Virus record (IMG/VR): IMGVR_UViG_3300037400_001617
DNA: 64,000 nt
Direction: 5' to 3' (one strand)
From: a virus
Taxonomy: Duplodnaviria; Caudoviricetes
The notes under the pieces are model-generated. The model saw only the letters and a program-made list of their open reading frames with translations, was not told the origin of the DNA and did no database searches. The translations under genes were made by a program, and so were the position numbers. Shown here in pieces: positions 1 to 64,000 of this stretch (positions within the stretch are counted from its first letter, which is position 1; every line of letters starts with the position of its first letter).

Positions 1-2105
1 GCAGTCTTACCGAGTTTGTCTGCAGCAAGTTTAACCTTGTTAGACAGACTACTCTCGTTAAGAGCTTCTGTTCTACTGATGTCGAGAAGTTCAAGTACAT
101 CCTGTACAGTCTCCTGGACATAGTGTGTATACTCATTAGTAGAGATGATATCAAGATCTGGAATAGAGTCATCTTCCTCCTGTTCCTTAAGAGCAGCGAT
201 ATCTGCAAGTGCCAGATTGATAGGATCTATCTTAGCATACTTACCATATCCATTCTCAGAACGGAGACGATGTCTCTCATATTCAAGTATAGAAGCATAC
301 TCCTTCACATCAAAGATGTCTCTGTTGAGAATGACAGCTTCTGTAAGTACAGGAATGCAGTCTGCAGTGACATAGTTGATGGAACGTCTTATAGTATTCA
401 TGAGTTCGTTCTTATCCCAGTTCATAGACTCTACTAAGACAGAAGTATCGTCCAGATACTTATACATCTCATCCCATGAACCGAAGTCAAAGTCATCATC
501 TGATGAAGAAGAGTCTTTGTTTCTCTTCTCATAACGCTCTTCTCTCTTCTTTTCGACCTCTTCATCTGTATAGAGAGTATCTTCTCTAGCTTCAAGTTTA
601 TCTCTATCAGCTTCGAGTTTCTTAATGTACTCCTTATAGCGCTGTTTAGACTTTTCATCTTTAGTTTTATTGAGTTTGTCTTTATAGCGAGAGATCTCTT
701 TGTCGTAAGCATCAACAACTTCTTTCATCTGCTTACGAGAGATATCCATCTTAAGGAAAGCACCAGTGATCAGACCGAAGATACCGAGGAATGGTGAAAA
801 GGCAAACATGCCGATGACTGCTGCTCCTCTTACTACAGCGAAGATATCAGGAAGTTCCTTGACGATATTCTCTGGTGAGTTACAGAAGACTCTATGGAGA
901 CACTTCTTCAGAGTCTGAATAGATTTGTTGTGAGACATCTTAAAGGCGTTAAGATCACCCTTGATTGTATTCTTCTTATCACCATTCAACTTCACCTTAG
1001 TTACAGTAGGCTTAATCTTCTTACCATTCTCATCCTTTCTTATAAGCTCCTTGTGCTTATCTGAATGAAACTCAAGGATAGTATCGATAGCCTCTTCTGT
1101 AGTAGTGATTGACTCATAATCTTCATCGAAGATATAAGCTATGGGAGCGAAGTCATCGTCATCGTAGAACTTAGAATTCTCTACAACGTACTTCATATCA
1201 TGAATGAGATCATCCATAGAGAACTCTTCCGAGTCTTGGTTGTTGAGCAAGAAGTAATCAGTAACAGCCTCGGCAATGAAGCTGTTCTCAAGAGGTATAC
1301 AGTTCTTGTTCATAAGATACATGATATTCTCAAGTGCAATACCATACTTAGCACCGACAGCGATATCATATGAATCTATAAGTGAACACAGCTCAAAGAT
1401 GCAGTCTCTATAAGAACCATCTTCTCTACGACATTCTCTGACAATCTTATCAAGATTGAATCTCTTTGAGAGTTTATCATGGTTATCTATGACACGATCA
1501 CATTGCTGATTCTTTTGAACACACTCGATCATTCTATTATAGCACTCTTCAACCATTTTCTCCTTAGGAGTCTTCTCTTCCTGTCCTTCTTCTCCTTCTG
1601 GAGTATTCTTCTTGACAGCTTCATCCTTACGCTGATTGAACATGTCATACTTATACTTACGGTTAGGGTGAAGAGTATTAACGTGGTGACCCTTATTCTC
1701 AAGGTCACGGGTAGTTACAGTAGCATTAGCATGTGTCTGCTTTTCGATCTTAGTGTTTGCTATCTTATGCTTACCCATCTTGTAGTTGTTAAGATGACGA
1801 AGAGCTTTACCGTCACGAACCTTGTGAAGTATTTTGCCTTCTATAAGTTCTGAAGCATTCTTGATGTGGGAAGGCGAGTCATTGTCGCATATCAGCTGGA
1901 ATAGTTCAAGAACTTCCTGAAAAGCAACAGATTCATCTCTAGATAGTCCTCTCCAGTTCTCAAGGACTATCTTAGCATTGTTGTAAGAGTATTGACTCTT
2001 AACGTGTCTGAACAGGGTCTTGATGTTCACGCTAGCGGGAGTCTCCGAGATGATACGGAGATTGTTACTACGCTCTTTGATATCCCTGGCAGTAAGTTTA
2101 GGCAT
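1..2105 (-). CDS. Large hypothetical protein, probable virion/internal head protein; runs off the window edge
   Basis: Open frame from ATG 2105 (MPKLTARDIKERSNNL...) to the window edge, absent from the ORF track because it has no stop in the window. SD AAGGAGG and late promoter upstream. Hydrophobic segment GAAVIGMFAFSPFLGIFGLITGAFL followed by a K/E-rich coiled coil. Confidence 0.75.
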   Translation of the reverse strand, partial: MPKLTARDIKERSNNLRIISETPASVNIKTLFRHVKSQYSYNNAKIVLENWRGLSRDESVAFQEVLELFQLICDNDSPSHIKNASELIEGKILHKVRDGKALRHLNNYKMGKHKIANTKIEKQTHANATVTTRDLENKGHHVNTLHPNRKYKYDMFNQRKDEAVKKNTPEGEEGQEEKTPKEKMVEECYNRMIECVQKNQQCDRVIDNHDKLSKRFNLDKIVRECRREDGSYRDCIFELCSLIDSYDIAVGAKYGIALENIMYLMNKNCIPLENSFIAEAVTDYFLLNNQDSEEFSMDDLIHDMKYVVENSKFYDDDDFAPIAYIFDEDYESITTTEEAIDTILEFHSDKHKELIRKDENGKKIKPTVTKVKLNGDKKNTIKGDLNAFKMSHNKSIQTLKKCLHRVFCNSPENIVKELPDIFAVVRGAAVIGMFAFSPFLGIFGLITGAFLKMDISRKQMKEVVDAYDKEISRYKDKLNKTKDEKSKQRYKEYIKKLEADRDKLEAREDTLYTDEEVEKKREERYEKRNKDSSSSDDDFDFGSWDEMYKYLDDTSVLVESMNWDKNELMNTIRRSINYVTADCIPVLTEAVILNRDIFDVKEYASILEYERHRLRSENGYGKYAKIDPINLALADIAALKEQEEDDSIPDLDIISTNEYTHYVQETVQDVLELLDISRTEALNESSLSNKVKLAADKLGKT

Positions 2106-2132
2106 CACGATTCCTCCTTTTTGGTATTGAAT

Positions 2133-2145
2133 TTATTATAAAGTT
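2133..2145 (-). promoter_or_regulatory. Late-type promoter AACT-TTATAA-TAA
   Basis: Matches the recurring AAC(N)-N6-TAA motif, just upstream of an SD. Confidence 0.6.
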
Positions 2146-2175
2146 GACTCTGAACGGATTGAGTTGGGAGCGATT

Positions 2176-2206
2176 GTAAAGGTGAGAAAGTAGAGTTGTA
2201 TACTAT
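2176..2206 (+). promoter_or_regulatory. Early-type bipartite promoter GTAAAGGT-N14-GTATACTAT
   Basis: Same two boxes and 14-nt spacing recur at 42112-42142 and 51992-52022. Confidence 0.65.
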
Positions 2207-2248
2207 TGTAGTGTAGGAATACAAAATCTCTTCCATCTTGAAAGGAGA

Positions 2249-2602
2249 ATGGATATGTTAAACACAAATATCATAAACACTTTCGCCGACTCAGCAAACC
2301 CAGAGATTGCAGATAAGCTTAGCGAAGTGCTGAAGAAGCATCTTACTAAGATAAACGATCTCACAACTGAAGCTATGAAAGCTTCATTAGACGAACCAGA
2401 TCCTGAGAAGTCTCTCAAGACCCTCCAGCTTAAGAAGAAAGACGCAAATAAAGAAATCATAAACCTCTACAATCTTCTCATCGATCTTTACAAGAGTGAT
2501 AAGTTTATAGCTTCAGCAGGAGCTGATAAATGTAAAGAAAGAATAGAGTACTTTGAGGAAAGCATCAGAAGAATGAATGAAGAAATAGAGGGAACCCACT
2601 AA
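2249..2602 (+). CDS. Hypothetical early helical protein (start may be ATG 2255)
   Basis: 117-aa ORF with SD AAAGGAG, its own promoter and a terminator. Confidence 0.75.
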   Translation: MDMLNTNIINTFADSANPEIADKLSEVLKKHLTKINDLTTEAMKASLDEPDPEKSLKTLQLKKKDANKEIINLYNLLIDLYKSDKFIASAGADKCKERIEYFEESIRRMNEEIEGTH

Positions 2603-2612
2603 GGGTTCCCTC
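2588..2612. terminator. Hairpin between convergent genes
   Basis: GAGGGAACCC-actaa-GGGTTCCCTC. Confidence 0.65.
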
Positions 2613-2641
2613 ATATCTCTGTATCACGTTGTACTTTCTTT

Positions 2642-5600
2642 TTAGTTATCTGAAGCGTCATGAGGACGTCTCATGCTCTCTTCGGCTCTCTTTGCGTCGT
2701 TCCATGTAACTACATCGCCGACAAGATAGCCCGTTATTCGTCTGATTCTCTCGAATCTAATATGGTCTTCTGATTCCTTACGTCCACAGCATGGACAAGT
2801 ATCACCGATGATACCTGTGTAACCACATACAGGGTCTCTATCTACAGGATGGTTGATAGCACCGTAGCCGATTCCCTGATCATGCATGCAACGTACTACC
2901 TTTTCGATAGAAGTTACATTCTCTGATGTGTCTCCGTCGAACTCGATGTATGTGATATGACCAGCATTAGTAAGCTCATGGAAAGGAGCTTCAAGCTTGA
3001 TCTTGTCGTATGCAGAGATCTTGAAGTTTACAGGAATGTGGAATGAGTTAGTATAGAACTCCTTATCTGTTACTCCTTCGATAACACCGAACTTCTTTCT
3101 GTCGATTCTAAGGAATCTACCACAAAGTCCTTCTGCAGGAGTAGCAAGAAGTGAGAAGTTAAGTCCAGTCTCTTCAGCCATCTGATCTGTTATGTTTCGC
3201 ATGAACTTGACGATGTTGATAGCTTTCTGTTCATACTCCTCACCTTCACCATGATGGTGTCCATACAGACACTTCATAGCTTCAGCGATACCAATGAATC
3301 CTATAGAGAGTGTACCGTTCTTGATAACTTCTCTCACCTCATCTGTCCACTTGAGTTTATCAGAGCCGATCCATACTCCCTGTCCCATAAGGAATGGGAA
3401 GTTATAGACATGTCTCTTAGCCTGAATCTCAAATCTTTCAAGAAGCTGAGACTTAGCAACTTCCATATAGTATCTGAGATCATTGAAGAACTTCTCTTCT
3501 GAACCTCCAGACTCTATAGCGAGTCTAGGGAGATTGATAGAGGTGAATGAGAGGTTACCTCTACCATGAGTAATCTCATTGTTAGGATCATAGTGATTAC
3601 CGATAACTCTTGTACGGCAGTTATGTGATACAATACCAGAGACATCGAATCTATCAGATGCAGTCTCTACATCATATCCATCTTCCTTCATATCAAGAAC
3701 TGAATACTCTACGACTTCTGAAGAGTTGAGTGTAGTCATGAAGTCTGATCCATCCCAATACTCAGAATCGAATACCACGTTAGCAGGTCCCACTACAGCG
3801 ATCTTATCGCCGATTTCGATATCTGCTACTGGTGTTCTTACAAATGTCTTGTCTTCTGTCTTAGACAGTACAGGAAGCGGATGGTCATCTGTAGCAGTAA
3901 TGATTCTTCCGTTAGCAAGTTTGATTCGAACCCAGTTAGTCATCTTAGGAGTAACCATTACCTTTCTACAAGGAACGAATCCTCCACTGGATGTATCATA
4001 GATATCAACGTCGCCGTCGACATCGATGTATTTAGAGATTCCGAATGTCTCAATCTTGAAATGAGCAGAGAGCTTCTCATACATCTTCTTGAATGTATGC
4101 TTGTACTCTTTATTATTGTAACGATAGTATACTTCATGGTCTCCTGTAACAGATCCCATGTAAGCTATCTCTGTTTCAGGACGTCCCTCAACATAGTACT
4201 GTTTGTTGAATGGAGCATCGATGAATGAGAAGTTAGGGAAGAGTCTACGAGATGTAACCTCACAAGCCTGCTTGAAGAGGTCGTAGTTAGGATCTTCCTT
4301 ATTGTAGTTGATTCCCTCTTTTACCTTGAAGATAACGATTGGGAAGATAGCAGTCTCTCCATGTCCAAGACCTTCATTCATAGCCTTGAGGAGATTCTTG
4401 GTAACCATTCTTCCTGCAGGAGAAGTGTCAGTTCCAAGATTTACACTAGAGAAAGGTCAGTTGTGTTATCGTATAGGCTTTTTATCCTATACTTCTGGAG
4501 GTCACCCTCATACGATTTACTAAGAATCGATACGTCTGTCAATTCAGACCAGCTCAGCGTACATTTCTACCCTCGTCATTACGTTAGGACCACGGGGCGC
4601 AACTCCCGTAGCAATGCCCTATAGACATTGTATCGGATACTCTTGGTGGGATTATATTCCTCTCGGTGTTGAGGTTTCACCCACTACGCGTTACGATACT
4701 GATACTTGTTAGAGTATCAGTTATCTCGGTATTAACTTACACGATCATGTTTTCTTCTCTAAAGAAAGATTCGAATCTTGTTTTCTTTCTATGTAAGAAG
4801 ATGGTTGCATTAGTGTAGATGTAATTGTAGAATCTTACTATATCATCTTTACGTCGAAGTCTGATCGATCTGAGCCATGGTGTGTTCTTTTGGTTGTTGT
4901 AGGAAAATGAAGACACACCTATTAAATTGGTATATATCCAGGTTAGATCATCCATGACATTTGGCCATGCCACAATATCAATACAACCTCTTTGGCTATT
5001 ACATACTTTTCTTTCTGGATGAGTTAGTCCGTAAGAGAAACTTCCATCTCCATCGAAGTATCCTCTTAGGAGATGTGGTATCAATGTATATGGTAACAAT
5101 GGTAGTTCCCTAAACATTTTGCCTACGCACATTCCGTAATTGTCTAGATCGTTAGCCATGATATAGCTATAGATAGAAGCTTGATAGCACACACTGTATT
5201 CTTCTCCAGCATCTGAACGATGTTTTACTTGCCTAAGTATTTGATTTGGAGAATTGATAGCATTAGCAAAGTATTCTACCATATATCTATCTTGTTCTTG
5301 CAAGGACAATGCTATCTTTGGGCATTTAGAGCCTCCTTTTGTATCATAGGAGACACAACCGTCTGCTATAAGTAGTCCTAATAGATAAGCTTGCTCTTCA
5401 GTTCTTATCAATGAGAAGTAATCTTCTATAGCATCTCTATTGTGGATCTGTTGCTTGGTATGCATATCGACATTCTGTGCCTTAAGTATCCTTCGTATTG
5501 TTTCAGAACAATATGGATACATTTCAGACATCTCTTGTAGTGAGTATGGATAGCTACGGTATCTGTTAATTATCTCTTCTTTGATATATCTTGGTATTTT

Positions 5601-6854
5601 CATCAGAATCCCTCCTTTCTTGTAAAGTTATGATACGTGTAAGTCTTCACCGATATTACCCGAGCTCTGTATAAGGTTTCCCTTATACTAGGCAACTTTC
5701 TTTACCTGTGCGCCTGCTCTGGAGTGCATTGTATTGAGATTGTGTACAAATGCTTCCATAGCCTGATGTGTTTCTTTGTCAGTGTCTTTGTATGCATTAT
5801 CCAATGAAGTCTGAATAGTCTTATCGAGATAGGATACTACATTGACGTCATCGCTAGACACAATATTATTCTCCTCAAGCTTCTTAGCTATCTCATAGAT
5901 GGCTTTATGAGTAATAGGAGTCATCTTTGTGCTGAGTTGTCCTCTGAGACTTTCAAGTATGAAGTTCTCCATCTCTGGCATTAACTCGTCTAACTTCTTT
6001 CGTGCTTCCCCTCCAGGAGTTATGTAGTACGAGAATGCGAAGTCGAAGAGCTTGCTGAAGTTATCCTTGAAATGCTTTGCAAAACTCTTATCTACATACT
6101 TAGCGAGACCGTAGTCGAGGTTAGGAATGCTCTGTCCGCCGTGACAGTCATTCTGGTCACTCTGTATAGCTATAGCAGCCAATGCAGCTGCTGACAGTAT
6201 AGTAGCAGGTTCTCTAAGGTATCCATGGCCAGTATTGAAACCACCCTCGAGGATCTTCTTAGCGTCGATCTGGCAGCAAGTAACAGTGAGGTCATAGAAG
6301 TCAAGATCATGTATATGTATATGACCATCTCTATGAGCTGTAGCTGCTGTGCGATTGATACGATTGTCAAGATAATACTCCTTAGATACATTAGCTCCAA
6401 TCTGAAGCATAGTACCCATAGCAGTATCGCCGTTTACATTGGCATTATCACGTTTAAGATTGCTGTCTTCAGAGCTCTTACCGAGGATCTCTTCCATACA
6501 CTCAGCAGTCTTGTTACGAGTGTTACGGATCTCGTCACGCTTCTTACGATAGAGGATATACTCTTTTGCTGTATCAGCATATCCTTTCTTGATAAGAACC
6601 CGTTCAACAAGATCCTGTATGCGTTCTACATGTATCCTTCCAGGTTCATGGTTAAGGAAAGTGTCTACCTCATCTATTACAGCGTCAACAACTTCGTTGT
6701 TCTTAGCGCTATACATGGGGTCTTTGGTTGGGTCGAATGATTGATGAGATGCTTTCACTGCTTTGGTAACAGCAACAGAGATATTCACCCTATTGAAGGG
6801 AACTACCTTACCGTCACGTTTTTCAACAGTGACATTCTCAAGATTCTTTGTCAT
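2642..6854 (-). CDS. nrdD: Anaerobic (class III) ribonucleoside-triphosphate reductase; exon 1 5704-6854, exon 2 2642-4457; contains an intein
   Basis: N-terminal ATP cone (VEKRDGKVVPFN), HIHDLD, DCHGGQS. Splicing restores HSRAGAQV/PFSSVNLGTDTS. MG-[intein]-CR, GNLSFTSINLPR, ATPAEG, YTNSFH, C-terminal glycyl-radical motif RITGYL. Confidence 0.97.
3620..4153 (-). mobile_element. Mini-intein (178 aa, no endonuclease) in NrdD
   Basis: Inserted in the MG|CR motif. Starts S(VTGD), has block B-like ITATDDHP, ends GYDVETASDRFDVSGIVSHN followed by +1 Cys. Confidence 0.93.
4458..5703 (-). mobile_element. Group I self-splicing intron (1246 nt) in nrdD
   Basis: Exon 1 ends in U (CAG GU|) and the intron ends in G (CAACUG|A CCU UUC), so ligation gives Q-V-P-F. 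P1 AGGU/GCCU has U.G at the splice site. AGAAAG can pair with exon 2 CUUUCU (P10). Core-like segments AUCGGUGAA/AUACCGAG and GUAACGCGUA/AUGUACGCUGA. Confidence 0.93.
4737..5603 (-). CDS. Intron-encoded LAGLIDADG homing endonuclease with N-terminal HTH-like segment
   Basis: Motifs YLLGLLIADG and LLRGYFDGDG; own SD GAAAGGAGG inside the intron. Confidence 0.92.
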   Translation of the reverse strand: MKIPRYIKEEIINRYRSYPYSLQEMSEMYPYCSETIRRILKAQNVDMHTKQQIHNRDAIEDYFSLIRTEEQAYLLGLLIADGCVSYDTKGGSKCPKIALSLQEQDRYMVEYFANAINSPNQILRQVKHRSDAGEEYSVCYQASIYSYIMANDLDNYGMCVGKMFRELPLLPYTLIPHLLRGYFDGDGSFSYGLTHPERKVCNSQRGCIDIVAWPNVMDDLTWIYTNLIGVSSFSYNNQKNTPWLRSIRLRRKDDIVRFYNYIYTNATIFLHRKKTRFESFFREENMIV

Positions 6855-6878
6855 GCTAGAATTCCTCCTTTAATTATA

Positions 6879-6891
6879 TTATAAGAGGGTT
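6879..6891 (-). promoter_or_regulatory. Late-type promoter AACC-CTCTTA-TAA (nrdD)
   Basis: Motif match upstream of SD. Confidence 0.6.
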
Positions 6892-6908
6892 GTGGGCCCT
6901 GTTATTGC

Positions 6909-8210
6909 TTACTGAATAGAAGTCCTTGACTTGTCAATGCCTTTATCAATGATACGCTGATCATTCAGGTAGAGAGTATCGATGTAAATGACTATGCTCG
7001 TAATAAGTTTAGGAGGATAACCCTTTACCGAGAGCATCATAGTCTTCCAATTCATCTCAGTCTCAAGGAAATCGTCATCACAATAGACTCTGATATCCAT
7101 AAAGACTTCTGGTGATATGAAACGATTCTTGTGTTTGTTGATGAACTTGAGAAGTTCTCCTTCAAACAACTCTCCCATATTAATCTCGAATGGTCCTGGT
7201 GCATCAGCCTGGTAGTCGGACTCTATATACTTTAACCATCCTCTTTCGTTCATATCTGGTGGTGGAGTTCCCTGCTTGAATGCTATCATGAGAGCTCCAT
7301 CTATAGCGTATGCTGACTTGGTTTGAGTAGAATATATCTGTTGTGTCTTGGTATGATATACATAAAGCTGCATACCAGGGAAACGAACGTTGATATTCAT
7401 CTCTATACCGAAGTCTGAGAGAAGATGTCCTGTTCTATTACCGTCATCTTTAGAGATAGATTCAAAACCTACTCTTACGGGGAGATCGTCCATACGTACA
7501 TAGTAGTCTTCTCTACCTGTCATATTATTAAACCTGAAGAGAATCGGCAAAAAAGAATGCTGATTGAGCCATGTAAGGAACTCTATAGGGTTCTTGATTC
7601 TGGCATTCTCGCAGTCTATCTTGAAACCAGCATCTGATGCCACGCTCAGCATCAGACTGTAAGGAATAAGATAGTCGTTAGTAGCGTCTCTGGTCTCCGA
7701 AAGACCAATTCTGAAAGCAAGTTTCATGAACTTGAAAAGGTCAAGTTGCTTAGCCCTAGTAGGACACTTGATTCTAAAGGTAAAGTTCATGAGTTCCATT
7801 TCCATCTTCATCATTAAGTAACGATGATTGATTGGATCTTGGATGAATGAACGGTCTATAGGAGTAGTATTTACAAACATCTCCAGACCAAAGAGATTAG
7901 TATCGATCATTGAACGGTCATACGTGTCGTCCAATTGACATGACATAGTACATGTACATGTGTCATCGCTTCCTTTAACGATAACTTTGTCCTTAGGAAG
8001 TCTTACGGTCTCACCAAAGACATTACTTCCGTCGACAAAAAAGTAAGAGAAGAAGTCCTTAGGGAACTTTTCGAGAAACCACTTCTTCACATACTCTATA
8101 CACACGGCATAGTTGTGAGACAGTGGAGCTACAGTACAGTAGTGATTCAGAATGTCCTCTTGTATATACCTATGGAACTGTACAGGAGTGTATCTATGTG
8201 ACATATACAA
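6909..8210 (-). CDS. Hypothetical protein, possibly virion structural
   Basis: 433-aa ORF, SD GAAAGGAG, late-type promoter upstream. Confidence 0.75.
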   Translation of the reverse strand: MYMSHRYTPVQFHRYIQEDILNHYCTVAPLSHNYAVCIEYVKKWFLEKFPKDFFSYFFVDGSNVFGETVRLPKDKVIVKGSDDTCTCTMSCQLDDTYDRSMIDTNLFGLEMFVNTTPIDRSFIQDPINHRYLMMKMEMELMNFTFRIKCPTRAKQLDLFKFMKLAFRIGLSETRDATNDYLIPYSLMLSVASDAGFKIDCENARIKNPIEFLTWLNQHSFLPILFRFNNMTGREDYYVRMDDLPVRVGFESISKDDGNRTGHLLSDFGIEMNINVRFPGMQLYVYHTKTQQIYSTQTKSAYAIDGALMIAFKQGTPPPDMNERGWLKYIESDYQADAPGPFEINMGELFEGELLKFINKHKNRFISPEVFMDIRVYCDDDFLETEMNWKTMMLSVKGYPPKLITSIVIYIDTLYLNDQRIIDKGIDKSRTSIQ

Positions 8211-8242
8211 CTCTCCTTTCTAGTAAAAATAAACTGGTGGTT

Positions 8243-8255
8243 TTACTCAGATGTT
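8243..8255 (-). promoter_or_regulatory. Late-type promoter AACA-TCTGAG-TAA, inside the hairpin ACTGGTGG/CCACCAGT
   Basis: Identical 13-mer also at 40615-40627. Confidence 0.7.
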
Positions 8256-8280
8256 CGAGCTCTACCACCAGTCATTTTTC

Positions 8281-8700
8281 TTACTTCTGCTGTTTATTCA
8301 TAAGAGCACAATACTCTTCAAATCCTATCAGACGTTCAAAGTCGTCGTCTGAAGGCTGCCATGGAACAACCTTCTCCGACTCCATATACGAAACTATGGC
8401 TATGAACTTCTGTCCAGGGAGTGTCTGAGGATCCTCTTCTGTGTTGTAGCTTTCATCGTAGCATTTTAACGTATAGAAAAGGATTCCACAACCCATGTAG
8501 TCCTGCATTACATTAATGACTTCACACAAAGCTTTGCAGGTTTCTCCAGTATAAGGGTTGATGGTATTGCGATCGTAGTAGGTGACAAGATCGCCCATCT
8601 TAAGCATGATAGGTGTTCTGTCATTTCCCTTCTGTATAACGCTTTTGGATGCGTTACGTACAAACTGCTGAGGGTTTATATTATTATACATAAAAATCAC
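8281..8700 (-). CDS. Hypothetical protein (early operon)
   Basis: 139-aa ORF coupled to the upstream gene. Confidence 0.7.
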   Translation of the reverse strand: MIFMYNNINPQQFVRNASKSVIQKGNDRTPIMLKMGDLVTYYDRNTINPYTGETCKALCEVINVMQDYMGCGILFYTLKCYDESYNTEEDPQTLPGQKFIAIVSYMESEKVVPWQPSDDDFERLIGFEEYCALMNKQQK

Positions 8701-9121
8701 TCTTTCTTGCTCGGTTTAGTGCTCTCTTTCTCTCGAGCTCTGTTATGTCTTCCGATGCATTCACATCATCGATGGAAACGTTCTCCTGACGATCTATACC
8801 ACGTATGATACCAGAAGCGACGATATCGAGGTTGCGAGCACTTGCATCCTCTATTATCATCTTGACTATTTCTACAGAGTTAGGACCTGTAAGATACTGG
8901 TTCTCTCTGTGATCTTCTGCCTCGAAGTACTCTATCGAGTACTCGTATGGCCCATGCATATAGATAATCTTTGATGAGTTCTTATCCTGCTCAAAGATTG
9001 TTATCTTACTGAATTTTATGATATATCCCGAGTTCAGCAAGATGGTCGTATTTGTTCCGTCAACAGTCTGAGGATGTAAGGTCGGATAGTTGGCAGAGAC
9101 AATCTTATCGATTTCGTTCAT
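8684..9121 (-). CDS. Hypothetical protein (early operon)
   Basis: Start reassigned to MNEIDKIV after SD GAAAGGTGG. Confidence 0.7.
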   Translation of the reverse strand: MNEIDKIVSANYPTLHPQTVDGTNTTILLNSGYIIKFSKITIFEQDKNSSKIIYMHGPYEYSIEYFEAEDHRENQYLTGPNSVEIVKMIIEDASARNLDIVASGIIRGIDRQENVSIDDVNASEDITELERKRALNRARKSDFYV

Positions 9122-9122
9122 A

Positions 9123-9830
9123 TCATAACACCACCTTTCCATCGATTTTGTCAAAGGTGTAGTCGTAGAGGTCTTTGAACTCTCCATACTCACCAGCAAA
9201 TTCGCCAGAGTTCTCCTTAACAGTGATCAATACGTCATCGATTGAACCTGTTTCGGTTGTGGTGTCACAGAAGTTATCGTTATACACATACTTCTTAGCA
9301 GCCAAGATTGCAGCTTCTTCAGAGTCTTTTGCCTTGACCTTTACTGTGTGATGTATAACTTCTTCAATACAAACATCGAATTCCTCCTCGTCTTCATGGA
9401 GGAAATCTGAGATTGTCATGAACTCCTGATCTTCTGGAGCATCATGTTGGTTTTCACAATCCCAAAGTTTGTCGTACATATCCTGTCTCTCTTCACCATT
9501 GAGAGAATAGTATATGTCTTTTGGTGTTTCGGTAGTCTTTCTTGTGTCTGATAAGATATCTTCTTTTGCTAACAGAGACCCGCATCTATTAACTATAACC
9601 TTATCTTCGATTGTTGCAGGCATATCTGGGTCTGCATCACATCCCCTAACGGCAAAGTAATGTGTGCCTTCTGGAAGGAACTTGTAGAGTTCGTTGAACT
9701 CTCTTCCTGTCGTCATAAGGACTTTCTTATCGAGTACATTCTTCGCTAAGAACTCTTCGGTAAAGATTCTTCTCTCGTCCTCTTCAGTAGGCTCTGTATA
9801 GCCGCTTTCTGTGTAATCAAACTTATTCAT
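9123..9830 (-). CDS. LPD28-like plus DpnD/PcfM-like domain protein
   Basis: LPEGTHYFAVRGCDADPDMPATIEDKVIVNRCGSLL resembles LPD28; FDVCIEEVIHHTVKVKAKDSEEA resembles DpnD/PcfM. Start ATG 9830 after AGGAGG. Confidence 0.6.
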   Translation of the reverse strand: MNKFDYTESGYTEPTEEDERRIFTEEFLAKNVLDKKVLMTTGREFNELYKFLPEGTHYFAVRGCDADPDMPATIEDKVIVNRCGSLLAKEDILSDTRKTTETPKDIYYSLNGEERQDMYDKLWDCENQHDAPEDQEFMTISDFLHEDEEEFDVCIEEVIHHTVKVKAKDSEEAAILAAKKYVYNDNFCDTTTETGSIDDVLITVKENSGEFAGEYGEFKDLYDYTFDKIDGKVVL

Positions 9831-9990
9831 GGTTTTCCTCCTGTTCATTTTCGAGTATGACTATCTGTCTGTTTACTTCGTCTAAACGTTCTTTGAGTTG
9901 ATCCTGAGATGATGGATGCCTACATTCCTCCATCATTATCTCCAACTCTTCTCTTGCGATATAGAGTCTTGCGAGATCGTCCATACTCAT
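9823..9990 (-). CDS. Small hypothetical protein (55 aa, not in ORF track)
   Basis: MSMDDLARLYIAREELEIMMEECRHPSSQDQLKERLDEVNRQIVILENEQEENHE; overlaps both neighbours and fills the operon gap. Confidence 0.7.
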   Translation of the reverse strand: MSMDDLARLYIAREELEIMMEECRHPSSQDQLKERLDEVNRQIVILENEQEENHE

Positions 9991-10265
9991 TCTCCTTCTT
10001 CTGAAGTTGTGGTGGGTATTCTTCTGATTATGAGATGCTTGTACTGAAGCTTATCATCTGCATCATATGATACGATATATGAAGCTACCAGATTTCCAGC
10101 ATCGTCTGTAGAGTATCCTCTTTCGATGATTATCTTAGGGAGTCCCCTAGTTTCGTCTTCCCATGCGGAGAATGCTATATCTCCTATTCTTGAGAAGACT
10201 TCTGATCTTGTTCCTCTAAGAATCTCTTCGATTCCTTCATAGAGGACATAAGTGTAGTTGTCCAT
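9987..10265 (-). CDS. Hypothetical protein, first gene of an early operon
   Basis: Start MDNYTY after AAGGAGG. Confidence 0.7.
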   Translation of the reverse strand: MDNYTYVLYEGIEEILRGTRSEVFSRIGDIAFSAWEDETRGLPKIIIERGYSTDDAGNLVASYIVSYDADDKLQYKHLIIRRIPTTTSEEGE

Positions 10266-10314
10266 CTTTTGAACCTCCTTTATTTTAGATTGCCAGGAAG
10301 TCGAAACGACTTCC

Positions 10315-10334
10315 TGACTCATCTATAATATATA
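10315..10334 (-). promoter_or_regulatory. Early-type promoter TTATATATTATAGATGAGTC
   Basis: 19/20 identical to 57460-57479 (+). Confidence 0.7.
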
Positions 10335-10339
10335 ACTTC

Positions 10340-11323
10340 TTAGAACTTTGATATAGCACCACTATTGATGGTGACGACATCCCAACTCTTACCAAGATTA
10401 CTGTTGGTTGCTCTACCAGTAGAACGATCTATAATCGTTTCGGCGATAAGCTCCTGATTGGGTCTTGGATAGTTTGGAACTGATTGACCAGTGGTTGTGT
10501 CGATTACATCGAATGATGCAGCACCAGTAGAATCGTCAAGTACTACAACCTCTTTGATATTGGGATTGTGCTCAAGTATCATACGATTCTGTTCTGGTGA
10601 TATAGTCTGCATGTAGTTACCATAGCCAGCGTCAACGATATCTCCAGAAGGAGTTATCACTGTACCAGAACCCATCATGCCAGGATTAGCTATAGTGTTC
10701 TGAGATGTCTGCTGCAGGAATGGAGGAAGGTTACCAGTGTTGATAGGAGTATTGATGTATGCATTATACATTGCTGCCATACTTCTATCATCGTCTTCAG
10801 CCATCTGAAGTTCCTTTGTAGCTTGGTAACGCTTCATCTCAAGTTCATGAGACTTAGTTGTTACTGCATTGAGTTCCTTGATGGCAGTAAGCTTGTTTCC
10901 AAGAACACCGCAGATAGATTCGCCGAGATTGCTGATATATGTATATCTGCCTTTCATCTGCTTATTGCTTCTGATAGACTCAAACTCTTTCATGAGTTCG
11001 ATAGCCATGACATCCATCTGCTGAATTGTGCCACGAATCATACCTACACCTTCAGCGTAGGTCATTTCGTAAGGTTCGTTTGATGTACAGAGAGGAGTAT
11101 AAGGCTGTCCCTTAGGATTTTCAACTGGAACTGAAACTGTTTGTGGAACTGGAAGAGCTACTGCACTAGCAGTCTGCTGTTCTTCAGGTTTCTTTTTTGG
11201 AGGACGTCCTCTCTTCTTTTTGCCAGGTTCTGTTGTTGATTGTGACGTTGTACTTGTATTAGCCTCGTCAACTTCAACGTCAATGATTGAATTACCCTGA
11301 TAGGGTTTAACAGATTCAAACAT
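10340..11323 (-). CDS. Hypothetical protein with AT-hook-like motif
   Basis: 327 aa; KKKRGRPPKKK; central coiled coil; SD AAGGAGG; late-type promoter. Confidence 0.75.
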   Translation of the reverse strand: MFESVKPYQGNSIIDVEVDEANTSTTSQSTTEPGKKKRGRPPKKKPEEQQTASAVALPVPQTVSVPVENPKGQPYTPLCTSNEPYEMTYAEGVGMIRGTIQQMDVMAIELMKEFESIRSNKQMKGRYTYISNLGESICGVLGNKLTAIKELNAVTTKSHELEMKRYQATKELQMAEDDDRSMAAMYNAYINTPINTGNLPPFLQQTSQNTIANPGMMGSGTVITPSGDIVDAGYGNYMQTISPEQNRMILEHNPNIKEVVVLDDSTGAASFDVIDTTTGQSVPNYPRPNQELIAETIIDRSTGRATNSNLGKSWDVVTINSGAISKF

Positions 11324-11348
11324 GAATCGTACCTCCTTCGGTTAATTT

Positions 11349-11361
11349 TTATAAGAGTGTT
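11349..11361 (-). promoter_or_regulatory. Late-type promoter AACA-CTCTTA-TAA
   Basis: Motif match upstream of SD. Confidence 0.7.
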
Positions 11362-11372
11362 AGCTGTATCAG

Positions 11373-11385
11373 AACATAATGGTAA
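11373..11385 (+). promoter_or_regulatory. Late-type promoter AACA-TAATGG-TAA with no downstream ORF
   Basis: Perfect motif, divergent from 11349-11361. Confidence 0.6.
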
Positions 11386-11526
11386 GGAAGCATTAAAACG
11401 GGTGGTGTTTCCTTTCATGGTGTCATAGTCCTCCTAACTAATGAATCGGCTATTCATTAGCGACAACAACTGACCTCTCTGGAATGCTGGTAGGGATCTT
11501 CCCTACCAGTCGTTCTTGCGTCTTTT
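11384..11526 (+). ncRNA. Candidate small RNA carrying anti-Shine-Dalgarno motifs
   Basis: Promoter motif, UUUCCUUUCAU and CAUAGUCCUCCU, hairpin CUAAUGAAU/AUUCAUUAG, then terminator-like CUGGUAGGGA/UCCCUACCAG (11487-11509). Confidence 0.5.
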
Positions 11527-11547
11527 GTAGACTATAAAACCCTCTCC

Positions 11548-11592
11548 AACCATTAAATAATCAAAGTAATCGTACGTGTTTGGGACGATTAC
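11548..11592 (+). promoter_or_regulatory. Promoter AACC-ATTAAA-TAA plus leader hairpin of the polymerase gene
   Basis: Motif at 11548-11560; hairpin GTAATCGT/ACGATTAC at 11566-11592 directly before the SD. Confidence 0.55.
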
Positions 11593-11610
11593 GGAAAAGG
11601 AGGAATCACA

Positions 11611-13608
11611 ATGATACAGATAGGAAACTATCCTTTGCAGTACGATTTATCGTTATTGCAGACAATCTACCACAGACCAAAAAGAAACAAGAATACTCAT
11701 ACGGACATCCCAGATTCAATGGACCTTGTTATTAAGGACAATGTGACTGGAGAGAAGTTCGTAGAGACAATAGAAAATCCCGAATACACTTGGTACAGAA
11801 TAAAGAACGACGTGTTCGTTGACTACAATCTCGCTTTCATAGAGAAAGAGAAGTGTGATGCGATCACTGTTCCATACAGAAAACTTCTTAGAAGTATAGC
11901 AGAAGCAACTGGTAATGAGACATTCTTTGATGCTAATGCTGACAATGGAGACTACAAGAACAATCAGAGACTTCACGAGCATGTAAGAGTTATGGGTTCA
12001 GATATGAACATCGAAGACTTCTACAGGTTTCAGTTCGGTGAGTCTTATAAGAATGCCTTTGGTCCTATAAACAAGAGCTATCTCGATATTGAGGTTGACT
12101 CAAGAACTGCGAAGGGAGACTTCGTAGAACCAGGTGAGTGTCCAATCAATGCGGTGACATTCATAGACGATAGAACTCAGACAGTGTTCACCTTACTTCT
12201 TAGGGATCCATATAATCCCTTATGCCTGGAGTTCGAGAAGTTATTGAACAGTGGTAAGTTCGAAGCTATAGCGAGAGACTTTGTTATCAATGCTGTAGGT
12301 GGAATGGAGAAAGCTAAGAAGTATCGTGTAGATACTCTTCAGTTCTCGACAGCTATGTATACTGATGAGAAGGAGTTAATCAAGACCCTGTTCAATGTCA
12401 TTAACAAACTCGAACCAGACTTCTTATTGGCATGGAACATGGCGTTCGATATCCCATACATCATCGAGAGATGTAAGAAGTTAGAGATGAAGCCAGAAAA
12501 GGTAATGTGTCATCCAGACTTCAAGTACAAAGAAGTCAGCTACTTCATAGATGACAAGAACTACAATGAGTTTGCTGAGAGAAATGACTTCTGTAAGATA
12601 AGCAGTAAGACTGTATATCTTGACCAGTTAATTCACTTCGCTAGTAGACGTAAGGGACGTTCAGCAATCCCTAACTTCAGACTTGACAGTATAGCAGAGA
12701 TGACAGTAGGTTTCGGTAAGCTTGACTACCATCACATCTGCGAGAAGCTTGAAGATCTTCCGCAGAAGGATTACTTAACATTCGTGTTATACAATATCAT
12801 GGACGTTATCTCACAGTACTGTATCGAGAACAAGGTGAACGATGTAGGTAATGCATATAACAACGTTCTTCTGAACAACACTCGTATCAGTAAGATATAT
12901 CGTCAGACAGTATATCTGAAGAACAGAGCCTTCAAGTCATACTGGAGACAGGGCTTCGTAATGGGCAACAATACCAACAAGAACAACACCAAGACGAAGT
13001 TCCCAGGTGCTTGGGTATCAGATCCTACAAAGCTCGGACCTTACTCCAAGATGATAGTAAACGGCAAGCCTATCATGGTATTCAGAAATCTGAACGACTA
13101 TGACTACAAGAGCCTTTATCCGTCTATCACATCAGAACTCAATCTTGCGGCTAACACAATCATTGCTCGTATCATTATACCAACTCAGGTATATAAGAAC
13201 GAGAATAGATTTGCGAGAGAGGAATACAAGTACAAGAGAGAAGGACAGTTCCTTGAGGATTATCAGTCTCATCAGTGGCTTGAGTTCTATCATAGGTGGT
13301 TCCACCTTGCGTCATATGAAGAGATGTATGATGATGTAGTAACCTACTTCTCAGATATTGTACATCCAAGAGGTAAACTTGATCTCCATTGTACAGAGGG
13401 TGTATATCTGTTCTACAAAGTGCCCAACAGTAATACTCAAACTTCACCATTCGTTCCGATATGGGAACAGAAGATGATGGACAAGAAGACTGAGTATCCG
13501 CATGTACAGTTCCCATTCGATGACGAAGTCAGAACTTTCTCAGAGTTCTATAATAAGATAGAGTCTAGAGAAGAGAATTGTTATAGTAGAGAGGTAGTAG
13601 CAGTATGA
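11611..13608 (+). CDS. Family B DNA polymerase, N-terminal subunit (3'-5' exonuclease plus motif A only)
   Basis: ExoI YLDIEV, ExoII AWNMAFDIPYI, ExoIII YNIMDV, FPGAWV, motif A DYKSLYPS; no KxxxNSxYG or YGDTDS. Confidence 0.88.
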   Translation: MIQIGNYPLQYDLSLLQTIYHRPKRNKNTHTDIPDSMDLVIKDNVTGEKFVETIENPEYTWYRIKNDVFVDYNLAFIEKEKCDAITVPYRKLLRSIAEATGNETFFDANADNGDYKNNQRLHEHVRVMGSDMNIEDFYRFQFGESYKNAFGPINKSYLDIEVDSRTAKGDFVEPGECPINAVTFIDDRTQTVFTLLLRDPYNPLCLEFEKLLNSGKFEAIARDFVINAVGGMEKAKKYRVDTLQFSTAMYTDEKELIKTLFNVINKLEPDFLLAWNMAFDIPYIIERCKKLEMKPEKVMCHPDFKYKEVSYFIDDKNYNEFAERNDFCKISSKTVYLDQLIHFASRRKGRSAIPNFRLDSIAEMTVGFGKLDYHHICEKLEDLPQKDYLTFVLYNIMDVISQYCIENKVNDVGNAYNNVLLNNTRISKIYRQTVYLKNRAFKSYWRQGFVMGNNTNKNNTKTKFPGAWVSDPTKLGPYSKMIVNGKPIMVFRNLNDYDYKSLYPSITSELNLAANTIIARIIIPTQVYKNENRFAREEYKYKREGQFLEDYQSHQWLEFYHRWFHLASYEEMYDDVVTYFSDIVHPRGKLDLHCTEGVYLFYKVPNSNTQTSPFVPIWEQKMMDKKTEYPHVQFPFDDEVRTFSEFYNKIESREENCYSREVVAV

Positions 13609-14288
13609 TTAACACAATACTTGAGGCTATGAAAGTCGTTATAGCCTTAATGAAAGGTAAACCAGGAGACGCATTATACTTCCATAAAGACACCAAGAGT
13701 GGAGAGATGTATGCATACCTTATAGTGGGTAACAACTACATTCGTTACACTAGAGATGCACTCATACCAGAATTCGAATCGTTTAATGAAGAGATCTTTC
13801 TGGTGAATGTATTAGCATCGTTAGACCAAATCCAGGATGTAGCTGAAAGAGAAAAGGCATTCTTCAACTGTTATATACATGGTAAGGGTTTGTTAGTATT
13901 CGGAAAGACTTCTGTATCAGACTATGTGGCAGACGCTCGTTATCGTGACTTAATGTCGACTATAGGCGCAATGTTCAAGTATATGAGTAACGAGTGTACT
14001 TTGTCAGCTTATAAAGACTTCCATACCACACCACAATGGGATCTTTATACTAGTCTGAAAGCATCTGATGGTGCTAAGTATGTAAATATAGATGGCAAGT
14101 ATACGATGTACTTGTTCAGTGGTGTAATACCAACAACGAAGAACGATCATGTCGACCTCTTCGTCTTAGACAATCCCAACTATAATTTCTTCATGTCGAA
14201 CTTTGAGGTTACTAAGTGGAAGATAACCAAGAAAGAGACCAAGAGACTTTATACGTACAACTGTATTGTCTGCTTCTTTAGAATTTGA
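13605..14288 (+). CDS. Hypothetical protein coupled to the polymerase gene
   Basis: 227 aa; ATGA overlap. Confidence 0.75.
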   Translation: MINTILEAMKVVIALMKGKPGDALYFHKDTKSGEMYAYLIVGNNYIRYTRDALIPEFESFNEEIFLVNVLASLDQIQDVAEREKAFFNCYIHGKGLLVFGKTSVSDYVADARYRDLMSTIGAMFKYMSNECTLSAYKDFHTTPQWDLYTSLKASDGAKYVNIDGKYTMYLFSGVIPTTKNDHVDLFVLDNPNYNFFMSNFEVTKWKITKKETKRLYTYNCIVCFFRI

Positions 14289-14347
14289 AAGTTATGAGAG
14301 ATTAGTCCCAGAGAGGTCTACTCTCTGGGCTATTCTTTGTTACTCGA

Positions 14348-14360
14348 AACATTATAGTAA
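14348..14360 (+). promoter_or_regulatory. Late-type promoter AACA-TTATAG-TAA (portal)
   Basis: Motif match; supports the start at 14380. Confidence 0.7.
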
Positions 14361-14379
14361 CTTGAAAGGAGGAGTTATA

Positions 14380-16773
14380 ATGGCTTCAAACCAAAAGCAG
14401 CGTGAACGCAAAGTTGCTTCTGCTAATCGTAAAGCTAATCGTTTGGCTTCATTCGTACAGACAAATATTGATAAGCTCTACCAAAGCATATACTATACAC
14501 AGCCCTCTAACAAACATGACCTCGATATTATAAAGTCTAAACTGGATGCTTCTATAGATGGTATAGTAAGCTCAAACAAGGCTCAGACTGGTCAGGGTAA
14601 CTTAAGTGCTCTATACAATAGAGCTATGAGACAGCAATCCAACAACCCAGAAGCTATCAAGATGAGAGATATGAACAAAGACCTTGAGTCTCTACTCAAT
14701 GATACTAATATACTTGATACTGGTATTCTGGGTTTCATGAACGATACTACTACCGTAGCTGATTACGATGCTAAGATAGATACTATCGTAAAGTACATGC
14801 CTAAACTGAAAGAAGCGTTAGATACTAGAAAGGACAATGTCCTTTCTGCTGATCACTTCAGTAAGGACTTCATCAATGTAACTAATACTACAGTTGCTGG
14901 TGTACAAGCATCAGTACAGGAGCATATCAAAGAAATCAAAGAGAGATATAACTTCATCGATATCGCTGGAGAGATCTATGACAATGCTTCTAAGTATGGC
15001 GAACAGTTCGTCTATATAGTTCCTGCTAAGAAGGCTATAGCTAAACTTCTTGCTAACAAGAACAAGCCTGGCATCAGAGGTGACATTGACATTCATGAGC
15101 ATTGTATAATCTCTGAGTCTGGTGACTTTAGTAGAGAGAAGTTCGAAGCTGATATGAAAAGCTATGGACTTAAGCAGGAAGACTTCGGAGATATAGATAA
15201 GGTAGAAATTGAGTTCAACCGTTCTGGTCTCCTCACTGAGACAGTAGAGAATGAATACAAGTTCTACAAGGAGATAGGAGCAATCAACGAGATGGCTCTT
15301 AGTGATCCAGTAGGACACGTTATCAATGAAGCTACTGAGAAGAAGGTTACTGATCCTGAAGGAGATAGAATCAAGAATGCTCCAGATATCTCTAACTTCG
15401 ATACTGGTAAGAAGGCTAAGCCTAGTAATAAGACTAAGTTCGACGATACAGTAAAGGATGATCTTAAGTTCGACAACTTCGACTACAGAGGCACTGAGGG
15501 ACTTATAACTGATCAGAAGCGCTCTAATAAAGGAGACGTGGTTGATGTCCCAGGTAGCATCGTAAAACTCCTGGATCGTGAACACATCATTCCTATCTAC
15601 ATCGAAACACACTGTTTCGGATACTACTATATCGAGACTGACTACAGATATGATCCTATGAGAGACTATGACAGGATGCAGGATCCTACTATGTCACTCA
15701 AGGGTTCTAACTCTATTCTCTCTACCAACTCAGTTACAGATGCTACAGGTAGACAGAACAATATCACACGATTCCTTTCTTCTCAGATAGCTCAGTATAT
15801 TGACGCTAACTTCGTCAATGCTAACCAGGATCTGAGAGATGAGATCTACATGATACTGAAGAACAACGATATGGAGAACGGCCATAAGCTCAGTAAGGTA
15901 AAGGTTACATTCATACCTCCTGAGGATATGGAGCATGTCTACTTCAGAATGAACAAGAAGACTCATAGAGGTATATCAGATCTCCATGAGGCTCTCTTCC
16001 CTGCAACTCTCTACTCTGCAATGTATATCACTAACTGCATCATGACAATGACACGCTCTCAGGATAAGAGAGTGTACTATGTCAAGCAGAACGTGGATAC
16101 AAACATCTCGAAGACCCTTCTGAATACTATCAACCAGATCAAGAAGGGTAACATGAACATTCGACAGATTGAGAATATCAACCACATTCTCAATATCACT
16201 GGTCGATTCAATGACTACATCATTCCTAGAAACTCATCAGGTGAATCTCCTATAGACTTTGAGGTTATGCAGGGTCAACAGATAGAATTCAAGACAGAAC
16301 TGATGACAGTACTGGAAGAGATGGCAATCAACTCTACAGATGTACCACTTGAGATGATTCAGATGAGACAGTCTGTTGAGTATGCTACACAGCTTACTAT
16401 GACATCCAGTAAGTTCCTCAGAAAGGTATATAACCGTCAGGCTAAGTACCAGAAGAATCTTACTAGAATCTTCGCTAAGCTTTACAAGAATGAGTATCAG
16501 GATGATGATGTTTGTCTTGAGGTTACATTACCACCTCCGATGTTCCTTAACATCACCAATACTAACCAGATGGTTACAAACGTTCAGGACTATGCAAACA
16601 GCATAGCTGAAATAGAACTGGCTGAGGAAGATGATGAAATGGTTAAACGTCTTGCTGTAAAGGCGTTAACACTTCACTTCTTAGGATCATATCTCGATCT
16701 CCCAGCAATAGAAGATGTAATCACAAGAGCAAAACAAGAAGCATCAAAGCTTAAAAATAACGAAGAAGAGTAA
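14380..16773 (+). CDS. Portal protein
   Basis: T4 gp20-like segments TRSQDKRVYYV, NDYIIPRNSSGESPIDFEVMQG, AINSTDVP; start MASNQKQ after AAAGGAGG. Confidence 0.75.
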   Translation: MASNQKQRERKVASANRKANRLASFVQTNIDKLYQSIYYTQPSNKHDLDIIKSKLDASIDGIVSSNKAQTGQGNLSALYNRAMRQQSNNPEAIKMRDMNKDLESLLNDTNILDTGILGFMNDTTTVADYDAKIDTIVKYMPKLKEALDTRKDNVLSADHFSKDFINVTNTTVAGVQASVQEHIKEIKERYNFIDIAGEIYDNASKYGEQFVYIVPAKKAIAKLLANKNKPGIRGDIDIHEHCIISESGDFSREKFEADMKSYGLKQEDFGDIDKVEIEFNRSGLLTETVENEYKFYKEIGAINEMALSDPVGHVINEATEKKVTDPEGDRIKNAPDISNFDTGKKAKPSNKTKFDDTVKDDLKFDNFDYRGTEGLITDQKRSNKGDVVDVPGSIVKLLDREHIIPIYIETHCFGYYYIETDYRYDPMRDYDRMQDPTMSLKGSNSILSTNSVTDATGRQNNITRFLSSQIAQYIDANFVNANQDLRDEIYMILKNNDMENGHKLSKVKVTFIPPEDMEHVYFRMNKKTHRGISDLHEALFPATLYSAMYITNCIMTMTRSQDKRVYYVKQNVDTNISKTLLNTINQIKKGNMNIRQIENINHILNITGRFNDYIIPRNSSGESPIDFEVMQGQQIEFKTELMTVLEEMAINSTDVPLEMIQMRQSVEYATQLTMTSSKFLRKVYNRQAKYQKNLTRIFAKLYKNEYQDDDVCLEVTLPPPMFLNITNTNQMVTNVQDYANSIAEIELAEEDDEMVKRLAVKALTLHFLGSYLDLPAIEDVITRAKQEASKLKNNEEE

Positions 16774-16786
16774 AAGAAAGAAGAGA

Positions 16787-16810
16787 CGGACTGGGAATAA
16801 TCCCAGTCCG
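16787..16810. terminator. Bidirectional terminator
   Basis: CGGACTGGGA-ataa-TCCCAGTCCG between convergent genes. Confidence 0.75.
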
Positions 16811-16839
16811 AATCTTTTGTTGTGATCATTGGAACGATT

Positions 16840-17997
16840 TTACTGTCCCTGTCCCTGTGTCGGTTTGTAAGTGAGATCAGCTTTAAGGATATGCTCTGAT
16901 GTACCAACAGCCTTAACCTGCTGTGAATAGATACCATCGCTTCTTCCGAGTCCATAGTTTGAACCTTTGGTCTCGTCGAATACTGAACCAATCTTGCCGA
17001 CTGAGTTTGTATCTCTCTGAGTGAATGCTTCTGTAACAACACCGTTAGCGTCAGTCCATGATGTAGCACCAACTGCATAAGGATTGCTATTATCATTACC
17101 AGTACTGCTGGTATTAGCGTTAAGACCGAGGTTCTCATTAACTCTCTTAAGAGCTTCGTATGTGAAGTTAGTAGAGTCAACAATGAGACGGCTACCAGTT
17201 GTGTTGCGAGGATTACGCATAGCGAGAAGCATTCTCTGAGCAGCGAGTGATACCTGATCGTTGTTGATGAAGAATCCGTTGAAGGACATTGAGAGTTCAC
17301 CCCAACCGATTTCACCCTTTTCGCCGTCGTAGAGTGTGCTGAACTCAGCTGTTGTAGGCTGTGCAGCACAGATAAGGAATGCCTTTTCGATCTTAGTTAC
17401 TGTATTGTCAGTAAGGAAGTACATGAAGCTGAATACCTCACGGTGCGGTCCAGGATCCTTACCTGACTCAGTTGCAGGACCAGTACCGAATGTATACCAG
17501 TCGATAAGACCGTGGTATGTCTTAGCCTGTGTATCCTTATCCTTGATACCTGTAAGATAAAGCTCGTTGAACTTTGTCATTACAGAACCAGAACGCTCAT
17601 AGAATCTCATGGTGAACGTTGTAGAAGCACCCTGAGTTACTCTGTTGATGAGCTGAATAGATCTGATACCATTGCTGATTTCGCCGTTAGGTTCGCCAGT
17701 GATGTTTTCGATGTTGTCAATACCCTTGAAGTCGTGCTCTAAGATATGAACGTAGTTTCCTACGATAGTCTTCATCTCATCGCTGTTTTCAGCGAGTTCA
17801 CGCATGAAGTCAGGGACGCTGATTACTACGAGCCAAGGATAGCCTTTCTCATAGAGGTCGAACTGCTCGAGCTGTGAGAAGTCAGTAACACCTCTCATGA
17901 GGTTGTACTCAAGAAGGTTACGGGGAGTTTTAAGACCCTTGAAAATCTGCTGACCAACACCAGTTTGTGTGCTCTGAACGTTGCTAGTATCTGCCAT
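16840..17997 (-). CDS. Probable tail tube protein
   Basis: Directly downstream of the sheath gene; beta-rich segments (FTMRFYERSG, ELSMSFNG). Confidence 0.6.
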   Translation of the reverse strand: MADTSNVQSTQTGVGQQIFKGLKTPRNLLEYNLMRGVTDFSQLEQFDLYEKGYPWLVVISVPDFMRELAENSDEMKTIVGNYVHILEHDFKGIDNIENITGEPNGEISNGIRSIQLINRVTQGASTTFTMRFYERSGSVMTKFNELYLTGIKDKDTQAKTYHGLIDWYTFGTGPATESGKDPGPHREVFSFMYFLTDNTVTKIEKAFLICAAQPTTAEFSTLYDGEKGEIGWGELSMSFNGFFINNDQVSLAAQRMLLAMRNPRNTTGSRLIVDSTNFTYEALKRVNENLGLNANTSSTGNDNSNPYAVGATSWTDANGVVTEAFTQRDTNSVGKIGSVFDETKGSNYGLGRSDGIYSQQVKAVGTSEHILKADLTYKPTQGQGQ

Positions 17998-18014
17998 AAT
18001 CTATTCCTCCCTTC

Positions 18015-20747
18015 TTATACTGTAGTCACATCGCTACTCAGTGTTGAGTAGTTGAGTGCTGTGATTGTGAAGATTTCTGCCTGTGCAAACGGTCTGAATA
18101 CAACTTCGATAGCTGCATAGTAGATCTTGTTTGCTACAGAGTTCTCATCCTGAACGTACTTGAATCTCAGAGCAGCGAACTTAGAACGGAATACCTTGAG
18201 GACTTCCTCTACTGAACGCTGGTAAGTAGACAGGTCGTTGTTATCGATGAACTTGTATCTTGAAGCAGGGCAAGCCTTTCTTACAGCCTGCATTACCTGA
18301 TGAACAAGCATGATATTGTTGATGTATGAGAAGTCTGAATCCTTAGGGCTGAGTGTGAACTCGGTATCCATAGTGAAGACTCCGTTGTAGTATGAGCCGT
18401 AGTTGACCTTGAGGTCTGTCATCTTCTGTTTCTCATTAACGATTGTCTCATCGTCTGAAGGATAAGTATCGCCGATGTATGAACGTGATGTCATTGCAGA
18501 AGAAGGATAGATCTTAGGAATGTAGTTTATAGTACCCTCGATGAATTCAGGAAGTACGATGCCATATCCCTGACCAGCGAACGGACGACCAACACCATTG
18601 ATGAAGTGGCTAACCATCAGTCTTGACAGTCCATATGTAGCTGTAACAGTGATCTGCTTGTTTGAATAAGGATCACGGATATCACCGTAGATCGAAGTAA
18701 CAGAGCAGTTACGATCATGAATATAGTAGTTTGTTGCTTCCTCATCAGGCGGGAACTCGTTTTCGTCGTCGACTACATTGATAAGAGTATTAACGTCGTC
18801 GTAAGTCTTAACGTCTGAGTTAAGATCGAGGTAAACGAAGAAGTCACCTCTGTATGCAGCAAGCTTCTGGATAGCGAGCTTAACCTTCTTGTCGTAGTTA
18901 GCATCGAACACGCAGTTCGGGAACCATACGTCAAGATTGAAGATGTCTCTGTCGAACTGACCGTTGAAGAACTTTCTGTACTGATTCTGGTAAGAGAGAT
19001 CCCATGAGTACTCCTGAACTGTAATAGTTGCGTCGTACTTATAGAGAGTATCAACAGCCTGTGCTCTTGTCAGCTCAGCTGAGATATAGTAGTATCCGCC
19101 GCCAGTAGAAGCTACCTTGAGCTTTGTAGCAGATGAGTGTTCTTCAGGATTCTGAGCATCAACAACAAAATCAGCACCGCTGAAGTTGATATTAAGGCCA
19201 GCAAGCTTCAGAAGATTGATAGCAGCATCACACTTGTCGTGAGTTGCTTCTGTTTCTCCTGTTACCATGAAACCGAGGTTTACCTTAGAGCCAGCAGCTA
19301 TTGTAGTAACAGCTGTACCAGTACTGTCATATACCTGAGCAGTAGCGCCGAGAGCAGCCTTAGAAGTGATTGTAGTAGTATATACTGTATTATCAATTAC
19401 ACCGTCGTCACCATAACGAAGATTCTCGAAGATGTTTTGCTTTGAACGAGTCTTGTAGTTATAGTAGTAGTAAGTGATATCAGCATCGCCGCTATCGAGG
19501 TTGTTAGCAGTAGAATTACTTACACAGTAGAGATCTGATGTAGCACCTCTTGTAACACGGTTGTCAACAAGAGTAGTACCAGAGAGATCATAACCGAAGA
19601 GACAGTCTGCATCATCGAAGAGATACTCGTTGTTGATACTGAGCTCATCGTTGATTAACTGCAGGAGCTTGTCATAAGAATCGTAATAGTACTTAACCTT
19701 GATCTGGTCAGACTTCAGATTAACTGCAGATTCGATATCGAAAGTATAACCAGTGTTAGTGTTTCTTGAGTAGGGGTTAACAGTAAATGCATATGTTTCA
19801 AGTGTTCTTCCTGTTACAGAATCAGAAACCTTGAGAGTATATACTGCCTTGCCGATAGACTTAGATGTGTTTACATCGAATACGATAGCATAGTTCTTCA
19901 GAGAAGCACCACGACCGTTATCGAAGATTGTGAAGAGCGGGAAGAAGTACTCGCCGCCGTTAGCGGCTGCATATACTGTAGAAAGGAACTTTGTCTGAAC
20001 CAGAGTTTTATCTTCATCTGTAGAAGCTTCAGAGTAATCTGCTGTTACTGTACCAGTACCAGAAGGATCTGCGTAAACTACTTCAGAAGAGTTACCGTTG
20101 GCGATTATACCAGCAGTATAGACATTACCAGTCCATGTACCGTTATCGAGAGGAATGTTCTCTGTTGTAGTTCCGTTGGTATACACGCCAACGAGACCAG
20201 TGTTCATTTTCAGAGATTCGCCCATCGAAATATCATAGGATATCTTGTCCTTGTGGGTATTATACATGAACTTACCCTCGACGATAGCAGAGTTGTTAGA
20301 AGTATTGGTAGTGTCCTTTATCGATGCGATTACAGGACGAAGTACATATTTCTTTGTATCGCCGAATGTAGCATCCTTGATATAGCCGTCTTCGTTCTTA
20401 GTGAACCTAACGTCAAGCTGCTTTGAGAGCATAATGCCGACTGTAGCATTAGCAAGTTTAGCGGAGTCAAGAACTGCTCTCTTTGCGATGAGTCTTGCTC
20501 CTTCATTGATGTCCATGGAAGCCTGGAGAAGAGGCTGCTTATATGTGTTGAACTTGATCTTGTCCTGCGAACCATAAAGGTTATAGAAACGCTGACCAGC
20601 AACAAGAAGCATATCTTCTGGTCCCTTAGGTGCTCTGAAAGTTGTCATGAATACAGGTGCTGAGTTGCTGACCTGCTGAATCGGCACTGCAGCACTAGCT
20701 TCAGAATGATCTCTCAGGACAAATTGTGTGCCAGGATATCTTGCCAT
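18015..20747 (-). CDS. Tail sheath protein
   Basis: 910 aa; N-terminal YPGT; sheath-like C-terminus (AAYRGDFFVYLD, YKFIDN, IYYAAIEVVFRPFAQAEIFTI). Confidence 0.8.
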   Translation of the reverse strand: MARYPGTQFVLRDHSEASAAVPIQQVSNSAPVFMTTFRAPKGPEDMLLVAGQRFYNLYGSQDKIKFNTYKQPLLQASMDINEGARLIAKRAVLDSAKLANATVGIMLSKQLDVRFTKNEDGYIKDATFGDTKKYVLRPVIASIKDTTNTSNNSAIVEGKFMYNTHKDKISYDISMGESLKMNTGLVGVYTNGTTTENIPLDNGTWTGNVYTAGIIANGNSSEVVYADPSGTGTVTADYSEASTDEDKTLVQTKFLSTVYAAANGGEYFFPLFTIFDNGRGASLKNYAIVFDVNTSKSIGKAVYTLKVSDSVTGRTLETYAFTVNPYSRNTNTGYTFDIESAVNLKSDQIKVKYYYDSYDKLLQLINDELSINNEYLFDDADCLFGYDLSGTTLVDNRVTRGATSDLYCVSNSTANNLDSGDADITYYYYNYKTRSKQNIFENLRYGDDGVIDNTVYTTTITSKAALGATAQVYDSTGTAVTTIAAGSKVNLGFMVTGETEATHDKCDAAINLLKLAGLNINFSGADFVVDAQNPEEHSSATKLKVASTGGGYYYISAELTRAQAVDTLYKYDATITVQEYSWDLSYQNQYRKFFNGQFDRDIFNLDVWFPNCVFDANYDKKVKLAIQKLAAYRGDFFVYLDLNSDVKTYDDVNTLINVVDDENEFPPDEEATNYYIHDRNCSVTSIYGDIRDPYSNKQITVTATYGLSRLMVSHFINGVGRPFAGQGYGIVLPEFIEGTINYIPKIYPSSAMTSRSYIGDTYPSDDETIVNEKQKMTDLKVNYGSYYNGVFTMDTEFTLSPKDSDFSYINNIMLVHQVMQAVRKACPASRYKFIDNNDLSTYQRSVEEVLKVFRSKFAALRFKYVQDENSVANKIYYAAIEVVFRPFAQAEIFTITALNYSTLSSDVTTV

Positions 20748-20817
20748 TAGTTATTCCTCCTTTTAGATTTATAGTAATAATAAGGATTGTCATAATCTAA
20801 TCTAAAGAATTAGATCT

Positions 20818-20830
20818 TTATACTGATGTT
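20818..20830 (-). promoter_or_regulatory. Late-type promoter AACA-TCAGTA-TAA (sheath)
   Basis: Motif match. Confidence 0.7.
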
Positions 20831-20853
20831 ATAGACGGAGCCAGCTCCGTTGA

Positions 20854-21576
20854 TTAGTCCATCATAATCTTTTCAAGCGGAGATTCACCATTGTTACCGA
20901 CAACCATTGATGATACAAGAGCCTTATCCCAAGTCTCTGAAGTGAAGGCTGTAAACGGTGATACTTCACGAGGAATGTCTCGTATGTTTACCATACGGTA
21001 TTCGTTCATGTCCTTTGATCCAGAAAGCCTGAATGGAACTGAAGTGTCGGATGCTGATCTAGCACACTCAGAAACTACGATACCGATAAGCTGAAGGGAC
21101 ACATCATAGCTGTTCTCTGTAAGCTCAATGTTTCTGAGGAAGTACTCCTGAAGCTGATCGTAGGGTATAGTGTTAGGTATGTTTCCATACTGTAAAGCTC
21201 TATACCAAGTATCAAGATTTCCACCATCTACAACTACTTCTGAGGATACTACTATCATAGCATCCTTGTTGTACTTGAGAAGACGATAGTCTTGTACATC
21301 AGTATTCTTGGTAAGCTTCAATCCTTTCACTATTTCAATGTCATCAGGTTTAGTGACAAACATTGCTGGGAAGTTAAAGTTGTGCAAGCCCGAAGCTGGC
21401 TTGCCGTCTTTGTTAAGAATAGCATAGGTACATATACCGAATAATGAGATATACTCACCATTGAAGACAGCCAGCTTAGTATCAAAGAACTTCTCAGGAA
21501 CATAGAAAACGAACGTTCCTTCGGAGTTGAATGCATAGCCACCATCTTTCTCTTTGATGAAGTTAGGCATTGCCAT
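20854..21576 (-). CDS. Probable RNA polymerase beta-prime C-terminal subunit (likely virion RNAP)
   Basis: VSLQLIGIVVSECAR...SPFTAFTSETWDKALVSSM...SPLEKIM parallels the RpoC C-terminus (HIEVIVRQM...SFISAASFQETTRVL); late-type promoter at 21593-21605. Confidence 0.5.
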   Translation of the reverse strand: MAMPNFIKEKDGGYAFNSEGTFVFYVPEKFFDTKLAVFNGEYISLFGICTYAILNKDGKPASGLHNFNFPAMFVTKPDDIEIVKGLKLTKNTDVQDYRLLKYNKDAMIVVSSEVVVDGGNLDTWYRALQYGNIPNTIPYDQLQEYFLRNIELTENSYDVSLQLIGIVVSECARSASDTSVPFRLSGSKDMNEYRMVNIRDIPREVSPFTAFTSETWDKALVSSMVVGNNGESPLEKIMMD

Positions 21577-21592
21577 AGATATCACTCTCCTT

Positions 21593-21627
21593 TTAATAGA
21601 TGGTTTGGCTGTATATTATATATGTGT
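21593..21627. promoter_or_regulatory. Divergent promoters: late-type AACC-ATCTAT-TAA (-, 21593-21605) and early-type TATATTAT (+, 21612-21619)
   Basis: Both motifs visible back to back. Confidence 0.65.
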
Positions 21628-21694
21628 ACATGTACATGACCACTTACACTATATTAATGGTCATGCCATGAATCTTATAAAGGAGGAATTCATC

Positions 21695-22030
21695 ATGGAA
21701 TACAAGATGAAGGGGAGATTGATAACTCCCAAAGAAGAAGAATTGATGAAACAGATCAAAAACACTGATGCGTACGAGAAGATCATCAATGTATCTAATG
21801 TCGCAGTCACTGTAGAAGAACGGAGCCATATAGCAGAGATGGCAAGAGATTTCTTAAAGTTCTTCGCTTCTCGTGCTGCTACAATCAACCAAACCGATCA
21901 ACCGATAGTGAAGAAGCATACGTTGTCGGTAGATGAGTTCAGAAAGAACCCAATTAAACCGCCTAACGTAAACACTATCGAAGTCATCATGACAACGAAA
22001 GAATCAATCAAGAAGGGGGTTAATCCATGA
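21695..22030 (+). CDS. Hypothetical early protein
   Basis: Start MEYKMKG after AAGGAGG. Confidence 0.7.
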   Translation: MEYKMKGRLITPKEEELMKQIKNTDAYEKIINVSNVAVTVEERSHIAEMARDFLKFFASRAATINQTDQPIVKKHTLSVDEFRKNPIKPPNVNTIEVIMTTKESIKKGVNP

Positions 22031-22545
22031 TTGATGAAGAAGAAATGAAATATGAATCTGTACTCTTTGGAGACAGCTTCATGATAGTAAAGAGAATCTC
22101 TGAAGAAGAGTTTCTCAAGTATCTTATCTATCGTTTAGATCCCGAAGAAAATAAACTGGACTCGTGCAAAATGGATCTCGTCGATTTTGGGAAGGTAAAT
22201 AAGAACAAGAACAAGCTAAACTATGGTTCATCATATGCTGCTGCATATATAGATGAGTTCAAGACTGAGAACATGCCGAAACCAGACACAACTACTATCG
22301 AAGTGATTCAGACTACAGACTATGAAAGACTGAACAGGATAGCTGACTATTTCAGCTATTCACATTACCTGATAGATGCGCTCGTATTAGACGCAATGTT
22401 AGAGGAAAAGGAGGAGAAGAACAATGATACTGTCATTGGCAAGATTAGTTATAGATGTAGCATACCCTATAACAATCGCATGTATAATAATGATAATAAT
22501 GAAGACGTTTCAGCTCGTAGATGTCGCTTTAGACATCGTAAATAA
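22027..22545 (+). CDS. Hypothetical early protein
   Basis: 172 aa; shares a DEF...TIEVI.TT motif with the upstream gene. Confidence 0.7.
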   Translation: MIDEEEMKYESVLFGDSFMIVKRISEEEFLKYLIYRLDPEENKLDSCKMDLVDFGKVNKNKNKLNYGSSYAAAYIDEFKTENMPKPDTTTIEVIQTTDYERLNRIADYFSYSHYLIDALVLDAMLEEKEEKNNDTVIGKISYRCSIPYNNRMYNNDNNEDVSARRCRFRHRK

Positions 22546-22738
22546 GAGTGTACCCAGGAAGGTTACCTCTAAAAGAGCTAAGAAAATCTTCAAGCACCTC
22601 AGAGGGTTGCTTGTTGCGTTGATGATAACTGCTATTGTAACCCTGACAGCAGCTATCGATCTCAGATCTGCAGGAGAAGAGATTGAACTGATACACTTAT
22701 ACAGTATAGGAGGAGGACTTGGAAATGGATGTATCTAA
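22424..22738 (+). CDS. Hypothetical membrane protein
   Basis: SD AGGAGG; two hydrophobic segments. Confidence 0.6.
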   Translation: MILSLARLVIDVAYPITIACIIMIIMKTFQLVDVALDIVNKSVPRKVTSKRAKKIFKHLRGLLVALMITAIVTLTAAIDLRSAGEEIELIHLYSIGGGLGNGCI

Positions 22739-23201
22739 CTTTTGCGAAGCCATCGGGTATAACAACCCGATGGAATTTACGTCAACCAAAGAGCTGGTTA
22801 AGCAGCTTTCTAATAATCTTGTGACTTATACGAGAGGTAAGATAGCTGCTCCATACTTTATTGAGAGTGGTATAGAAGACGTTGGCTCTGTAATACTCTC
22901 TAGAGGAGCTCGTTTCCTTTTAGACTATAGAACCAACGAAATCTATGTAGTACATCCAGTACTGAATGTACCATATGGAGATTACATGAGAAAGCTCAAG
23001 TCTTTTGTGGACGATATTCGTAAGAACCAGCTTGAAGACTACCTGGTTGGCAATATCGAAAGCTTCACTGGTAATCCAGATGATGTGTTTGCTAAGAAAG
23101 CTGGAGTGGAATACGATTACGTATTCCCATCATCAAACAGGCGACTTGTCATCTGGTACAAGAAAGAAAGGAGTGAAAACAATGATAAAGATAGAGCGTG
23201 A
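22725..23201 (+). CDS. Hypothetical protein
   Basis: SD GGAGGAGG; in operon. Confidence 0.7.
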   Translation: MDVSNFCEAIGYNNPMEFTSTKELVKQLSNNLVTYTRGKIAAPYFIESGIEDVGSVILSRGARFLLDYRTNEIYVVHPVLNVPYGDYMRKLKSFVDDIRKNQLEDYLVGNIESFTGNPDDVFAKKAGVEYDYVFPSSNRRLVIWYKKERSENNDKDRA

Positions 23202-24057
23202 TCACTCTATAGTAACAATCAGATTCGACTGTTATACGATAACATACGATGAATGGTATGTGGCTGAAACAATCACAGTCGAATGTGACTTAGCGAAAGT
23301 CAATGAAATCATCGACGGCAAAGAAAGAAGATGGGTGGTACCTGTACTGGAATCAGTATCAGTAGAGTATGGAGAAAGAAAATTTGTACTCTACATCCCG
23401 TTTAGAGACGAAAGGATTATGATAGACTGCATCCACCCAGAGCTGTCTACATACGTCATGATGGACAACAGAAATGGCAGTATAGAACTAAACCTCACAT
23501 CAGGTTTAGGTTTCGTACGCAAATACAGACCGATTTACAAGGAGGAAAATGAAATGAGCAATTGTATCAACAACAACGACAAGTCATCATTCATCAAGAA
23601 GGAAGTATTCATAATCATGAACGACAGGATCTTTATGTATCATCTTCCCTTTCATGGACAGGTGATAGAGTATCTTCTGAAGAGTGATGCAGTTTCCCAG
23701 CAGATACTGGTATGCTGTGACTACGCTCGTATCAAAGGATCTATCATGGAACAGACTTTCGATGGTTTATCTATCGATGGAAAGCCTCTCCCTGTAGAGG
23801 CAGGACACGAGTGTCATGTAATAGGAAGTCTGGAAAGCTCAGCATACGATACAGTCCAGCAGATATACATCGTAGGCTCAGATGGTAAAGAGTTTTTCAT
23901 TGACACCTATTCGGAAGACATAGGTATAGGGGCTAAAGATGGCAGTGGATGCCATATAAAACTCAAAGACCCTGTAACCAAAGAGATCAAAGACTTCCAT
24001 GTCAATTACGCTTTCAGTGTAAGCGGCAAACGATTCATCTACCAGTCAGCAAACTAA
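23182..24057 (+). CDS. Hypothetical protein (possible internal start near 23554)
   Basis: Start MIKIERD after AAGGAG. Confidence 0.65.
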   Translation: MIKIERDHSIVTIRFDCYTITYDEWYVAETITVECDLAKVNEIIDGKERRWVVPVLESVSVEYGERKFVLYIPFRDERIMIDCIHPELSTYVMMDNRNGSIELNLTSGLGFVRKYRPIYKEENEMSNCINNNDKSSFIKKEVFIIMNDRIFMYHLPFHGQVIEYLLKSDAVSQQILVCCDYARIKGSIMEQTFDGLSIDGKPLPVEAGHECHVIGSLESSAYDTVQQIYIVGSDGKEFFIDTYSEDIGIGAKDGSGCHIKLKDPVTKEIKDFHVNYAFSVSGKRFIYQSAN

Positions 24058-24070
24058 GGAGGACGATACA

Positions 24071-24739
24071 ATGTATAAAATAGCAATAGCAGAGAGCAAT
24101 AAGCTCGGAAAGTTGATAGTACAGTGGTTATACACCACATATAGTGTGACGATCCACAAAGTGACGAACTCTCCGTCGCTAGTGCATAATCTTTTCTTTC
24201 ATTATGAAGAATTCGATGCCAATAAATTCTTCACACATGATGACGAGGTTCAATACAGCATAACAAACAAGAACCTTAGAAGATTAGGAGATGAGACTCA
24301 CTGTATAGGCTGCGAGTTCTATCTTCTCGAAACTGGAGAGAGATACTATCTCGACTTTGTCAATGAGACAGTCGAAAAACTGACTGAAGAGAAAGAAGCT
24401 AAAGAAAAGGAGCAGCCTGAGGAGATGTATATCAACGACAGAGATAAAGGTAAAGTCGTCAGAATCGGCAAGATCACTTATAAGTGCGGCGATGACTTCG
24501 ATATCTATGATGATGGTATGACCAGTCTTGTTATAGACTGGGTAAACCGCAAGATATTAGAGGTTGATATGAGCTACTTTATTCCTTGTCCAGACGACGA
24601 AGAGATCGACGATGAGACTCTGGAAGAGAGATTCTTCAAAGAATCAACTATGATGTCATACGACTTCAGACAGAGAGTAAAGGGTGGTTATATCTTTATA
24701 AAAACACTTGATGAAGGCGAGGATGAAGAAGATGAATAA
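24071..24739 (+). CDS. Hypothetical protein
   Basis: 222 aa; SD AAGGAGG. Confidence 0.75.
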   Translation: MYKIAIAESNKLGKLIVQWLYTTYSVTIHKVTNSPSLVHNLFFHYEEFDANKFFTHDDEVQYSITNKNLRRLGDETHCIGCEFYLLETGERYYLDFVNETVEKLTEEKEAKEKEQPEEMYINDRDKGKVVRIGKITYKCGDDFDIYDDGMTSLVIDWVNRKILEVDMSYFIPCPDDEEIDDETLEERFFKESTMMSYDFRQRVKGGYIFIKTLDEGEDEEDE

Positions 24740-25469
24740 CGACAAAGCCAAGGAACTTCTCAAAGAGATATTCGGAGCTAAAGAGGAGAAGCATTCCTAT
24801 CCAGAGGAGTACCCTAATATAGTCCGCTGTATGGCGGACTATAGATACATTAAAAAGAAGAGTAGAAGGTTCTTCAATAGTTTCAATGGCTCTAGAAACT
24901 ATGTAAACTGTTCTTTCAGTAATGGGTCAATCATTCCGTCTATCATAAAAAGCACTATCAACGACAACGGTACCAGATATGTGATCGATGAAAGGACTTA
25001 CTGTGCAGTTCTCTACCTAAGGGACAGATCATCAGTAATGACTGAATTCGAGTTCCTCAGACCTATCCTTCTGAATAAAGAAGGAACCAAGATGAAAGTT
25101 GCAGATCACTTCGAAAGCTGCTCAAGAACTATGTATGGATCAAATGACTATAGTACTTCTATACCTGGAGAGGAGGATGGATGCTTAACATGTCAGGATG
25201 TAGCATGGGCACTTACAGATCTCATTCACACTGCTTGTGATTTGAATCTGGAAGATGATCGTAAAGGGGATCGTTGGAGGAATGGTATCGAAGTGATTCT
25301 TCAGACTCATATGCTTAGAAACGACATTGTTGGACACTGGTACAAGTATGATGGGGATACGAAGAAGATACACTCACAGATAGATGTGTATAATATACCC
25401 ATCACAGGCTTCACAAACAGTACAAACAGTGTAGAGTACAACTTCCCTCGACAGATATTACAGCAGTAG
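24732..25469 (+). CDS. Hypothetical protein
   Basis: Coupled ORF, start MNNDKAK. Confidence 0.7.
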   Translation: MNNDKAKELLKEIFGAKEEKHSYPEEYPNIVRCMADYRYIKKKSRRFFNSFNGSRNYVNCSFSNGSIIPSIIKSTINDNGTRYVIDERTYCAVLYLRDRSSVMTEFEFLRPILLNKEGTKMKVADHFESCSRTMYGSNDYSTSIPGEEDGCLTCQDVAWALTDLIHTACDLNLEDDRKGDRWRNGIEVILQTHMLRNDIVGHWYKYDGDTKKIHSQIDVYNIPITGFTNSTNSVEYNFPRQILQQ

Positions 25470-25473
25470 AAGA

Positions 25474-25495
25474 GAGGGTGGATTTCTCCACCCTC
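25474..25495. terminator. Hairpin between convergent genes
   Basis: GAGGGTGGA-tttc-TCCACCCTC. Confidence 0.65.
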
Positions 25496-25501
25496 CATCT
25501 G

Positions 25502-26335
25502 TTAAGGATTAGGCTGTTTGCAGAGAAGAGTTTCGATGATATCAACGATGCTCTTTCCAGCAAGATCATCTCCAGCTTTGAATCCACCCACGTCGTTTAC
25601 TACTTCGTGGAGTTTACCCTCTGGCCATGTAAGGCTAGGGATAGTAGCTGCTACATCGGCAAGAGCCTGTGTAGTAGCATAACCGCCGAGAGCAGTTTCG
25701 AGTGCTTCGGTAGTTACATAGCTTGACAGGTATGTTGTCATGTCTGTCTTAGCTACATAATCACCAAGTGCTGTTGTAAGAGCCTCTGTAGTTACGAGAC
25801 CTTCAACACTTGGGATAGTGGGCTTATCTGTAAGATCGTTATAGGAACCAGATACTGCTACAGTAGCAAGGAATGCCTTAACAAGATCTTCCAGCTCACC
25901 CATCTTAACGTACTCTTCAGGGTCTACAGGCTGATCGCCAGAGGGGAAGAGAAGCTTAGCAACAAGTTCTGAGAACGTAATGTCACCGAGCTTAGTACCC
26001 TTAGCAATACCGCCGACTCTGATAGTAGTACCTGTTTCGCTCTTATCCTGATAGATATCAGCCTTAGCGATGTTTTTGAGTATTTCGTTGAGTTGTCTCT
26101 TCAGAACGAAGAACTCCTCAGGATGATGAGGCCAAGGACCACAAGGCGGTACAGGATAGAAGTAACGAGTAGGAACAGGATTCGGCACACCAGGATTGTA
26201 AGGATTTACAACAGGTGCGTCGGGACAGCATCCACCAGGATGCTCATACGGTGGTCTGCCTGGGATCCACATGGGATCAGTCGGGCATGGACCAGGAATA
26301 CAATGTATTCTTTCGTCGTAAAGATTATTCGACAT
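25502..26335 (-). CDS. Fibre-like virion protein with Pro/Cys/His-rich N-terminus
   Basis: Fibre motif AVSGSYNDLTDKPTIP; repeats YVTTEAL..ALG.Y; late promoter AACA-CTCTAA-TAA at 26361-26373. Confidence 0.6.
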   Translation of the reverse strand: MSNNLYDERIHCIPGPCPTDPMWIPGRPPYEHPGGCCPDAPVVNPYNPGVPNPVPTRYFYPVPPCGPWPHHPEEFFVLKRQLNEILKNIAKADIYQDKSETGTTIRVGGIAKGTKLGDITFSELVAKLLFPSGDQPVDPEEYVKMGELEDLVKAFLATVAVSGSYNDLTDKPTIPSVEGLVTTEALTTALGDYVAKTDMTTYLSSYVTTEALETALGGYATTQALADVAATIPSLTWPEGKLHEVVNDVGGFKAGDDLAGKSIVDIIETLLCKQPNP

Positions 26336-26415
26336 ATCTAAACCTCCTTTAGGTGTAGTATTATTAGAGTGTTGAGTAAACTTGTGACGGCGAAAGAGAG
26401 ATGAAAGGAGAATGT

Positions 26416-27534
26416 ATGTATATGATAAAGGTAGATGAAGTAATAGAAATCCTTAAGAACAGGTTTAAAGCTAAGATTAAACAAGAACCTACAGACATGA
26501 TAGATATGAAAATCGACTCTCGTTTCAAGCTAAGTGCGTTAGCTGGTTTAATTGACATGAAGTACGCTAAAGATGAGAAAGAGATGACAAAAGAAGAGCT
26601 AAATCAAGCTTGCATCGAGATTGGTAAAGTAAAACTTCCAGCCGATATCATAGTTCAAAACACTGTCCCAATCAAAGATATCATTCTTAAGGACGATTAC
26701 AATCCAAAACAAAGCTATCGTTTCATTTTGTTTAAAGAAGAAGATTGGATCGTTAGAGAATACACGGTAGTAGATGGTTCTCTAACAATAATTGGGATAT
26801 TGGTTACGTACATTGATAATAATGTAAATGATGGAGCAGTGATCTTTCCAATAACAATGTTCTCTCATGAAGAATGTAATGAACTTTCATTAGAACTTTC
26901 CATGTCTTTCAAGTTCTGGCACAATGCTATCGTTTCTAAAGGTTATGAACCGCACAATGTGATATTGTACTCACGTATGATTACAGAAGAAGGTCTATGG
27001 AAACTTAACGCTTGGTATTGTGTACAAGTATCTTTACTCAATCCGCTAATCAGGTTTAAGACTAAAGAGAAGAATGTAATCGTTAGCCAGAAGACTAGGA
27101 AAGGTAAGAAGAAAAGTGGCGCTCCAAAAGTGAGGTACTTCAAGACAATATACATTGATAACGAACCTATCAATCAATTCTTTGATAAGAAAGAAGATGA
27201 GAACGGAAAGACTCATTATCACTGTCTTATGTGGTATGTGACTGGCCATTGGAGACACTATGCAAATGGTAAGAAGGTCTTCATCCAGGGATACTGGAAG
27301 GGTGAGGGACGTTTCTCTGGAATCGAAGCAGAGACAAGACAAAGAGAACTTGTGCTTGATGAGGACGATCTTCCGAAAGAAAGAGTTCCGAAGCCCAAGG
27401 AGCCCGTAAAGCGTCTCTTCGTGGACAGCACATATGACGAGCATGTTCGCTGTGAGTGCGGTCAGTTGACTGGCAGTGACCATCTCACTGAACGCTGCGA
27501 CAAGTGCAATACACTTGTAATGTATCGTAACTGA
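26416..27534 (+). CDS. Hypothetical protein with VxGHWR motif and C-terminal C4 zinc finger
   Basis: WYVTGHWRHYANGKKVFIQGYWKG; RCECGQLTGSDHLTERCDKCNTLV; SD AAAGGAG. Confidence 0.7.
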   Translation: MYMIKVDEVIEILKNRFKAKIKQEPTDMIDMKIDSRFKLSALAGLIDMKYAKDEKEMTKEELNQACIEIGKVKLPADIIVQNTVPIKDIILKDDYNPKQSYRFILFKEEDWIVREYTVVDGSLTIIGILVTYIDNNVNDGAVIFPITMFSHEECNELSLELSMSFKFWHNAIVSKGYEPHNVILYSRMITEEGLWKLNAWYCVQVSLLNPLIRFKTKEKNVIVSQKTRKGKKKSGAPKVRYFKTIYIDNEPINQFFDKKEDENGKTHYHCLMWYVTGHWRHYANGKKVFIQGYWKGEGRFSGIEAETRQRELVLDEDDLPKERVPKPKEPVKRLFVDSTYDEHVRCECGQLTGSDHLTERCDKCNTLVMYRN

Positions 27535-27536
27535 AC

Positions 27537-27574
27537 AAACAAGGCAGTGGGATTCACCCACTGCCTTGTTTTTT
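27537..27574. terminator. Bidirectional terminator
   Basis: AAACAAGGCAGTGGG/CCCACTGCCTTGTTT plus T tract. Confidence 0.8.
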
Positions 27575-27618
27575 GTCGAATAGCTTTAATCAAAGTTGTC
27601 GTGTATGTACAATCACAT

Positions 27619-28575
27619 TTAAGCAAAATCTCTACGGTTCATGTATACGCTTAATGAACCTACACCATTGTGTTGATATCTATACATTCCTGCTTTTAAA
27701 GGAACGATTATGTTGCTCCTATAACGTATACATCCTTTTATCTCTCCACGTCCTATTGTATGAGTTTCACCTTGTGCATCGAAATCTCTAATTGCGAAGC
27801 CATTAACATCGCCGTCTGATTGCTCAAGCGTAAAATCTACACTATACCAACCATCTTTCTCAACAGTAAAATCTAAATATGTAGCAGGATTAGCAGAAGT
27901 TCTTGTATTTGACCATGAATACAAATTGTAATTTGTCTCTTGTCCTACATAACCTACTAAAGAGTCTGCGAAATCAGTAGGAACAGCAACTTGTTTTGCT
28001 TTGATGATGTAGTTTAATCTTACGTTTGCAGGTCTTGTTTCACCATTATTAGTATAAACATTATTTCCGTTTATATCAATCGAAGCATCAGAATGTGAGG
28101 CATCAAATGTCACTACTTTACAAGCAGAGGTACTTTGCTGTCCCGTATATACTGCACCTTTTGCTTCTGAACCTATAAGAGCACCGTTGAAACTATTTGT
28201 TGATGAACTGAAACCCATTACACCAAATGTACCACTCTTATTATCAATCTTACCTGTGATGTTAGGCAATTGAGCTGACTGTGATGCACCTAAAGCACCG
28301 TTCGTTCCTGCACCCATAACGGCTTTATCTCTCAAATCTGGTACATTAAAGGTAGTAGAACCATCACCTGTACCAAATGCTGTTCCGATAGCAGCAAACA
28401 GATCTGCATAAGTTGTTCTACTTACCGCTTGTCCTTGACACAGAAGCCAACCTGACGGAGCAGTAGTACCACCATATGCTTGAATAGAACCAATCGGAGC
28501 ATCAGCATAAAGCGTTTCTTTAGCAACAATAGGAACTAACTCTCCTGTATCTTTATTATAATAACTTACACTCAT
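27619..28575 (-). CDS. Tail collar domain-containing fibre protein
   Basis: PIGSIQAYGGTTAPSGWLLCQGQAVSRTTYADLFAAIGTAFGTGDGSTTFNVPDLR...ETRPANVRLNYIIKA. Confidence 0.9.
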   Translation of the reverse strand: MSVSYYNKDTGELVPIVAKETLYADAPIGSIQAYGGTTAPSGWLLCQGQAVSRTTYADLFAAIGTAFGTGDGSTTFNVPDLRDKAVMGAGTNGALGASQSAQLPNITGKIDNKSGTFGVMGFSSSTNSFNGALIGSEAKGAVYTGQQSTSACKVVTFDASHSDASIDINGNNVYTNNGETRPANVRLNYIIKAKQVAVPTDFADSLVGYVGQETNYNLYSWSNTRTSANPATYLDFTVEKDGWYSVDFTLEQSDGDVNGFAIRDFDAQGETHTIGRGEIKGCIRYRSNIIVPLKAGMYRYQHNGVGSLSVYMNRRDFA

Positions 28576-28589
28576 AATCTCACCTCCGC

Positions 28590-31334
28590 TTATTCATCTG
28601 TCAAGTATATAATGCTGTAAGTTGTTTCGGTGGCTGTTGAACAGTACACCCTCAACGTAGAGTCTGTTATCCTCGCACTCTGAGTAGCCGAATTTAACGC
28701 AGTTCCAAGTGCTGAATTAGTAGTACCATTACTTATTGGTACAGGGGCTTTCGTAATAATATCTCTAAAACCATTAGAGCCAGATACTTTAGGTACATAA
28801 CCATTTATCACCACAATTTGTCCACACTTCATAACTTTCGCTGTACCAAGAGCCACAATACATTGTGAAGTAATATCAATGAACTTGTCATTAGGGTTTG
28901 TATCATCTATGATATTGACAATGGTATACATAGCCTTCTCGTCAACAGTTAGAGCGTTCCATTCGAATTGTGTACCTGTGAAAGTGTTTGGTTTCTTACT
29001 TACATCTGGAACGTCGTCATACTTCGCAAGTCGTTCTGTCTTCTGATTTATAGTGTCTCCTGCATAGTAGAGGGTGATTTTGAAGTAAAAGACTGTAAAC
29101 GCATCATATTCTGTAGCTTCATGCAACACCTCATCATTATACATGATCTTATGATAACAATGAAGTTCATCAGAAAATTTATATATGATTTTGTTTACAC
29201 GCTTGTATTCTGAGCTGATTTTAACATAAATCTCCAAGTCAGTAGTCCATTCTCTTGTGAGAACTCCGTCTACTGTATCTTCTGTATAGGTGAAACCTTC
29301 CGATGCAAGGATCATTTGATCAGGGGATTGATTGAAAACAGTCGAAAAGACTGAGGTTAACCTGTAGATGATATTCTCGATGTTAGTTGTAGGAAGTTCA
29401 TTGACATCCTTGATTGTAATAGAACCGCCACTACCAAGTTCTCTCCATGAGTATGTGGGAGTCTCTTCTCCGTCGCTTATACACTCGTAGAAACTACCCT
29501 TACTATAGTCGACATTTGTGTTGCCGATATACTGATATACTTTACCCAGATTCTCTTTTGAGGGAGTTGGAAGTATATTCTTTTGTGTAATGTTTCTGAG
29601 AACGTCGCTATAGAGAGCAAGTCTAGTTTTATCACCATTGTTATTGACAGCTATAAGCTTAGTGTCGTTCTTATCGGCAGAATCTTGTGCCGTAGCGTAT
29701 CTGAAGTTGCTACCAAAGAAGCTAACTTTTACTTTTCCGTTACAGTATACACTTATCTCTGGATTGACGCCACTCATTCTTAGATCCATTTTATCGCACA
29801 GATCTTTAGTGGATATGTACTCTTCTAACGATGAACTGCCGCTTATACGCAAGAGAGTATAATTGTTCGGGAAGCTGATCCAGTATTGTGATGGGTCGCT
29901 TTCTTTCGGTGTTACTGTGAATCCAGAGGACTCTAAAGATGCTTTAACAGTTTCGATAGATGTCCAATTGATAATCACATCGGTATACAAGTTTTCCTGA
30001 TAGAAACCGCTAGTAGCATCCTCTGGAGTTCTTACAACTCTAGACAGAATAGATGATTTGTATTCATCATATGAGAGAAGTTTGAAACTTGTAGCTGAGT
30101 CACTTTGGCAAAGATATGGTGTTGGTGTTTCCGTGATAAGGTCAAGAGTGATAGTTGGAGCATCTTCAGATTTGATTACATTGTTTGCGGTATCGTATAT
30201 AGTGAGCGTAACATTGTTACCTATATATACATCTATCCTACCTACACGTTTACTCCTATCAGAAGTCTGATAAACTTCTTTGGAAGAAGTCTGTACAATA
30301 ACATAGTACTCAGTCGAATACTCGAAAGTGAAGTTGTTCTTGCGAGCATAATCGACTATATCGTACAGATAGTGATCTTTTGTTGTATCGAACACTAAAG
30401 AGTCGTTAGTAAAGGTAGTACAGTATACCTTATTTTTACGATCTGCAGGTATCGGAAGAGTATCATCATCATAGATTACAGCATCGGCTTCAAGTGTCTC
30501 CAGATCACTATAGAGTACCATACGTGCAAGAGATTGACTGGCCTTATCTCCAAGATACATGAGCTCTTCTTTATAGCGAAGAGGGATATCTTCCTGTGAT
30601 GATATAGTCAGCTCTTCATCAGCAAGTTTAGCGATAAACTTATCACCCACAATGCTTGCAGATTTTCTTATGTAGAACTTGCTTATCGTCTTATACTGAT
30701 CTGTCAATTCATCATGATACTCAATGTCTCTGAATCTGAATACAGCTTCATAGTAACCTTCATGATCAGGTTCATCTGGGTCACTTACAACGAAGCCTTT
30801 CTCCGTCATGTGCTGCATTGCAGCGTTTACATTATCACCGTTCATAATGGAACCGTCGATGACAAGTTCTTTGTATTGACTACTTTGTATTCTATAGATG
30901 TAATCGTCTATAGAACCGTATTCGGGGAGAGCATCTACAAAGAGTATTGCAGTAGTCTTACATACATAGAGACCGTCTGTCTTCTGTTCGAGAACGTTGT
31001 CCTCTTCTTCAGAGATATCAGCATTACTCTTCTGTACAGTCTTCTCTACCCATTTGTATGCTGCTCCTTCGATTATACATTCGTAGAAGTATCCATTGAT
31101 ATAATCATCGGTAGTTTCTCCGATGTATTGATATATCTTACCGAACTGTGCTTCTGAAGGTTCTGGGATTTCTGCCACTTGGATAGAAGCTCCACTAGTA
31201 CCTTCTAAAGCTTCCTCTACAGATCTACCATCTGCCAGCCAAACATCGCATGCCAATGCGGTAGGGAATCCGCCCTTGACAGGTTCGTCGCCAGAGTTGT
31301 TAGGTCTAAGAGTATCAGCAACTTTAACAGCCAT
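28590..31334 (-). CDS. Modular tail fibre-like protein
   Basis: Internal repeats GK.YQYIG.T..DY..G.FYECI (x2), LP....I...IYR and RLA.Y.D; FTGTQFEWNAL module. Confidence 0.7.
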   Translation of the reverse strand: MAVKVADTLRPNNSGDEPVKGGFPTALACDVWLADGRSVEEALEGTSGASIQVAEIPEPSEAQFGKIYQYIGETTDDYINGYFYECIIEGAAYKWVEKTVQKSNADISEEEDNVLEQKTDGLYVCKTTAILFVDALPEYGSIDDYIYRIQSSQYKELVIDGSIMNGDNVNAAMQHMTEKGFVVSDPDEPDHEGYYEAVFRFRDIEYHDELTDQYKTISKFYIRKSASIVGDKFIAKLADEELTISSQEDIPLRYKEELMYLGDKASQSLARMVLYSDLETLEADAVIYDDDTLPIPADRKNKVYCTTFTNDSLVFDTTKDHYLYDIVDYARKNNFTFEYSTEYYVIVQTSSKEVYQTSDRSKRVGRIDVYIGNNVTLTIYDTANNVIKSEDAPTITLDLITETPTPYLCQSDSATSFKLLSYDEYKSSILSRVVRTPEDATSGFYQENLYTDVIINWTSIETVKASLESSGFTVTPKESDPSQYWISFPNNYTLLRISGSSSLEEYISTKDLCDKMDLRMSGVNPEISVYCNGKVKVSFFGSNFRYATAQDSADKNDTKLIAVNNNGDKTRLALYSDVLRNITQKNILPTPSKENLGKVYQYIGNTNVDYSKGSFYECISDGEETPTYSWRELGSGGSITIKDVNELPTTNIENIIYRLTSVFSTVFNQSPDQMILASEGFTYTEDTVDGVLTREWTTDLEIYVKISSEYKRVNKIIYKFSDELHCYHKIMYNDEVLHEATEYDAFTVFYFKITLYYAGDTINQKTERLAKYDDVPDVSKKPNTFTGTQFEWNALTVDEKAMYTIVNIIDDTNPNDKFIDITSQCIVALGTAKVMKCGQIVVINGYVPKVSGSNGFRDIITKAPVPISNGTTNSALGTALNSATQSARITDSTLRVYCSTATETTYSIIYLTDE

Positions 31335-31352
31335 TATATATTTCCTCCTCTC

Positions 31353-33377
31353 TTACTTGATCTCTGCGGTGAACGATCCCAGAGACTTCTGCTTGAATCT
31401 TACAACACTATATGTGGTTGTATAACCACTAGCATTAGTAAAGATAACAGATCCGAGATTTTCGAGGTCTGTATTGAATCCGTTTACCCACGCTGAGGAA
31501 GGTTTCATACCGCTAGGAGTAGCGATATAACCATATTCATTATTCTCAACGTTGAAGTTGTATGTTCCCTTGTTATTGCTAGCAAGCTTACTGTTAGACA
31601 ATCCAAGAATGAATGCACTATCGTATGTAGACTGACTAGCAGCACTACCCCAATAGATCTTATTCTTGAATGAGATAGACTTACTTGCTGTTGCAGTTTT
31701 CTCTCCATCTCCGATAGTAAGAGTGAATGTCTTGTTAGCAGAGATATTCGAAGTATATGAAGCGGTTCTATCGTCCACATCTATGGTACAGTCTGTAAGG
31801 CTCTGCTGAGTGATATCCTTATTGACAGCCCATGTGAATGTAACGCCGCCTGTGATAGTCTGACCCATCTCATACTCTGTAGCAGATGGAGTCATATTGA
31901 AAGAAGTAATCTTGGGTTCTACATAGTATAACTTTGAGAGAATAGAATCAAGTGCTATCTTTACATTGGTGTATGTAGGGAAGCCCTCATTATCGTAGGA
32001 TACATTCTCTGCAGAGTTACCCATAGCAGAAGGATTGAGCAGAGTTACCTGACCATTCTCATCTGTACCAAGTACCTTGTTAGCAGCTTCAGCACCCTGA
32101 TCCTTATCAACCTTACCAGCGAGTGCTTCTGCAATAGCTGAGTTCTTTACAGCATTGCTGGATGAAGGATCGATACTAGCATCATAATCTCCAAGTTCTA
32201 CTTCACCAAGAGAGTTAGTCTTGAGTATCTTGTTTGCTACAGCCTCGGGGTCATCAGATGTAAAGACCTTGTTCAGTTTGTCAGCGAACTTACTGTCAAG
32301 TATCTTACCCTGATTAGCAGAGAGTGCTTTAGTAGTAGATGTACTTGTAAGACTGTCTTCCACATTGTCAGCATCCATCTTAGCATCAAGAAGGTTCTGT
32401 ATGATAAGCATGAGTGCTTTCATAGCAGCAAGATCAGGAATCTTACTTGTATCAACTTCGTCGCCAGTGAATGTACTTACGACATCGTTGTTCTTGTTTA
32501 CATACTCGGCGAAGTTTACGTCACCTGCAGATACGATAGTGAGCCAGCTACCATTGATAAGAATGGACTGCATGAGCTTACCACTCTGTATATAGTAGAA
32601 CCATATCATGTCAGCATCGATAGTGGTGCTGGTGCCGTTCTTTACATATGTGATTTTGTTAGTAGAGGAGTTATATGTAGGCTTTGCATCACACTGAATA
32701 GCAGTAGTAGTTCTGAGAAGATCGATCTGCTCATCAGTGTATGCCTTAGCTTCAGTAACTCCGCCCTTTACTTTTTTGCCGACACTACCGTTAGTCTCTT
32801 CATCACCGTTAAGAACAGTGATAGCTCTCTCGTTAGCAGCGACTCTTTCCTCAAGGGTAGTGTCGTCTACAGCACCTTTCAGCTCATTTATAGCACCAGA
32901 GAGTGTCTGAGCTTCAGTCTGAAGAGTGTCAGAACCAACTTTGCCGTTTAAGGTCTGTATAGAAGTATGGTTAGTTCCGATAGCGGCTCTCAATTCAGCA
33001 TCGTTGTAATTCTCCAAACCATCAAGCTTTTCTTTATCGGTTTGTGAGAAGTTTACATCTGTAAGAACTTTACTGCCGTCTTTATCAACCTTACCATCAA
33101 GGAGTTCTCTTGTTTCGGTTTTGTTGAAGTAGTTTGAAAGGTCTGCACCTTCACCGCCACCATTGAACTCCCTCCACTTACCAGTTTCTGGATCAACTGT
33201 ATTGTTCTTATTGTACATATAAGCCATTCCAGTCTCTTCACAGAAAGTCATGTAAAGAGGAGGAAGATAGTTTTCTGAATATGAAGCCATTTCCGACAGA
33301 GTCTTGAAACCCTGTCTAGTGAAGTCATACTGCTTTCCCTTATAAGAGAATCCAGCAAGAATACTTATACCAGCCAT
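31353..33377 (-). CDS. Tail fibre-like structural protein
   Basis: GKVDKDGSKVLTDVNF, DSLTSTSTTKALSANQGK, AINELK motifs; beta-sandwich C-terminus. Confidence 0.7.
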   Translation of the reverse strand: MAGISILAGFSYKGKQYDFTRQGFKTLSEMASYSENYLPPLYMTFCEETGMAYMYNKNNTVDPETGKWREFNGGGEGADLSNYFNKTETRELLDGKVDKDGSKVLTDVNFSQTDKEKLDGLENYNDAELRAAIGTNHTSIQTLNGKVGSDTLQTEAQTLSGAINELKGAVDDTTLEERVAANERAITVLNGDEETNGSVGKKVKGGVTEAKAYTDEQIDLLRTTTAIQCDAKPTYNSSTNKITYVKNGTSTTIDADMIWFYYIQSGKLMQSILINGSWLTIVSAGDVNFAEYVNKNNDVVSTFTGDEVDTSKIPDLAAMKALMLIIQNLLDAKMDADNVEDSLTSTSTTKALSANQGKILDSKFADKLNKVFTSDDPEAVANKILKTNSLGEVELGDYDASIDPSSSNAVKNSAIAEALAGKVDKDQGAEAANKVLGTDENGQVTLLNPSAMGNSAENVSYDNEGFPTYTNVKIALDSILSKLYYVEPKITSFNMTPSATEYEMGQTITGGVTFTWAVNKDITQQSLTDCTIDVDDRTASYTSNISANKTFTLTIGDGEKTATASKSISFKNKIYWGSAASQSTYDSAFILGLSNSKLASNNKGTYNFNVENNEYGYIATPSGMKPSSAWVNGFNTDLENLGSVIFTNASGYTTTYSVVRFKQKSLGSFTAEIK

Positions 33378-33396
33378 ATAATCTCACACTCCTTTC

Positions 33397-34308
33397 TTAG
33401 GTAAATGCCAGAGTAACTCCATCAGAAGCAGAAGGTTCGATCTGAGTATATACATAGTATTCAATACCGTCGATTGTAGTTTCTGATCTTGAGAAAGTGT
33501 CTGTATAGTTGAGGTTGTTTACGGTATCCATAACCTTAGTAATAGCTCCAAGTGACTTAGGATAAGCATAAACTACCTTGCCGAATGTCATAGATATACC
33601 AGTGTAGGTATAAGCTTTGCTTGTTTTCAAAGTCGAATTGAGATTCTTTATCTGTGCAGCAGTAGGAATACTGATGTCTGGTCCCATAGTTCCATAGAAC
33701 GACTTACCTACAAACTTAACCGATATAGAAGAAGTGCTTGTCTCAGTACCGTCTGTAACAGAAGCAGAGAAAGTACAATCAGAAGTTATAGGTATAGCAG
33801 GAGTATATGGATACTGGAAGTTACCACCACTAGCTACACCATTAGTAATAGTATTGACCACAGTTCCGTTGACGGAGAATGTGATCTTAGTGATATTCTT
33901 ACTGTTCTTCACGGCAACAGCAGACATAGTAATACTTGTTATCTTTCCAGTAGCAGCATCATACAGTGTAGCAGAAGGATTGATAGTAAGCGATATAGAA
34001 GGCTTAGTATACTTAGTGAGCATATCTCTGATGATAGTCTCAAGATATGTACCAGAAGGATAAGTCTTACCTACCTTTACATTACCGATCTCTACTTGTG
34101 ATGTGAGAGGAGTGGTGATAACAGGATCACCACCACCTCCGCCCTCACCACTGAGTCGGATACGAGTCTCGTTATCTATATCGAAGTATACGGCTCGGCC
34201 ATCTTTAGTCATAAAGTACTGACCGAGTTTCTTAGGCACTTCGTCTATGGCTTCTTGTGGTCCACAGAATGGTAAGAAGCGCCATCTCTTAGTAATTTTG
34301 TATCCCAT
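33397..34308 (-). CDS. Structural protein with Ig-like beta-sandwich, partly paralogous to neighbours
   Basis: C-terminal half resembles that of 31353-33377 (P.I....I.PSAT.Y; YAYP/IATP; Y.VY). Confidence 0.6.
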   Translation of the reverse strand: MGYKITKRWRFLPFCGPQEAIDEVPKKLGQYFMTKDGRAVYFDIDNETRIRLSGEGGGGGDPVITTPLTSQVEIGNVKVGKTYPSGTYLETIIRDMLTKYTKPSISLTINPSATLYDAATGKITSITMSAVAVKNSKNITKITFSVNGTVVNTITNGVASGGNFQYPYTPAIPITSDCTFSASVTDGTETSTSSISVKFVGKSFYGTMGPDISIPTAAQIKNLNSTLKTSKAYTYTGISMTFGKVVYAYPKSLGAITKVMDTVNNLNYTDTFSRSETTIDGIEYYVYTQIEPSASDGVTLAFT

Positions 34309-35136
34309 AGTAACACCTCTATTCTGTTGTTTTCTTGAGAGATGCCAGTACAGCCCAGTCTCCTCCAGAGAGTATCTTACCTACACCGAGTTTGTTGTCT
34401 GTCTGGAACTGATGGATCGCATCCATCATCTTCTGATCAGCGGTGCCATTGATATCGACATCGTAACCAAGACTCTTAAGTTTCTTCTGAGTCCACATAG
34501 TGAGCTTACCAGAATCTCCAGGTTCTATGGTAAAGTCTCTGAGATTAGTGAGTGTGACGTTACCAATGATTCCGTCTACAACGAGATCGGAATAACCCTT
34601 CTCTTTCAGTATAGTCTGCAGCTCAAGCTCAAGTGATGCAAGCTCTACAGAATCGGGGTTATAATCATCCTGACCAGGGAATACTGTACCTCTCTGGAAA
34701 GTCTCATAACCTTCATTAGTTCTTTCATTACCGAACCACCATTTGTTCTTATAGTCTTCATAACCTCTAGTATCGAGATGACAGTAGTAATCATCGATAA
34801 GAAGAATACCCTTGAAGCCGACTCTCTCTGCTGCTTCAGCAATGTCCCAAGATGAATACTTTTCACCATTCTTCTTGAATACACAAAGGTCTGCAGCTAT
34901 AGAGCCGTTCATATTGCAGTTATGTCCATCGCCTAAGAATGCACCAGGGATAGCAAGAGTAGCAGCATCACAACGATAACCGCTGCTGATCCATATCTCC
35001 TTAGCGTCCATATAAGCGAAGAGCTTTTCGAGCATAGATATCAGTAAGGTAGACGGTGTTCCTTTACCACATCCACACTTACATCTGAATTCATACGAAT
35101 CAAAGTGTTCTGATAAGTTTCCCATAGTAACACCTC
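34303..35136. repeat. 17-bp direct repeat TCCCATAGTAACACCTC flanking the endolysin gene
   Basis: Copies at 34303-34319 and 35120-35136; each is the SD plus start of a gene. Confidence 0.8.
34319..35125 (-). CDS. Endolysin: peptidase M15 plus peptidoglycan-binding repeats
   Basis: NLSEHFDSYEFRCKCGCG, ISSGYRC, H...AADL, CHLDTR; C-terminal LQTILKEKGY...VDGIIG and LKSLGYDVDING...FQ.DNKL. Confidence 0.88.
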   Translation of the reverse strand: MGNLSEHFDSYEFRCKCGCGKGTPSTLLISMLEKLFAYMDAKEIWISSGYRCDAATLAIPGAFLGDGHNCNMNGSIAADLCVFKKNGEKYSSWDIAEAAERVGFKGILLIDDYYCHLDTRGYEDYKNKWWFGNERTNEGYETFQRGTVFPGQDDYNPDSVELASLELELQTILKEKGYSDLVVDGIIGNVTLTNLRDFTIEPGDSGKLTMWTQKKLKSLGYDVDINGTADQKMMDAIHQFQTDNKLGVGKILSGGDWAVLASLKKTTE

Positions 35137-35138
35137 CA

Positions 35139-35471
35139 TTAAGGATCAACGATCTCTTCGAGTGTACGGATGTCCTTTATCATGATCTTGCAGAGCTTAG
35201 CTCTGTGATGACCATCTTCATTAGAGCAGTCGATCATGATCCAGTCAGCTTTAAGCTGACCAGCGCAGGGGTGGTTATTGCCGAAGTGGGAGTATACACC
35301 TGTTACAGTACGAAGCATATTGTCCCTTCTGTCTACAGCAATGATCTTATATTTATTACCAGGCGTCATAGATACAGTGATAGTATCCTTAGTGCCATCA
35401 TCTTTATATACATCCAGCTCTATGTCCAGATGTACAGTAGTAATTCCTTTACTTCTTATAACATACGACAT
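35139..35471 (-). CDS. Hypothetical protein (IxIDxS family paralog)
   Basis: 110 aa; IMIDCS...KIMIKDIRTL. Confidence 0.7.
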   Translation of the reverse strand: MSYVIRSKGITTVHLDIELDVYKDDGTKDTITVSMTPGNKYKIIAVDRRDNMLRTVTGVYSHFGNNHPCAGQLKADWIMIDCSNEDGHHRAKLCKIMIKDIRTLEEIVDP

Positions 35472-35526
35472 TAAAAGATTCCTCCTTCCAAAAGTTAAGG
35501 CTAGGGCGTTGCCACCCTAGCCATGA

Positions 35527-36195
35527 TTACGAGTCAAGATAGTCGTGGAGATCAGTACCAAGATCGCCATTCTGACCAGTGCTTGACGATTGTGTATTAT
35601 CAGTAGTAGTTCCGTCAACAGGATCACCTACATCGTGGAGATCAACGAACTCGTCTATTTCTCTCAGAATAAATGGATCTTCGATACAAACGTTACCCTG
35701 TTGAGTAGGAGTCATATGCTCAGGTCCAAGTATAGGAAGCATTCTTTCGATATTCTCAACTCTGATTCTGAGAAGCTTACTTTCGTACATATCACTAGCG
35801 TCGATTATGATCGCAGAGATAGAGATGCAGTGCGGAGCCTTCAGAATCTCCTGAACTCCTTCTACAGTCTCGAAGTCGACGATCTTGCCGACAAAGTGAC
35901 AGATACCGCGAGTGTTCGAGAAGGCATCGATTTCATAGGACACTCCAGGAACGATATCGAATCTCTGTACGTGTCCATGATGATCTGTGTATGTAGTTGA
36001 AAGACGGATAGAACCGTCTATCTTAACCCTTCCTACCTTATGAGGGGGAGGACAATAGGGATGATGACCAGGAACGATATACTGTTTAGGCGGACATGTA
36101 GGTGCAGGACAAGCAACTACTTTAGTCCAACCAGGATGTGTAGTCATATCAGGAGTATAGACTTCGTTTCCATAGGGGAAATTGTTGTTAGCCAT
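35527..36195 (-). CDS. Hypothetical protein (IxIDxS family paralog with Pro/His/Cys-rich N-terminus)
   Basis: IIIDAS...RIRVENIERM; late promoter AACA-TCTATT-TAA at 36221-36233. Confidence 0.7.
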   Translation of the reverse strand: MANNNFPYGNEVYTPDMTTHPGWTKVVACPAPTCPPKQYIVPGHHPYCPPPHKVGRVKIDGSIRLSTTYTDHHGHVQRFDIVPGVSYEIDAFSNTRGICHFVGKIVDFETVEGVQEILKAPHCISISAIIIDASDMYESKLLRIRVENIERMLPILGPEHMTPTQQGNVCIEDPFILREIDEFVDLHDVGDPVDGTTTDNTQSSSTGQNGDLGTDLHDYLDS

Positions 36196-36281
36196 AACTC
36201 TCCTCCTTTCGAGATTATTGTTAAATAGATGTTGAGCAAAGGAAGGGTGGTGGGAATGGACCCACCACCTAGTTTAAGGAC

Positions 36282-37298
36282 TTATGTAGGAGTATCTCCG
36301 CAGATGAACTCGATAGAGTTCAGATAGTCTTTATCCTGCATCTGAGCCGTAGTACATTCTGTTAGGTTGCTATACTGTTTACTAAAACTACCAACAGCTT
36401 TACTAAGTTTAGACGAATTGATGATATTCGTGCCACGTTCGAATTGAATACATAGATATGTATGTGAGGTTTGAGTGTGATCTGTTATATCCATGTCGAC
36501 TACATTGTATACAGAACCCCATTCTCTGTTTAATGATAATATATCTATTTGATCGCCTCTAATATGATCTATCGAGCCGATAATCTTACAGAATTGCATT
36601 TGTCCACTGTAACCAACTAAGTAATTACTATAACCAGAACTTTCGCGATGATGAGATGCTACTACGTTGAAGATACAATTCACAAACGATCCTTTTCCGT
36701 AGTTTTGATAATATAATCTTGTTCTTAAGCCTGTCGTATTCATCACGTAGTTTGTATTGAACGAACATTGATAGAAGTTCATATGTCGCTCAGTGTGATA
36801 TCCTCCATTAGCAAAACCGTGGAATGCAGTTACGTCATTATTCTGTGCATCTATACACATAGAGAACTTACATCTATAGAAGTTTATAATAGCAGTATTA
36901 TTACCTTCGCTACAATTGAACATTGATGCTTCCGATGTTGCTGCAAGGATGTACGCATTCTTTATTATAAGGTCGTATATGTATACCTCGACCTCATATG
37001 CATTAAAGAACGTTTTGTCCGATGACATTGAATCCATCATACTAAGTCCAAGTATAGTCCAGTTATTGAAGTATATATGTACTTGAGGTCTATCAGATTT
37101 ATAAGGGGGTGATTGTATGTTTATAGGGTTCCATCCAGCAGACCTAAGATCTATAACTTTAGGAGCATCATAAACCTCTGGGAAGGCTATGTACTTATAT
37201 AGGTTCACCTCATCTGCTAATGCCTCTTTAAGAGACTCTAAAGTATCTACATATACGGGGTCATCTACACTTTGACCTCCTCCTCCAAGTATAGCCAT
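36282..37298 (-). CDS. Beta-helix-like putative adsorption protein, paralog 3
   Basis: GGG.S.DDPVYVDT, WTILGLS, CSFN, FCKIIG, EFICGDTP; own late promoter AACA-TTCTAG-TAA at 37331-37343. Confidence 0.65.
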   Translation of the reverse strand: MAILGGGGQSVDDPVYVDTLESLKEALADEVNLYKYIAFPEVYDAPKVIDLRSAGWNPINIQSPPYKSDRPQVHIYFNNWTILGLSMMDSMSSDKTFFNAYEVEVYIYDLIIKNAYILAATSEASMFNCSEGNNTAIINFYRCKFSMCIDAQNNDVTAFHGFANGGYHTERHMNFYQCSFNTNYVMNTTGLRTRLYYQNYGKGSFVNCIFNVVASHHRESSGYSNYLVGYSGQMQFCKIIGSIDHIRGDQIDILSLNREWGSVYNVVDMDITDHTQTSHTYLCIQFERGTNIINSSKLSKAVGSFSKQYSNLTECTTAQMQDKDYLNSIEFICGDTPT

Positions 37299-37386
37299 AT
37301 ATATAATTCCTCCTTTTCATGGGTATTGTTTTACTAGAATGTTCAAGCAATGAAAAGAGAGGAGGGTATTCCCTCCTCTTCTTGTC

Positions 37387-38508
37387 TTAGTCTGATGGAG
37401 GGGTTCCTATAATGAACCCTTGTTCCAATAGCCACTGTCTATCACACATCTCTTCCCTACTGGACGGATGAAGGAACGCGGCAGCGTTAGTGCTATGATA
37501 GCGATCGACTGCACCTATAACAGAATGTGGAAATATAGTTTTATGATAATGTATGATTTTAGCAGTTGCGATAGAGCTATTCGCAACGATCCTGTCAGAA
37601 TCGCTAAAACTTTGAAATGATACATTACAGTAGATGTCGAAGTCTATAACGTCCAACGTGCCACCACCATTATAATATAGAAACATGACACAGCTACTAT
37701 TATTGGGATGGTCGTAGTATATAGACCCAGTAAACTTACAGAAGTAGAAAGTTCCGAAAAATGGATATCTATACATTGCTCCAGTACTACTAGGCATAGA
37801 AGCATTTACGTCTGTCGTCTTACCTTCTATATTAAATAGACAATTGTTAAACTCAAAGTTCTTAATAGCACTAGTACCACTATCTTTACCATTACAATTA
37901 GTAAGTCTGAATGCTGCTACATATTTGAAGTTGAATGAACATGCTGTCACTCTGAATCCAGAATCTCCTACTCCTTGGCCAGTGGCAATACTAGTATTGA
38001 AAAGTGCTATATTTGTATTTGCAGATGCTATAGAAGATAAAGTGCTCAGATCCAGCACTCCAGATGCTCTAATGTTAGATATCAGAATTCTTTTTGAATC
38101 ATTTACATCGCCTACTTGTGAAAACAGACTCGAATGACCTTGTAAGTATATATTCTTGAATGTAAAGTTTTCGACATAAGAGACTACTCTACTGTATCTA
38201 AACTCCATCAATCTGCAGTCTCTTAAGCTTGCACCTAAAATGGTCCAATCGTTACCGTTGATATGAATTGGATCATATCTGAACGAAACAACTAATGCTC
38301 CGCCAGTACCATCACTTAAAAACCAGTTCCATTTTCTCATGTCGATGACTCTTTCGCTAACGGGTATTGGAACACCCTGTTGTGTTTTTGTGGCCATCTC
38401 TACGTAGATTTCCCTATCGTTTTGGCTGTTAGCACATCTATCCACCAATGAATCCCAAGTATCACATACATATGGATCTTCTCTAGTACCAGTTCCCCAA
38501 TATGCCAT
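37387..38508 (-). CDS. Beta-helix-like putative adsorption protein, paralog 2
   Basis: WGTGTREDPYVCDTWD, WTILGAS, CSFNFK, FNNCLFNIEGK, WLLEQGFIIGTPP. Confidence 0.65.
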   Translation of the reverse strand: MAYWGTGTREDPYVCDTWDSLVDRCANSQNDREIYVEMATKTQQGVPIPVSERVIDMRKWNWFLSDGTGGALVVSFRYDPIHINGNDWTILGASLRDCRLMEFRYSRVVSYVENFTFKNIYLQGHSSLFSQVGDVNDSKRILISNIRASGVLDLSTLSSIASANTNIALFNTSIATGQGVGDSGFRVTACSFNFKYVAAFRLTNCNGKDSGTSAIKNFEFNNCLFNIEGKTTDVNASMPSSTGAMYRYPFFGTFYFCKFTGSIYYDHPNNSSCVMFLYYNGGGTLDVIDFDIYCNVSFQSFSDSDRIVANSSIATAKIIHYHKTIFPHSVIGAVDRYHSTNAAAFLHPSSREEMCDRQWLLEQGFIIGTPPSD

Positions 38509-38527
38509 ACAAACACCTCCTTCTTAG

Positions 38528-39667
38528 TTAAATTGTAGGTGGAGTACCAATAACAAAGCCTTGATTCTCCAACCAGTCTTTATCTGTTAACTGAGCTCTA
38601 TCCACAGGAATCTTGAAAAGAGTGTTTCCGTAAGTTTCAATTGACATATTGTTTTTAGTTGCAGCATTGTCATATTCTATATATCGAATAGAGACCTCAC
38701 TAGCATTCTTAAGATAATGCAACAAGTGGTACGGGAAAAACCAACCAGGATTTGGTGATGAGATGTATATATCTATAACATTGAGACTACCATTGACATT
38801 GGAAATCAAATATGCATATGCACTACTGTCACTACTCTTATCAACTATAAGCTTTCCTGTGATCTTACAAAAGTAGAACACTGCAAAAAACATGTAGTAC
38901 TTATTATGATTATTTGTTCCGTTCTCATTGTCAGTTGTCGGTTTCACTTTACCCTCTATATTGAATAAGCAGTTGTTGAACTCCATTCCATCATTCCAAA
39001 CACCGCCAGTTGTTCCATAAAGAAGGCTAGCTTTGAACAGATTGATGAATTTGAAGTTGAACGAACAAGAAGTAGCCGTAGTATATCCACTTGATGTGGC
39101 TATACCAAATATAGCCGAACCACTATCTTTTATAGTAGAATAAGGATCATTGATACTATTGTCAACTACACCAGAAAACTTACAACCACTTACACTGATT
39201 CTAGTTTTGCTTGAATAGGTACAAAATAGATAACAGGAACCGTGTAAGTATACATTCTGAAAGTTCAAGTTTTTGACTTCATCGGCTCGATTTCTATGTT
39301 TAGGAACAGTACCAGTATACTTAGTGCGGCCTATATAGAACAGAATAGAGTTTCTTAAACTAAGTCCTAGGATCGTCCATCCGTTGCCCTCTATAGTTAT
39401 ATATGGCTGACTACCATTTACAGTTAATTGTATGATTCCTTGTTGTCCTAATGTCGATTTGTTGATGTCCACATACCAATCATGATGCCTCATGTCTATT
39501 ACGCGTTGTTCTGGAGGGATGAGGTTTCCGTTTTGATCGTGTGTAGGGAATTCGATATAATGTCTCTCTTCTTCATCTACCTTAGGTGCATTACACTTGT
39601 CAACGAAATTGTCCCAATCTGTTACTCTCCATGGATCTTCTAATGTTCCACTTCCCCATACTGCCAT
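38528..39667 (-). CDS. Beta-helix-like putative adsorption protein, paralog 1
   Basis: WGSGTLEDPWRVTDWD, WTILGLS, CSFNFK, FNNCLFNIEGK, WLENQGFVIGTPP. Confidence 0.65.
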   Translation of the reverse strand: MAVWGSGTLEDPWRVTDWDNFVDKCNAPKVDEEERHYIEFPTHDQNGNLIPPEQRVIDMRHHDWYVDINKSTLGQQGIIQLTVNGSQPYITIEGNGWTILGLSLRNSILFYIGRTKYTGTVPKHRNRADEVKNLNFQNVYLHGSCYLFCTYSSKTRISVSGCKFSGVVDNSINDPYSTIKDSGSAIFGIATSSGYTTATSCSFNFKFINLFKASLLYGTTGGVWNDGMEFNNCLFNIEGKVKPTTDNENGTNNHNKYYMFFAVFYFCKITGKLIVDKSSDSSAYAYLISNVNGSLNVIDIYISSPNPGWFFPYHLLHYLKNASEVSIRYIEYDNAATKNNMSIETYGNTLFKIPVDRAQLTDKDWLENQGFVIGTPPTI

Positions 39668-39685
39668 TTATATCTCTCCTTTCTA

Positions 39686-40558
39686 CTACACGACTACTAC
39701 AGGCTCAGGAAGCGCAACGCTATACTGTCCTGTAGAATATGGTGTTTTATATCTTAATACTACTGTCTTCTCTCCTGGAGAAGTGTTATCGAATTGTACT
39801 ACGCTGAAGTAGTCATTGTTTGCTTCGTATGTATAACTGCCATAGTCTCTACCCATAACAGTCATGTCTAAAGTTACTGACACTTTCATGCCAGCAACAT
39901 CGAAGTCTTCTCCTACATTGTATGTAGTTTTCGTTGGCATCTGTGTAACTCTCGTACTCAATGGCCAATCTTTTACTACACAGTTCTCTGGGAATGAAGT
40001 ATCAGACCTTTTACATTCAGGGTTAAGATACACTTCCAGCATAGCGGGAGTGTCCTTGAATGCCCATTGTCCGATCTCCATTACGGATGGGAAGATGATA
40101 GCTTTGTTGACTACTTGGTTGTTCATGTATGATCCGTATTCCACGAGTTCTGGAAATGCTGCATGGGTTAAGGAGCCGTCTTTGATATACCATATTCCGT
40201 TTACTTCGAGATCTATCTGTGGGATACCATGGTTAGTTAACTCTTTGGTGACTTCACCAGTGATAGGATCAACTGTCTCTTTAATGTACCAATAGCCAGG
40301 TTTATCAACATCCGAATCATCCAACTCTGGAAGTTTGGGGTTGGTGAGCGTTTTAACCGTCTCGTGAGTTTCGGGATCTTCAGCTTCTTTGATATACCAG
40401 AGTTCATTGTTCTGAAGCGATGGATCTGGTAAGTTCTCGAAGTTGTATATATTGACCAGCTCTCCGTCTATTATATACCAATGCGGGAACGACGTATCAT
40501 TCTCGTGTATTCTGTCGGGATCTACTATATCAAGTATCTCTTGTGGAGTTAATGACAT
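39686..40558 (-). CDS. Protein with WYIK repeats, a BspA-type LRR fragment and a bacterial Ig-like domain
   Basis: Four W-Y-I-[IK]...L-[VT]-[NH] repeats; FPSVMEIGQWAFKD; MPTKTTYNVGEDFDVAGMKVSV...FDNTSPGEKTVVLRY. Confidence 0.7.
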   Translation of the reverse strand: MSLTPQEILDIVDPDRIHENDTSFPHWYIIDGELVNIYNFENLPDPSLQNNELWYIKEAEDPETHETVKTLTNPKLPELDDSDVDKPGYWYIKETVDPITGEVTKELTNHGIPQIDLEVNGIWYIKDGSLTHAAFPELVEYGSYMNNQVVNKAIIFPSVMEIGQWAFKDTPAMLEVYLNPECKRSDTSFPENCVVKDWPLSTRVTQMPTKTTYNVGEDFDVAGMKVSVTLDMTVMGRDYGSYTYEANNDYFSVVQFDNTSPGEKTVVLRYKTPYSTGQYSVALPEPVVVV

Positions 40559-40580
40559 CAGGTTATCCTCCTTTCTTAGA

Positions 40581-40627
40581 TTATAGAAATGTTCAGGTGC
40601 TCAAATAGTGGTGAAACATCTGAGTAA
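40581..40627. promoter_or_regulatory. Divergent late-type promoters AACA-TTTCTA-TAA (-, 40581-40593) and AACA-TCTGAG-TAA (+, 40615-40627)
   Basis: Two motif matches. Confidence 0.7.
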
Positions 40628-40657
40628 TATAAGACACCTTGAAAGGAGTGTTGATTT

Positions 40658-41440
40658 ATGCCAATGAATAAGATGAGACTTCTTCTTGATAAGATAGAAA
40701 GAAGACTCGGTACAAGACCTCTTAACCTTCCTAAGGGAGAGGGAATCGATAAAGACTCTTGGGCTGAATGTATTATCAAGCCAGATACACTGGTAACATT
40801 CTCTCGCTTCTTTCCGCATGAAGTTCGCATCATGATAAATGCGAGTCCCGAGAACAAGAGAGACGGCTACTATATGATCGACAGTTCATTAGTAGGAGGA
40901 GTAGAGATCCTGGGAGTAAAGGATATAGCTTGGGATGTCTACGGAAACGATGGACTTGTCCAGCAGTCTGGTATCGGTATGTATGACTATCTCGGAGCAT
41001 ACAATAACTACAGTATGGATGACGTTATGCTGCTGCAGGCTAGAGCAGATATGACATCTGTATTCAACAACAGTATCTTCGTGGAGTTCAAAGAGCCTAA
41101 CATGGTCAAGCTGTCTTCTGTAACTAACGGCGATATCACTGGAGGTCTGAAGGATATTCCTATAGATATCTTCGTTCCACATCCAGACAATCTGATGACT
41201 ATATCTCCTACAATGATGGAGACGTTTGAAAGGTTGGCTATAGATGATGTAGCAAATACACTGGTAGCCTTCTTGAATAACTACTCAGATCTCGAGACAG
41301 TGTTTGCAAGTGTAGACATCAACAAGGTTATGAGTAGACTCGAACAGTTCGCTGCGGATAGAGATGACTGTGTAAGGTATCTTGATGAGACTCATGTCTC
41401 TGCAGCAAACACTAACCAGCCTCTGCTGTACTGTGTATAA
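40658..41440 (+). CDS. Structural protein, possibly neck (T4 gp13-like)
   Basis: N-terminal LLDKIERRLG recalls gp13 ILRRLG; late promoter. Confidence 0.45.
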   Translation: MPMNKMRLLLDKIERRLGTRPLNLPKGEGIDKDSWAECIIKPDTLVTFSRFFPHEVRIMINASPENKRDGYYMIDSSLVGGVEILGVKDIAWDVYGNDGLVQQSGIGMYDYLGAYNNYSMDDVMLLQARADMTSVFNNSIFVEFKEPNMVKLSSVTNGDITGGLKDIPIDIFVPHPDNLMTISPTMMETFERLAIDDVANTLVAFLNNYSDLETVFASVDINKVMSRLEQFAADRDDCVRYLDETHVSAANTNQPLLYCV

Positions 41441-41473
41441 GAAAAAAGAAAGAATGTAGTGAAAGAGATAGAT

Positions 41474-41498
41474 GGGTGAGTGGAAGAACCACTCACCC
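41474..41498. terminator. Hairpin between convergent genes
   Basis: GGGTGAGTGG/CCACTCACCC. Confidence 0.7.
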
Positions 41499-41513
41499 TT
41501 ATCTTTTGAGATA

Positions 41514-41858
41514 TTAGTCCCAGCCGTAGCGATGTGCTCTACGGCGGTCTGCTTCAGCTCTTCTGCGCTGCTTATCGCTAGCGCAAGTCCTTACTAATCT
41601 GTAAGGGTAGGTGTTTGTTGGAGTCTGTACTACTACATAGTAGTACTCTTCATTTACCATTCTTACCCCGCCAGGAATATTTTCCTTAACTTCATCAGGA
41701 AGGTCTGCTCCAGACACTATAGTTAATTCAGAAATAGGCTCTTCGCCTGTAAATTCTGTCTCGTGTCTGAGGGTTCTTCCGAACCTTCTTGCCTCTTCAT
41801 CGGAGATAACTGCCTCTCTCCAGTCTGTGGTTGTAATGTAGTTAATATGATTAATCAT
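41514..41858 (-). CDS. Hypothetical 114-aa protein with Arg-rich C-terminus
   Basis: Start MINHINY after SD AAAGGAG; ends KQRRRAEADRRRAHRYGWD. Confidence 0.7.
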   Translation of the reverse strand: MINHINYITTTDWREAVISDEEARRFGRTLRHETEFTGEEPISELTIVSGADLPDEVKENIPGGVRMVNEEYYYVVVQTPTNTYPYRLVRTCASDKQRRRAEADRRRAHRYGWD

Positions 41859-41879
41859 ATGAACTCTCCTTTCATATAA

Positions 41880-42105
41880 AATGATGGTGGAGACTCCTGA
41901 CAGTCTCCACCGCTTTTCAACTAGACTCCTAACGTACCACCTATTAATCAGGATCATAGGTAGTAGGCTTTGCTCATTAGGAGTACCCATAGCGCTCGAC
42001 TAATAGCTCTTTCTGAGAGCCACTCGAACTATTAGCCGCTCGCACTCTAAATGTGATACAATCATTCGCTCAACTCTTAGAACAGAGAGAACTTAATCTT
42101 CTCAC
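41880..42105 (-). ncRNA. Highly structured leader or ncRNA
   Basis: Four stems of 10-12 bp; four positions pair only as G.U on the minus strand. Confidence 0.6.
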
Positions 42106-42111
42106 ACTATT

Positions 42112-42142
42112 ATAGTATACAGTTGTTTATGATTACTTTTAC
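42112..42142 (-). promoter_or_regulatory. Early-type bipartite promoter GTAAAAGT-N14-GTATACTAT
   Basis: Same architecture at 2176-2206 and 51992-52022. Confidence 0.7.
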
Positions 42143-42204
42143 GTATGTACATCTCTACCCAATCACCAACGATACAGTAATCAAAGAAGAAAGGAGCGTG
42201 CCAT

Positions 42205-43014
42205 ATGCCGCAAGATCTCTTTCGCAACTCTCAGATCTGTTCAATGGTAGCAGAGGGTGAGGTTGCCAATATCTTATCACATTTCGATTCTGATTATGTG
42301 ATGTCTGTAATTCACGATCACTTGGTTAATAGGTTCACCTACTCCAGTGCTGTGATGACTAAGCCAAACATAGTTGTATCATACAATATGACCTTCAGAA
42401 ACCTTGAGCAGATGTATCCTCTCGATGCACAGAACATTCGTGAGGTTGAGCAGGCATCGTATCAGGAGATCATAGATACAATCTGTCAATTCTATGGATT
42501 CCAGTTTGTTCCTCCAGCAGAGGACACTGATCTATTCACTATAGCACTCTATATGTATGAGTGCTTTGTATCAAAGTTCGACGCTTTCGTTTCTCAGTTC
42601 TATGCAAACTTTATCATGCTGAATAAGGATGCTCTTTGGGATGCACTTGAACTGGTGAACTACAAGAAAGATAAAGACGTTACTACAGTATACGGTAAGA
42701 AAGCATATGATGACATTAAGATGGCTATCATTTGTGCGAAGATGAATGAAGTCCTTTATTACCTTAAGGGTCTTGACATTGATCTCCCCACATATCTTCA
42801 GACATGCTATCCTATAGAGTATGCAAATCTCTTAGCAGATCATGTAAAGGGAGAGAACTTCTACGCAACGTTTATAGCAACTGCTATAGATGTACCTTCG
42901 GTAGTGACAGACATCAAACTCAAGATACACAATACATTGTGTACACAGAATGATATCTCTGTACTCATTCCTCAGCCAGAAGAGAATGGAGATACTACAA
43001 GTGAGGAGGAATAA
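42205..43014 (+). CDS. Hypothetical protein
   Basis: 269 aa; SD AAAGGAG; promoter AACG-ATACAG-TAA at 42168-42180. Confidence 0.75.
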   Translation: MPQDLFRNSQICSMVAEGEVANILSHFDSDYVMSVIHDHLVNRFTYSSAVMTKPNIVVSYNMTFRNLEQMYPLDAQNIREVEQASYQEIIDTICQFYGFQFVPPAEDTDLFTIALYMYECFVSKFDAFVSQFYANFIMLNKDALWDALELVNYKKDKDVTTVYGKKAYDDIKMAIICAKMNEVLYYLKGLDIDLPTYLQTCYPIEYANLLADHVKGENFYATFIATAIDVPSVVTDIKLKIHNTLCTQNDISVLIPQPEENGDTTSEEE

Positions 43015-43017
43015 TAA

Positions 43018-44703
43018 ATGCCTAGCAGTAAGAGAGGTTATGAGATAGACTTATCCCATGAGGGTGCATATACTACTGGTGATAAGACTATCTATGATGG
43101 TGCTGACCATTCAGCTGAAGTAGATCTTATCATTGGAGCTCTTGATGAACAGAGGAAACAGAATGCCGACAACCAGGTACTGGATCCTATCATTGGAAGA
43201 GCTCCAGAGATGAAAGGAAACTATAACGGCTTTGCAGCAAACGTTAACCCGTTAGAAGCAGAGAGAATTATCGAAATGGACGAGATGGGAGCTCTCACTA
43301 GTGGAATAGTGAAGGGTCTTCTCAAGAATCCAGACGGAATGTCCATAGAGGATCTCGACTACTTCACAAAAATACAAGAAGCAAACGCAAAGTACAATAA
43401 GGAGGATATGGCAATGGCCGAAATGGAACAGAACATTCAGAAACAGATCAATGCAGAAGGATTCGATACTATGGAGGGCTTTATGGAAGCCAGTATAATG
43501 GCTGACCTTGGTAAGGTAAACTCCAGAATCCAGGATGCAGAAGATCCCAATGCAGTAATTGATGTAGATGAGGAGGTAAAGGAGGACGAGTCCGAAGTGT
43601 TTCCTGAAGAGTCAGTCGACACTGAAGCTACTGAGTTTACTCCTGAAGTCGGCACTGTTGAGAGTCTTGGCGAAGCTATTCAGGTGAATGATGATATGGA
43701 ACCCGTAAAGGTTGCTGAAGAGCAGAAAGCTCCTATAACGGATGAAGATCTCGAGGACGTTCCTGTATCTTCACTCGAAGTTACAGATGAACAGGTTCTT
43801 ACAAACATGCATAACATCGTCGGCGAGGGAATCTCTGATAATGATGCTATGGCTCTCATAGATATTATGAGACGCTACAAAGCAGGAGAGAAGTTCTCTG
43901 TATTCAATGCTCTCCCTGAGTCTATCAAGATTCAGATTCGTAAGTCAGCTTCAGAGACTGGAGAAGCTCCGAGACATGCTATTCTCGAGTTCTTTGCTAA
44001 GAACCTTATCAATGATATCATCTCTGATGCTTTCATGAGTACCGAGATCAATAACTTCCAGGAAGAGTTGAATACATATGCTAAAGCTGCAGGTAATGTA
44101 ACTGGTGTTATCGTCGACTCTTATACCGATGAAGTAAAGGAGAAGTTTGAGACTGGTCTTCTTGAGACAGCCGATAAGATTCAGGAGGCTAATCCTGAGA
44201 AAGCAGAAGAGCTCAGAGAGATCGCTAAGTACTTTCGATACACTCACACTCTCGAACTCGTCAAGAAGCATATCGAGAATGGTGGAGACACTTATCTCAA
44301 CCGCTGCTATAAGAAGTCGCGTAAGATCAAGCAGTACACAGCATCCTTCAATGCTTACTATGAAGGTACTGTACCGAAGATCAGAGACATCGAAACACTT
44401 GCTATCCCCTTCCGTCAGTTAATGGTGGATGAAGAGACAGCTGAGACACTCATAGTAATGCTTGGTGATACTTGCTATGAACAGCCTAAGGGTTCACTCG
44501 TAGGAAATATCTATGCATTCTATCTTCTCACTGGTATAATGAATATCGCTATGTCTGCAGACACTAGTGATACTATCCGTGAGATCAGAAACAATATCGC
44601 TGTTATCGTGTCACAGGTTCGTCAGTTCCTCAACAGAAGACTGAAGGACTCCAAGTACGGCGGTGGTAAGAAGAGAAAGAAGGGTAAGAAAGGGAAGCGT
44701 TAA
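43018..44703 (+). CDS. Hypothetical acidic protein with basic C-terminal tail
   Basis: 561 aa; ends GGGKKRKKGKKGKR. Confidence 0.78.
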   Translation: MPSSKRGYEIDLSHEGAYTTGDKTIYDGADHSAEVDLIIGALDEQRKQNADNQVLDPIIGRAPEMKGNYNGFAANVNPLEAERIIEMDEMGALTSGIVKGLLKNPDGMSIEDLDYFTKIQEANAKYNKEDMAMAEMEQNIQKQINAEGFDTMEGFMEASIMADLGKVNSRIQDAEDPNAVIDVDEEVKEDESEVFPEESVDTEATEFTPEVGTVESLGEAIQVNDDMEPVKVAEEQKAPITDEDLEDVPVSSLEVTDEQVLTNMHNIVGEGISDNDAMALIDIMRRYKAGEKFSVFNALPESIKIQIRKSASETGEAPRHAILEFFAKNLINDIISDAFMSTEINNFQEELNTYAKAAGNVTGVIVDSYTDEVKEKFETGLLETADKIQEANPEKAEELREIAKYFRYTHTLELVKKHIENGGDTYLNRCYKKSRKIKQYTASFNAYYEGTVPKIRDIETLAIPFRQLMVDEETAETLIVMLGDTCYEQPKGSLVGNIYAFYLLTGIMNIAMSADTSDTIREIRNNIAVIVSQVRQFLNRRLKDSKYGGGKKRKKGKKGKR

Positions 44704-44749
44704 TGCTTCCCAAACTATCCTATAATCTATAAATAGGAGGTTCACTTCA

Positions 44750-45172
44750 ATGGTAAACGAAAAAGGTAGCTTAACTTTTCTGAAGACTGATGCACAGTGT
44801 TTCTTTCAGCTTCAGTTAACAGTATGGAACCAAACTCCTAAGGGAGCTAAAGGAACTATCTTTCAGGTAAGTTCGCTCAACGAATATCAGATCGATGTCA
44901 TCAGTGATGAAGCACCTGGTCTGAAGACATACAACTGCAGAATCGTAGGATTCACTATGAGAAATCGTCCTGACTATAAGGGCTTTGTTAACTACGATAA
45001 AGAAACTAACCAGGCTAAGCTTGCAGAAGTAGATACTATCAAGATAGACTACTCCGAGGACGGCAAAGCTGGTGTTACTAGCATCAATGTATGCGACATT
45101 CGTGATATCAGATTAACCTATGCTCCTGGACAGGACTTTGAAGTTATAAGAGATATCAAGGATTTCAGATAA
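44750..45172 (+). CDS. Hypothetical protein (IxIDxS family paralog)
   Basis: IKIDYS...SINVCDIRDI; promoter AACT-ATCCTA-TAA at 44713-44725. Confidence 0.7.
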   Translation: MVNEKGSLTFLKTDAQCFFQLQLTVWNQTPKGAKGTIFQVSSLNEYQIDVISDEAPGLKTYNCRIVGFTMRNRPDYKGFVNYDKETNQAKLAEVDTIKIDYSEDGKAGVTSINVCDIRDIRLTYAPGQDFEVIRDIKDFR

Positions 45173-45184
45173 GGGGTGATTGCG

Positions 45185-45745
45185 ATGGCCAAGTTCTACA
45201 ATGCTGATGGCACTATCACATCTACCGATAAAATCCTTGACGAATACTATAAAAGGAAAGGTACACCGATGGACTATAATGACTATCTCGGCAGTGATGC
45301 ACTTGAAGAGACTTCCAAAGATACAGGTTCTTGGAAGAAGGTAATCACTGGTACAAAAAGAAACAGCGACGGTACACCGAATATGGGTGACGTATCAGAC
45401 GGCTACCATACATTCGATGAACTCTACGAACACAGAAGCATTCTGTTCTTAGCATTACTGCGTTCTATACAGGATGTAAATGAGTTCGCTGAGTATGAAA
45501 GCCTTCATATTTCTGCACATCCATGGTACTCTAAACAGCATGAAGATGGAACTATGTTTCCTGGAATGTTCATTGCTGGTATGAGTACTGATTATGGAAG
45601 TGTAACATATCACTTCGACGAAAAGTATCTCCCCTTATTCGAAAAGGCTGAGATTGAGTACTTGGAGAGAGCACCTAAATGGGACGGCCACACTCCACAG
45701 GATGGACTTGAAGTTATAAAGTCTCTATTCTGTGGAAACGAGTAA
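45185..45745 (+). CDS. WDGH-motif phage protein
   Basis: SDGYHTFDELYEHR, W.SK.H.DG, F.AG, TYH, APKWDGHT. Confidence 0.75.
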   Translation: MAKFYNADGTITSTDKILDEYYKRKGTPMDYNDYLGSDALEETSKDTGSWKKVITGTKRNSDGTPNMGDVSDGYHTFDELYEHRSILFLALLRSIQDVNEFAEYESLHISAHPWYSKQHEDGTMFPGMFIAGMSTDYGSVTYHFDEKYLPLFEKAEIEYLERAPKWDGHTPQDGLEVIKSLFCGNE

Positions 45746-45763
45746 CTAAGAGAGGTTAGTTGT

Positions 45764-45910
45764 ATGGGAATGTATACCGAAGCAGAGATTTCTGCTACTT
45801 TAAGACACATAGATGACGAGCTGCACAATATCAATCTCAATCTTATAGAGTTGATCAAGGCGGTTCGTTCTATAAATGAAACTAAGAAAGAGGTAAACGC
45901 ACATGAATAA
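45764..45910 (+). CDS. Small coiled-coil protein (48 aa, not in ORF track)
   Basis: MGMYTEAEISATLRHIDDELHNINLNLIELIKAVRSINETKKEVNAHE; SD GAGG. Confidence 0.65.
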   Translation: MGMYTEAEISATLRHIDDELHNINLNLIELIKAVRSINETKKEVNAHE

Positions 45911-46784
45911 GAACAACATTTCACCCACAGGCATCATGGCAACTTTTGCCAACATTGTCTCCTTTCTCATAGGAGCATACAACAAGGATAACGAATTCGA
46001 CGTTAAGAAGGACTTCGTTGACCAGGTCAAGGGATACAAGAACTTTCTTGCAGATCAGAACTGGGATGCTACTACTCTTACTGCTGAAGAGATCACTGCA
46101 TTCGGCGGTCTCAGAATAAAACCAGAGGAAGATCTCTTCTTTATTCCTCCTTGGCTCGTAGAGTTCCTTCCTGAGGACTTCCAGCTTATTGACATAGAGC
46201 TTGGTACAAACGCTCACGTTGTAGTAAAGGATATAGACAGGGAAAAGCTCTGGAGCACGGATACAAACGACTACGGTGTCACCAAGTATGCTATTCAGGC
46301 AGTCTCAGAGTCTGACTTTAAGTCAAATAAGGGACTTATGTTCTCTGAAGCTCTTAAGCTGATCACTGATCCTAATAAGGATGGTATGATTATGAGACTT
46401 CCTAACTGGCAGCCCGATGTGTTCATCAAGACTCAGTGGACTGATGAGAACAGTAAGATGACTCATCCTTACCTTTACGTAACCAGCAGATTCGGCTGTG
46501 TTCCGTGGAAGGAAACTGTACCTGAGATGTTCAGCTGTAAGTGGGAAGTATATCAGGAGGACTACTATAACGAAGTAGTAGAAGAGATGAAGAAGCAGAA
46601 GGAAGAGCTCTTCCAGAAGGCTGTACAGCAGAACTTAGCAGCTAACGGTGGTAGGGGTGTAAACGTAGAGCAGATCGGAAAGGATCTTCTTGAGGGACTC
46701 ATGCAGAAGCCTGAAGAGAAGAATGACGGCTGCGAGTGCGATCCTGAAATCGACGCTACTCATTCTGACGAAGTAGATAAATGA
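45903..46784 (+). CDS. Fusion protein containing a DUF2829/Tad2-like domain
   Basis: LMFSEALKL...MRLPNW...FI...PYLYVTSRFGCVPWKETVPEMFSCKWEV (about 46332-46553) follows the DUF2829 pattern F.EAL..R..W..PY..VPW.....D.....W. Confidence 0.65.
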   Translation: MNKNNISPTGIMATFANIVSFLIGAYNKDNEFDVKKDFVDQVKGYKNFLADQNWDATTLTAEEITAFGGLRIKPEEDLFFIPPWLVEFLPEDFQLIDIELGTNAHVVVKDIDREKLWSTDTNDYGVTKYAIQAVSESDFKSNKGLMFSEALKLITDPNKDGMIMRLPNWQPDVFIKTQWTDENSKMTHPYLYVTSRFGCVPWKETVPEMFSCKWEVYQEDYYNEVVEEMKKQKEELFQKAVQQNLAANGGRGVNVEQIGKDLLEGLMQKPEEKNDGCECDPEIDATHSDEVDK

Positions 46785-46911
46785 ATAGCTGAACTGGAGT
46801 CAGGATTCGCTAAGCAAGAGAGCATCGTGACTAACCAGTTCGAAGAAGACTTCTTTTATCCAAGCTTCGACAGTGAGATCACTTCGCAGTTCATCTGACA
46901 AAAAACAAACG

Positions 46912-46933
46912 GGAGGGCGCATAAGCGTCCTCC
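46912..46933. terminator. Bidirectional terminator
   Basis: GGAGGGCGC/GCGTCCTCC with A/T-rich tracts on both sides. Confidence 0.65.
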
Positions 46934-46943
46934 TATATTTTGT

Positions 46944-48488
46944 TTACTTCATAGACACTACATGGTTCTTAACCACGATGTGATTAGAACATATAGTGTC
47001 AAATCCCTCGTTGTGAGAGATTACCATGAGTGTGCTATGACACTCACGGTTGATAAGATCTATTGCCCTGTTTCTGTTTCTCTCATCAAGGTTTGACGTA
47101 ACCTCATCAAGAATGAAGATCTTGTTTGGGTTGCGTCTCATCTCGACTATTGTCCTTGCAAGCAGCACGCGCTGCTTGAGACCTGTTGAAAGCTTGAAGC
47201 CCTTTGATCCAACAGGGCAGTCGAGAAGCTTATCGATCTCTACTGGAACGCCTTCAACTCTGAAAGCGTTTCTAAGATCGTTAAGCATATCGAGTTCCTT
47301 AAAGATCTTGATGATCTCTTCATCAGTAACAGTCTCGTCACCAAATGTAACATTGTTTCTGAGACTATCATTCAGAAGAGTTGTCTCCTGGAATACATAG
47401 TATGTATCCAGATTTTCTGGGAGACCAAAGATCTCTTCAGACTTAATCGCACCAGCGATCAAGTTTCCGAAACTTGACTTGCCCTCACCAGATGCACCAG
47501 TGATAAGATATCTTTCACAGCGTCTGATACTGATGTTGTTCACAGTGAACTGAGCGCTGTCCTTCCCATAATCGAAAGAGCCAGATACTGTGAACTGAGA
47601 AGGCATAGAAATCTTCTCATCGTTATCGTTGCCTTCGAGAGCTTCAATCTGCTTGGTAGCAGCCTTAATTTTCGAAGTGTATGCAACGATATCGATGCAC
47701 TTGAAGATTGCATTGTAGATTACATATTCGTTAATGAATACATAACCTAAAGTCTCCTTGTCCCATCTAAAGAAGTATGCAATGAAGCATACGGGGATAT
47801 AAGAGACAGCCTGGCACAGACCGAACCAAGCTCTCTTCTTGATATTGGTACTGTACTTGTACGAGTCATCTGCTGCGTCAGCGACTCTGTTAAATAAGTA
47901 AGAGAACTTACTAGCGTACTTGAGAGTAAGTAAGTTCTCAAGACCATCAACAAGAACTGACTCCAGCTTAGCAGCAGCATCATGTTCGTTCTCGTTGAAC
48001 TTGAACTTTTCGTTGCCCCATAAGTACATAGCAGAGCTAAGTACGAAGCAGCTGAAAAGGATGACTATAGATGCAATGGAAGTACGGATCTTCCATATCA
48101 TAATAGCCATAGGAAGAATACAACTGAAACAGGATACGATAGTCACATATCTCTGTCCAGTGTATTCAGAGATCTTATTGATACTGTCGATGATAGTACC
48201 AACAGAGATCTTATTGATACTCTTAGTCTCAGACCAAGCCGACTTCTCAGTCAGTCTTGTCTTAAGATCAAAGTATACTGTTGAGCTAGCCTTACGACCA
48301 GCTGCATCTCTCGCTGTATCGAGAACGGCGAAAGCTACATTGCAGATGATGAGACCGATAAACAGTCTCTTACTGAATCCATTAGCAATGAGCTTTGAAA
48401 TCACAGTAGCGTTGGCAGTGTTCTGCAAGCCAACAAGGATGGTGAGGACCACCATTAAGATGGTCAGCATAGTTACTTTCTTCTTCAT
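46944..48488 (-). CDS. ABC transporter, fused permease plus ATPase
   Basis: Several TM helices; Walker A GASGEGKS, Q-loop VFQE, signature LSTGLKQR, Walker B ILDE, ISH; early-type promoter at 48551-48559. Confidence 0.88.
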   Translation of the reverse strand: MKKKVTMLTILMVVLTILVGLQNTANATVISKLIANGFSKRLFIGLIICNVAFAVLDTARDAAGRKASSTVYFDLKTRLTEKSAWSETKSINKISVGTIIDSINKISEYTGQRYVTIVSCFSCILPMAIMIWKIRTSIASIVILFSCFVLSSAMYLWGNEKFKFNENEHDAAAKLESVLVDGLENLLTLKYASKFSYLFNRVADAADDSYKYSTNIKKRAWFGLCQAVSYIPVCFIAYFFRWDKETLGYVFINEYVIYNAIFKCIDIVAYTSKIKAATKQIEALEGNDNDEKISMPSQFTVSGSFDYGKDSAQFTVNNISIRRCERYLITGASGEGKSSFGNLIAGAIKSEEIFGLPENLDTYYVFQETTLLNDSLRNNVTFGDETVTDEEIIKIFKELDMLNDLRNAFRVEGVPVEIDKLLDCPVGSKGFKLSTGLKQRVLLARTIVEMRRNPNKIFILDEVTSNLDERNRNRAIDLINRECHSTLMVISHNEGFDTICSNHIVVKNHVVSMK

Positions 48489-48606
48489 ATAAAGGCCTCC
48501 TTTCAACCTCAGTCAAATTTGTTATTAGAAGAATGATTATAACTACCTATATAGTATACAGCCCAAAAGCAGTAAGATGACGGGAGCACTTAAGCTCCCG
48601 CCACTC

Positions 48607-50973
48607 TTAGTAGTCATAGTAGAAGTCGTCTTCATCATCGTCATCCACACTACTGTATGGATCATTCATATCCTTATAGAACTGGTCTATAGTACCAAGC
48701 ATACAGTACTGGTTTGCAGGATCCTCCAACTCTTCTATAGGTTTGTTGAACTTCTGGCTGTATGCCTTTCTACCTACTGGAGTAGAGAGAATCTTCTGAA
48801 GAGCCTCTTGGTCTTCTTGTCTCTGCTGTTCCAACCAGTCCTTGTAGAGCATGCTACCGTCATCCAGATCCTTAAGCTGCTGCTCTACTCTACCATGCAT
48901 ACCCTCAAGGTCGCCAGAGATATTGATTCCCTCTGTAGCCTCGAAGCTCTGGAAGATAGGCTCTTCAGCTTCATGCTGTTCAGTCTGGAGGTTAGGTATT
49001 CTTATACCCCAGTTCTCTGTAACGTTCTTACCATAGTACAGAGGATAGAGTGAAAGGAGATAAGAGAATACAGCATCATCGTGGCTCTGAGCAGAGTGGT
49101 CGATTCTACCAGTCTTCTTAACCTCAAGGTTCTTCAGCTCTTCATATATGATAGGAGATACGAACTTGTCCTTATGGTCTTCCATTCTAAGCATAAGAAG
49201 GTCCATAAGCTGTTCTCTAACTATCTTAGTGTTGTCGAGTCCATAGACTCTAGTGAGCTGTTTCTTACGATTGATATGGACTCCGTCATACTTCTCCTCT
49301 ATAGTCCTCTCCTTAATCTCATAGTAGAGATTAGACTTGATCTTAGACTTGAGAAGCTTTGCCAATACGCCTGTACCTACACCATTACGCTCTACTACTA
49401 CCAATGCATTTGGTGTCCAGTTGCTTACTACATCATAGATTACCCTAGCAAAGTCAATAGTAGATATGTAGTTACAGTTAAAGTCTGCCATAAGCTTAGA
49501 CGTTGTGGAATCTGTTATACTCATAGCGGATGAGTCTTTGTTATAGCCAGCGGCAACGTCACAGCCAATGATAGGAGCAATACCTGGTCTGAGCTCTTCA
49601 TATACATTGAGAAGAAATGCTCCGACATAGACTTGCTTCTTAGGTTGTCTAACGAATCTGCCAACAATATCAAGCTGTTCTTTTGTGAATGGTGAGTTCT
49701 CTGCAGACATAGCCCACTCAAGAAGGAACTCTCGACGGATGTCTGTCCACTTGTACTCTTGTTCACGGCAACGCTCTTTGAACCACTCTTCTGAATAGCC
49801 AAGCTGTTGATAAGTAGTCTTGATATGTACGAAGATACTCTTCTCGTTGGAGTTGAGTATATTGGTGAGCTCTTGGAGTGAAAGATCATACCAGAGTTCT
49901 GAGAATGGAGTCATGTTGCTTCTCATATCATACATATACTTACCGAACTCATCAGAGATGAATCCAGGTGTAGATGTAAGACAAAGTCCATGAGGAGCTC
50001 CATTGTCTTGACAGTTTCTGAAAGCTCTAGTCATGGCAGGCATTGCATTAGACAACGACTCTCCAAGGAATGGGAAGAACGCAGACTCGTCGAGCCAACA
50101 GTTAGTGATAGTACGACCTCTGAGGAGGGAGATAGCAGCAGTCTTAGAGGTTGCTCTAGCGAGTGCTTCTATCTTGTTGAAGTTGATTGGGTGCTGTACA
50201 TAAGATACAGTATTACGAGCCTTAAGCTTCTTACCGTTCTGACCAAATGCTTGGTCGAATCTAAGGTAAGATGGCAGAGCCTGTATAATCTTCTTCATAT
50301 CGTCAAGGTTTCTCTTAGCATCGTCCAGCTTCTTATTGAGGAAGACCATGTTAGCGTTTCGAGAACCGAAGTTGTATACCCATGAATACCATACTTCACA
50401 TCCTACTGTTTTACCAGTCTGACGAGGCTGCTCATGGTATACATTAAGAGACAATGTAAAGCAGAAGTTAAGAGCTAGGTTTCCTCTGTCAAGTTTGTAC
50501 CTGACGTAAGGTCCACCCTGGCTCTGTACTCTAACAACTTCTCTGATGTAGTAGAAGAAGTTACGTTGACACTCTATAAAGATCTTTTGCTTCATGAACA
50601 GAGGAAGCTTAGGATCATAGGGATCTACATTAGCGAGATCCTTATCAAAGAGTATAAGGAAGAACTTGTTGTTCTTGATTCCTATAGCTTTCAGATAGTA
50701 GTGCATATCCAGAAAGCTTTGGTTCTTAGTATTCATCTGAAAGTAGACAGTAGACCTTTGTCCCGTAAGAGGATCAGTCATCACGTTCTTATTCTGACTT
50801 GGTGGGACAAATGGCATTGTCTTCTTAGGTTTCATTTGTGAAGGATCAATATATTGGTTAGTCTGAACAGTTCCATCGTAAAAGATCTCTGATTCGTTAG
50901 AGCCAGTATATGTGCGGTCTTCTTTAGCGACATCAGTATCTTCGTCAAAAATCACTTCAATAGTACTTGCCAT
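48607..50973 (-). CDS. Terminase large subunit
   Basis: Walker A PRQTGKT, Walker B WLDE, TSTP, nuclease GCDVAAG, ERN, HDDAVFS. Start MASTIEV lies downstream of promoter AACA-TCTCCG-TAA (51021-51033). Confidence 0.92.
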   Translation of the reverse strand: MASTIEVIFDEDTDVAKEDRTYTGSNESEIFYDGTVQTNQYIDPSQMKPKKTMPFVPPSQNKNVMTDPLTGQRSTVYFQMNTKNQSFLDMHYYLKAIGIKNNKFFLILFDKDLANVDPYDPKLPLFMKQKIFIECQRNFFYYIREVVRVQSQGGPYVRYKLDRGNLALNFCFTLSLNVYHEQPRQTGKTVGCEVWYSWVYNFGSRNANMVFLNKKLDDAKRNLDDMKKIIQALPSYLRFDQAFGQNGKKLKARNTVSYVQHPINFNKIEALARATSKTAAISLLRGRTITNCWLDESAFFPFLGESLSNAMPAMTRAFRNCQDNGAPHGLCLTSTPGFISDEFGKYMYDMRSNMTPFSELWYDLSLQELTNILNSNEKSIFVHIKTTYQQLGYSEEWFKERCREQEYKWTDIRREFLLEWAMSAENSPFTKEQLDIVGRFVRQPKKQVYVGAFLLNVYEELRPGIAPIIGCDVAAGYNKDSSAMSITDSTTSKLMADFNCNYISTIDFARVIYDVVSNWTPNALVVVERNGVGTGVLAKLLKSKIKSNLYYEIKERTIEEKYDGVHINRKKQLTRVYGLDNTKIVREQLMDLLMLRMEDHKDKFVSPIIYEELKNLEVKKTGRIDHSAQSHDDAVFSYLLSLYPLYYGKNVTENWGIRIPNLQTEQHEAEEPIFQSFEATEGINISGDLEGMHGRVEQQLKDLDDGSMLYKDWLEQQRQEDQEALQKILSTPVGRKAYSQKFNKPIEELEDPANQYCMLGTIDQFYKDMNDPYSSVDDDDEDDFYYDY

Positions 50974-51040
50974 AATAACACCTCTTTCTGTAGTTGATAC
51001 AGTGGGCTCAATAGCCCTCTTTACGGAGATGTTCGACAAG

Positions 51041-51068
51041 AAAAAATAACCTCCTGGTTAGAGGAGGT
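51041..51068 (-). terminator. Intrinsic terminator
   Basis: ACCTCCT-ctaacc-AGGAGGT followed by TATTTTTT on the minus strand. Confidence 0.75.
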
Positions 51069-51198
51069 GTATCTAACTGATATACCGACGTTTGTGAGCT
51101 GTATATCATAGATACTAAATAGCGTAGATCATTCAGAAATGAGGACAGGAGGGCATAGTTTTATGGCTTTACCCTCCTTGATTTTCGGCCAGTTTTAT

Positions 51199-51804
51199 TT
51201 AGTCCTCTACTTCAGTTCCAGGGAGTCTTCCCTGGAAGAAGGAGAACTTATTTGCATCGAGACACCCGTAAAAATTACAGGAGTCTCCGTTATAGTTGAA
51301 GCATGCAATATTCCAGTACTTATCTGTGAGATGAGTAATGGATACTAAAAGAAGGCACGCAGCCTTCTTCATGATAAGCGGAATTGATTTCCACCATACA
51401 TTTACAATCTCATCCTCAAAGATTACTTCTGCCAGAGGTATCTCCTTAATGAAATTGTCCTTGGTGTTCTTCTCGATGGCCTGTACGCAAAGACCAAGGT
51501 CTGTCGAAAATCTTTTTGAAGTTACCACCGCTAAGGAGTTAATCACTCCATACGGATCCCCGTCTCTTATTGCGTCTATTAAAGTATCGATGCTTTTCGT
51601 AAAACTTACCCTGTTAAGGCACGAATCCTCAACAGGCTGTCCTGTTCCAGTTATATAATATTCCCCTGTTTCATGGTCGAACTTTGTTACAAGTTCGAAA
51701 AGAATAGACTTGATCTGTGCATTTGTGAATGTCTCTGCTGGCATTACTTTTGCGATCTCGTTTACTGCTGTAGCCTCATTAGCCTTCTTTGTGTTGTTTC
51801 TCAT
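51199..51804 (-). CDS. Hypothetical 201-aa protein lacking an SD
   Basis: Protein-like ORF between an early promoter and a terminator. Confidence 0.7.
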   Translation of the reverse strand: MRNNTKKANEATAVNEIAKVMPAETFTNAQIKSILFELVTKFDHETGEYYITGTGQPVEDSCLNRVSFTKSIDTLIDAIRDGDPYGVINSLAVVTSKRFSTDLGLCVQAIEKNTKDNFIKEIPLAEVIFEDEIVNVWWKSIPLIMKKAACLLLVSITHLTDKYWNIACFNYNGDSCNFYGCLDANKFSFFQGRLPGTEVED

Positions 51805-51809
51805 AATTC

Positions 51810-51985
51810 AAGCTCAGTAGGTGCTACACCTTTGACAGAGGTCAAGCTGAGCATAATGTAGTTTCCTTTGGAAACGCCCATTCATAGGGGCACACCCTTT
51901 TTCATGAATGCAGGGATCCTGCTTCTCCATGCAGGATCATAGAATTTTTGCATCCATGGTATGGAGTTAATCAATTCTCTCATAC
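51810..51985 (-). ncRNA. Structured leader or ncRNA
   Basis: Nested stems CAUGGAUGCA/UGCAUUCAUG and GAUCCUGC/GCAGGAUC; hairpins UGCCC/GGGCG and GUUUCC/GGAAAC; three-way junction closed by GCUCAG/CUGAGC. Confidence 0.55.
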
Positions 51986-51991
51986 ACCTCA

Positions 51992-52022
51992 ATGATATAC
52001 AACCATCTTAGCTAACTTTTAC
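51992..52022 (-). promoter_or_regulatory. Early-type bipartite promoter GTAAAAGT-N14-GTATATCAT
   Basis: Third copy of this architecture. Confidence 0.7.
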
Positions 52023-52086
52023 GATAGCCACTACATATATATAATCAGTGCCTACACGGGCACTTAAAATAAAGGAGGACACACAT

Positions 52087-52911
52087 ATGCCACTCGGTAA
52101 TAATTCCTACAACAAAGGCAATTCAAACGGAAAGAAGAACGACTTCTCTCCAACTACTTACTCTAGCGTCAAAATCTCTAACTTTGACTCTGGTGTAGAT
52201 CCATCATCAGTATCCTTTTCATTCTGGAAGGGAATGCTCAGAATAACAATCACCCCTATCAAGAAGAGTGCAGACGGAGGTTATAACTTCGATAAGGACA
52301 ACGCCACAGAAGTTTATCTCACTCCTACCAGAGCAGCTCTCTTCCTTAACTATCTTAAGCTCTTCAGAAAAGATCCCAATGCTTACGTTAACGTAGGTGT
52401 TACTGCAGGAAACTCTATCATCTACGTAACTAACGGTGCAGAGGAGTTCGACGAGCAGGACGGCAATGGACTTTTCCTTATTATAAAGAATCTTGATGAT
52501 AAGGGAAACATAGATTCCGAAATCGCTTACCAGTTCAGAACTACACCTGACAAGGATAACTTCGGTATCCTCAACTACAAAGGCGGTACAGATTTCAGTA
52601 AGGACTATGAGTACACAAAGTTCCTCGACTATGATATCTTTACCAACACAGTAGCTCAGTACGTTAACGGCAACAGTAGTGCAGTTGCAGCTACAGTTGT
52701 TGACGCTACAAGGTTCTCATTCAACAGTATCATCAGCAAGCTGACAAGCATTCAGGAGAATCTCGGCATTGATACTGGAAGCGGATACAAGAGAAAGTCG
52801 AATGCATCGACATTCTTCTCAAATAACGGCAACGAGTCTTCATCTTCGTCTATTCATGGTAGCGACAAGATCGAAGAAGTTGACGACTACAATGATCTCA
52901 TAGACATGTAA
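52087..52911 (+). CDS. Possible single-stranded DNA-binding protein
   Basis: Beta-rich core, S/N/G linker and acidic C-terminus EEVDDYNDLIDM; promoter variant TACA-TATATA-TAA at 52032-52044. Confidence 0.4.
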   Translation: MPLGNNSYNKGNSNGKKNDFSPTTYSSVKISNFDSGVDPSSVSFSFWKGMLRITITPIKKSADGGYNFDKDNATEVYLTPTRAALFLNYLKLFRKDPNAYVNVGVTAGNSIIYVTNGAEEFDEQDGNGLFLIIKNLDDKGNIDSEIAYQFRTTPDKDNFGILNYKGGTDFSKDYEYTKFLDYDIFTNTVAQYVNGNSSAVAATVVDATRFSFNSIISKLTSIQENLGIDTGSGYKRKSNASTFFSNNGNESSSSSIHGSDKIEEVDDYNDLIDM

Positions 52912-52966
52912 CAAAGATAGGGATGTGAAAACATCCCTATCCTTCTCTTTGAAATGGAGTGATACT

Positions 52967-53491
52967 ATGTTTAAGAGAATACTCAATAGGATCAAAAGAA
53001 AGCCTCTAACCAGAGAGGAAGAACTTAAACGTAAATACAGGGGTATGACACGAGATGAGATTATCGAATATCTATGTATGAACGAGAGGTTCGAAGAACT
53101 TAAAGAGATGCATCACTATTGGTTCGCCAATAGCGAGACCAAAGAACTTTGTTCTGTATTCGAAGGATGTCCGATATCGTTCTTTATGGAGTACATGGCG
53201 ATGCATAAGAACGAGAAGTATAAGCATGATGCTATATCACTGTATGACGAAGACCGTAGAAATATATTCTTCTGGGAAGGTGGTACTAGAATGCCATACT
53301 ATCCAGACAACTACATCATCACCAAACTCTACTATACAGGATTAACTTCTGGATTCTATGGTAGGGTTAAGAAGGTTGAATACGAAGAGATAATAAATAC
53401 AATCAAAAAGATGCCTGTAACGAAAGCAAGCCTAAAGTATCTATCTCAGATAGTTCATGATACCTTAAAAGGAGGATTGGATGAAAGTTAA
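52967..53491 (+). CDS. Hypothetical protein
   Basis: Start MFKRIL after GGAGTG. Confidence 0.7.
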   Translation: MFKRILNRIKRKPLTREEELKRKYRGMTRDEIIEYLCMNERFEELKEMHHYWFANSETKELCSVFEGCPISFFMEYMAMHKNEKYKHDAISLYDEDRRNIFFWEGGTRMPYYPDNYIITKLYYTGLTSGFYGRVKKVEYEEIINTIKKMPVTKASLKYLSQIVHDTLKGGLDES

Positions 53492-53990
53492 AGATATAAT
53501 CCCTTTACTCAAGACATGTAAGGGTAAAGAGAACGAAGAGGTAAACTTCTTTATTAGTACATACGAAAGAATGTACGGAGAAGACCTTTGTACTAACACG
53601 TTAAGCGGACTACCTATAGCAAATGAAGAGACTCTTAGCTATTTCAACGAAAGTGAAGTAGCTGCTATAGATTCAGACGAAAAACACATGATTACTATAT
53701 ACATCAAAGAGAATGAAGAACAGCTTAATGCCAACTTCGTAGGAAGACCATTATCTGACTTCATAGACTTTATGCAATGTATATCTGGTAGTGTGTACTA
53801 TCATTATGACTTTGAAGTATATAACGATAGTATGCTTCATACTAGATCATATGTGAGAGTAGATCATGCTTATGATGAAGCTCTATCAGAAGTCAAGCCA
53901 GATAAAATCAATGCTTTCTTAGAGCATAGTGTAATAACCCATATATCTGAAGAGTCTCAATCGTATCAGCTTTACATAACCGTAAAGTGA
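53481..53990 (+). CDS. Hypothetical protein
   Basis: 169 aa; SD AAGGAGG. Confidence 0.7.
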   Translation: MKVKDIIPLLKTCKGKENEEVNFFISTYERMYGEDLCTNTLSGLPIANEETLSYFNESEVAAIDSDEKHMITIYIKENEEQLNANFVGRPLSDFIDFMQCISGSVYYHYDFEVYNDSMLHTRSYVRVDHAYDEALSEVKPDKINAFLEHSVITHISEESQSYQLYITVK

Positions 53991-53999
53991 TAAGGAGGA

Positions 54000-54701
54000 A
54001 TGACAATGGACAACAAAGCTCACCAGCAGAAGATTACAAACATGGTCATTGATGCTAAGTGTATTCTTGACTATGACCTCACGATCATGAAGATCTTCCA
54101 GTTCAACTACAACCATCCAGACTATGTGGATCAGGAAGTTATGCATTATTCTCTTGGACAGCTTAAGAACGCTCTTGTAAAGCGCAAGGATGCTAATCCT
54201 CTGACTATATGTATCCCTGAGACAGCTATGGATAGAGCAAACATTGAACAGATTCTTGAAGACATCTATAAGAACAATGAGTATGATATCTTCAAGTATA
54301 TCACTGTTACTGGAACTAGTAAGCTCATCTACATGATGCAGAATCATAGTTCTTTCGATGTAACTGTGGTGTGTAAAGATGAAACCGAGAAGGGTCTTAT
54401 AGAAGGACGTACCAAGTCTTTCAAGACTGTAATCGGATACGACTCTATCGATCCCAAAAACTTCAATGGATTCATGTTCAAGGATATCAGAGATGTCTTT
54501 GCTCTCCCATATAAACTTGAGAAGAAGACTCTCTTCTTCCAGAACTATGAATTCAATATCACTCGTGATACTGATGGAACACCGTTTCCCAATGCAGAGT
54601 ATGCGGTAGCATTAATGCGAGAAGGAAACTACCCAATACTTGTAGAAGTGTATGATCATACTACACTCGAATCTCTTTCTAAACAGCAAACAAGTCAATA
54701 A
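54000..54701 (+). CDS. Hypothetical protein
   Basis: 233 aa; SD AAGGAGG. Confidence 0.72.
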   Translation: MTMDNKAHQQKITNMVIDAKCILDYDLTIMKIFQFNYNHPDYVDQEVMHYSLGQLKNALVKRKDANPLTICIPETAMDRANIEQILEDIYKNNEYDIFKYITVTGTSKLIYMMQNHSSFDVTVVCKDETEKGLIEGRTKSFKTVIGYDSIDPKNFNGFMFKDIRDVFALPYKLEKKTLFFQNYEFNITRDTDGTPFPNAEYAVALMREGNYPILVEVYDHTTLESLSKQQTSQ

Positions 54702-54723
54702 TCAATCAAAAGGAGGAAATGCT

Positions 54724-56457
54724 ATGATAAGCAGCAATATAGTTGAAAAGGATACTCTTAGAAGAGTTCAGCTCGAAACACTTGAAGCTCTTCACAGATA
54801 CCTTTCACAGTCATTCGGACCATACGGTTCAAACACCATCCAGTATAAGAAAGAGGGTTATCCTCGTTACACTAAGGACGGTCACACAATTCTTAAGTCA
54901 ATCATGTTCTGCGGCGAGATCGAGCAGGCAGTACTTGCAGACATCGAAGAAGAGACAAGAGCACAGGCTAAGAGAGTCGGTGACTCTACAACCTCTGTTA
55001 CTATTCTCTCATATCTTATATTCAAGAAGCTTACTGAGAGAATCGAAAGTCAGTTCACAAAGACACCTCCTGCAGACATTGTAAGAGCTCTCAAGGAAGT
55101 TGTAGATGCAGCATCTACAATCATCAAGGCTCACGGCAGAGAAGTTACTCTTGACGATATCCGTAAGATCTCACTCATCTCTACAAACAATGACGAGAAG
55201 CTTGCAGAAGAGATCGTTAACGTTCATAAGGATCTCGGTCTTAACGCATACATCGACGTTATGGCTGGTTCTGGAGAAGAGTTCGTTCGTAAGACATACG
55301 ACGGCATGTTCTTCGACTGTGGTTACCACGATGCATGTTTCATCAACATGCCTGAAAAGTCTGTAAACAGACTTGAGAATCCTCGTATCTACTACTTCGA
55401 AGATCCTATTGACACTGTAAACTACGGCGAGCTGTTCGATACAATCATTGCTCACAACATCATCAATCCGATCAATGAGATGAACAGCAATCGTCCTAAC
55501 AACAATGAGATTCCTCAGATCATTCCTACAGTCATCATAGCTCCTAAGATCGTAAGAGACTATGCTCGTACTCTCGAGGTTGTAATGAACTACTGTGCTA
55601 AGTTCACTCAGGCTAATCTCCCTAACACTATCCCGCTCAACATCATCACTGGTGTTACGGATACTGATAAGGTGTACCTGAAGAACATACTCAATCTCTG
55701 CGGAGTTCCTACTATCAACAAGTATGACGACGCTAAGGCTGAAGCAAGAGACCAGAAAAACGGCACTGCTCCTTCAATCAAGAATGTATGGGAGTGGTAC
55801 GGTACTGCAGGTTGCGTAGAGTCTGGTGCATTCTCTACAAAGCTTATCGATCCTAAGAACTACAAGAATGAAGATGGTACATATACAGACGTCTTCAATG
55901 CAGTTCTGAATGATCTCGATGCTCGTATCGCTGAGCTTGAAAAGCAGCACAACGAAACTCTCAAGATCTACCAGTACAAGAAGCAGAAAAACTCACTTCT
56001 CGGTAACATGGTAGAACTCTATGTAGGCGGTATCACTATCGCTGACAGAGATCAGGTAAGAGACCTTGTTGAAGATGCTGTTCTCAACTGTCGTTCAGCA
56101 GTAAATGAAGGCGTTGGCTACGGTGCTAACTTCGAAGGACTCAGAGCATTCAAGGCTCTCATGGATGTATCACTCGGCGATGGCTCTCTCAAGGAAGAAA
56201 TCGTTAAGTGCTTCTATGAAGCATACAAAGAAATCTCTGAGCTTCTCTACAGATATATGGATGATCCTGAGGGTAAGGTTGCACTTTCTCTCGCACAGGA
56301 TTGTCCGTTCGATGTAAGAACTGGTGAGAAGGGTGAGAACGTTCTCTCCTCTATCGATACTGATATTTGTGTACTCAACAGTATCTCAAAGATCATCTCA
56401 CTGATGGTTACTGCTAACCAGTTCCAGATGTCTAATCTCAATATCAACAAGTATTGA
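54724..56457 (+). CDS. Phage GroEL-like chaperonin
   Basis: SFGPYGSN, TKDGHTILKSI, VGDSTTS, DGMFFDCGY, ELYVGG, VEDAVLNCRSAVNEG. Confidence 0.9.
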   Translation: MISSNIVEKDTLRRVQLETLEALHRYLSQSFGPYGSNTIQYKKEGYPRYTKDGHTILKSIMFCGEIEQAVLADIEEETRAQAKRVGDSTTSVTILSYLIFKKLTERIESQFTKTPPADIVRALKEVVDAASTIIKAHGREVTLDDIRKISLISTNNDEKLAEEIVNVHKDLGLNAYIDVMAGSGEEFVRKTYDGMFFDCGYHDACFINMPEKSVNRLENPRIYYFEDPIDTVNYGELFDTIIAHNIINPINEMNSNRPNNNEIPQIIPTVIIAPKIVRDYARTLEVVMNYCAKFTQANLPNTIPLNIITGVTDTDKVYLKNILNLCGVPTINKYDDAKAEARDQKNGTAPSIKNVWEWYGTAGCVESGAFSTKLIDPKNYKNEDGTYTDVFNAVLNDLDARIAELEKQHNETLKIYQYKKQKNSLLGNMVELYVGGITIADRDQVRDLVEDAVLNCRSAVNEGVGYGANFEGLRAFKALMDVSLGDGSLKEEIVKCFYEAYKEISELLYRYMDDPEGKVALSLAQDCPFDVRTGEKGENVLSSIDTDICVLNSISKIISLMVTANQFQMSNLNINKY

Positions 56458-56617
56458 GTGGCATACTCCGACCCATAAGGTACTGATGAGTATAAACTAG
56501 GGTACCTGTTCAGATATCCCTCTCTCGGACATATGTGTGGGTATCGTTGGGGCTAGTGTCCTTTCAACACCATTCGAAGAGGTGGGTAGGGAGTTTATCT
56601 CCCTACCCATTCTCTCT
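56458..56617 (+). ncRNA. Structured 3' element ending in a terminator-like hairpin
   Basis: ACCCAUA/UGUGGGU enclosing AGGUAC/GUACCU; final hairpin GGGUAGGGAG/CUCCCUACCC (56584-56608). Confidence 0.4.
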
Positions 56618-56675
56618 AATCAACTCTTACCGAACGTCTAACTTTACTATAACTGATTTAATGGAGGTGTACGAT

Positions 56676-57458
56676 ATGAGTAAACTGAGACTCACGTTTG
56701 ACGAATACATTAAGAACCCTTCTGGTAAGGGATCATCAATTAACACTTCTAGAGATACAACTGCTCAGTTCTATCAGACTAAATACGATGCATTGGTAGC
56801 TAGAGATGGTCTGGTGAAATATGAAGTCTATAGAACTGCATCAGATGTGTACTACATACATTTCCATATCCCATCGAATTCTACTAAGGGATTCTTTTAC
56901 GATACTGTAGTCGAACTCAACCCTAGCAACTCGACTACCAAGGGAAACGTAAAGTCCTACTTCGTCAGATTTTATGCAAACGATCCCAACTTCAACTTCA
57001 CTCATGCTCATGCTTACTATACACATGGTTTGATTATACCAGAGCTTGATAAGAAGCTCTCGTTGCAAGTAAAAACAAGCAAAGCTAACACCCGTAACCC
57101 AGATAATGCTGTAGGTTATGTACAGAGTATATATTTTGCTTATCTTACCATGCAAAAGGACAATCTGTTCGATAAAGGGATTCTTGATAGAAAGGCTTCT
57201 GTTGGAGGAGTTAGTAGATTCTCTAAGGATGTCCTTACTTATAAAGACAAGGAAAAGGAAAGAACCAAGTTTATAGAAGACCAAAAACGAAAGGCAGCTC
57301 CTGCAGGAAAGGAGGAGCTTAAGCCTAAAGTGATTTCGTCAAGATTCATTGGTAATGGCCTCTCTCATATACCAGTAGTCTCAAAAATCACTAAGACTTC
57401 TAAGTCATCTTCCGCTATAAAGAATACTCGAACCTCTAAGACTACAAAGAGGAGATAG
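56676..57458 (+). CDS. Hypothetical basic protein
   Basis: Start MSKLRLTF after GGAGG; promoter AACT-TTACTA-TAA at 56640-56652. Confidence 0.75.
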   Translation: MSKLRLTFDEYIKNPSGKGSSINTSRDTTAQFYQTKYDALVARDGLVKYEVYRTASDVYYIHFHIPSNSTKGFFYDTVVELNPSNSTTKGNVKSYFVRFYANDPNFNFTHAHAYYTHGLIIPELDKKLSLQVKTSKANTRNPDNAVGYVQSIYFAYLTMQKDNLFDKGILDRKASVGGVSRFSKDVLTYKDKEKERTKFIEDQKRKAAPAGKEELKPKVISSRFIGNGLSHIPVVSKITKTSKSSSAIKNTRTSKTTKRR

Positions 57459-57459
57459 A

Positions 57460-57479
57460 TTATATACTATAGATGAGTC
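57460..57479 (+). promoter_or_regulatory. Early-type promoter TTATATACTATAGATGAGTC
   Basis: 19/20 identical to 10315-10334 (-). Confidence 0.7.
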
Positions 57480-57521
57480 CAGAGCATCAACTATACCGCT
57501 CTGGTTAAGGAGGATATACAC

Positions 57522-59207
57522 ATGATACAGCCAACAACAATCAACAACCCTTACGCCTACTATAACTTCTTACACCCGCAGAAGTATAATGTAGTAGGAA
57601 TCGCCAATGATGAACAAGCAATCTATAATCTGTTCACGTATTTCGAAGTCCCACATTGGGTATCTATCGATAACTGGCTACAAACAGATGATGACATGGT
57701 GTTCTATACAATTAAGAACGCTATAGTCATGCCAACGATCTCTGAGTTCTTTGGAATGAACCCAGCAGATCCAAACACAATAAACGTTAATTCGTTTATG
57801 GTAACTCCTAAGAGGTGTTACAACGGTGACGATCTGCGTCAGCATATCTGTCACTATCTCAATTACTTCTGCAAGTTCTATGATCCTGATAAAGAGCTTG
57901 CTAGTCATTATGTGCGTATGAAGCACATGATTGACTTTGGACTCACCACACTTACTGGTGAGAGACATCCGTATAAAAAGGAAGAGTTTATACTCGACAT
58001 CCGTCGTTATATTCTTGGATCTACTATGTGTGCTAAGGTAGCTAAGATGAACGAGGACAACTACTCGCTCAAGCTTAACTATAAGAACAACACAAACCAG
58101 GCTCTTCAGTATAATGATACGCATGGTAAGATATTCATGGAGATTAGTGTGTTCATGAATATGCTTATCCCTCTCGTGAGTCACTTTGTGTATAAGTCTA
58201 AGATGACTTCGACACAAGAGATAGACGAACTCTTTCAGACTGTATATCAGTTTCTCTTTGATCGTTATATAAACACTGTAGATCTAAAGGCTAAGCTGTT
58301 TGAGACAGCCAACACGACGATCGCAAGAGATCAGAGAACTAACAAGGATCTTTGGGACAAGAGTGAGATAAGAGGTATGGATATCTCTGTCAACTCTCTC
58401 GATGCTGTAGATACACTTGTACTTCAGGTAATGCCTAAGTACAAATATAACCAGAATATGGTTATGTATAACTTCACATCGATTAGAAATACTGCTATCC
58501 AGTATGCTGTTGGAATAGCATATGAGTATGATTTGGTTCCACTCTCTTCCTCTAAGAGAGATGGTGAAGACTCTACTTCTCAGTTTGATAAGTTTGAGGC
58601 TACACTTGGTAAGGCTGATGAAGCAAAGTTCCTACATAACACTGCTGTCGCTTACACTGTTATGAGGAACATCGAAAGTCATTATGGTCCTTTCCCACAG
58701 GACATGATAGACTTTTACAAGATAGAACTCGGAAAAGGTGCTAAACCCGTCATTAACTCTTTCCAGTATAAACTTATAACAAACTTCTTCGGAAAGCTGT
58801 TTGGATCAGTACTTCCGATGAAGACTATTAATCTTGATGAATACATCGAGCTTATGATATCCACCAAGAAGAATCTCGTAGCTCAGAACTTCTGTATTCT
58901 TCCTGAGATTATTGCTGGAAGAGTAGTAAAGCTTTCAACAAGAACTGTTCTCAGTAAGAAGCATGAAGATATGCTTACTAGCAGTGAGCATTGGGCTCAG
59001 ATAAGACACAAGTATATGGACAATCAGGTGATACTTTCTCGCATCAAAGCTGATTTCGCTGCGTTGATATCTTCTGATTTCCAGCTCATCCGTTATGATC
59101 CTACAACTGGAAAAGGGGACCAGTATAACGGTCAGCCAATAATAATCAACTCTTCTATATCCTACAGGATTGTAGAAGAATTCTTATTATACGAGCTTAT
59201 GGTATAA
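57522..59207 (+). CDS. Hypothetical protein; candidate promoter-specificity (sigma-like) subunit of the non-virion RNAP
   Basis: 561 aa, mostly helical, early promoter, two genes downstream of the chaperonin. The function is inferred from synteny only. Confidence 0.4.
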   Translation: MIQPTTINNPYAYYNFLHPQKYNVVGIANDEQAIYNLFTYFEVPHWVSIDNWLQTDDDMVFYTIKNAIVMPTISEFFGMNPADPNTINVNSFMVTPKRCYNGDDLRQHICHYLNYFCKFYDPDKELASHYVRMKHMIDFGLTTLTGERHPYKKEEFILDIRRYILGSTMCAKVAKMNEDNYSLKLNYKNNTNQALQYNDTHGKIFMEISVFMNMLIPLVSHFVYKSKMTSTQEIDELFQTVYQFLFDRYINTVDLKAKLFETANTTIARDQRTNKDLWDKSEIRGMDISVNSLDAVDTLVLQVMPKYKYNQNMVMYNFTSIRNTAIQYAVGIAYEYDLVPLSSSKRDGEDSTSQFDKFEATLGKADEAKFLHNTAVAYTVMRNIESHYGPFPQDMIDFYKIELGKGAKPVINSFQYKLITNFFGKLFGSVLPMKTINLDEYIELMISTKKNLVAQNFCILPEIIAGRVVKLSTRTVLSKKHEDMLTSSEHWAQIRHKYMDNQVILSRIKADFAALISSDFQLIRYDPTTGKGDQYNGQPIIINSSISYRIVEEFLLYELMV

Positions 59208-59266
59208 CCACAAATCTGGACAGAGAGATCTTCTCTCTGTCCTCTATTATAAAAAGGAGGACTCAT

Positions 59267-60541
59267 ATGAGACCAAAGATAGGACAGGTCGTACTTATCG
59301 ACCCAGAGGACAAACTCGAACTGAGAGATAAAGAATCTACCGTAGGAACTGTTATCAAGGTAGAACGTAACCAGAGCACACTGTTAATTTCTATAAACCC
59401 AGAGAAGAAGATAACAGTTCCCAACAAGTATCTCTACAAGATAGAAATGGATGAGACTAATCCGCCATACGTTATAGTGGAGAGAACCCTTCCAAGAGTA
59501 CGATTCACTCAGAACGACTTAAACAAGCTTGATACTGTAACAAAACTTATAGAGCACTTGTCTAATAGACTTGCAGAGTTTGTTCCCAGTAACGAGAAGA
59601 GCGAAATGCTCGATGTGTGTGCATTTGCTAAGAGTAATATGCTCTACACTATGAGCAAGATCAATAGACTCATTTCTGGTGAACTGGAGACTGAAGCAAG
59701 GGATATGTTTATCAACAGATTCCACAAGTATGCTGAAGATGATGAAGAGCCAAGAGACATTAAACCTAATGACACACCAAACACAAAGCTTGTACCAGAA
59801 GAAGTCTCAGAGGATTTCGCAAGAGAAATCGTGAACAGATTCTGCAAGTCTGCTGAAGAGGAGGATATCGGTAAGTTTGACGAGGATACTGTGTTCAATA
59901 GCGATATACTCAAATGGACCAAAGAAGCTTCAAACGGAAACGATATGCTTACAAGGATCGTCATGGATCAGTTTAAGGCTAAGATACACTCTACTTCTAT
60001 AGACGTCTTCAACAAACGTGAAACTATCGAACAGCTTTTCGATGAGAAGTGTGAAGAGCTTGTCGGTAAAGAGCACAATATGAGAGAATTGATATCTGCT
60101 ATGGAAATCATATTCAAGAGCAGTACCAAGTCTATAATCAACATCCCGATCCTTATTGTTATGGATCCTCTGGACCTTATAAAGACTCTTATCGAAAGAC
60201 ATCCTACGAAGATCATGACATACCAGGACCTCATAAGCTTTATCAGTGAAGTTGGATCAGTGGAGGAGATCCTTGATGCAGAGGGGCTTCATCTTCCTGA
60301 TGTAGTGAAGAGCATAGCTGTACCAATCTTCCCGTTTAACGATGAGGTTACACCGACCTCTATCATAAGTATACTCAAGGACACTATAACAGCTATCTGT
60401 ACAGAGGTGTCTGAGCATACAGATATCGAGATACTCGACGATGATGAAATAGAAGATGTAGGACTTGACGATACGTTTATGCTACATCTTCCTATACAGA
60501 TTACTACTATGGCAGTCAAGCCATTCGGAGGAGAAGATTGA
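59267..60541 (+). CDS. Hypothetical protein
   Basis: 424 aa; SD AAGGAGG. Confidence 0.75.
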   Translation: MRPKIGQVVLIDPEDKLELRDKESTVGTVIKVERNQSTLLISINPEKKITVPNKYLYKIEMDETNPPYVIVERTLPRVRFTQNDLNKLDTVTKLIEHLSNRLAEFVPSNEKSEMLDVCAFAKSNMLYTMSKINRLISGELETEARDMFINRFHKYAEDDEEPRDIKPNDTPNTKLVPEEVSEDFAREIVNRFCKSAEEEDIGKFDEDTVFNSDILKWTKEASNGNDMLTRIVMDQFKAKIHSTSIDVFNKRETIEQLFDEKCEELVGKEHNMRELISAMEIIFKSSTKSIINIPILIVMDPLDLIKTLIERHPTKIMTYQDLISFISEVGSVEEILDAEGLHLPDVVKSIAVPIFPFNDEVTPTSIISILKDTITAICTEVSEHTDIEILDDDEIEDVGLDDTFMLHLPIQITTMAVKPFGGED

Positions 60542-60542
60542 A

Positions 60543-60779
60543 ATGAATGATTTAGCAAAGAGAATCTATGAAAACCAGGAAGAGTACAACAAACTCTTCC
60601 TCGAACTCACAAGTAAGTTCAAAGACGACAATAACAGTTCGCTATTCGAATCAACCCGTACGACAGAGATAGACAATCTCCTCAAGAGCATCAATGTGGT
60701 TCGTAACAACCTTGAAGTGCTTAAGGGAGTTGAAGCTTATCTGGAAGAACAAGAAAAGAGGATGTATAATCATGGATGA
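60543..60779 (+). CDS. Hypothetical coiled-coil protein
   Basis: Start MNDLAKR after GGAGGAG. Confidence 0.65.
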   Translation: MNDLAKRIYENQEEYNKLFLELTSKFKDDNNSSLFESTRTTEIDNLLKSINVVRNNLEVLKGVEAYLEEQEKRMYNHG

Positions 60780-61029
60780 TATCGAGAAGGAAATCCAGGA
60801 TGGCTTTCTGAGAAACAAGCTTCGTAAAGCTCGAAAGGCTAAGGGTCTTACACAGCAAGAAGCCGCAAACCTTGCAGATATCTCCGCATCTACTGTCTCT
60901 TATATAGAGACTGGTAAGGGAGATTATATGGCATCTAGTCTTCTTAAATATGCAGATGCTCTTGGATATGAAGTATCTATACACAAGAAGGGCGGACCTA
61001 TCGTAGATACTGAAGAACCAGAAGAGTAA
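60772..61029 (+). CDS. XRE-family HTH protein
   Basis: LRKARKAKGLTQQEAANLADISASTVSYIETG...LLKYADALG. Confidence 0.9.
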   Translation: MDDIEKEIQDGFLRNKLRKARKAKGLTQQEAANLADISASTVSYIETGKGDYMASSLLKYADALGYEVSIHKKGGPIVDTEEPEE

Positions 61030-61090
61030 CGATACAATAATCGGAGGAGTCTATCTCCTCCGATCCTTATTTTTAGAGAGGTGATAGATC

Positions 61091-61315
61091 ATGAGACACA
61101 TCATAGTACCAGGAAACAAGGCTAACAGCAAAGTTAAGAAGTTTAAATGTGATATCTGTGGTTGTGAATGGCTTTCAGATGAGTATGAAGAAGATTGGAC
61201 AATACATTCTATACCTGCATATGACAAATGTCCTACATGCAATACCGAAATATTTGCTATAGGAACTTTCATTGATGGTAAAAAGCACTCTCATGTACGT
61301 AACAAGAAGAGGTGA
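61091..61315 (+). CDS. Small zinc-ribbon protein
   Basis: FKCDICGCEW...CPTC. Confidence 0.7.
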   Translation: MRHIIVPGNKANSKVKKFKCDICGCEWLSDEYEEDWTIHSIPAYDKCPTCNTEIFAIGTFIDGKKHSHVRNKKR

Positions 61316-61320
61316 GCTGA

Positions 61321-62370
61321 ATGACCAAAGAAGAACTCAAGGAATGGCTTCTTTATAATATGGAAGATGCTAAGCTTGCCTCTGGAGGTAAGCAAGTAGT
61401 ATGTAGATGTCACAACTGTGACGATCACAGCAGACATCTCTATATAGGCCCGTTCGATGATTCCGATAAACCTATTCAGTATCAGTGTAAGAGATGTCCT
61501 AGACCGTTCTATGGAGTGGTCAATAGGGACTTTCTTGAGAGATATAGGACTGCTACTGCAGTACCAGAGGACGTTAACGAGGTTAACAAAGGTACTAACA
61601 AACATCGAAAGAGTATCAATGGTACTTCTAATAGAATCTATAATGTGAATAGGAGTTTCATTACAGACGCTCCACTCACCCAACAGAAACTAGCGCACAT
61701 CAACCAAAGGTTAGGGTTATCTCTAACCTACCAAGACTGTATCGATAACAAGATTATCTTGAATCTAGGGGATCTCTATAGAGGAAACCCATGGATTAAG
61801 AGTTTCACTCGGCATGAGAACATCGTACAACAGCTTGATAAGTACTTCATAGGCTTCTTATCACGTTCAAATGCTTCTCTCAACATGAGAAACCTTGTGT
61901 ATGAGAAGGGTGCAGTGTATGAAGGTATCGATAAGAAGTACGTAAACTACATTCTCTTCAACGAAGGAGTTGAAAATGACTACTATATACTCCCGACAAA
62001 TGTCGATCCTCTTCAGCCTATAGGACTTCATATAGCAGAAGGTCCATTCGATGTATTGGGAATCAAGTATAATGTAGTAGGTCCTGATGTTCCTAACCAG
62101 ATTTACATCGCTGGTAAGGGTAAAGCGTATGATAAGATCGTAGAATTCATCATAACTAGGTATGGATTCATGAATCTTACTCTTAACTACTATCCAGATA
62201 AGGATGTAAAGGACTACGAGATGAATAGAGTGGTGAATATCTTCAAACCATTCGGGTTTAAGCAGCTCGTATTTCGCAACACTTACGAAGGAGAGAAAGA
62301 CTTTGGAGTACCGAAGAACAGAATCATATGTTCTAAGTACACCATAGGTCTAGGGAGAAACAGCTTCTAA
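61321..62370 (+). CDS. DNA primase
   Basis: N-terminal Zn module RCHNCDD...CKRC; TOPRIM IAEGPFD, YPDKD, KDFG. Confidence 0.8.
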   Translation: MTKEELKEWLLYNMEDAKLASGGKQVVCRCHNCDDHSRHLYIGPFDDSDKPIQYQCKRCPRPFYGVVNRDFLERYRTATAVPEDVNEVNKGTNKHRKSINGTSNRIYNVNRSFITDAPLTQQKLAHINQRLGLSLTYQDCIDNKIILNLGDLYRGNPWIKSFTRHENIVQQLDKYFIGFLSRSNASLNMRNLVYEKGAVYEGIDKKYVNYILFNEGVENDYYILPTNVDPLQPIGLHIAEGPFDVLGIKYNVVGPDVPNQIYIAGKGKAYDKIVEFIITRYGFMNLTLNYYPDKDVKDYEMNRVVNIFKPFGFKQLVFRNTYEGEKDFGVPKNRIICSKYTIGLGRNSF

Positions 62371-62422
62371 CGGCTGTTTCTTTTTTATACACATTACATC
62401 ACTATAAACGGAGGAGATTGCA

Positions 62423-62845
62423 ATGCCACTGTATAACAAGTATCGTCAAGTTACGGATTTAAGTGAGTTGAAAGAACCACTTATGACAATAAACCAGTTC
62501 CAGAGACCTATAGAGTTGGAAGGAACAGATGCACAAATCTTGCTTATCGTGAGATTAATCTTATTAGATCCTGGTACTATACAGACACACCCTGATATGG
62601 GTGTAGGATTAATCTCTTTGTATAGATATACTGTAGACGTAGACCTTGATAAACTCAGAAACAGGATACAGGCTCAGATATCTAAATACCTGCCAATGTT
62701 TACTACGGTACAGGTAAGAGTTGATCTCAATGTAAACGAACACACTCTTTACATATACGTCGATTCAGACCAGCTTAATGCGCTCGTACCGTTTGATACA
62801 GAGAACTTGACTATTATCCAAGGTCTCGACAATATGAAAGTATAA
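62423..62845 (+). CDS. Baseplate wedge protein, gp25/GPW-like
   Basis: LILLDPGTIQTHPDMGVGL...IQAQISKYLP; promoter variant TACA-TCACTA-TAA at 62395-62407. Confidence 0.6.
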   Translation: MPLYNKYRQVTDLSELKEPLMTINQFQRPIELEGTDAQILLIVRLILLDPGTIQTHPDMGVGLISLYRYTVDVDLDKLRNRIQAQISKYLPMFTTVQVRVDLNVNEHTLYIYVDSDQLNALVPFDTENLTIIQGLDNMKV

Positions 62846-62865
62846 AAGTAAGGGAGGACACCACC

Positions 62866-64000
62866 ATGTCAGACGAGAACAAAAAGATTACTCTTGATGA
62901 TCTATCTAATGGTGCTAAACACACAGCAGCTATACCGCCACCGTTACCTAGATTAGACTCTAGAACAGTCAGAGATGTCAATATTGCAGAGGTAGCTCAA
63001 AAAGCTCCAGAACCAATGCAAGAAGATATGGTTCCTGGTGTTATCAAGAGCGCCATCAGTAAGATTCCAGCAACAATAGAGAGACTTAACAATGAGTCTC
63101 TTGCTATTGTACAAAAGGGACAAGAAGAAAGAATAGAGCAGATGCTCGACTCAGACGATGATGTCGAGATGCCTACCAATTCATCTACTCCTGCTGCTGT
63201 TCAGACATCAACAAACATTGTAAGACAATCGTTTGATGATGACGGAATAGATTTCGATGACGACGACACAGATGACAGTGATGATGATGTCGATTTTCCT
63301 GTCCCTGTGAAGACATACAATACCAAAGTAGAAAGGAAAGTAAACACTATGGAAAATAACAACACCCCTCAGACAGAACTCGATAAGAAGATTCATGCTA
63401 TTGCAGAAGCTGCAGTAGAAACACCTGAGAAGATTGAGTTTCCTGAGCCTACTGATACAGACAAGGAGAAGCTTGCTGAGAAGGTTCAGGAAGCATATGA
63501 GGCTGTAACAGGTGAAACAATCGGCGAAGAGACTAAGGAGGATGAGTCTACTACTGATGTGGAAGAGGAAGATGCTCCTGTTTTACCTCCGACAATTCCT
63601 TCATCCTCAGAAACAGACTTCGGTACTACTACATTCGCTATGTCAGATGACGATCTTGCTCTTCTTGATGATGAAGACATGATTGTTGAGAAGTCTGATA
63701 AGGCTAAAGAAGTCAGCGAAGCTGAAGAGAAGGAGAGACGTAACGCTCTCAGAGACTCTATCAGAATCTCTGTTAAGGAGAACTTCAAGCCTATCGATAA
63801 TAAGGTTGATCTTTCTAAGTTCGAGATTCAGAAGAAGCCTATATCTGCTTCTAAGGTGCTCAACCATATCAAGGAGACTCCTGTAAGAACGGCTACTACA
63901 CCTCTCTTCTCTACTTCTAAGAAGGTAATCGAAGTATCAGAGTTTACTGCTACAGAAATTCAGAAGCTCAACCCTGCTCTCATCAACCAGAATAACTTCT
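62866..64000 (+). CDS. Acidic low-complexity hypothetical protein, truncated by the window edge
   Basis: Open frame from MSDENKKITLDDLS after GGGAGG to the end of the window. Confidence 0.75.
   Translation, partial: MSDENKKITLDDLSNGAKHTAAIPPPLPRLDSRTVRDVNIAEVAQKAPEPMQEDMVPGVIKSAISKIPATIERLNNESLAIVQKGQEERIEQMLDSDDDVEMPTNSSTPAAVQTSTNIVRQSFDDDGIDFDDDDTDDSDDDVDFPVPVKTYNTKVERKVNTMENNNTPQTELDKKIHAIAEAAVETPEKIEFPEPTDTDKEKLAEKVQEAYEAVTGETIGEETKEDESTTDVEEEDAPVLPPTIPSSSETDFGTTTFAMSDDDLALLDDEDMIVEKSDKAKEVSEAEEKERRNALRDSIRISVKENFKPIDNKVDLSKFEIQKKPISASKVLNHIKETPVRTATTPLFSTSKKVIEVSEFTATEIQKLNPALINQNNF

Follow-up and report, generated by a model that had tools for sequence, protein, structure and literature searches.

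What is transcribed from a phage late promoter that points into an interval without any SD-led open reading frame? The question is raised by positions 11373-11526 of the 64-kb stretch of DNA analysed here (hereafter the window), part of the genome of a jumbo phage that resembles AR9, is uncultured and lives in the rumen or gut; the sequencing runs that contain the region are bovine and other animal gut metagenomes. The interval sits in a 287-nt divergent spacer between a gene for a 327-aa protein on the minus strand, with its ATG at 11323, and a plus-strand ORF of 665 codons (11611-13608) that codes for the N-terminal half of a family B DNA polymerase (PolB), with the exonuclease and motif A. 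Among cultured phages, this PolB is closest to those of the Bacillus phages AR9 and PBS1, with which it shares 31% identity. A megablast search of the region against the phage GenBank records of INPHARED gave no nucleotide match. Similarly, a cmscan search of 10800-12100 against Rfam at E <= 10 returned no family, the single chance match, to a snoRNA, lying outside the unit described below.

The divergent neighbour is itself a late gene (10343-11323, minus strand). Its product has an AT-hook-like stretch, KKKRGRPPKKK, in the N-terminal part, shows 32% identity to the copy of a distant clade, and had no match in searches of Pfam and PHROG. At one related locus (L046/L047:952-1215), an 87-aa protein with a match to Tad8 (PF25189) replaces it opposite the promoter of interest.

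The original prediction placed a late promoter at the head of the interval, and the motif is there: AACATAATGGTA occupies 11373-11384 on the plus strand. It conforms to the late consensus of AR9, AACA-N6-T(A/G), in which transcription begins at the last base (PMC5312081), with A11384 as the predicted start. The same motif recurs before genes of the phage. The window has 10 intergenic, correctly oriented AACA-N6-TA sites, and eight of them lie 32-83 nt before a start codon, usually directly after a terminator. Among the 14 orthologous loci discussed below, AACA and TA are invariant and N6 is variable. The 327-aa gene has a late motif of its own, AACACTCTTATA, at 11350-11361 on the minus strand, 38 nt before its ATG. 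The two late motifs of the spacer thus stand back to back, the plus-strand one 238 nt from PolB. This arrangement is also kept in L038, L039, L040, L044, L046, L019, L025 and L027, and in loci with the unit the plus-strand AACA-N6-TA is found 12-37 nt from the minus-strand late motif.

The predicted unit spans ~130-140 nt of the plus strand, from 11384 to about 11520, and the RNA starting at A11384 folds with z = -3.9. It begins with a 5'-terminal hairpin of 12 bp (11384-11414) formed by AAGGAAGCAUUA and UGGUGUUUCCUU, whose three G.U pairs become A.C mismatches on the minus strand. The next segment, UCAUGGUGUCAUAGUCCUCCUAA (11415-11437), is unpaired in the centroid fold and carries two anti-AUG triplets and the anti-SD sequence CCUCC. 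Hairpin 2 follows (11438-11460; 9 bp, loop CGGCU), then a spacer (11461-11486) with a conserved CCUCUCU box (11474-11480) directly 5' of the terminator. The unit ends with an intrinsic-terminator-like stem-loop and U-rich tail (11487-11527), in which a GC-rich stem of 10 bp (11487-11509) precedes UCGUUCUUGCGUCUUUUG. Both the 9-bp hairpin after the CU-rich part and the closing 10-bp hairpin are therefore as originally described.

The description of the 5' part required correction. It had been taken to be unpaired, with two free anti-SD blocks, but the first of them, GGUGUUUCCUU, is not available because it forms the 3' arm of the 12-bp hairpin with the 5' end of the RNA, AAGGAAGCAUUA; only UCAUGGUGUCAUAGUCCUCCUAA is exposed. 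From its sequence, the UCAUGGUGUCAUAGUCCUCCUAA segment is the likely seed of the RNA. The CCUCUCU sequence constitutes a third CU-rich box, which had escaped notice. A 35-nt motif at 11401-11435, covering the end of the 5' hairpin and most of the exposed segment, occurs as a single copy in the window.

We looked for coding potential in the unit. In agreement with the earlier description, the plus strand has no SD-led ORF, the only candidate being ATG GTG TCA TAG, and neither strand has a conserved ORF. It might nevertheless be argued that the anti-SD motifs are the complements of real ribosome-binding sites, those of a minus-strand mini-gene or, if the 327-aa gene had a long 5' leader, of an upstream ORF within it. 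The minus strand does read AGGAGGACU-AUG-ACA-CCA-UGA, the SD-AUG spacing of this mini-ORF is a canonical 7-8 nt in L039, L040 and L041, and 11306-11414 is spanned by a contig from the metatranscriptome of a relative. However, the window clade has a spacing of only 3-4 nt, and the mini-ORF has 2 codons in L039, 3 in the window and in L038, 13 in L041 and 16 in L040, its products in the different lineages being MTP*, MTP*, MT* and peptides of 13 and 16 aa. We conclude that it is not coding because both its length and its SD-AUG spacing (3-8 nt) vary between lineages. Moreover, no conserved minus-strand promoter precedes it, the terminator and the G.U pairs are specific to the plus strand, and the 327-aa gene has a late promoter of its own at 11361. 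We consider a minus-strand gene to be highly improbable.

The contig just mentioned belongs to a small set of RNA data. Contigs assembled from one metatranscriptome of a relative and from two doubtful 'RNA' runs include parts of the flanking genes and 11306-11414, not 11440-11667. They are uninformative either way because transcript ends, strand and level are invisible in contigs.

We then compared the locus with those of related phages. A scan of metagenomes with a PolB profile gave few loci, and intermediates were obtained from PolB homologues in the protein database and their contigs, namely L038 (82% PolB identity), L039 (75%), L040 (67%), L041 (67%), L046 (59%) and L044 (56%). The IMG/VR database contributed two sister genomes of ~230 kb with 95% PolB identity, G001 (locus L001) and G002 (locus L002), and a wider clade of 185-244-kb contigs with PolB identities of 39-49%, with four distant lineages (L019/L029, L022/L023, L025 and L027). 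A scan of IMG/VR with the pattern CATGGTGTCAT-N6-CCTCC retrieved unrelated genes only; the real spacer is 3 nt.

The same layout is found at 14 loci (11 distinct) of uncultured phages of ~220 kb, at PolB identities from 39 to 95%. The shared order is AACA-N6-TA, 5' hairpin, CU-rich single strand and plus-strand terminator, followed by promoters belonging to PolB itself. A hairpin starts at +1 or +2 in 13 of the 14 loci, with differing sequences, and hairpins of -6 kcal/mol or better arise at random positions of the same loci in 9% of trials. Every orthologue has a strong terminator stem, these stems being unrelated in sequence, oriented to the plus strand and 15-18 bp long in their extended form. 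The 12 nt after the stem are more T-rich on the plus strand in most orthologues. The conserved anatomy and its strandedness can be read directly from the compared loci.

Closer to the window, conservation extends to the sequence. Segment 11415-11437 is 100% identical in L001, L002, L033 and L038, and five sister lineages show no difference over a block of 38 nt (11398-11435 and flanks), amid a mean intergenic identity of 88%. The motif GUCAU...(A/G)UCCUCC is retained in L039, L040 and L041, and GGUGUCAU-N(1-5)-A(G/A)UCCUCC together with CCUCUCU persists down to 67% PolB identity, the CCUCUCU box being present in the window, L001, L002, L033, L038, L039, L040 and L041. Hairpin 2 has undergone changes that keep its pairs (an A-U pair has become U-A in L001, another change of A-U gives G-C in L038, and a G.U pair is G-C in L002), and the terminator loop varies among the sisters. 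When only the five close sequences were used to build a covariance model, it recovered L040 (E = 0.002), L039 and L044 (E = 0.04), each at the expected place and on the expected strand.

The original prediction had called for a look at conservation in related jumbo phages; the layout is conserved at 14 loci, and hairpins show pair-keeping changes. Its proposal of an ORF-less, independent late transcription unit is supported, since promoter, 5' hairpin, terminator and position are kept while the sequence turns over. Because the layout recurs at 14 related loci, we regard the unit as a small-RNA gene without a match in Rfam, and an independent small-RNA gene is much the best reading of the DNA as judged from sequence.

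A promoter-like motif and hairpins could also come together by chance, or the unit might be the decaying inverted duplicate of the 5' end of a gene, in both cases without function. From base composition, AACA-N6-TA is expected about 0.1-0.3 times per strand in a spacer of 287 nt, and the antisense similarity to a 138-aa gene reported below is possibly a relic of duplication. Against this, all the elements are conserved in position over 39-95% PolB identity despite the turnover of sequence, and the 38-nt block has stayed identical in the five sister lineages within less conserved intergenic DNA. A functionless unit is therefore very unlikely.

The unit lies directly upstream of PolB wherever it is present, even where the divergent gene is a different one (L046/L047), and the question arises of whether it acts on PolB in cis. 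As had been proposed earlier, PolB has its own promoter: a proximal promoter region with a leader hairpin (11566-11592) and an SD sequence (11597-11603) occupies 11528-11610 on the plus strand, outside the small-RNA unit. This promoter and leader are duplicated at the second PolB half. In G001, the stretch corresponding to 11547-11617 is found again before the other half (L006), without a small-RNA unit upstream; the duplicated leaders compared were 11547-11613 of the window and L006:1495-1565 (G001:210400-210468).

Both halves of the split PolB are preceded by a promoter-like AACCATTAAATAAT, a hairpin (8 bp, loop of 11 nt) and an SD sequence, and both begin with ATGATAC. This shared layout recalls a translational operator, as for gene 43 of phage T4.

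A role in cis would make the unit a leader, attenuator or insulator of PolB, with the late promoter supplying PolB transcripts through partial read-through of the terminator, or with the terminator shielding the PolB promoters from late divergent transcription, and the RNA would have no function in trans. It would agree with the constant position of the unit and with the situation in AR9, where the DNA polymerase genes have early as well as late promoters and are 'continuously expressed' (PMC5312081). However, the conserved proximal promoter and leader also serve the second PolB half, where there is no unit, and between the terminator and PolB of the distant clades stand an early-like TGTATATTATAAT and another AACA-N6-TA. 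The terminators are strong, with long extended stems, an insulator would not need conserved single-stranded boxes, and the antisense match described below would be left unexplained. We therefore hold a purely cis-acting element to be unlikely.

Two related possibilities were rejected. PolB is not a convincing target of the RNA, as the GUCAU box shows no covariation with the PolB starts (ATGATAC, ATGTTAC, ATGTTAA and ATGGAAG). Origin of the RNA from the PolB 5'UTR by premature termination was discarded because the PolB promoter elements are separate and downstream of the terminator.

If the unit is a small-RNA gene, what does its RNA pair with? The genes at 62866 and 59267 had been named as targets through their RBSs. 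Pairing with both exists and ranks first and second in the window, with bare-seed energies of -26.3 and -23.9 kcal/mol, respectively, but it falls within the control range: for flank-shuffled seeds keeping CCUCC, the best hits in a 208-gene genome have a mean of -25.3 kcal/mol (sd 2.3). When the RNA's own structure is counted, the two genes drop to ranks 4 and 23 of 63. Both were rejected as targets, being no better than the flank-shuffled controls.

Another gene of the window was retained as a candidate secondary target from its sequence. It is a 48-aa ORF at 45764-45910 (plus strand). A helix of 15 uninterrupted pairs is possible between the region of the CCUCUCU box and AGAGAGGUUAGUUGU, the SD and pre-AUG sequence of this ORF, but the match is not significant (P = 0.077). 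The predicted product is coiled-coil-like, the ORF is identical in G002, and at its stop it overlaps with the start region of the following gene.

A stronger match emerged when all the translation initiation regions (TIRs) of the complete sister genome G001 (208 genes) were scanned with its RNA. An ORF of 138 aa (G001:158920-159336, minus strand) came first by three independent measures. By cofolding, its ddG of -23.4 kcal/mol ranks 1/208. By blastn, there is an antisense match of 65 nt with 71% identity exactly at the start of the gene (E = 0.027). By Watson-Crick local alignment, it scores 24, the runner-up scores 19, and none of 300 shuffles reaches 24. The orthologue is also the top match in G002 (P = 0.037 by alignment). 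We relied on alignment statistics because the duplex energies over long windows are over-fitted, many TIRs beating all the shuffles.

The complementarity is extensive. In G001, the duplex between the RNA and the 138-aa mRNA has 44 bp over 60 nt (-55.9 kcal/mol). The SD sequence pairs as GAGG with CCUC and the start codon as ACACCAUGAAG with UUCAUGGUGU, and the duplex also takes in codons 2-7. The loop and 3' arm of hairpin 2 make up a 13-nt perfect antisense match to the leader of the gene. In fact, the body of the RNA (nt 18-101), CCUCUCU box included, is a diverged antisense copy of positions -85 to +20 of the 138-aa gene. The latter has its own AACA-N6-TA at about -310 in both G001 and G002. 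Its leader of ~310 nt (G001:159337-159650, minus strand, L056; near 105330-105650 in G002) is 67-68% purine, contains 5-10 GGAG motifs and lies between two genes of the opposite strand.

The 138-aa gene is the best candidate for a target in the window clade on sequence grounds, the match having been established in the two sisters with 95% PolB identity rather than in the genome of the window itself. Its TIR occurs as variants A, A2, B and C among sister lineages, with the 38-nt block of the RNA invariant. The pair is weaker in G002 (-39.8 vs -55.9 kcal/mol), with no compensatory change. Given the varying TIR and the weaker, uncompensated G002 pair, the RNA may have several targets. Hairpin 2 reads GAAUCGGCUAUUC in the window and GAUUUGGCUGAUC in G001; the presence of GAAUAGCCGAUUC in the target leader of the window's own phage would amount to a compensatory change in trans and would be strong support for pairing.

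An 843-aa gene of G001 gave a seed duplex of -32 kcal/mol (P = 0.005). It has at its start a 21-nt sequence, AAGGAGGACTAGCCACCATGG, which can pair with the seed over 8 + 11 bp and is identical in G001 and G002 (L056:4276-4296, i.e. G001:144276-144296, and L061:4045-4065, minus strand), with differing flanks and products that are 60% identical. This gene was kept only as secondary, as the G002 21-mer is located inside a longer ORF with an SD of its own.

The original prediction of a trans-acting RNA that occludes RBSs can thus be retained in part: its accessible portion is complementary to SD and start regions and has an antisense match in G001, but the targets first named do not hold. Homology of ~100 nt in antisense to the leader and initiation region of one gene is what makes occlusion in trans fitting. 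The phage's AR9-type non-virion RNA polymerase would transcribe the RNA late, and the RNA would end at its own terminator. It would consist of a protective 5' hairpin, UCAUGGUGUCAUAGUCCUCCUAA as the CU-rich seed, hairpin 2 with the CCUCUCU box and the terminator hairpin, and would base-pair in trans with particular phage mRNAs over their Shine-Dalgarno sequence and start codon. The target in this clade would be the 138-aa gene, with its long, purine-rich, late-transcribed leader. Pairing would block binding of the 30S subunit and possibly invite cleavage of the duplex. We infer transcription and stability of the RNA, its pairing in vivo and repression, and we give this reading, a late small RNA blocking initiation in trans by pairing across SD and AUG of particular phage mRNAs, an even chance of being correct. 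A general anti-SD silencer is unlikely because AGGAGG is present in every one of the phage's own late genes, and it is the bases flanking it that provide the evidence for specificity.

The CU-rich character of the RNA also suggests a small RNA with another mode of action, either a decoy or sponge, which might mimic the 3' end of 16S rRNA with CCUCC and CCUUUC and so titrate a protein or nuclease, or a partner or sponge of the GA-rich late leader RNA. All three CU-rich boxes resemble an anti-SD sequence, and the real RNA binds most TIRs better than shuffled versions do (mean of -17.3 vs -14.7 kcal/mol), with many TIRs below the shuffle minimum. The purine-rich, GGAG-studded leader of the putative partner, with its own late promoter, and the invariance of the RNA block in the face of a varying TIR would also suit a decoy or sponge. 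On the other hand, the best match is colinear and spans the SD and AUG of a single gene, as translational control predicts, there is no sign of a protein partner, and the 5' hairpin ties up the first CU box. We judge such a role to be quite unlikely.

Pairing in trans was also explored in the distant clades, with each genome's own RNA compared with its own TIRs. The top-ranked TIR is that of the same 203/204-aa orthologue in G004 (1/219) and G006 (1/217), and in G007 the first place goes to the adjacent gene of the ligase-polymerase operon to which this orthologue belongs. The orthologue of G005 reaches only rank 7/176. Cognate RNA-TIR combinations pair better than cross-lineage ones. G004 and G005 differ by a single compensatory change in trans, with TIR ACAAAAAU facing RNA AUUUUUGU in one and AGAAAAAU facing AUUUUUCU in the other. 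The best hybridization energies genome-wide are within the range of shuffled RNAs in G006 (P = 0.25) and G007 (P = 0.68), and strict alignment puts a different gene first in G004. The RNA of the window clade does not favour the replication operon (ranks 192 and 76), and the putative target gene thus differs between clades. Collectively, these sequence comparisons are suggestive of a small-RNA family that works by TIR pairing, with targets differing between clades.

The operon in question (G004:46792-52402, L092:6792-12399; orthologous in G001, G002, G005, G006 and G007) codes for an NAD-dependent DNA ligase, a protein of 203-254 aa, another of 213-230 aa with an acidic C-terminus, and a ~592-aa polymerase-like protein. 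The 203-aa protein has no match in Pfam, PHROG or the ESM Atlas, and its AF2 model, although confident (pLDDT 86), has no clear fold match in the PDB.

Taken further, these data raise the possibility of a 're-writable' antisense cassette, in which promoter, 5' hairpin and terminator are kept and the body is, in each lineage, the antisense of the leader and RBS of another gene. In the window clade, the gene imaged would be that for the 138-aa protein, with its GA-rich late leader; elsewhere, the images would be of genes from the ligase-polymerase replication operon. This idea, drawn from the sequences, is tentative and in our view rather doubtful. If it is true, a jumbo phage with its own transcription also runs an evolvable, RNA-based late translational shut-off.

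Small RNAs of the proposed kind are known from bacteria and prophages. DicF of the Qin prophage and the C-rich-motif RNAs of Firmicutes, RsaE/RoxS, present a single-stranded C/U-rich seed to SD or start regions, have a 3' terminator and act in trans; their targets are mainly host mRNAs, and they are made by the host polymerase. In contrast, the candidate targets here are the phage's own genes, and they are matched over a far greater length (~44 bp in 60 nt), as if by an antisense copy of a leader. The T4 proteins RegA and RegB, which shut off early mRNAs at the RBS or at GGAG, are functional analogues without homology. To our knowledge, regulatory RNAs of lytic phages have barely been described, and the giant phages have yielded a handful of mapped small RNAs, none with a target. 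The present RNAs would form a new family of a known kind, with the syntenic cassette and its lineage-specific antisense body possibly being a new twist. The family has been defined by comparison alone, with a recognizable promoter, a conserved seed and a concrete candidate target, and is spread over a large clade of uncultured AR9 relatives from the rumen and gut.

Short units from promoter to terminator without a coding sequence have been mapped in other jumbo phages. In 201phi2-1 and phiKZ, small RNAs detected by ONT-cappable-seq are intergenic or derive from 5'UTRs through premature termination (PMC11512511). Like the unit of the window, they lie beside a homologous gene and have a conserved secondary structure; they differ in promoter type, host and sequence and come without a proposed target or seed (PMC11512511). 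The window unit is not simply a 5'UTR derivative of that sort, because PolB downstream has separate promoters.

AR9 shares with the phage of the window the grammar of its late promoters (AACA-N6-T(A/G), with initiation at the last base; PMC5312081), and both are jumbo phages with a split PolB and their own multisubunit RNA polymerases. In the sister genome G001, where this gene was looked for rather than in the window, a 743-aa protein resembles the RNA polymerase beta subunit (PF00562; phrog_3295, E = 1e-93). Late promoters of AR9 also drive antisense RNAs (PMC5312081), but those are cis-encoded, whereas the partner proposed here is ~78 kb away. Upstream of the AR9 PolB gene, g132, we found no syntenic unit, only an annotated early promoter and genes of the same strand. 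If the pairing is real, antisense RNA is a further means by which phages equipped with RNA polymerases control when their own genes are translated, and further members could be annotated by a simple recipe, an AACA-N6-TA promoter followed by a 5' hairpin and a terminator with no ORF.

Finally, a second AT-rich motif, TATA(C/T)TATA(G/A)-like, recurs upstream of those window genes that lack the late motif, e.g. at 2195-2210, 21595-21615, 42108-42125, 48555-48575, 52028-52045 and 57459-57475. By analogy with AAATATATATTAT of AR9, it is probably the early promoter type, used by the virion RNA polymerase.

Follow-up and report, generated by a model that had tools for sequence, protein, structure and literature searches.

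RNA1, a structured RNA with an exchangeable gene slot behind it in a clade of uncultured AR9/phiKZ-type jumbo phages

On its minus strand, a 64,000-nucleotide stretch of viral DNA (IMG/VR record IMGVR_UViG_3300037400_001617, here called the window) carries a cassette in which a bipartite promoter-like motif is followed by about 230 nt of hairpins, a GC-rich hairpin with AUCAUUUUA, a Shine-Dalgarno (SD) sequence and an ORF of 114 codons. The cassette lies between a divergent 269-aa gene, which starts at 42205, and the convergent gene of a 260-aa virion protein. This layout raises the question whether the hairpins form a leader that governs the gene behind them or an RNA with an existence of its own. 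Structured RNAs described from jumbo phages are, to our knowledge, very few, and a defined function has been assigned to none of them. We report here that the segment is very probably a real structured RNA of four hairpin domains (P1 to P4) and about 230 nt, termed RNA1, whose structure has been kept by evolution. It represents a new RNA family, without a match in Rfam. At the sequence level this apparently non-coding segment has putative boundaries of its own, consisting of a conserved bipartite promoter-like motif on one side and a covarying terminator-like hairpin on the other. From a putative start at G42105 to a putative end near 41878, RNA1 would measure about 228 nt.

The elements of the cassette, in the order of the minus strand, are the following (the arms of hairpins are separated by a slash):

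42135..42142, minus strand: upstream promoter element GTAAAAGT, invariant in all homologues; the 13-nt spacer that follows varies
42112..42121, minus strand: proximal promoter box TGTATACTAT, a conserved box
42050..42108, minus strand: P1, a three-part 5' hairpin domain (RNAalifold helices 1 to 4, 98-100% paired)
41992..42043, minus strand: P2, a long hairpin, GGCUAAUAGUUC/GAGCUAUUAGUC (helices 5 and 6)
41926..41983, minus strand: P3, a two-tier hairpin, ACUCCUAAUG/CGUUAGGAGU around UACUACCUAU/AUAGGUGGUA (helices 7 and 8)
41974-41966, minus strand: conserved internal loop of P3, (G)AGCAAAGCC(U)
41955-41945, minus strand: apical loop of P3, GAUCCUGAUUA
41912..41925, minus strand: conserved single-stranded linker UCUAGUUGAAAAGC, of which AAAAGCG is invariant in nine sequences
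41886..41911, minus strand: P4, a terminator-like hairpin with a 10-bp stem, GGUGGAGACU/AGUCUCCACC (terminator scan)
41876..41885, minus strand: tail AUCAUUUUAU, with a U-tract 4 nt from the P4 stem (sequence and terminator scan)
41864..41873, minus strand: Shine-Dalgarno region GAAAGGAGAG, read from the sequence
41514..41858, minus strand: 114-aa accessory ORF with a conserved Arg-rich C-terminal helix, from a family of 5 clusters that all belong to this clade
41474..41498, no strand assigned: bidirectional terminator closing the cassette, common to it and the convergent 260-aa gene (terminator scan)

Fold, covariation and distribution of RNA1

The minus strand of the segment has a minimum free energy of -93.9 kcal/mol, compared with -66.0 +/- 4.8 kcal/mol in 200 dinucleotide shuffles, none of which folded as well (z = -5.85), and the plus strand one of -61.3 kcal/mol (z = -2.5). 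The 269-aa protein of the neighbouring gene and the 114-aa protein served to gather homologues, giving an alignment (A2) of nine distinct full-length sequences of 76-91% identity from related phage contigs of about 230 kb. RNAalifold predicted on A2 65 pairs arranged in the four domains, and when these were counted over the nine sequences 98.5% of cells were paired. Changes on both sides of a pair, preserving the pairing, were found at 17 pairs, as compared to 6.2 +/- 1.6 in shuffles (0 of 500 reached 17) and to 1-5 in controls with slid partners. In the consensus structure, 8 pairs of the window are G.U, against 9-13 in the homologues, which identifies the minus strand as the sense strand. 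A preliminary description of the locus had proposed selection on RNA structure from four such pairs; that count was too low, and its reasoning on the RNA-sense strand holds, as do the improvement of the fold over dinucleotide shuffles that it had called for and the selection itself, now seen in the homologue alignment. The four sets of stems that it had named are likewise all present in place on the minus strand, P1 being absent from its list. Compared with the homologue L005, RNA1 is 88% identical, whereas the four-fold degenerate sites of the adjacent gene are 47% identical and saturated, indicating a constraint on RNA1 that reaches beyond its helices.

The domains differ in how they vary. 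P1 shows one-sided changes only, and the two pairs at its outer end may precede the start site. P2, its apical helix included, comprises 19 pairs with compensatory changes in 10 of them; its base, GCGAGCG/CGAGCGC with a tandem A.G/G.A, is invariant and its apical region GAGUGGCUCUC is conserved. P3 likewise has 19 pairs (99-100% paired, compensatory changes in 4), with for instance CUCC/GGAG replaced by CCGC/GCGG in L014. In P4, three pairs show compensatory changes, GGUGG/CCACC becoming GACGG/CCGUC in L001; the stem thus covaries, whereas the loop GUCAGG (41901-41896) and the U-tract are invariant. P4 is followed directly by AUCAUUUUA, then by the SD GAAAGGAG and by the AUG at 41858. The tail is kept in every homologue, whether or not an ORF follows, and the U-tract would mark the 3' end of a short RNA. 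Since this tract is short (4-6 U) and lies 4 nt off the stem, P4 may however terminate poorly, in which case the RNA would mostly be a 5'UTR.

The loops of P3 and P4 are invariant while their stems vary, and the two loops are complementary to each other over 6 bp (UCCUGA in the P3 apical loop with UCAGG[A/G] in the P4 loop) in 9 of 9 sequences, a U.G pair being replaced by C-G in L014. This complementarity probably corresponds to a kissing contact, for which no compensatory change is seen because both loops are invariant. By analogy, a pairing of the CUAUGRUCCYG motif with the P4 loop in RNA1 would be backed by the local AUCCYG/CRGGAU hairpin present in other leaders of these phages, described below. 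When the conserved loops were searched for antisense targets in the window and in G001, a complete relative of 232 kb (IMGVR_UViG_3300028887_000070, assembled from 12 stretches), only the opposite strand of their own locus and chance matches with 1 mismatch were recovered.

No known family accounts for this RNA. Rfam 15, searched at gathering thresholds over the whole window, returned none, the sub-threshold matches for the RNA1 region were at chance level (best E of about 1 or worse) and the expanded variant of L006, described below, did not match an Rfam family either; the earlier statement that no known riboswitch class is recognisable here therefore agrees with the search. A covariance model (R1) built from A2 detected exactly one copy of RNA1 in each of two complete IMG/VR genomes of about 230 kb, and no paralogue beyond one locus per genome in the window and two complete relatives. 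The RNA1 region has no blastn match among INPHARED phages. The loose pattern TCGAGCGC..ATCCTGA..GTCAGG was also scanned over IMG/VR and JGI metagenomes; the covariance model matched 0 of the 95 new loci so obtained, and the hits displayed were chance ones, bar two loci already known. Within the material searched, RNA1 thus appears to be restricted to a single clade of uncultured jumbo phages.

The phage that carries RNA1 is an AR9/phiKZ-type jumbo phage, and its clade is uncultured, with genomes of about 230 kb. This assignment follows from the terminase, which is 35% identical to those of the Bacillus jumbo phages PBS1, AR9 and Goe21 (the PBS1/AR9 phages being the nearest cultured relatives by this protein), together with the multisubunit RNA polymerase genes, two beta-like and one beta'-like, that a Pfam search found in the close relatives G001 and G002. 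The large terminase gene lies at 48607-51039 (minus strand) of the window and a Cpn60/GroEL-like chaperonin gene at 54652-56457 (plus strand; Pfam E 6e-19). The neighbouring ORFs of 914 and 910 aa, sought as RNA polymerase subunits, gave no match to phages by tblastn. Sample names suggest ruminant gut metagenomes as the source of the clade.

The gene slot and the shuffling of the cassette

The ORF behind RNA1 starts 27 nt from the P4 stem, which leaves no room for a promoter of its own, and GAAAGGAGA also precedes the ORF in other variants. Members of the 114-aa family, 64-82% identical in amino acids to the window's protein, stand behind RNA1 in 7 of 10 distinct variants. The slot is filled by an unrelated 158-aa ORF in L001; in L002 it holds no ORF and the P4 terminator leads directly into the second terminator; and in L006 an expanded RNA of about 440 nt, with P2 to P4 kept (112.9 bits), likewise has no ORF behind it. 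The complete genome G001 lacks a 114-aa homologue altogether (best tblastn E 0.55), while the 269-aa and 260-aa proteins, used as controls, match there with E below 1e-170. RNA1 is thus kept independently of the 114-aa gene and the slot is swappable, which tells against a cognate RNA-protein pair and equally against a gene-specific riboswitch. The association in 7 of 10 variants may nevertheless reflect some functional link between RNA1 and the 114-aa family, and the variants without an ORF could be recent deletions, although L006 is substantially diverged. The preliminary description had pictured a leader of about 230 nt before an early gene: a terminator-like hairpin does precede the SD, but the tie to the 114-aa gene is loose.

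The 114-aa ORF and its Arg-rich C-terminus, from which the same description had proposed a cognate RNA-binding protein, are real, and within the protein family conservation is highest in the Arg-rich tail. That proposal does not fit a gene missing in 3 of 10 RNA1 variants and from G001. The protein has no Pfam or PHROG match and no usable match in the Atlas by features, and its AlphaFold2 model is of low confidence (pLDDT 66.5), with nothing below E = 1 in a Foldseek search of the PDB. Two longer gene calls were rejected, namely the 158-aa version of the window's ORF (upstream extension 41859-41990, minus strand) and the 147-aa JGI call P0008, both of which run over-extended through P3 and P4. 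In homologues there are 1-nt indels that break the frame, and L001 has lost the upstream ATG; the extension is therefore not coding, and RNA1 thereby corrects both calls. An upstream ORF was also considered, as AUGAAAGGAGAGUUCAUAUGA overlaps the start codon, and dismissed as its AUG is not conserved in other variants.

The RNA1 locus is a shuffling hotspot. The flanks and the cassette have different histories: relative to the window, the four-fold sites of the 269-aa gene are 0.92 and 0.89 identical in L014 and L023, whereas RNA1 is 0.77 and 0.86 identical, and such a near-identical flank beside a more diverged cassette indicates that the RNA1 cassette has been exchanged by recombination. In the L023-L030 variants (1024-1446, minus strand) an extra 111-aa ORF with a duplicated promoter copy lies between the divergent gene and RNA1, and in L006 (1866-2300, minus strand) there is an inserted 51-aa ORF, 88% identical to part of the 111-aa ORF, again with a duplicated promoter. 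By analogy, the insertions in L006 and L023 look like cassette insertions of the PeSL type known from T4-like phages. In L009, a more distant relative whose neighbouring protein is 63% identical, the slot (2177-2500, minus strand) lacks both an ORF and RNA1; it contains only a TGTATACTAT box followed by two small hairpins and by a terminator, and is either an 'empty' cassette or the site of a different short RNA. Other small ORFs occupy the same slot in the more distant relatives L010-L013.

A promoter subclass and the leaders it precedes

The full motif upstream of RNA1 reads GTAAAAGT-N13-TGTATAYYAT-(6N)-G, and in L023 conservation starts exactly at GTAAAAGT. Its proximal part, TGTATAYYAT-(6N)-G, is present at all cassettes and resembles, without being identical to, the AAATATATATTAT-(6N)-G of AR9, in which AAATATATATTAT-(6N)-G+1 is the consensus of early promoters (PMC5312081). 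Transcription would accordingly be expected to start at G42105, 6 nt downstream of TGTATACTAT, and a scan for sigma70-type promoters found nothing at the 5' end of RNA1. The 'early' timing that the preliminary description ascribed to the gene is plausible, purely by analogy with the AR9 promoter, given the AR9-like box and the multisubunit RNA polymerase genes of the relatives.

Strict sites of the proximal box number 13 in G001, versus 2.8 in shuffles. Exact copies of GTAAAAGT-N13-TGTATA are rarer: two in the window (42142 and 52022) and five in G001, in both cases all on the minus strand. The subclass as such amounts to 5-6 copies per genome, duplicated copies of which flank inserted ORFs. 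Each exact motif lies upstream of a structured leader that carries CUAUGRUCCYG. The five leaders of G001 all contain CUAUG and an AUCCYG/CRGGAU hairpin; in those other than RNA1 (one termed RNA2 and three paralogous ones termed RNA3), AUCCYG and CRGGAU form a local stem around a purine-rich loop, and this stem covaries between paralogues.

The window's second exact promoter belongs to a second cassette, with a leader at 51805-52022 and an ORF at 51199-51804 (both minus strand). This leader of about 215 nt is structured (z -2.8) and carries CUAUGAUCCUG; the R1 model did not detect it as an RNA1 homologue. In the G001 counterpart the leader is about 85% identical in nucleotides and the 201-aa ORF only 27.6% identical in protein, so that the second cassette is a conserved leader with a hypervariable ORF. 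The three RNA3 leaders, of about 115 nt, follow the G001 minus-strand promoters at 129280, 168731 and 178161 with a different ORF behind each, and have in common AGUGAGUCAAGG...CUUGAC as well as a module of CUAUG plus a hairpin whose loop is purine-rich. Two further sites carry imperfect promoters. At 127913 (minus strand) of G001, a variant with 2 mismatches precedes a leader with a terminator-like hairpin (ACCCA..UGGGU) and a U-tract directly before a 394-aa ORF, a second leader-terminator-ORF layout in that genome. At 2176-2202 (plus strand) of the window, a one-mismatch copy, GTAAAGGT-N13-TGTATACTAT, is followed by a short leader and then by a 117-aa orphan ORF (2249-2602).

Possible roles of RNA1 and comparison with known systems

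The reading that we consider reasonably probable is that of an early, terminator-capped RNA which is independent of the gene behind it and whose read-through expresses a swappable accessory ORF. RNA1 would be transcribed from the rare GTAAAAGT-N13-TGTATAYYAT-(6N)-G subclass of the phage's early-type promoters and fold into P1 to P4, the last resembling an intrinsic terminator. The P4 loop probably kisses the P3 apical loop, which would make the terminated RNA a compact unit. Most transcripts would stop at P4 and yield a stable small RNA, on which proteins would be likely to bind at the conserved loops, and the fraction reading through would express the accessory ORF between P4 and the cassette's second terminator. 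RNA1 would in this way be a hybrid between a 5'UTR-derived sRNA and a leader.

The main competing idea, that of a signal-responsive attenuator (a riboswitch, or a leader controlled by a protein or a tRNA) in which P1 to P3 would sense the signal, set termination at P4 and so control the ORF, was also that of the preliminary description, which had seen in the two copies of AGGAGUCU the basis of a terminator/antiterminator switch. The layout is the classic Firmicute one of leader, terminator, SD and ORF with no separate promoter; P4 and AUCAUUUUA do provide a terminator hairpin and U-tract between leader and ORF; conserved unpaired nucleotides are found at the apex of P2, in the internal loop of P3 and along the linker; and the G001 transcript from 127913, whose promoter is 2 positions off the motif, also has a terminator-like hairpin before its ORF. 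The repeat, however, is duplicated in the window's variant alone and in 0 of 8 other homologues, most of which carry AGGAGACU within P3 and GGGUUCU within P4. RNAalifold run on the alignment truncated before the P4 3' arm found no conserved partner for the P4 5' arm, and hence no conserved antiterminator. The candidate partners inspected by eye, namely CUCUCU (P1) and CUCUC (P2 loop), have disappeared from L017, L018, L023 or L014, with P4 unchanged. The invariance of the terminator loop is unusual for an expression platform, Rfam offers no match, and the downstream gene is not constant, the slot being taken by the 114-aa family, by an unrelated 158-aa ORF or by no ORF at all. We therefore regard attenuation as rather unlikely; what stands of the proposed new cis-regulatory RNA is the new RNA, not a gene-specific riboswitch, given that the downstream gene is exchangeable.

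RNA1 might alternatively act purely in cis, as the leader module of the GTAAAAGT promoter subclass, either stabilising the 5' end of the mRNA or modifying the polymerase in the manner of put or nut sites. The hairpin with a covarying stem shared by all five exact-motif leaders of G001 speaks for such a module, as does the second cassette (52022-51805), where the leader is so much better conserved than its ORF. Yet the other leaders are far smaller than RNA1 and escape its covariance model, we know of no factor for such a role, and a leader with nothing downstream would be expected to decay, while RNA1 is kept in L002 and L006; on balance a role confined to cis is distinctly unlikely. That the Arg-rich 114-aa protein binds RNA1, as an autoregulator or in a ribonucleoprotein, is very unlikely: the two adjoin in 7 of 10 variants and the protein's most conserved part is its Arg-rich C-terminal helix, but in variants where the gene is missing or another stands in its place RNA1 remains whole and continues to covary, the complete G001 has no homologue, and no RNA-binding fold or family can be recognised in the protein. 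Least of all do we believe in a DNA-level element devoid of RNA function (a recombination cassette, an origin or protein-binding palindromes). Promoter copies flank the inserted ORFs in L006 and L023, like PeSL in T4-like phages (PMC2839356), and the cassette is mosaic relative to its flanks; a DNA element would nevertheless explain neither the strand asymmetry (8-13 G.U pairs that are A.C mismatches on the other strand, z -5.9 vs -2.5) nor the preservation of pairing by compensatory changes, in a context of promoter, terminator and SD.

Several known systems share parts of this organisation. In the giant phage 201phi2-1, ONT-cappable-seq attributed 8 of 11 sRNAs to premature termination in 5'UTRs (PMC11512511). 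These 5'UTR-derived sRNAs and those of phiKZ also belong to jumbo phages with multisubunit RNA polymerases of their own, and like the predicted RNA1 transcript they are shorter than 250 nt, bounded by a promoter and a terminator, located upstream of a protein gene and conserved among relatives (PMC11512511). RNA1, in contrast, bears no sequence or Rfam relationship to them and is known from sequence alone, and the gene downstream is a conserved tail gene there and an exchangeable orphan here; covariation support is much stronger for RNA1 than in the four-phage alignment of PMC11512511. The PeSL cassettes of T4-like phages (PMC2839356, PMC4122927) similarly combine a repeated early promoter and a hairpin by variable orphan ORFs, with ORF gain and loss accompanied by duplicated promoter copies (as in L006 and L023) and a cassette that is mosaic compared to its flanks. 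They are, however, DNA motifs of about 100 bp with sigma70-like promoters and simple GC stem-loops, whereas RNA1 is a single-copy element of 230 nt with four domains, conserved loops, extensive covariation and a promoter that is not sigma70-like. Firmicute riboswitches and attenuators resemble RNA1 in the structured leader, the terminator with U-tract, the SD and ORF that follow and the conserved unpaired nucleotides, and differ from it in that RNA1 has no conserved antiterminator, constant downstream gene or Rfam match and has an invariant terminator loop. The lambda nut/N and HK022 put systems, finally, share with RNA1 promoter-proximal hairpins on early transcripts, terminators downstream and a small Arg-rich protein encoded nearby, but show no sequence similarity to it; the Arg-rich protein is moreover dispensable for the maintenance of RNA1, and the polymerase is probably the phage's own.

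RNA1 has covariation at a level normally needed to define an RNA family, clear boundaries and conserved loops that suggest a partner. A more speculative and, in our estimate, unlikely proposal is that it is the trans-acting hub of a small early regulon defined by GTAAAAGT-N13-TGTATA promoters and CUAUGRUCCYG leaders. As an abundant decoy or sponge, it would titrate an RNA-binding factor of the phage or the host, or else a defence sensor, by which the other leaders would be recognised as well. If true, jumbo phages would have in RNA1 a new class of regulatory or counter-defence RNA, behind which accessory ORFs evolve fast. Between genomes, the RNA1 and RNA2 loci both combine a conserved leader with an ORF that has either been exchanged or diverged strongly, as arms-race genes typically do. 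RNA1 thus offers a testable entry to early gene control and RNA biology in AR9/phiKZ-type phages, probably of the ruminant gut.

Follow-up and report, generated by a model that had tools for sequence, protein, structure and literature searches.

Long, unexplained 5' UTRs are a feature of giant phages whose genes are transcribed by RNA polymerases of their own. In hosts that make use of strong Shine-Dalgarno (SD) sequences, translation from internal starts without an SD is generally regarded as poor. The rpsA leader of Escherichia coli is an SD-poor and hairpin-rich leader belonging to the Gammaproteobacteria, which possess protein S1. Classical H-type pseudoknots with an A-rich loop 3 are found among the preQ1-I riboswitch, luteoviral frameshift stimulators and exonuclease-resistant xrRNAs.

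The Bacillus jumbo phage AR9 has 5' UTRs of up to 491 nt with unexplained motifs within them, and an early promoter consensus of ..TATATATTAT-(6N)-G (Lavysh et al. 2017, PMC5312081). According to a published rule, local absence of mRNA structure permits translation without a ribosome-binding site (Scharff et al. 2011, PMC3121790). In T4-type phages, promoter-early stem-loop (PeSL) cassettes consist of a promoter and a terminator/stem-loop that flank small, variable and mostly orphan early genes, with these flanks acting as the homology for modular exchange between near-identical phages (Arbiol et al. 2010, PMC2839356; Comeau et al. 2014, PMC4122927).

The locus described here lies on a 64,000-nt stretch of viral DNA (IMG/VR record IMGVR_UViG_3300037400_001617), referred to below as the window, and belongs to the approximately 230-kb genome of an uncultured AR9/PBS1-like jumbo phage from the cattle gut/rumen. 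It consists of an ORF of 201 aa with structured RNA on both sides (Table 1). The preferred reading, to which an even chance is given, is that of a self-contained early-gene cassette with SD-independent, open-window initiation and UTR control, in which the mechanism of initiation, the point at which transcription starts, the functions of the folded RNAs and that of the protein are all putative.

Table 1. Features of the 201-aa ORF locus (positions in the window; all on the minus strand)
Feature	Position	Description	Basis
Putative early-type promoter	51992..52022	GTAAAAGT-N13-TGTATATCAT	Motif recurrence, AR9 resemblance
Predicted transcription start	51985	G, 6 nt past the promoter box	AR9 rule
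D1	51959..51985	5'-terminal hairpin	Folds in every allele
D2	51903..51958	Outer stem, A/U-rich internal loop, inner stem GAUCC../..GGAUC, apical GGAGA loop	
Conserved single strand	51892..51902	AAAAAGGGUGU	GGGUGU invariant in 9 sequences
D3	51876..51891	Small hairpin, 4 pairs	100% paired in 9 sequences, 2 pairs double-changed
D4	51861..51875	Hairpin GUUUCC-AAA-GGAAAC, 6 pairs	100% paired in 9 sequences, 2 pairs double-changed
D5	51812..51852	Closing stem GCUCAG/CUGAGC, three-way junction in this allele type	Minimum-energy fold
Spacer and start codon	51802..51811	Unpaired A/U-rich UUGAAUU + AUG, without SD	SD scan, conserved start
201-aa ORF	51804-51199	Orphan protein gene, hyper-polymorphic	
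H-type pseudoknot	51147..51191	7 nt past the stop codon	Covariation
Pseudoknot S1	51191-51188 with 51167-51164		
Pseudoknot S2	51178-51171 with 51154-51147		
Pseudoknot loops		L1, CGAAAAUCA; L3, A-rich, AUAAAACUAU in the window allele	
Linker	51116..51146	Pyrimidine-rich, GUCCUCAUUUCU..	Alignment and per-allele folds
Long 3' UTR hairpin	51069..51115		Forms in every allele, three unrelated stem sequences
Intrinsic terminator	51040..51068	Hairpin and U-tract	Terminator scan
terL late promoter	51022..51033	AACA-N6-TA; neighbour, outside the cassette	AR9 late consensus

The 201-aa ORF and its alleles

The window was compared with nine other alleles from related contigs. The 201-aa ORF is a real protein-coding gene on which purifying selection acts, with dN/dS values of 0.09-0.12 between the closest allele pairs, for which dS is saturated. 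It was found in every relative rather than sporadically, its start codon position is kept across all alleles, and a single copy per genome was identified in two complete 230-kb genomes. Proteins of the family are 176-205 aa in length and are better conserved in the C-terminal half; the N-terminus of the 201-aa protein is disordered and Asn/Lys-rich, and is encoded by the A-rich first 10-15 codons.

Relatives of the protein were limited to five among 1.8 billion representatives. Searches of Pfam, PHROGs and PADLOC with all family members assigned no function, a single PADLOC match of one member to a CARF model (E 0.0056) being below any meaningful threshold, and tblastn against GenBank phages returned nothing, no homologue of the ORF or of the RNA elements being found in AR9 or PBS1. 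The AlphaFold model, a confident one (pLDDT 79.7, pTM 0.76), was not matched by Foldseek in PDB or BFVD, nor was the sequence matched in a PDB profile search. VIA-align gave a best Z of 4.5, to unrelated chains, for the whole model and of 3.4 for the C-terminal domain, and shape and feature searches of the ESM Atlas found nothing. The modelled product appears to be globular, without a detectable relative of known function or fold.

Divergence of the gene is sharply bounded by its conserved RNA flanks. Nucleotide identity drops from 97% to 56-65% within the borders of the ORF, compared to 84-99% for the flanks, and alleles of only 25% identity lie beside TerL sequences that are 97% identical. 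All eight full-length alleles are distinct (pS 0.62-0.91, with synonymous sites saturated), and read depth and contig breaks showed several of them to coexist in one sample, from the gut of one animal. Leader, ORF and 3' UTR types were found to assort mosaically, the two UTRs independently of the ORF type. This allele pattern is as expected for a host-interaction or arms-race gene, and the ORF is probably a front-line host-interaction gene. A diversity-generating retroelement target was considered and rejected, as no RVT_1 match was found, the two complete 230-kb genomes hold a single copy of the gene, and the divergence spans the whole ORF with all substitution types.

Predicted transcription signals

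The composite early motif occurs three times in the window (52022-51992, 42142-42112 and 2176-2206) against 0.46 occurrences expected, and the copy before the 201-aa ORF is nearly invariant across all relatives. Its TGTATATCAT-6N-G portion resembles the AR9 early consensus. An mRNA started as predicted would possess a 5' UTR of 181 nt and begin exactly with hairpin D1. At the other end of the cassette, UUAUUUUUUCUUG in the terminator is invariant among relatives. The AACA-N6-TA motif of the terL promoter was also identified 23-60 nt upstream of 13 other genes of the window. Among sequencing runs on record as RNA, none was found to contain the stretch; the one labelled as metatranscriptomic is probably of DNA and covers only fragments of it.

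Structured 5' leader

Folding of positions 52022-51790 gave a minimum-energy structure with a z of -3.4, as good a fold being reached by none of 200 shuffles, and five domains were found to be common to all seven full-length leaders. Compensatory changes were identified in D2, D3 and D4, the covariation being drawn from only about three independent sequence types per helix. The helices of D1 and D2 were judged by per-sequence folds rather than by the pair counter because their MAFFT alignments were not structure-consistent. Folding allele by allele showed the D1 stem GUAUGAGG../..CUUCAUGC to be replaced by GUAUAAGG../..CCUUAUAC in allele L017. The outer stem of D2 exists in three sequence versions of 10-11 pairs each (CAUGGAUGCA/UGCAUUCAUG; ACCUG-CUGUA/UGCAGCAGGU; UCCUGAUGUA/UACAUCAGGA), and the changes in its inner stem are compensated.

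The closing stem of D5 and the 18-mer GUGUAGCACCUACUGAGC show no change among the 9-10 sequences compared, the 18-mer having a single occurrence in the window, and the SD-like GGAGA of the D2 apical loop is conserved. The sequence-only reading of this DNA had described a three-way junction ending 7 nt before the AUG, preceded by four further stems. All of these are present in the window, but the junction proved to be specific to the allele type of the window and L010, since its inner arms, UUGAC/GUCAA and AGGUG/CACCU, are missing elsewhere. A search of metagenome contigs with the invariant leader pattern recovered only two new contigs.

Start region without a Shine-Dalgarno sequence

Matches to AAGGAGGTG of at least 5 nt, situated 3-12 nt 5' of the start, were counted as SD sequences. 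Such a match precedes 46 of the 58 ORFs of the window, while the 201-aa ORF scores 0, bearing out the initial observation that it has no SD when nearly all of its neighbours do. This is not a peculiarity of one allele: the SD is absent in every allele compared, with the same SD-less upstream sequence in all, and every homologue has structured flanks with compensatory changes, so that no relative with a normal SD and unstructured flanks was encountered.

The leader is folded up to position -8. Mean unpaired probability was 0.52-0.77 for the first 30 coding bases and 0.08-0.59 in the leader bins, and in five of seven alleles no part of the 5' region is more open than the one running from the AUG to about +30, which in the remaining two still ranks among the most open. 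A-richness of the first 14 codons is common to all alleles, the A fraction at +4..+45 being 0.43-0.52 despite saturated divergence; the window allele ranks second of 48 genes by this measure (gene mean 0.37, sd 0.07). An open, A-rich start window fits the published rule of local unstructuredness (PMC3121790), and the structure-dependent initiation suggested by the sequence-only reading is compatible with these data as a putative mechanism. The open window alone may be insufficient, given the poor translation expected of SD-less starts in strong-SD hosts. Furthermore, the invariance of the D5 18-mer, of GGGUGU and of the D2 GGAGA loop suggests that they are specifically recognised, whether by a factor or by the ribosome, and a simple open-window model leaves this invariance unexplained.

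3' UTR and pseudoknot

The 3' flank folds with a z of -4.4, and both flanks were found to be structured in the window and in the nine other alleles. Two hairpins had been noted between the stop codon and the terminator, AGGAGGG/CCCUCCU and the long GUAUCUA../..UAGAUAC. Both pairings and the terminator are present, but the first hairpin is really S2 of an H-type pseudoknot. All 12 pairs of the pseudoknot are formed in 100% of seven sequences, with six of them double-changed, and its score was reached by none of 500 shuffles, slid controls collapsing. The hairpins downstream of it covary as well. The pseudoknot lies as close as 5-11 nt to the stop codon, depending on the allele, so that a terminating ribosome would have to open stem 1.

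No other copy of the L1 motif in the window or in the two 230-kb genomes folds as a pseudoknot, and a degenerate pattern search of IMG/VR returned only this lineage and three chance matches. The element is thus found once per genome, which is odd for a general stabiliser. Programmed frameshifting or read-through was rejected as a role, as the -1, +1 and read-through extensions are short and not conserved in eight alleles, the spacing from the stop codon ranges over 5-11 nt and no slippery site is present. Antiterminator pairing between S2 and the terminator was also rejected because it exists only in the window allele.

Proposed mode of expression

According to the preferred cassette reading, transcription from the early-type promoter would begin at about G51985, and the leading 181 nt of the mRNA would fold into the five conserved domains. 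The 30S subunit would load where the 5' region has its one open stretch, namely the A/U-rich spacer past D5 together with the A-rich first 10-15 codons. Which start is used would be decided by where structure is locally lacking, all other entry points being closed off by the folded leader. The UTR folds may control stability, processing and insulation; the pseudoknot, hairpins and terminator would both protect the 3' end and fix its position, and would shield the terL late promoter against early transcription. Stability and insulation are generic guesses at the roles of these folds. The ORF itself would be kept as many ancient, strongly diverged alleles, reshuffled by recombination in the conserved flanks.

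Alternative explanations

It is unlikely that the UTRs are functional non-coding RNAs for which the ORF is exchangeable cargo. The leader would then be an early structured RNA, and the 3' side a stable pseudoknot-to-terminator RNA in which the pseudoknot would block 5'-to-3' exonucleases in the manner of flaviviral xrRNAs and the linker would provide an anti-SD-like seed. Such a division of roles is favoured by both UTRs being far better conserved than the ORF, with compensatory changes, and by UTR types recombining independently of ORF alleles. A second early promoter with a structured leader of about 230 nt (42142-41859) also precedes an ORF that is unalignable in a relative. Two of the three 3' UTR types, in which two extra hairpins flank the linker, carry ..GUCUCCUUUCC.. 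there, a sequence close to a 3' end of 16S rRNA, but the window allele type has the different linker given in Table 1. Against this explanation, leader and ORF are not separated by a terminator or processing signal, every relative has the ORF, in single copy and under purifying selection, and Rfam gave no match.

The related suggestion that the ORF may be embedded in a larger functional RNA agrees with the selection for RNA structure in both UTRs; the ORF, however, is a normal protein gene under purifying selection, and complementarity between the two UTRs does not exceed that of shuffled sequences. Duplex energies were no better than shuffled in five of seven alleles and approximately 1-2 sd better in L004 and L017. 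Rfam 15 covariance models gave no match at gathering score over the whole window, and only two chance matches to eukaryotic families at E up to 10 for positions 50800-52300. Neither tRNA nor tmRNA genes were identified. Two known arrangements were discarded. A group I intron with an ORF is not matched in Rfam, and the neighbour on the upstream side of the ORF is divergent, terL is complete with its own promoter and the ORF occurs in every relative. A ToxIN-like type III toxin-antitoxin system does not agree with the absence of tandem repeats (positions 50900-52200) and of a consistent PADLOC match.

The leader might instead act as a translational operator or ribosome-recruitment platform that switches the SD-less ORF on or off, which is considered unlikely. 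The elements recognised, by a phage or host factor or by the 30S subunit, would be the D2 GGAGA loop as a distant or standby SD, GGGUGU and GUGUAGCACCUACUGAGC. These are invariant while the adjoining stems covary, the D2 loop holds a perfect AAGGAGA in three alleles, and the 11-nt CUAUGAUCCUG is common to the second structured leader of the window. GGGUGU could also pair with the invariant GCACCU of D5, but with both sides invariant this long-range pairing is without covariation. Against a platform of this kind, about 120 nt separate the GGAGA loop from the AUG, no known riboswitch or leader family was matched, and no candidate binding protein was found.

A wider and decidedly doubtful proposal is that the UTRs form an undescribed RNA expression platform of giant phages, combining an IRES-like leader with an exonuclease-resistant pseudoknot cap that yields a stable regulatory RNA. 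The invariant GGAGA loop, GGGUGU and D5 18-mer would recruit ribosomes to the SD-less start in a strongly SD-dependent host, and the 3' UTR would give rise to a phage equivalent of flaviviral sfRNA.

Coupled initiation had been put forward from two mini-ORFs crossing the leader, the second overlapping the start as AUGA. Ribosomes would end at or near this AUGA and reinitiate on the main ORF, which is very improbable. Both mini-ORFs exist in the window, where the 26-codon frame ends in the overlap, and in L005 an upstream ORF of 36 codons, for which AAGGAGA provides a proper SD, ends at AUGA. However, frame, start and stop are not conserved across alleles: the frames upstream are anywhere from 16 to 59 codons long, their start codons differ or are missing and most have no SD, one-base indels in the D4 loop shift the frames between alleles, and AUGG replaces AUGA in L014, L015/L016 and L020. 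Compensatory stem changes alter the leader peptide, and therefore it is the RNA that is conserved and not the peptide. Coupling through the mini-ORFs is thus unsupported.

It is equally improbable that the ORF is the small terminase subunit (TerS) with the flanking inverted repeats as DNA-level packaging (pac) signals. In favour, terL is the next gene downstream on the same strand, and the proteins have a typical size of 176-205 aa and a better conserved C-terminal half. Against it, the ORF is preceded by an early-type promoter of its own, while terL has a late promoter to itself behind an intervening terminator (all by motif). None of the nine members matches a Pfam or PHROG terminase, and PDB fold searches gave nothing above Z 4.5, although a novel TerS might escape such searches. 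Covariation of the pseudoknot type is a signature of RNA rather than DNA, and the alleles are 25% identical compared to 97% for the adjacent TerL. Co-expression with terL as a late gene is accordingly not what the predicted signals suggest.

Comparison with known systems

The five-domain leader and the stop-proximal pseudoknot appear from sequence comparison to be two uncatalogued RNA motifs backed by covariation. As a single SD-less gene amid a strong-SD genome, the locus also offers a clean test bed for SD-independent initiation.

With classical H-type pseudoknots, the predicted fold shares the S1-S2-S1'-S2' topology, an A-rich L3 (..AAAACUA..) and a position 5-11 nt past a codon at which ribosomes pause, with no Rfam family matched even at E <=10. 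It differs from preQ1-I in having an S2 of 8 bp and an L1 of 9 nt, and has no slippery site or extended frame. The rpsA leader resembles that of the 201-aa ORF in its SD-less start codon, situated in an unpaired A/U-rich window between stable hairpins, but it functions in Gammaproteobacteria with protein S1. Within the same phage, the second structured leader (42142-41859) shares the promoter architecture, a long multi-hairpin form, the 11-nt motif and a downstream ORF that is unalignable in a relative. It is non-homologous past the promoter, its gene has a normal SD with a terminator-like hairpin in front, and no 3' pseudoknot was seen there.

Genes described to initiate independently of an SD (PMC3121790) likewise have a start codon in an unpaired A/U-rich window. 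Many SD-less genes occur in those genomes and organelles, whereas here a single exception stands among phage genes with a strong AAGGAGG. AR9 (PMC5312081) is similar in its late AACA-N6-TA before terL and many other genes, and in its AT-rich early box followed by a G after 6 nt. However, TerL identity is only 35%, and the early box here is GTAAAAGT-N13-TGTATAYYAT rather than AAATATATATTAT.

The PeSL cassettes (PMC2839356; PMC4122927) share with this locus conserved promoter and stem-loop flanks around a variable early ORF, the resemblance being functional only. PeSL is a short repeated motif of ~50-70 bp, whereas the flanks here are single-copy, multi-domain RNAs (181 nt for the leader, about 160-216 nt for the 3' UTR) that show compensatory changes and include a pseudoknot. 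What is exchanged here is not a set of unrelated genes but diverged alleles of a single family. The locus may be regarded as an example of regulatory RNA flanks that serve as recombination arms for allele exchange.

Genomic context and a gene without a Shine-Dalgarno sequence

The window (64 kb, G+C content of 40.7%) encodes a large terminase (TerL), a GroEL-like chaperonin and an ABC transporter. Four IMG/VR contigs, two of which are complete (229 and 232 kb), encode a TerL 96-98% identical to that of the window, and the closest cultured relatives are the Bacillus jumbo phages AR9, PBS1 and vB_BsuM-Goe21 (TerL identity of 35%). By their labels, the public runs containing the stretch are metagenomes of bovine gut or animal gut. 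Upstream of terL, two uncatalogued structured RNA elements were found to flank a hyper-polymorphic orphan gene of 201 aa that lacks a Shine-Dalgarno sequence (SD). Comparison of the region 3-12 nt before the start of each ORF of 80 aa or longer with AAGGAGGTG identified at least five matching bases (mostly six to seven) for 46 of the 58 window ORFs, against a score of 0 for the target ORF, confirming the sequence-only reading that it stands without an SD amid SD-bearing genes.

Coordinates of features at the target locus and of related features in the window
Feature	Position	Strand	Remark
Large terminase (TerL)	48607-50973	minus	
Late motif AACA-N6-TA before terL	51033-51022	minus	directly after terminator, 60 nt before terL start
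Terminator and U-tract	51068-51049	minus	terminator scan
Target ORF, 201 aa	51804-51199	minus	
Composite motif GTAAAAGT-N13-TGTATATCAT	52022-51992	minus	upstream of target ORF
Second early-type promoter and ~230-nt structured leader	41859-42142	minus	precedes small ORF 41514-41858
Unalignable part 1	41469-41877		small ORF behind second structured early leader
Unalignable part 2	45735-45878		144-nt gap
Unalignable part 3	51074-51800		target ORF and 3' UTR
Unalignable part 4	52970-53991		two genes missing from the complete genome behind L005

Peptide-pattern and tblastn searches with the target protein returned nothing close. Relatives identified by terL possess a 176-192-aa ORF in the corresponding place, 23-25% identical to the window protein, and an exhaustive phmmer search of 1.8 billion representatives gave five relatives only (one at 62% and four at 27-30% identity). 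The family is restricted to this phage lineage, and the gene is single copy in complete genomes. Relatives with enough flank share the order of divergent 274-aa gene, leader, ORF, 3' UTR and terL; the two flanks, whose co-occurrence with protein homologues had been at issue, accompany the ORF wherever the flank suffices. With the invariant leader sequence as query, metagenome contigs yielded one further allele (contig L020) and a frameshifted copy (contig L021). The latter (L021:169-342) is an allele like that of related contig L002 in which the reading frame shifts after codon 57, owing to a sequencing error or because the copy is broken.

AlphaFold2, run on a nine-sequence alignment, predicted a compact alpha/beta fold (pLDDT 79.7, pTM 0.76) in which residues 1-22, rich in Asn and Lys, form a disordered N-terminus. 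Sequence-profile and fold searches, using the whole model and the C-terminal domain separately, gave no meaningful match.

Structured RNA of the 5' leader

The leader (52022-51790) folds with -68.7 kcal/mol (z = -3.4) and the 3' flank with -50.8 kcal/mol (z = -4.4), with none of 200 shuffles as stable in either case. All stems listed in the sequence-only reading are present in the minimum-energy folds of both flanks, and neither flank was matched in Rfam. Separate folding of each allele gave five domains (D1-D5) every time. D1 is a 5'-terminal hairpin, while D2 is a two-tier hairpin with an outer stem in three sequence versions (10-11 pairs each) and an apical loop reading GGAGA in every allele. 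The small hairpins D3 and D4 are 100% paired in nine sequences, with 4 of 10 pairs altered on both sides and slid controls all falling to 35-54% paired. D5 is closed by the invariant stem GCUCAG/CUGAGC; the three-way junction of the sequence-only reading is specific to the allele type of the window and related contig L010. The inner part of the other alleles folds otherwise, AGGUG being replaced by CCGUG or GCGUG. The 18-nt GUGUAGCACCUACUGAGC is invariant in every sequence, as is GGGUGU 5' of D3, which could pair with GCACCU of D5, both sides being invariant and without covariation.

The window holds a second structured leader, preceding a small ORF that is unalignable in the complete related genome G002, with its leader and surroundings 85-87% identical. 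The layout of a conserved leader with a variable ORF is therefore present twice in the window. An 11-nt CUAUGAUCCUG (51932-51942 and 41949-41959), including UGAUCCUG, is common to both leaders. Together with GCUCAG of D5, UGAUCCUG resembles the 5'-terminal sequence of bacterial 16S rRNA (..UGAUCCUGGCUCAG); this likeness may be due to chance, relatives having UGAUCCC.

A pseudoknot next to the stop codon

The AGGAGGG/CCCUCCU hairpin proposed after the stop does pair, but alignment of the 3' UTRs places it as stem 2 of an H-type pseudoknot. This consists of S1 (4 bp; UGGC/GCCA, CUGC/GCAG or GGGG/CCCC), L1 (CGARRMWCA), S2 (8 bp), L2 (RAA) and an A-rich L3 (3' end ..AAAACUAU). All 83 cells are paired and 6 of 12 pairs are altered on both sides; none of 500 shuffles attained the covariation score, and slid partners fell to 36-54% paired. 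The pseudoknot starts 5-11 nt past the stop codon in all alleles, within the footprint of a terminating ribosome, going by general ribosome dimensions. Downstream of it lie, in this order, a linker rich in pyrimidines, as many as two additional hairpins, a long hairpin (three unrelated stem sequences among alleles) and the terminator, the last having been anticipated from sequence and detected by the scan. The genomes contain one copy each of the pseudoknot motif, and searches of other viral contigs did not detect it. No 5'-3' UTR complementarity was consistent above shuffled controls.

Promoters and predicted transcript

Early promoters of AR9 read AAATATATATTAT-(6N)-G and late promoters AACA-(6N)-TA/G (transcriptome paper, PMC5312081). 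The late motif lies before terL and also 23-60 nt upstream of 13 further window genes, often extending to GAACAYYYNNGTAA, and is absent ahead of the target ORF. Use of a non-virion RNA polymerase like that of AR9 is probable for this phage. The composite motif upstream of the target ORF recurs before two more genes (42142-42112 and 2176-2206), giving three window matches against 0.46 expected. These motifs, read by the AR9 rule, predict transcription from G51985 and a leader of 181 nt that opens exactly with a hairpin. A near-palindromic AT-rich box, ACATATATATAAT, lies between divergent gene pairs (52034-52046, plus strand, and 21617-21630); it matches the AR9 early consensus at 11 of 13 positions and is a possible promoter for the 274-aa gene at 52087.

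Hyper-polymorphism and allele exchange

Comparison of the window with L010 (backbone ~97% identical) in 100-nt bins showed 97-100% nucleotide identity up to 51805, 56-65% over 51804-51305, a recovery to 80-86% across the 3' UTR and the last part of the ORF, and 98% from the terminator on. Against the more distant contigs L002-L005, BLAST homology ends at ~51781 and restarts at ~51071. The eight full-length alleles all differ from each other. Synonymous differences between them are saturated (proportion 0.62-0.91), and the closest pairs have a dN/dS of 0.09-0.12. The ORF is therefore protein-coding and under purifying selection, and the alleles are old and not derived from recent hypermutation. 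A DGR was ruled out, the genomes having neither a reverse transcriptase nor a second gene copy.

In two gut samples, flank depth was 2-4x that of the window allele's ORF, and both the leader and the 3' UTR were sites of contig breaks; a single sample therefore contains several alleles. Leader, ORF and 3' UTR types assort independently (contig L017 joins an L002-like protein to an L004-like 3' UTR), a sign that the conserved flanks often recombine. Between window positions 40001-60000 and the complete genome behind L005, only four parts were unalignable. The ABC-transporter gene just downstream of terL (46944-48506, minus strand) is 48-62% identical at the nucleotide level between window and L010 despite their ~97% backbone, and is another hypervariable gene flanking terL. 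The early, moron-like genes around terL are thus a hot spot of allele exchange. The small genes 52925-53491 and 53481-53990 are missing in L003, L004 and L005, and present in L002 and L010.

Translation initiation and roles of the RNA folds

The mechanism, the function of the protein and the roles of the RNA folds are matters that we infer. In five of seven alleles, no part of the 5' region is more accessible than the segment from the AUG to ~+30, which is near the top in the other two and has a mean unpaired probability over those 30 bases of 0.52-0.77 compared to 0.08-0.59 for leader-internal bins. In each allele A makes up 43-52% of codons 1-14, although divergence is saturated, the A fraction of window genes having a mean of 37% (sd 7%). 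What is conserved at the start is a property (openness and A-richness), not a sequence. This agrees with the published rule by which initiation can occur without an RBS where local structure is lacking (PMC3121790), and we therefore favour a mechanism in which the open window would admit the ribosome and the folded leader would shut out entry elsewhere. That the GGAGA loop, GGGUGU and the 18-mer never vary may reflect specific recognition, unexplained by such a model, and for this reason the overall mechanistic reading is given an even chance.

Coupled initiation via the two mini-ORFs, as suggested by the sequence-only reading, fails on comparison of alleles. The mini-ORFs and the AUGA overlap are present in the window but are not kept elsewhere: frames that close with AUGA or with the UGA of CUGAGC vary in length, start codon and SD, indels shift them, and three alleles read AUGG. 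In L005 (3086-3196), an AUG 10 nt past the D2 loop AAGGAGA starts a leader ORF of 36 codons that runs into the AUGA overlap, by its sequence a textbook coupling arrangement, without counterpart in other alleles. Frameshifting and read-through are excluded because no extension past the stop is conserved. The original observation is thus real, conserved and better supported than sequence alone could tell, the three-way junction and mini-ORFs being its weakest parts.

Classical stabilisers of mRNA include a hairpin at +1 and extensive structure at the 3' end. Each terminating ribosome would open the stop-proximal pseudoknot, which otherwise could block exonucleases, and the terminator module would part the early transcript from the terL late promoter.

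Comparison with known systems

In its allele exchange of early genes, the locus is similar to the promoter-early stem-loop (PeSL) cassettes of T4-type phages (PMC2839356, PMC4122927), whereas the flanks here are long, single-copy RNAs of conserved structure.
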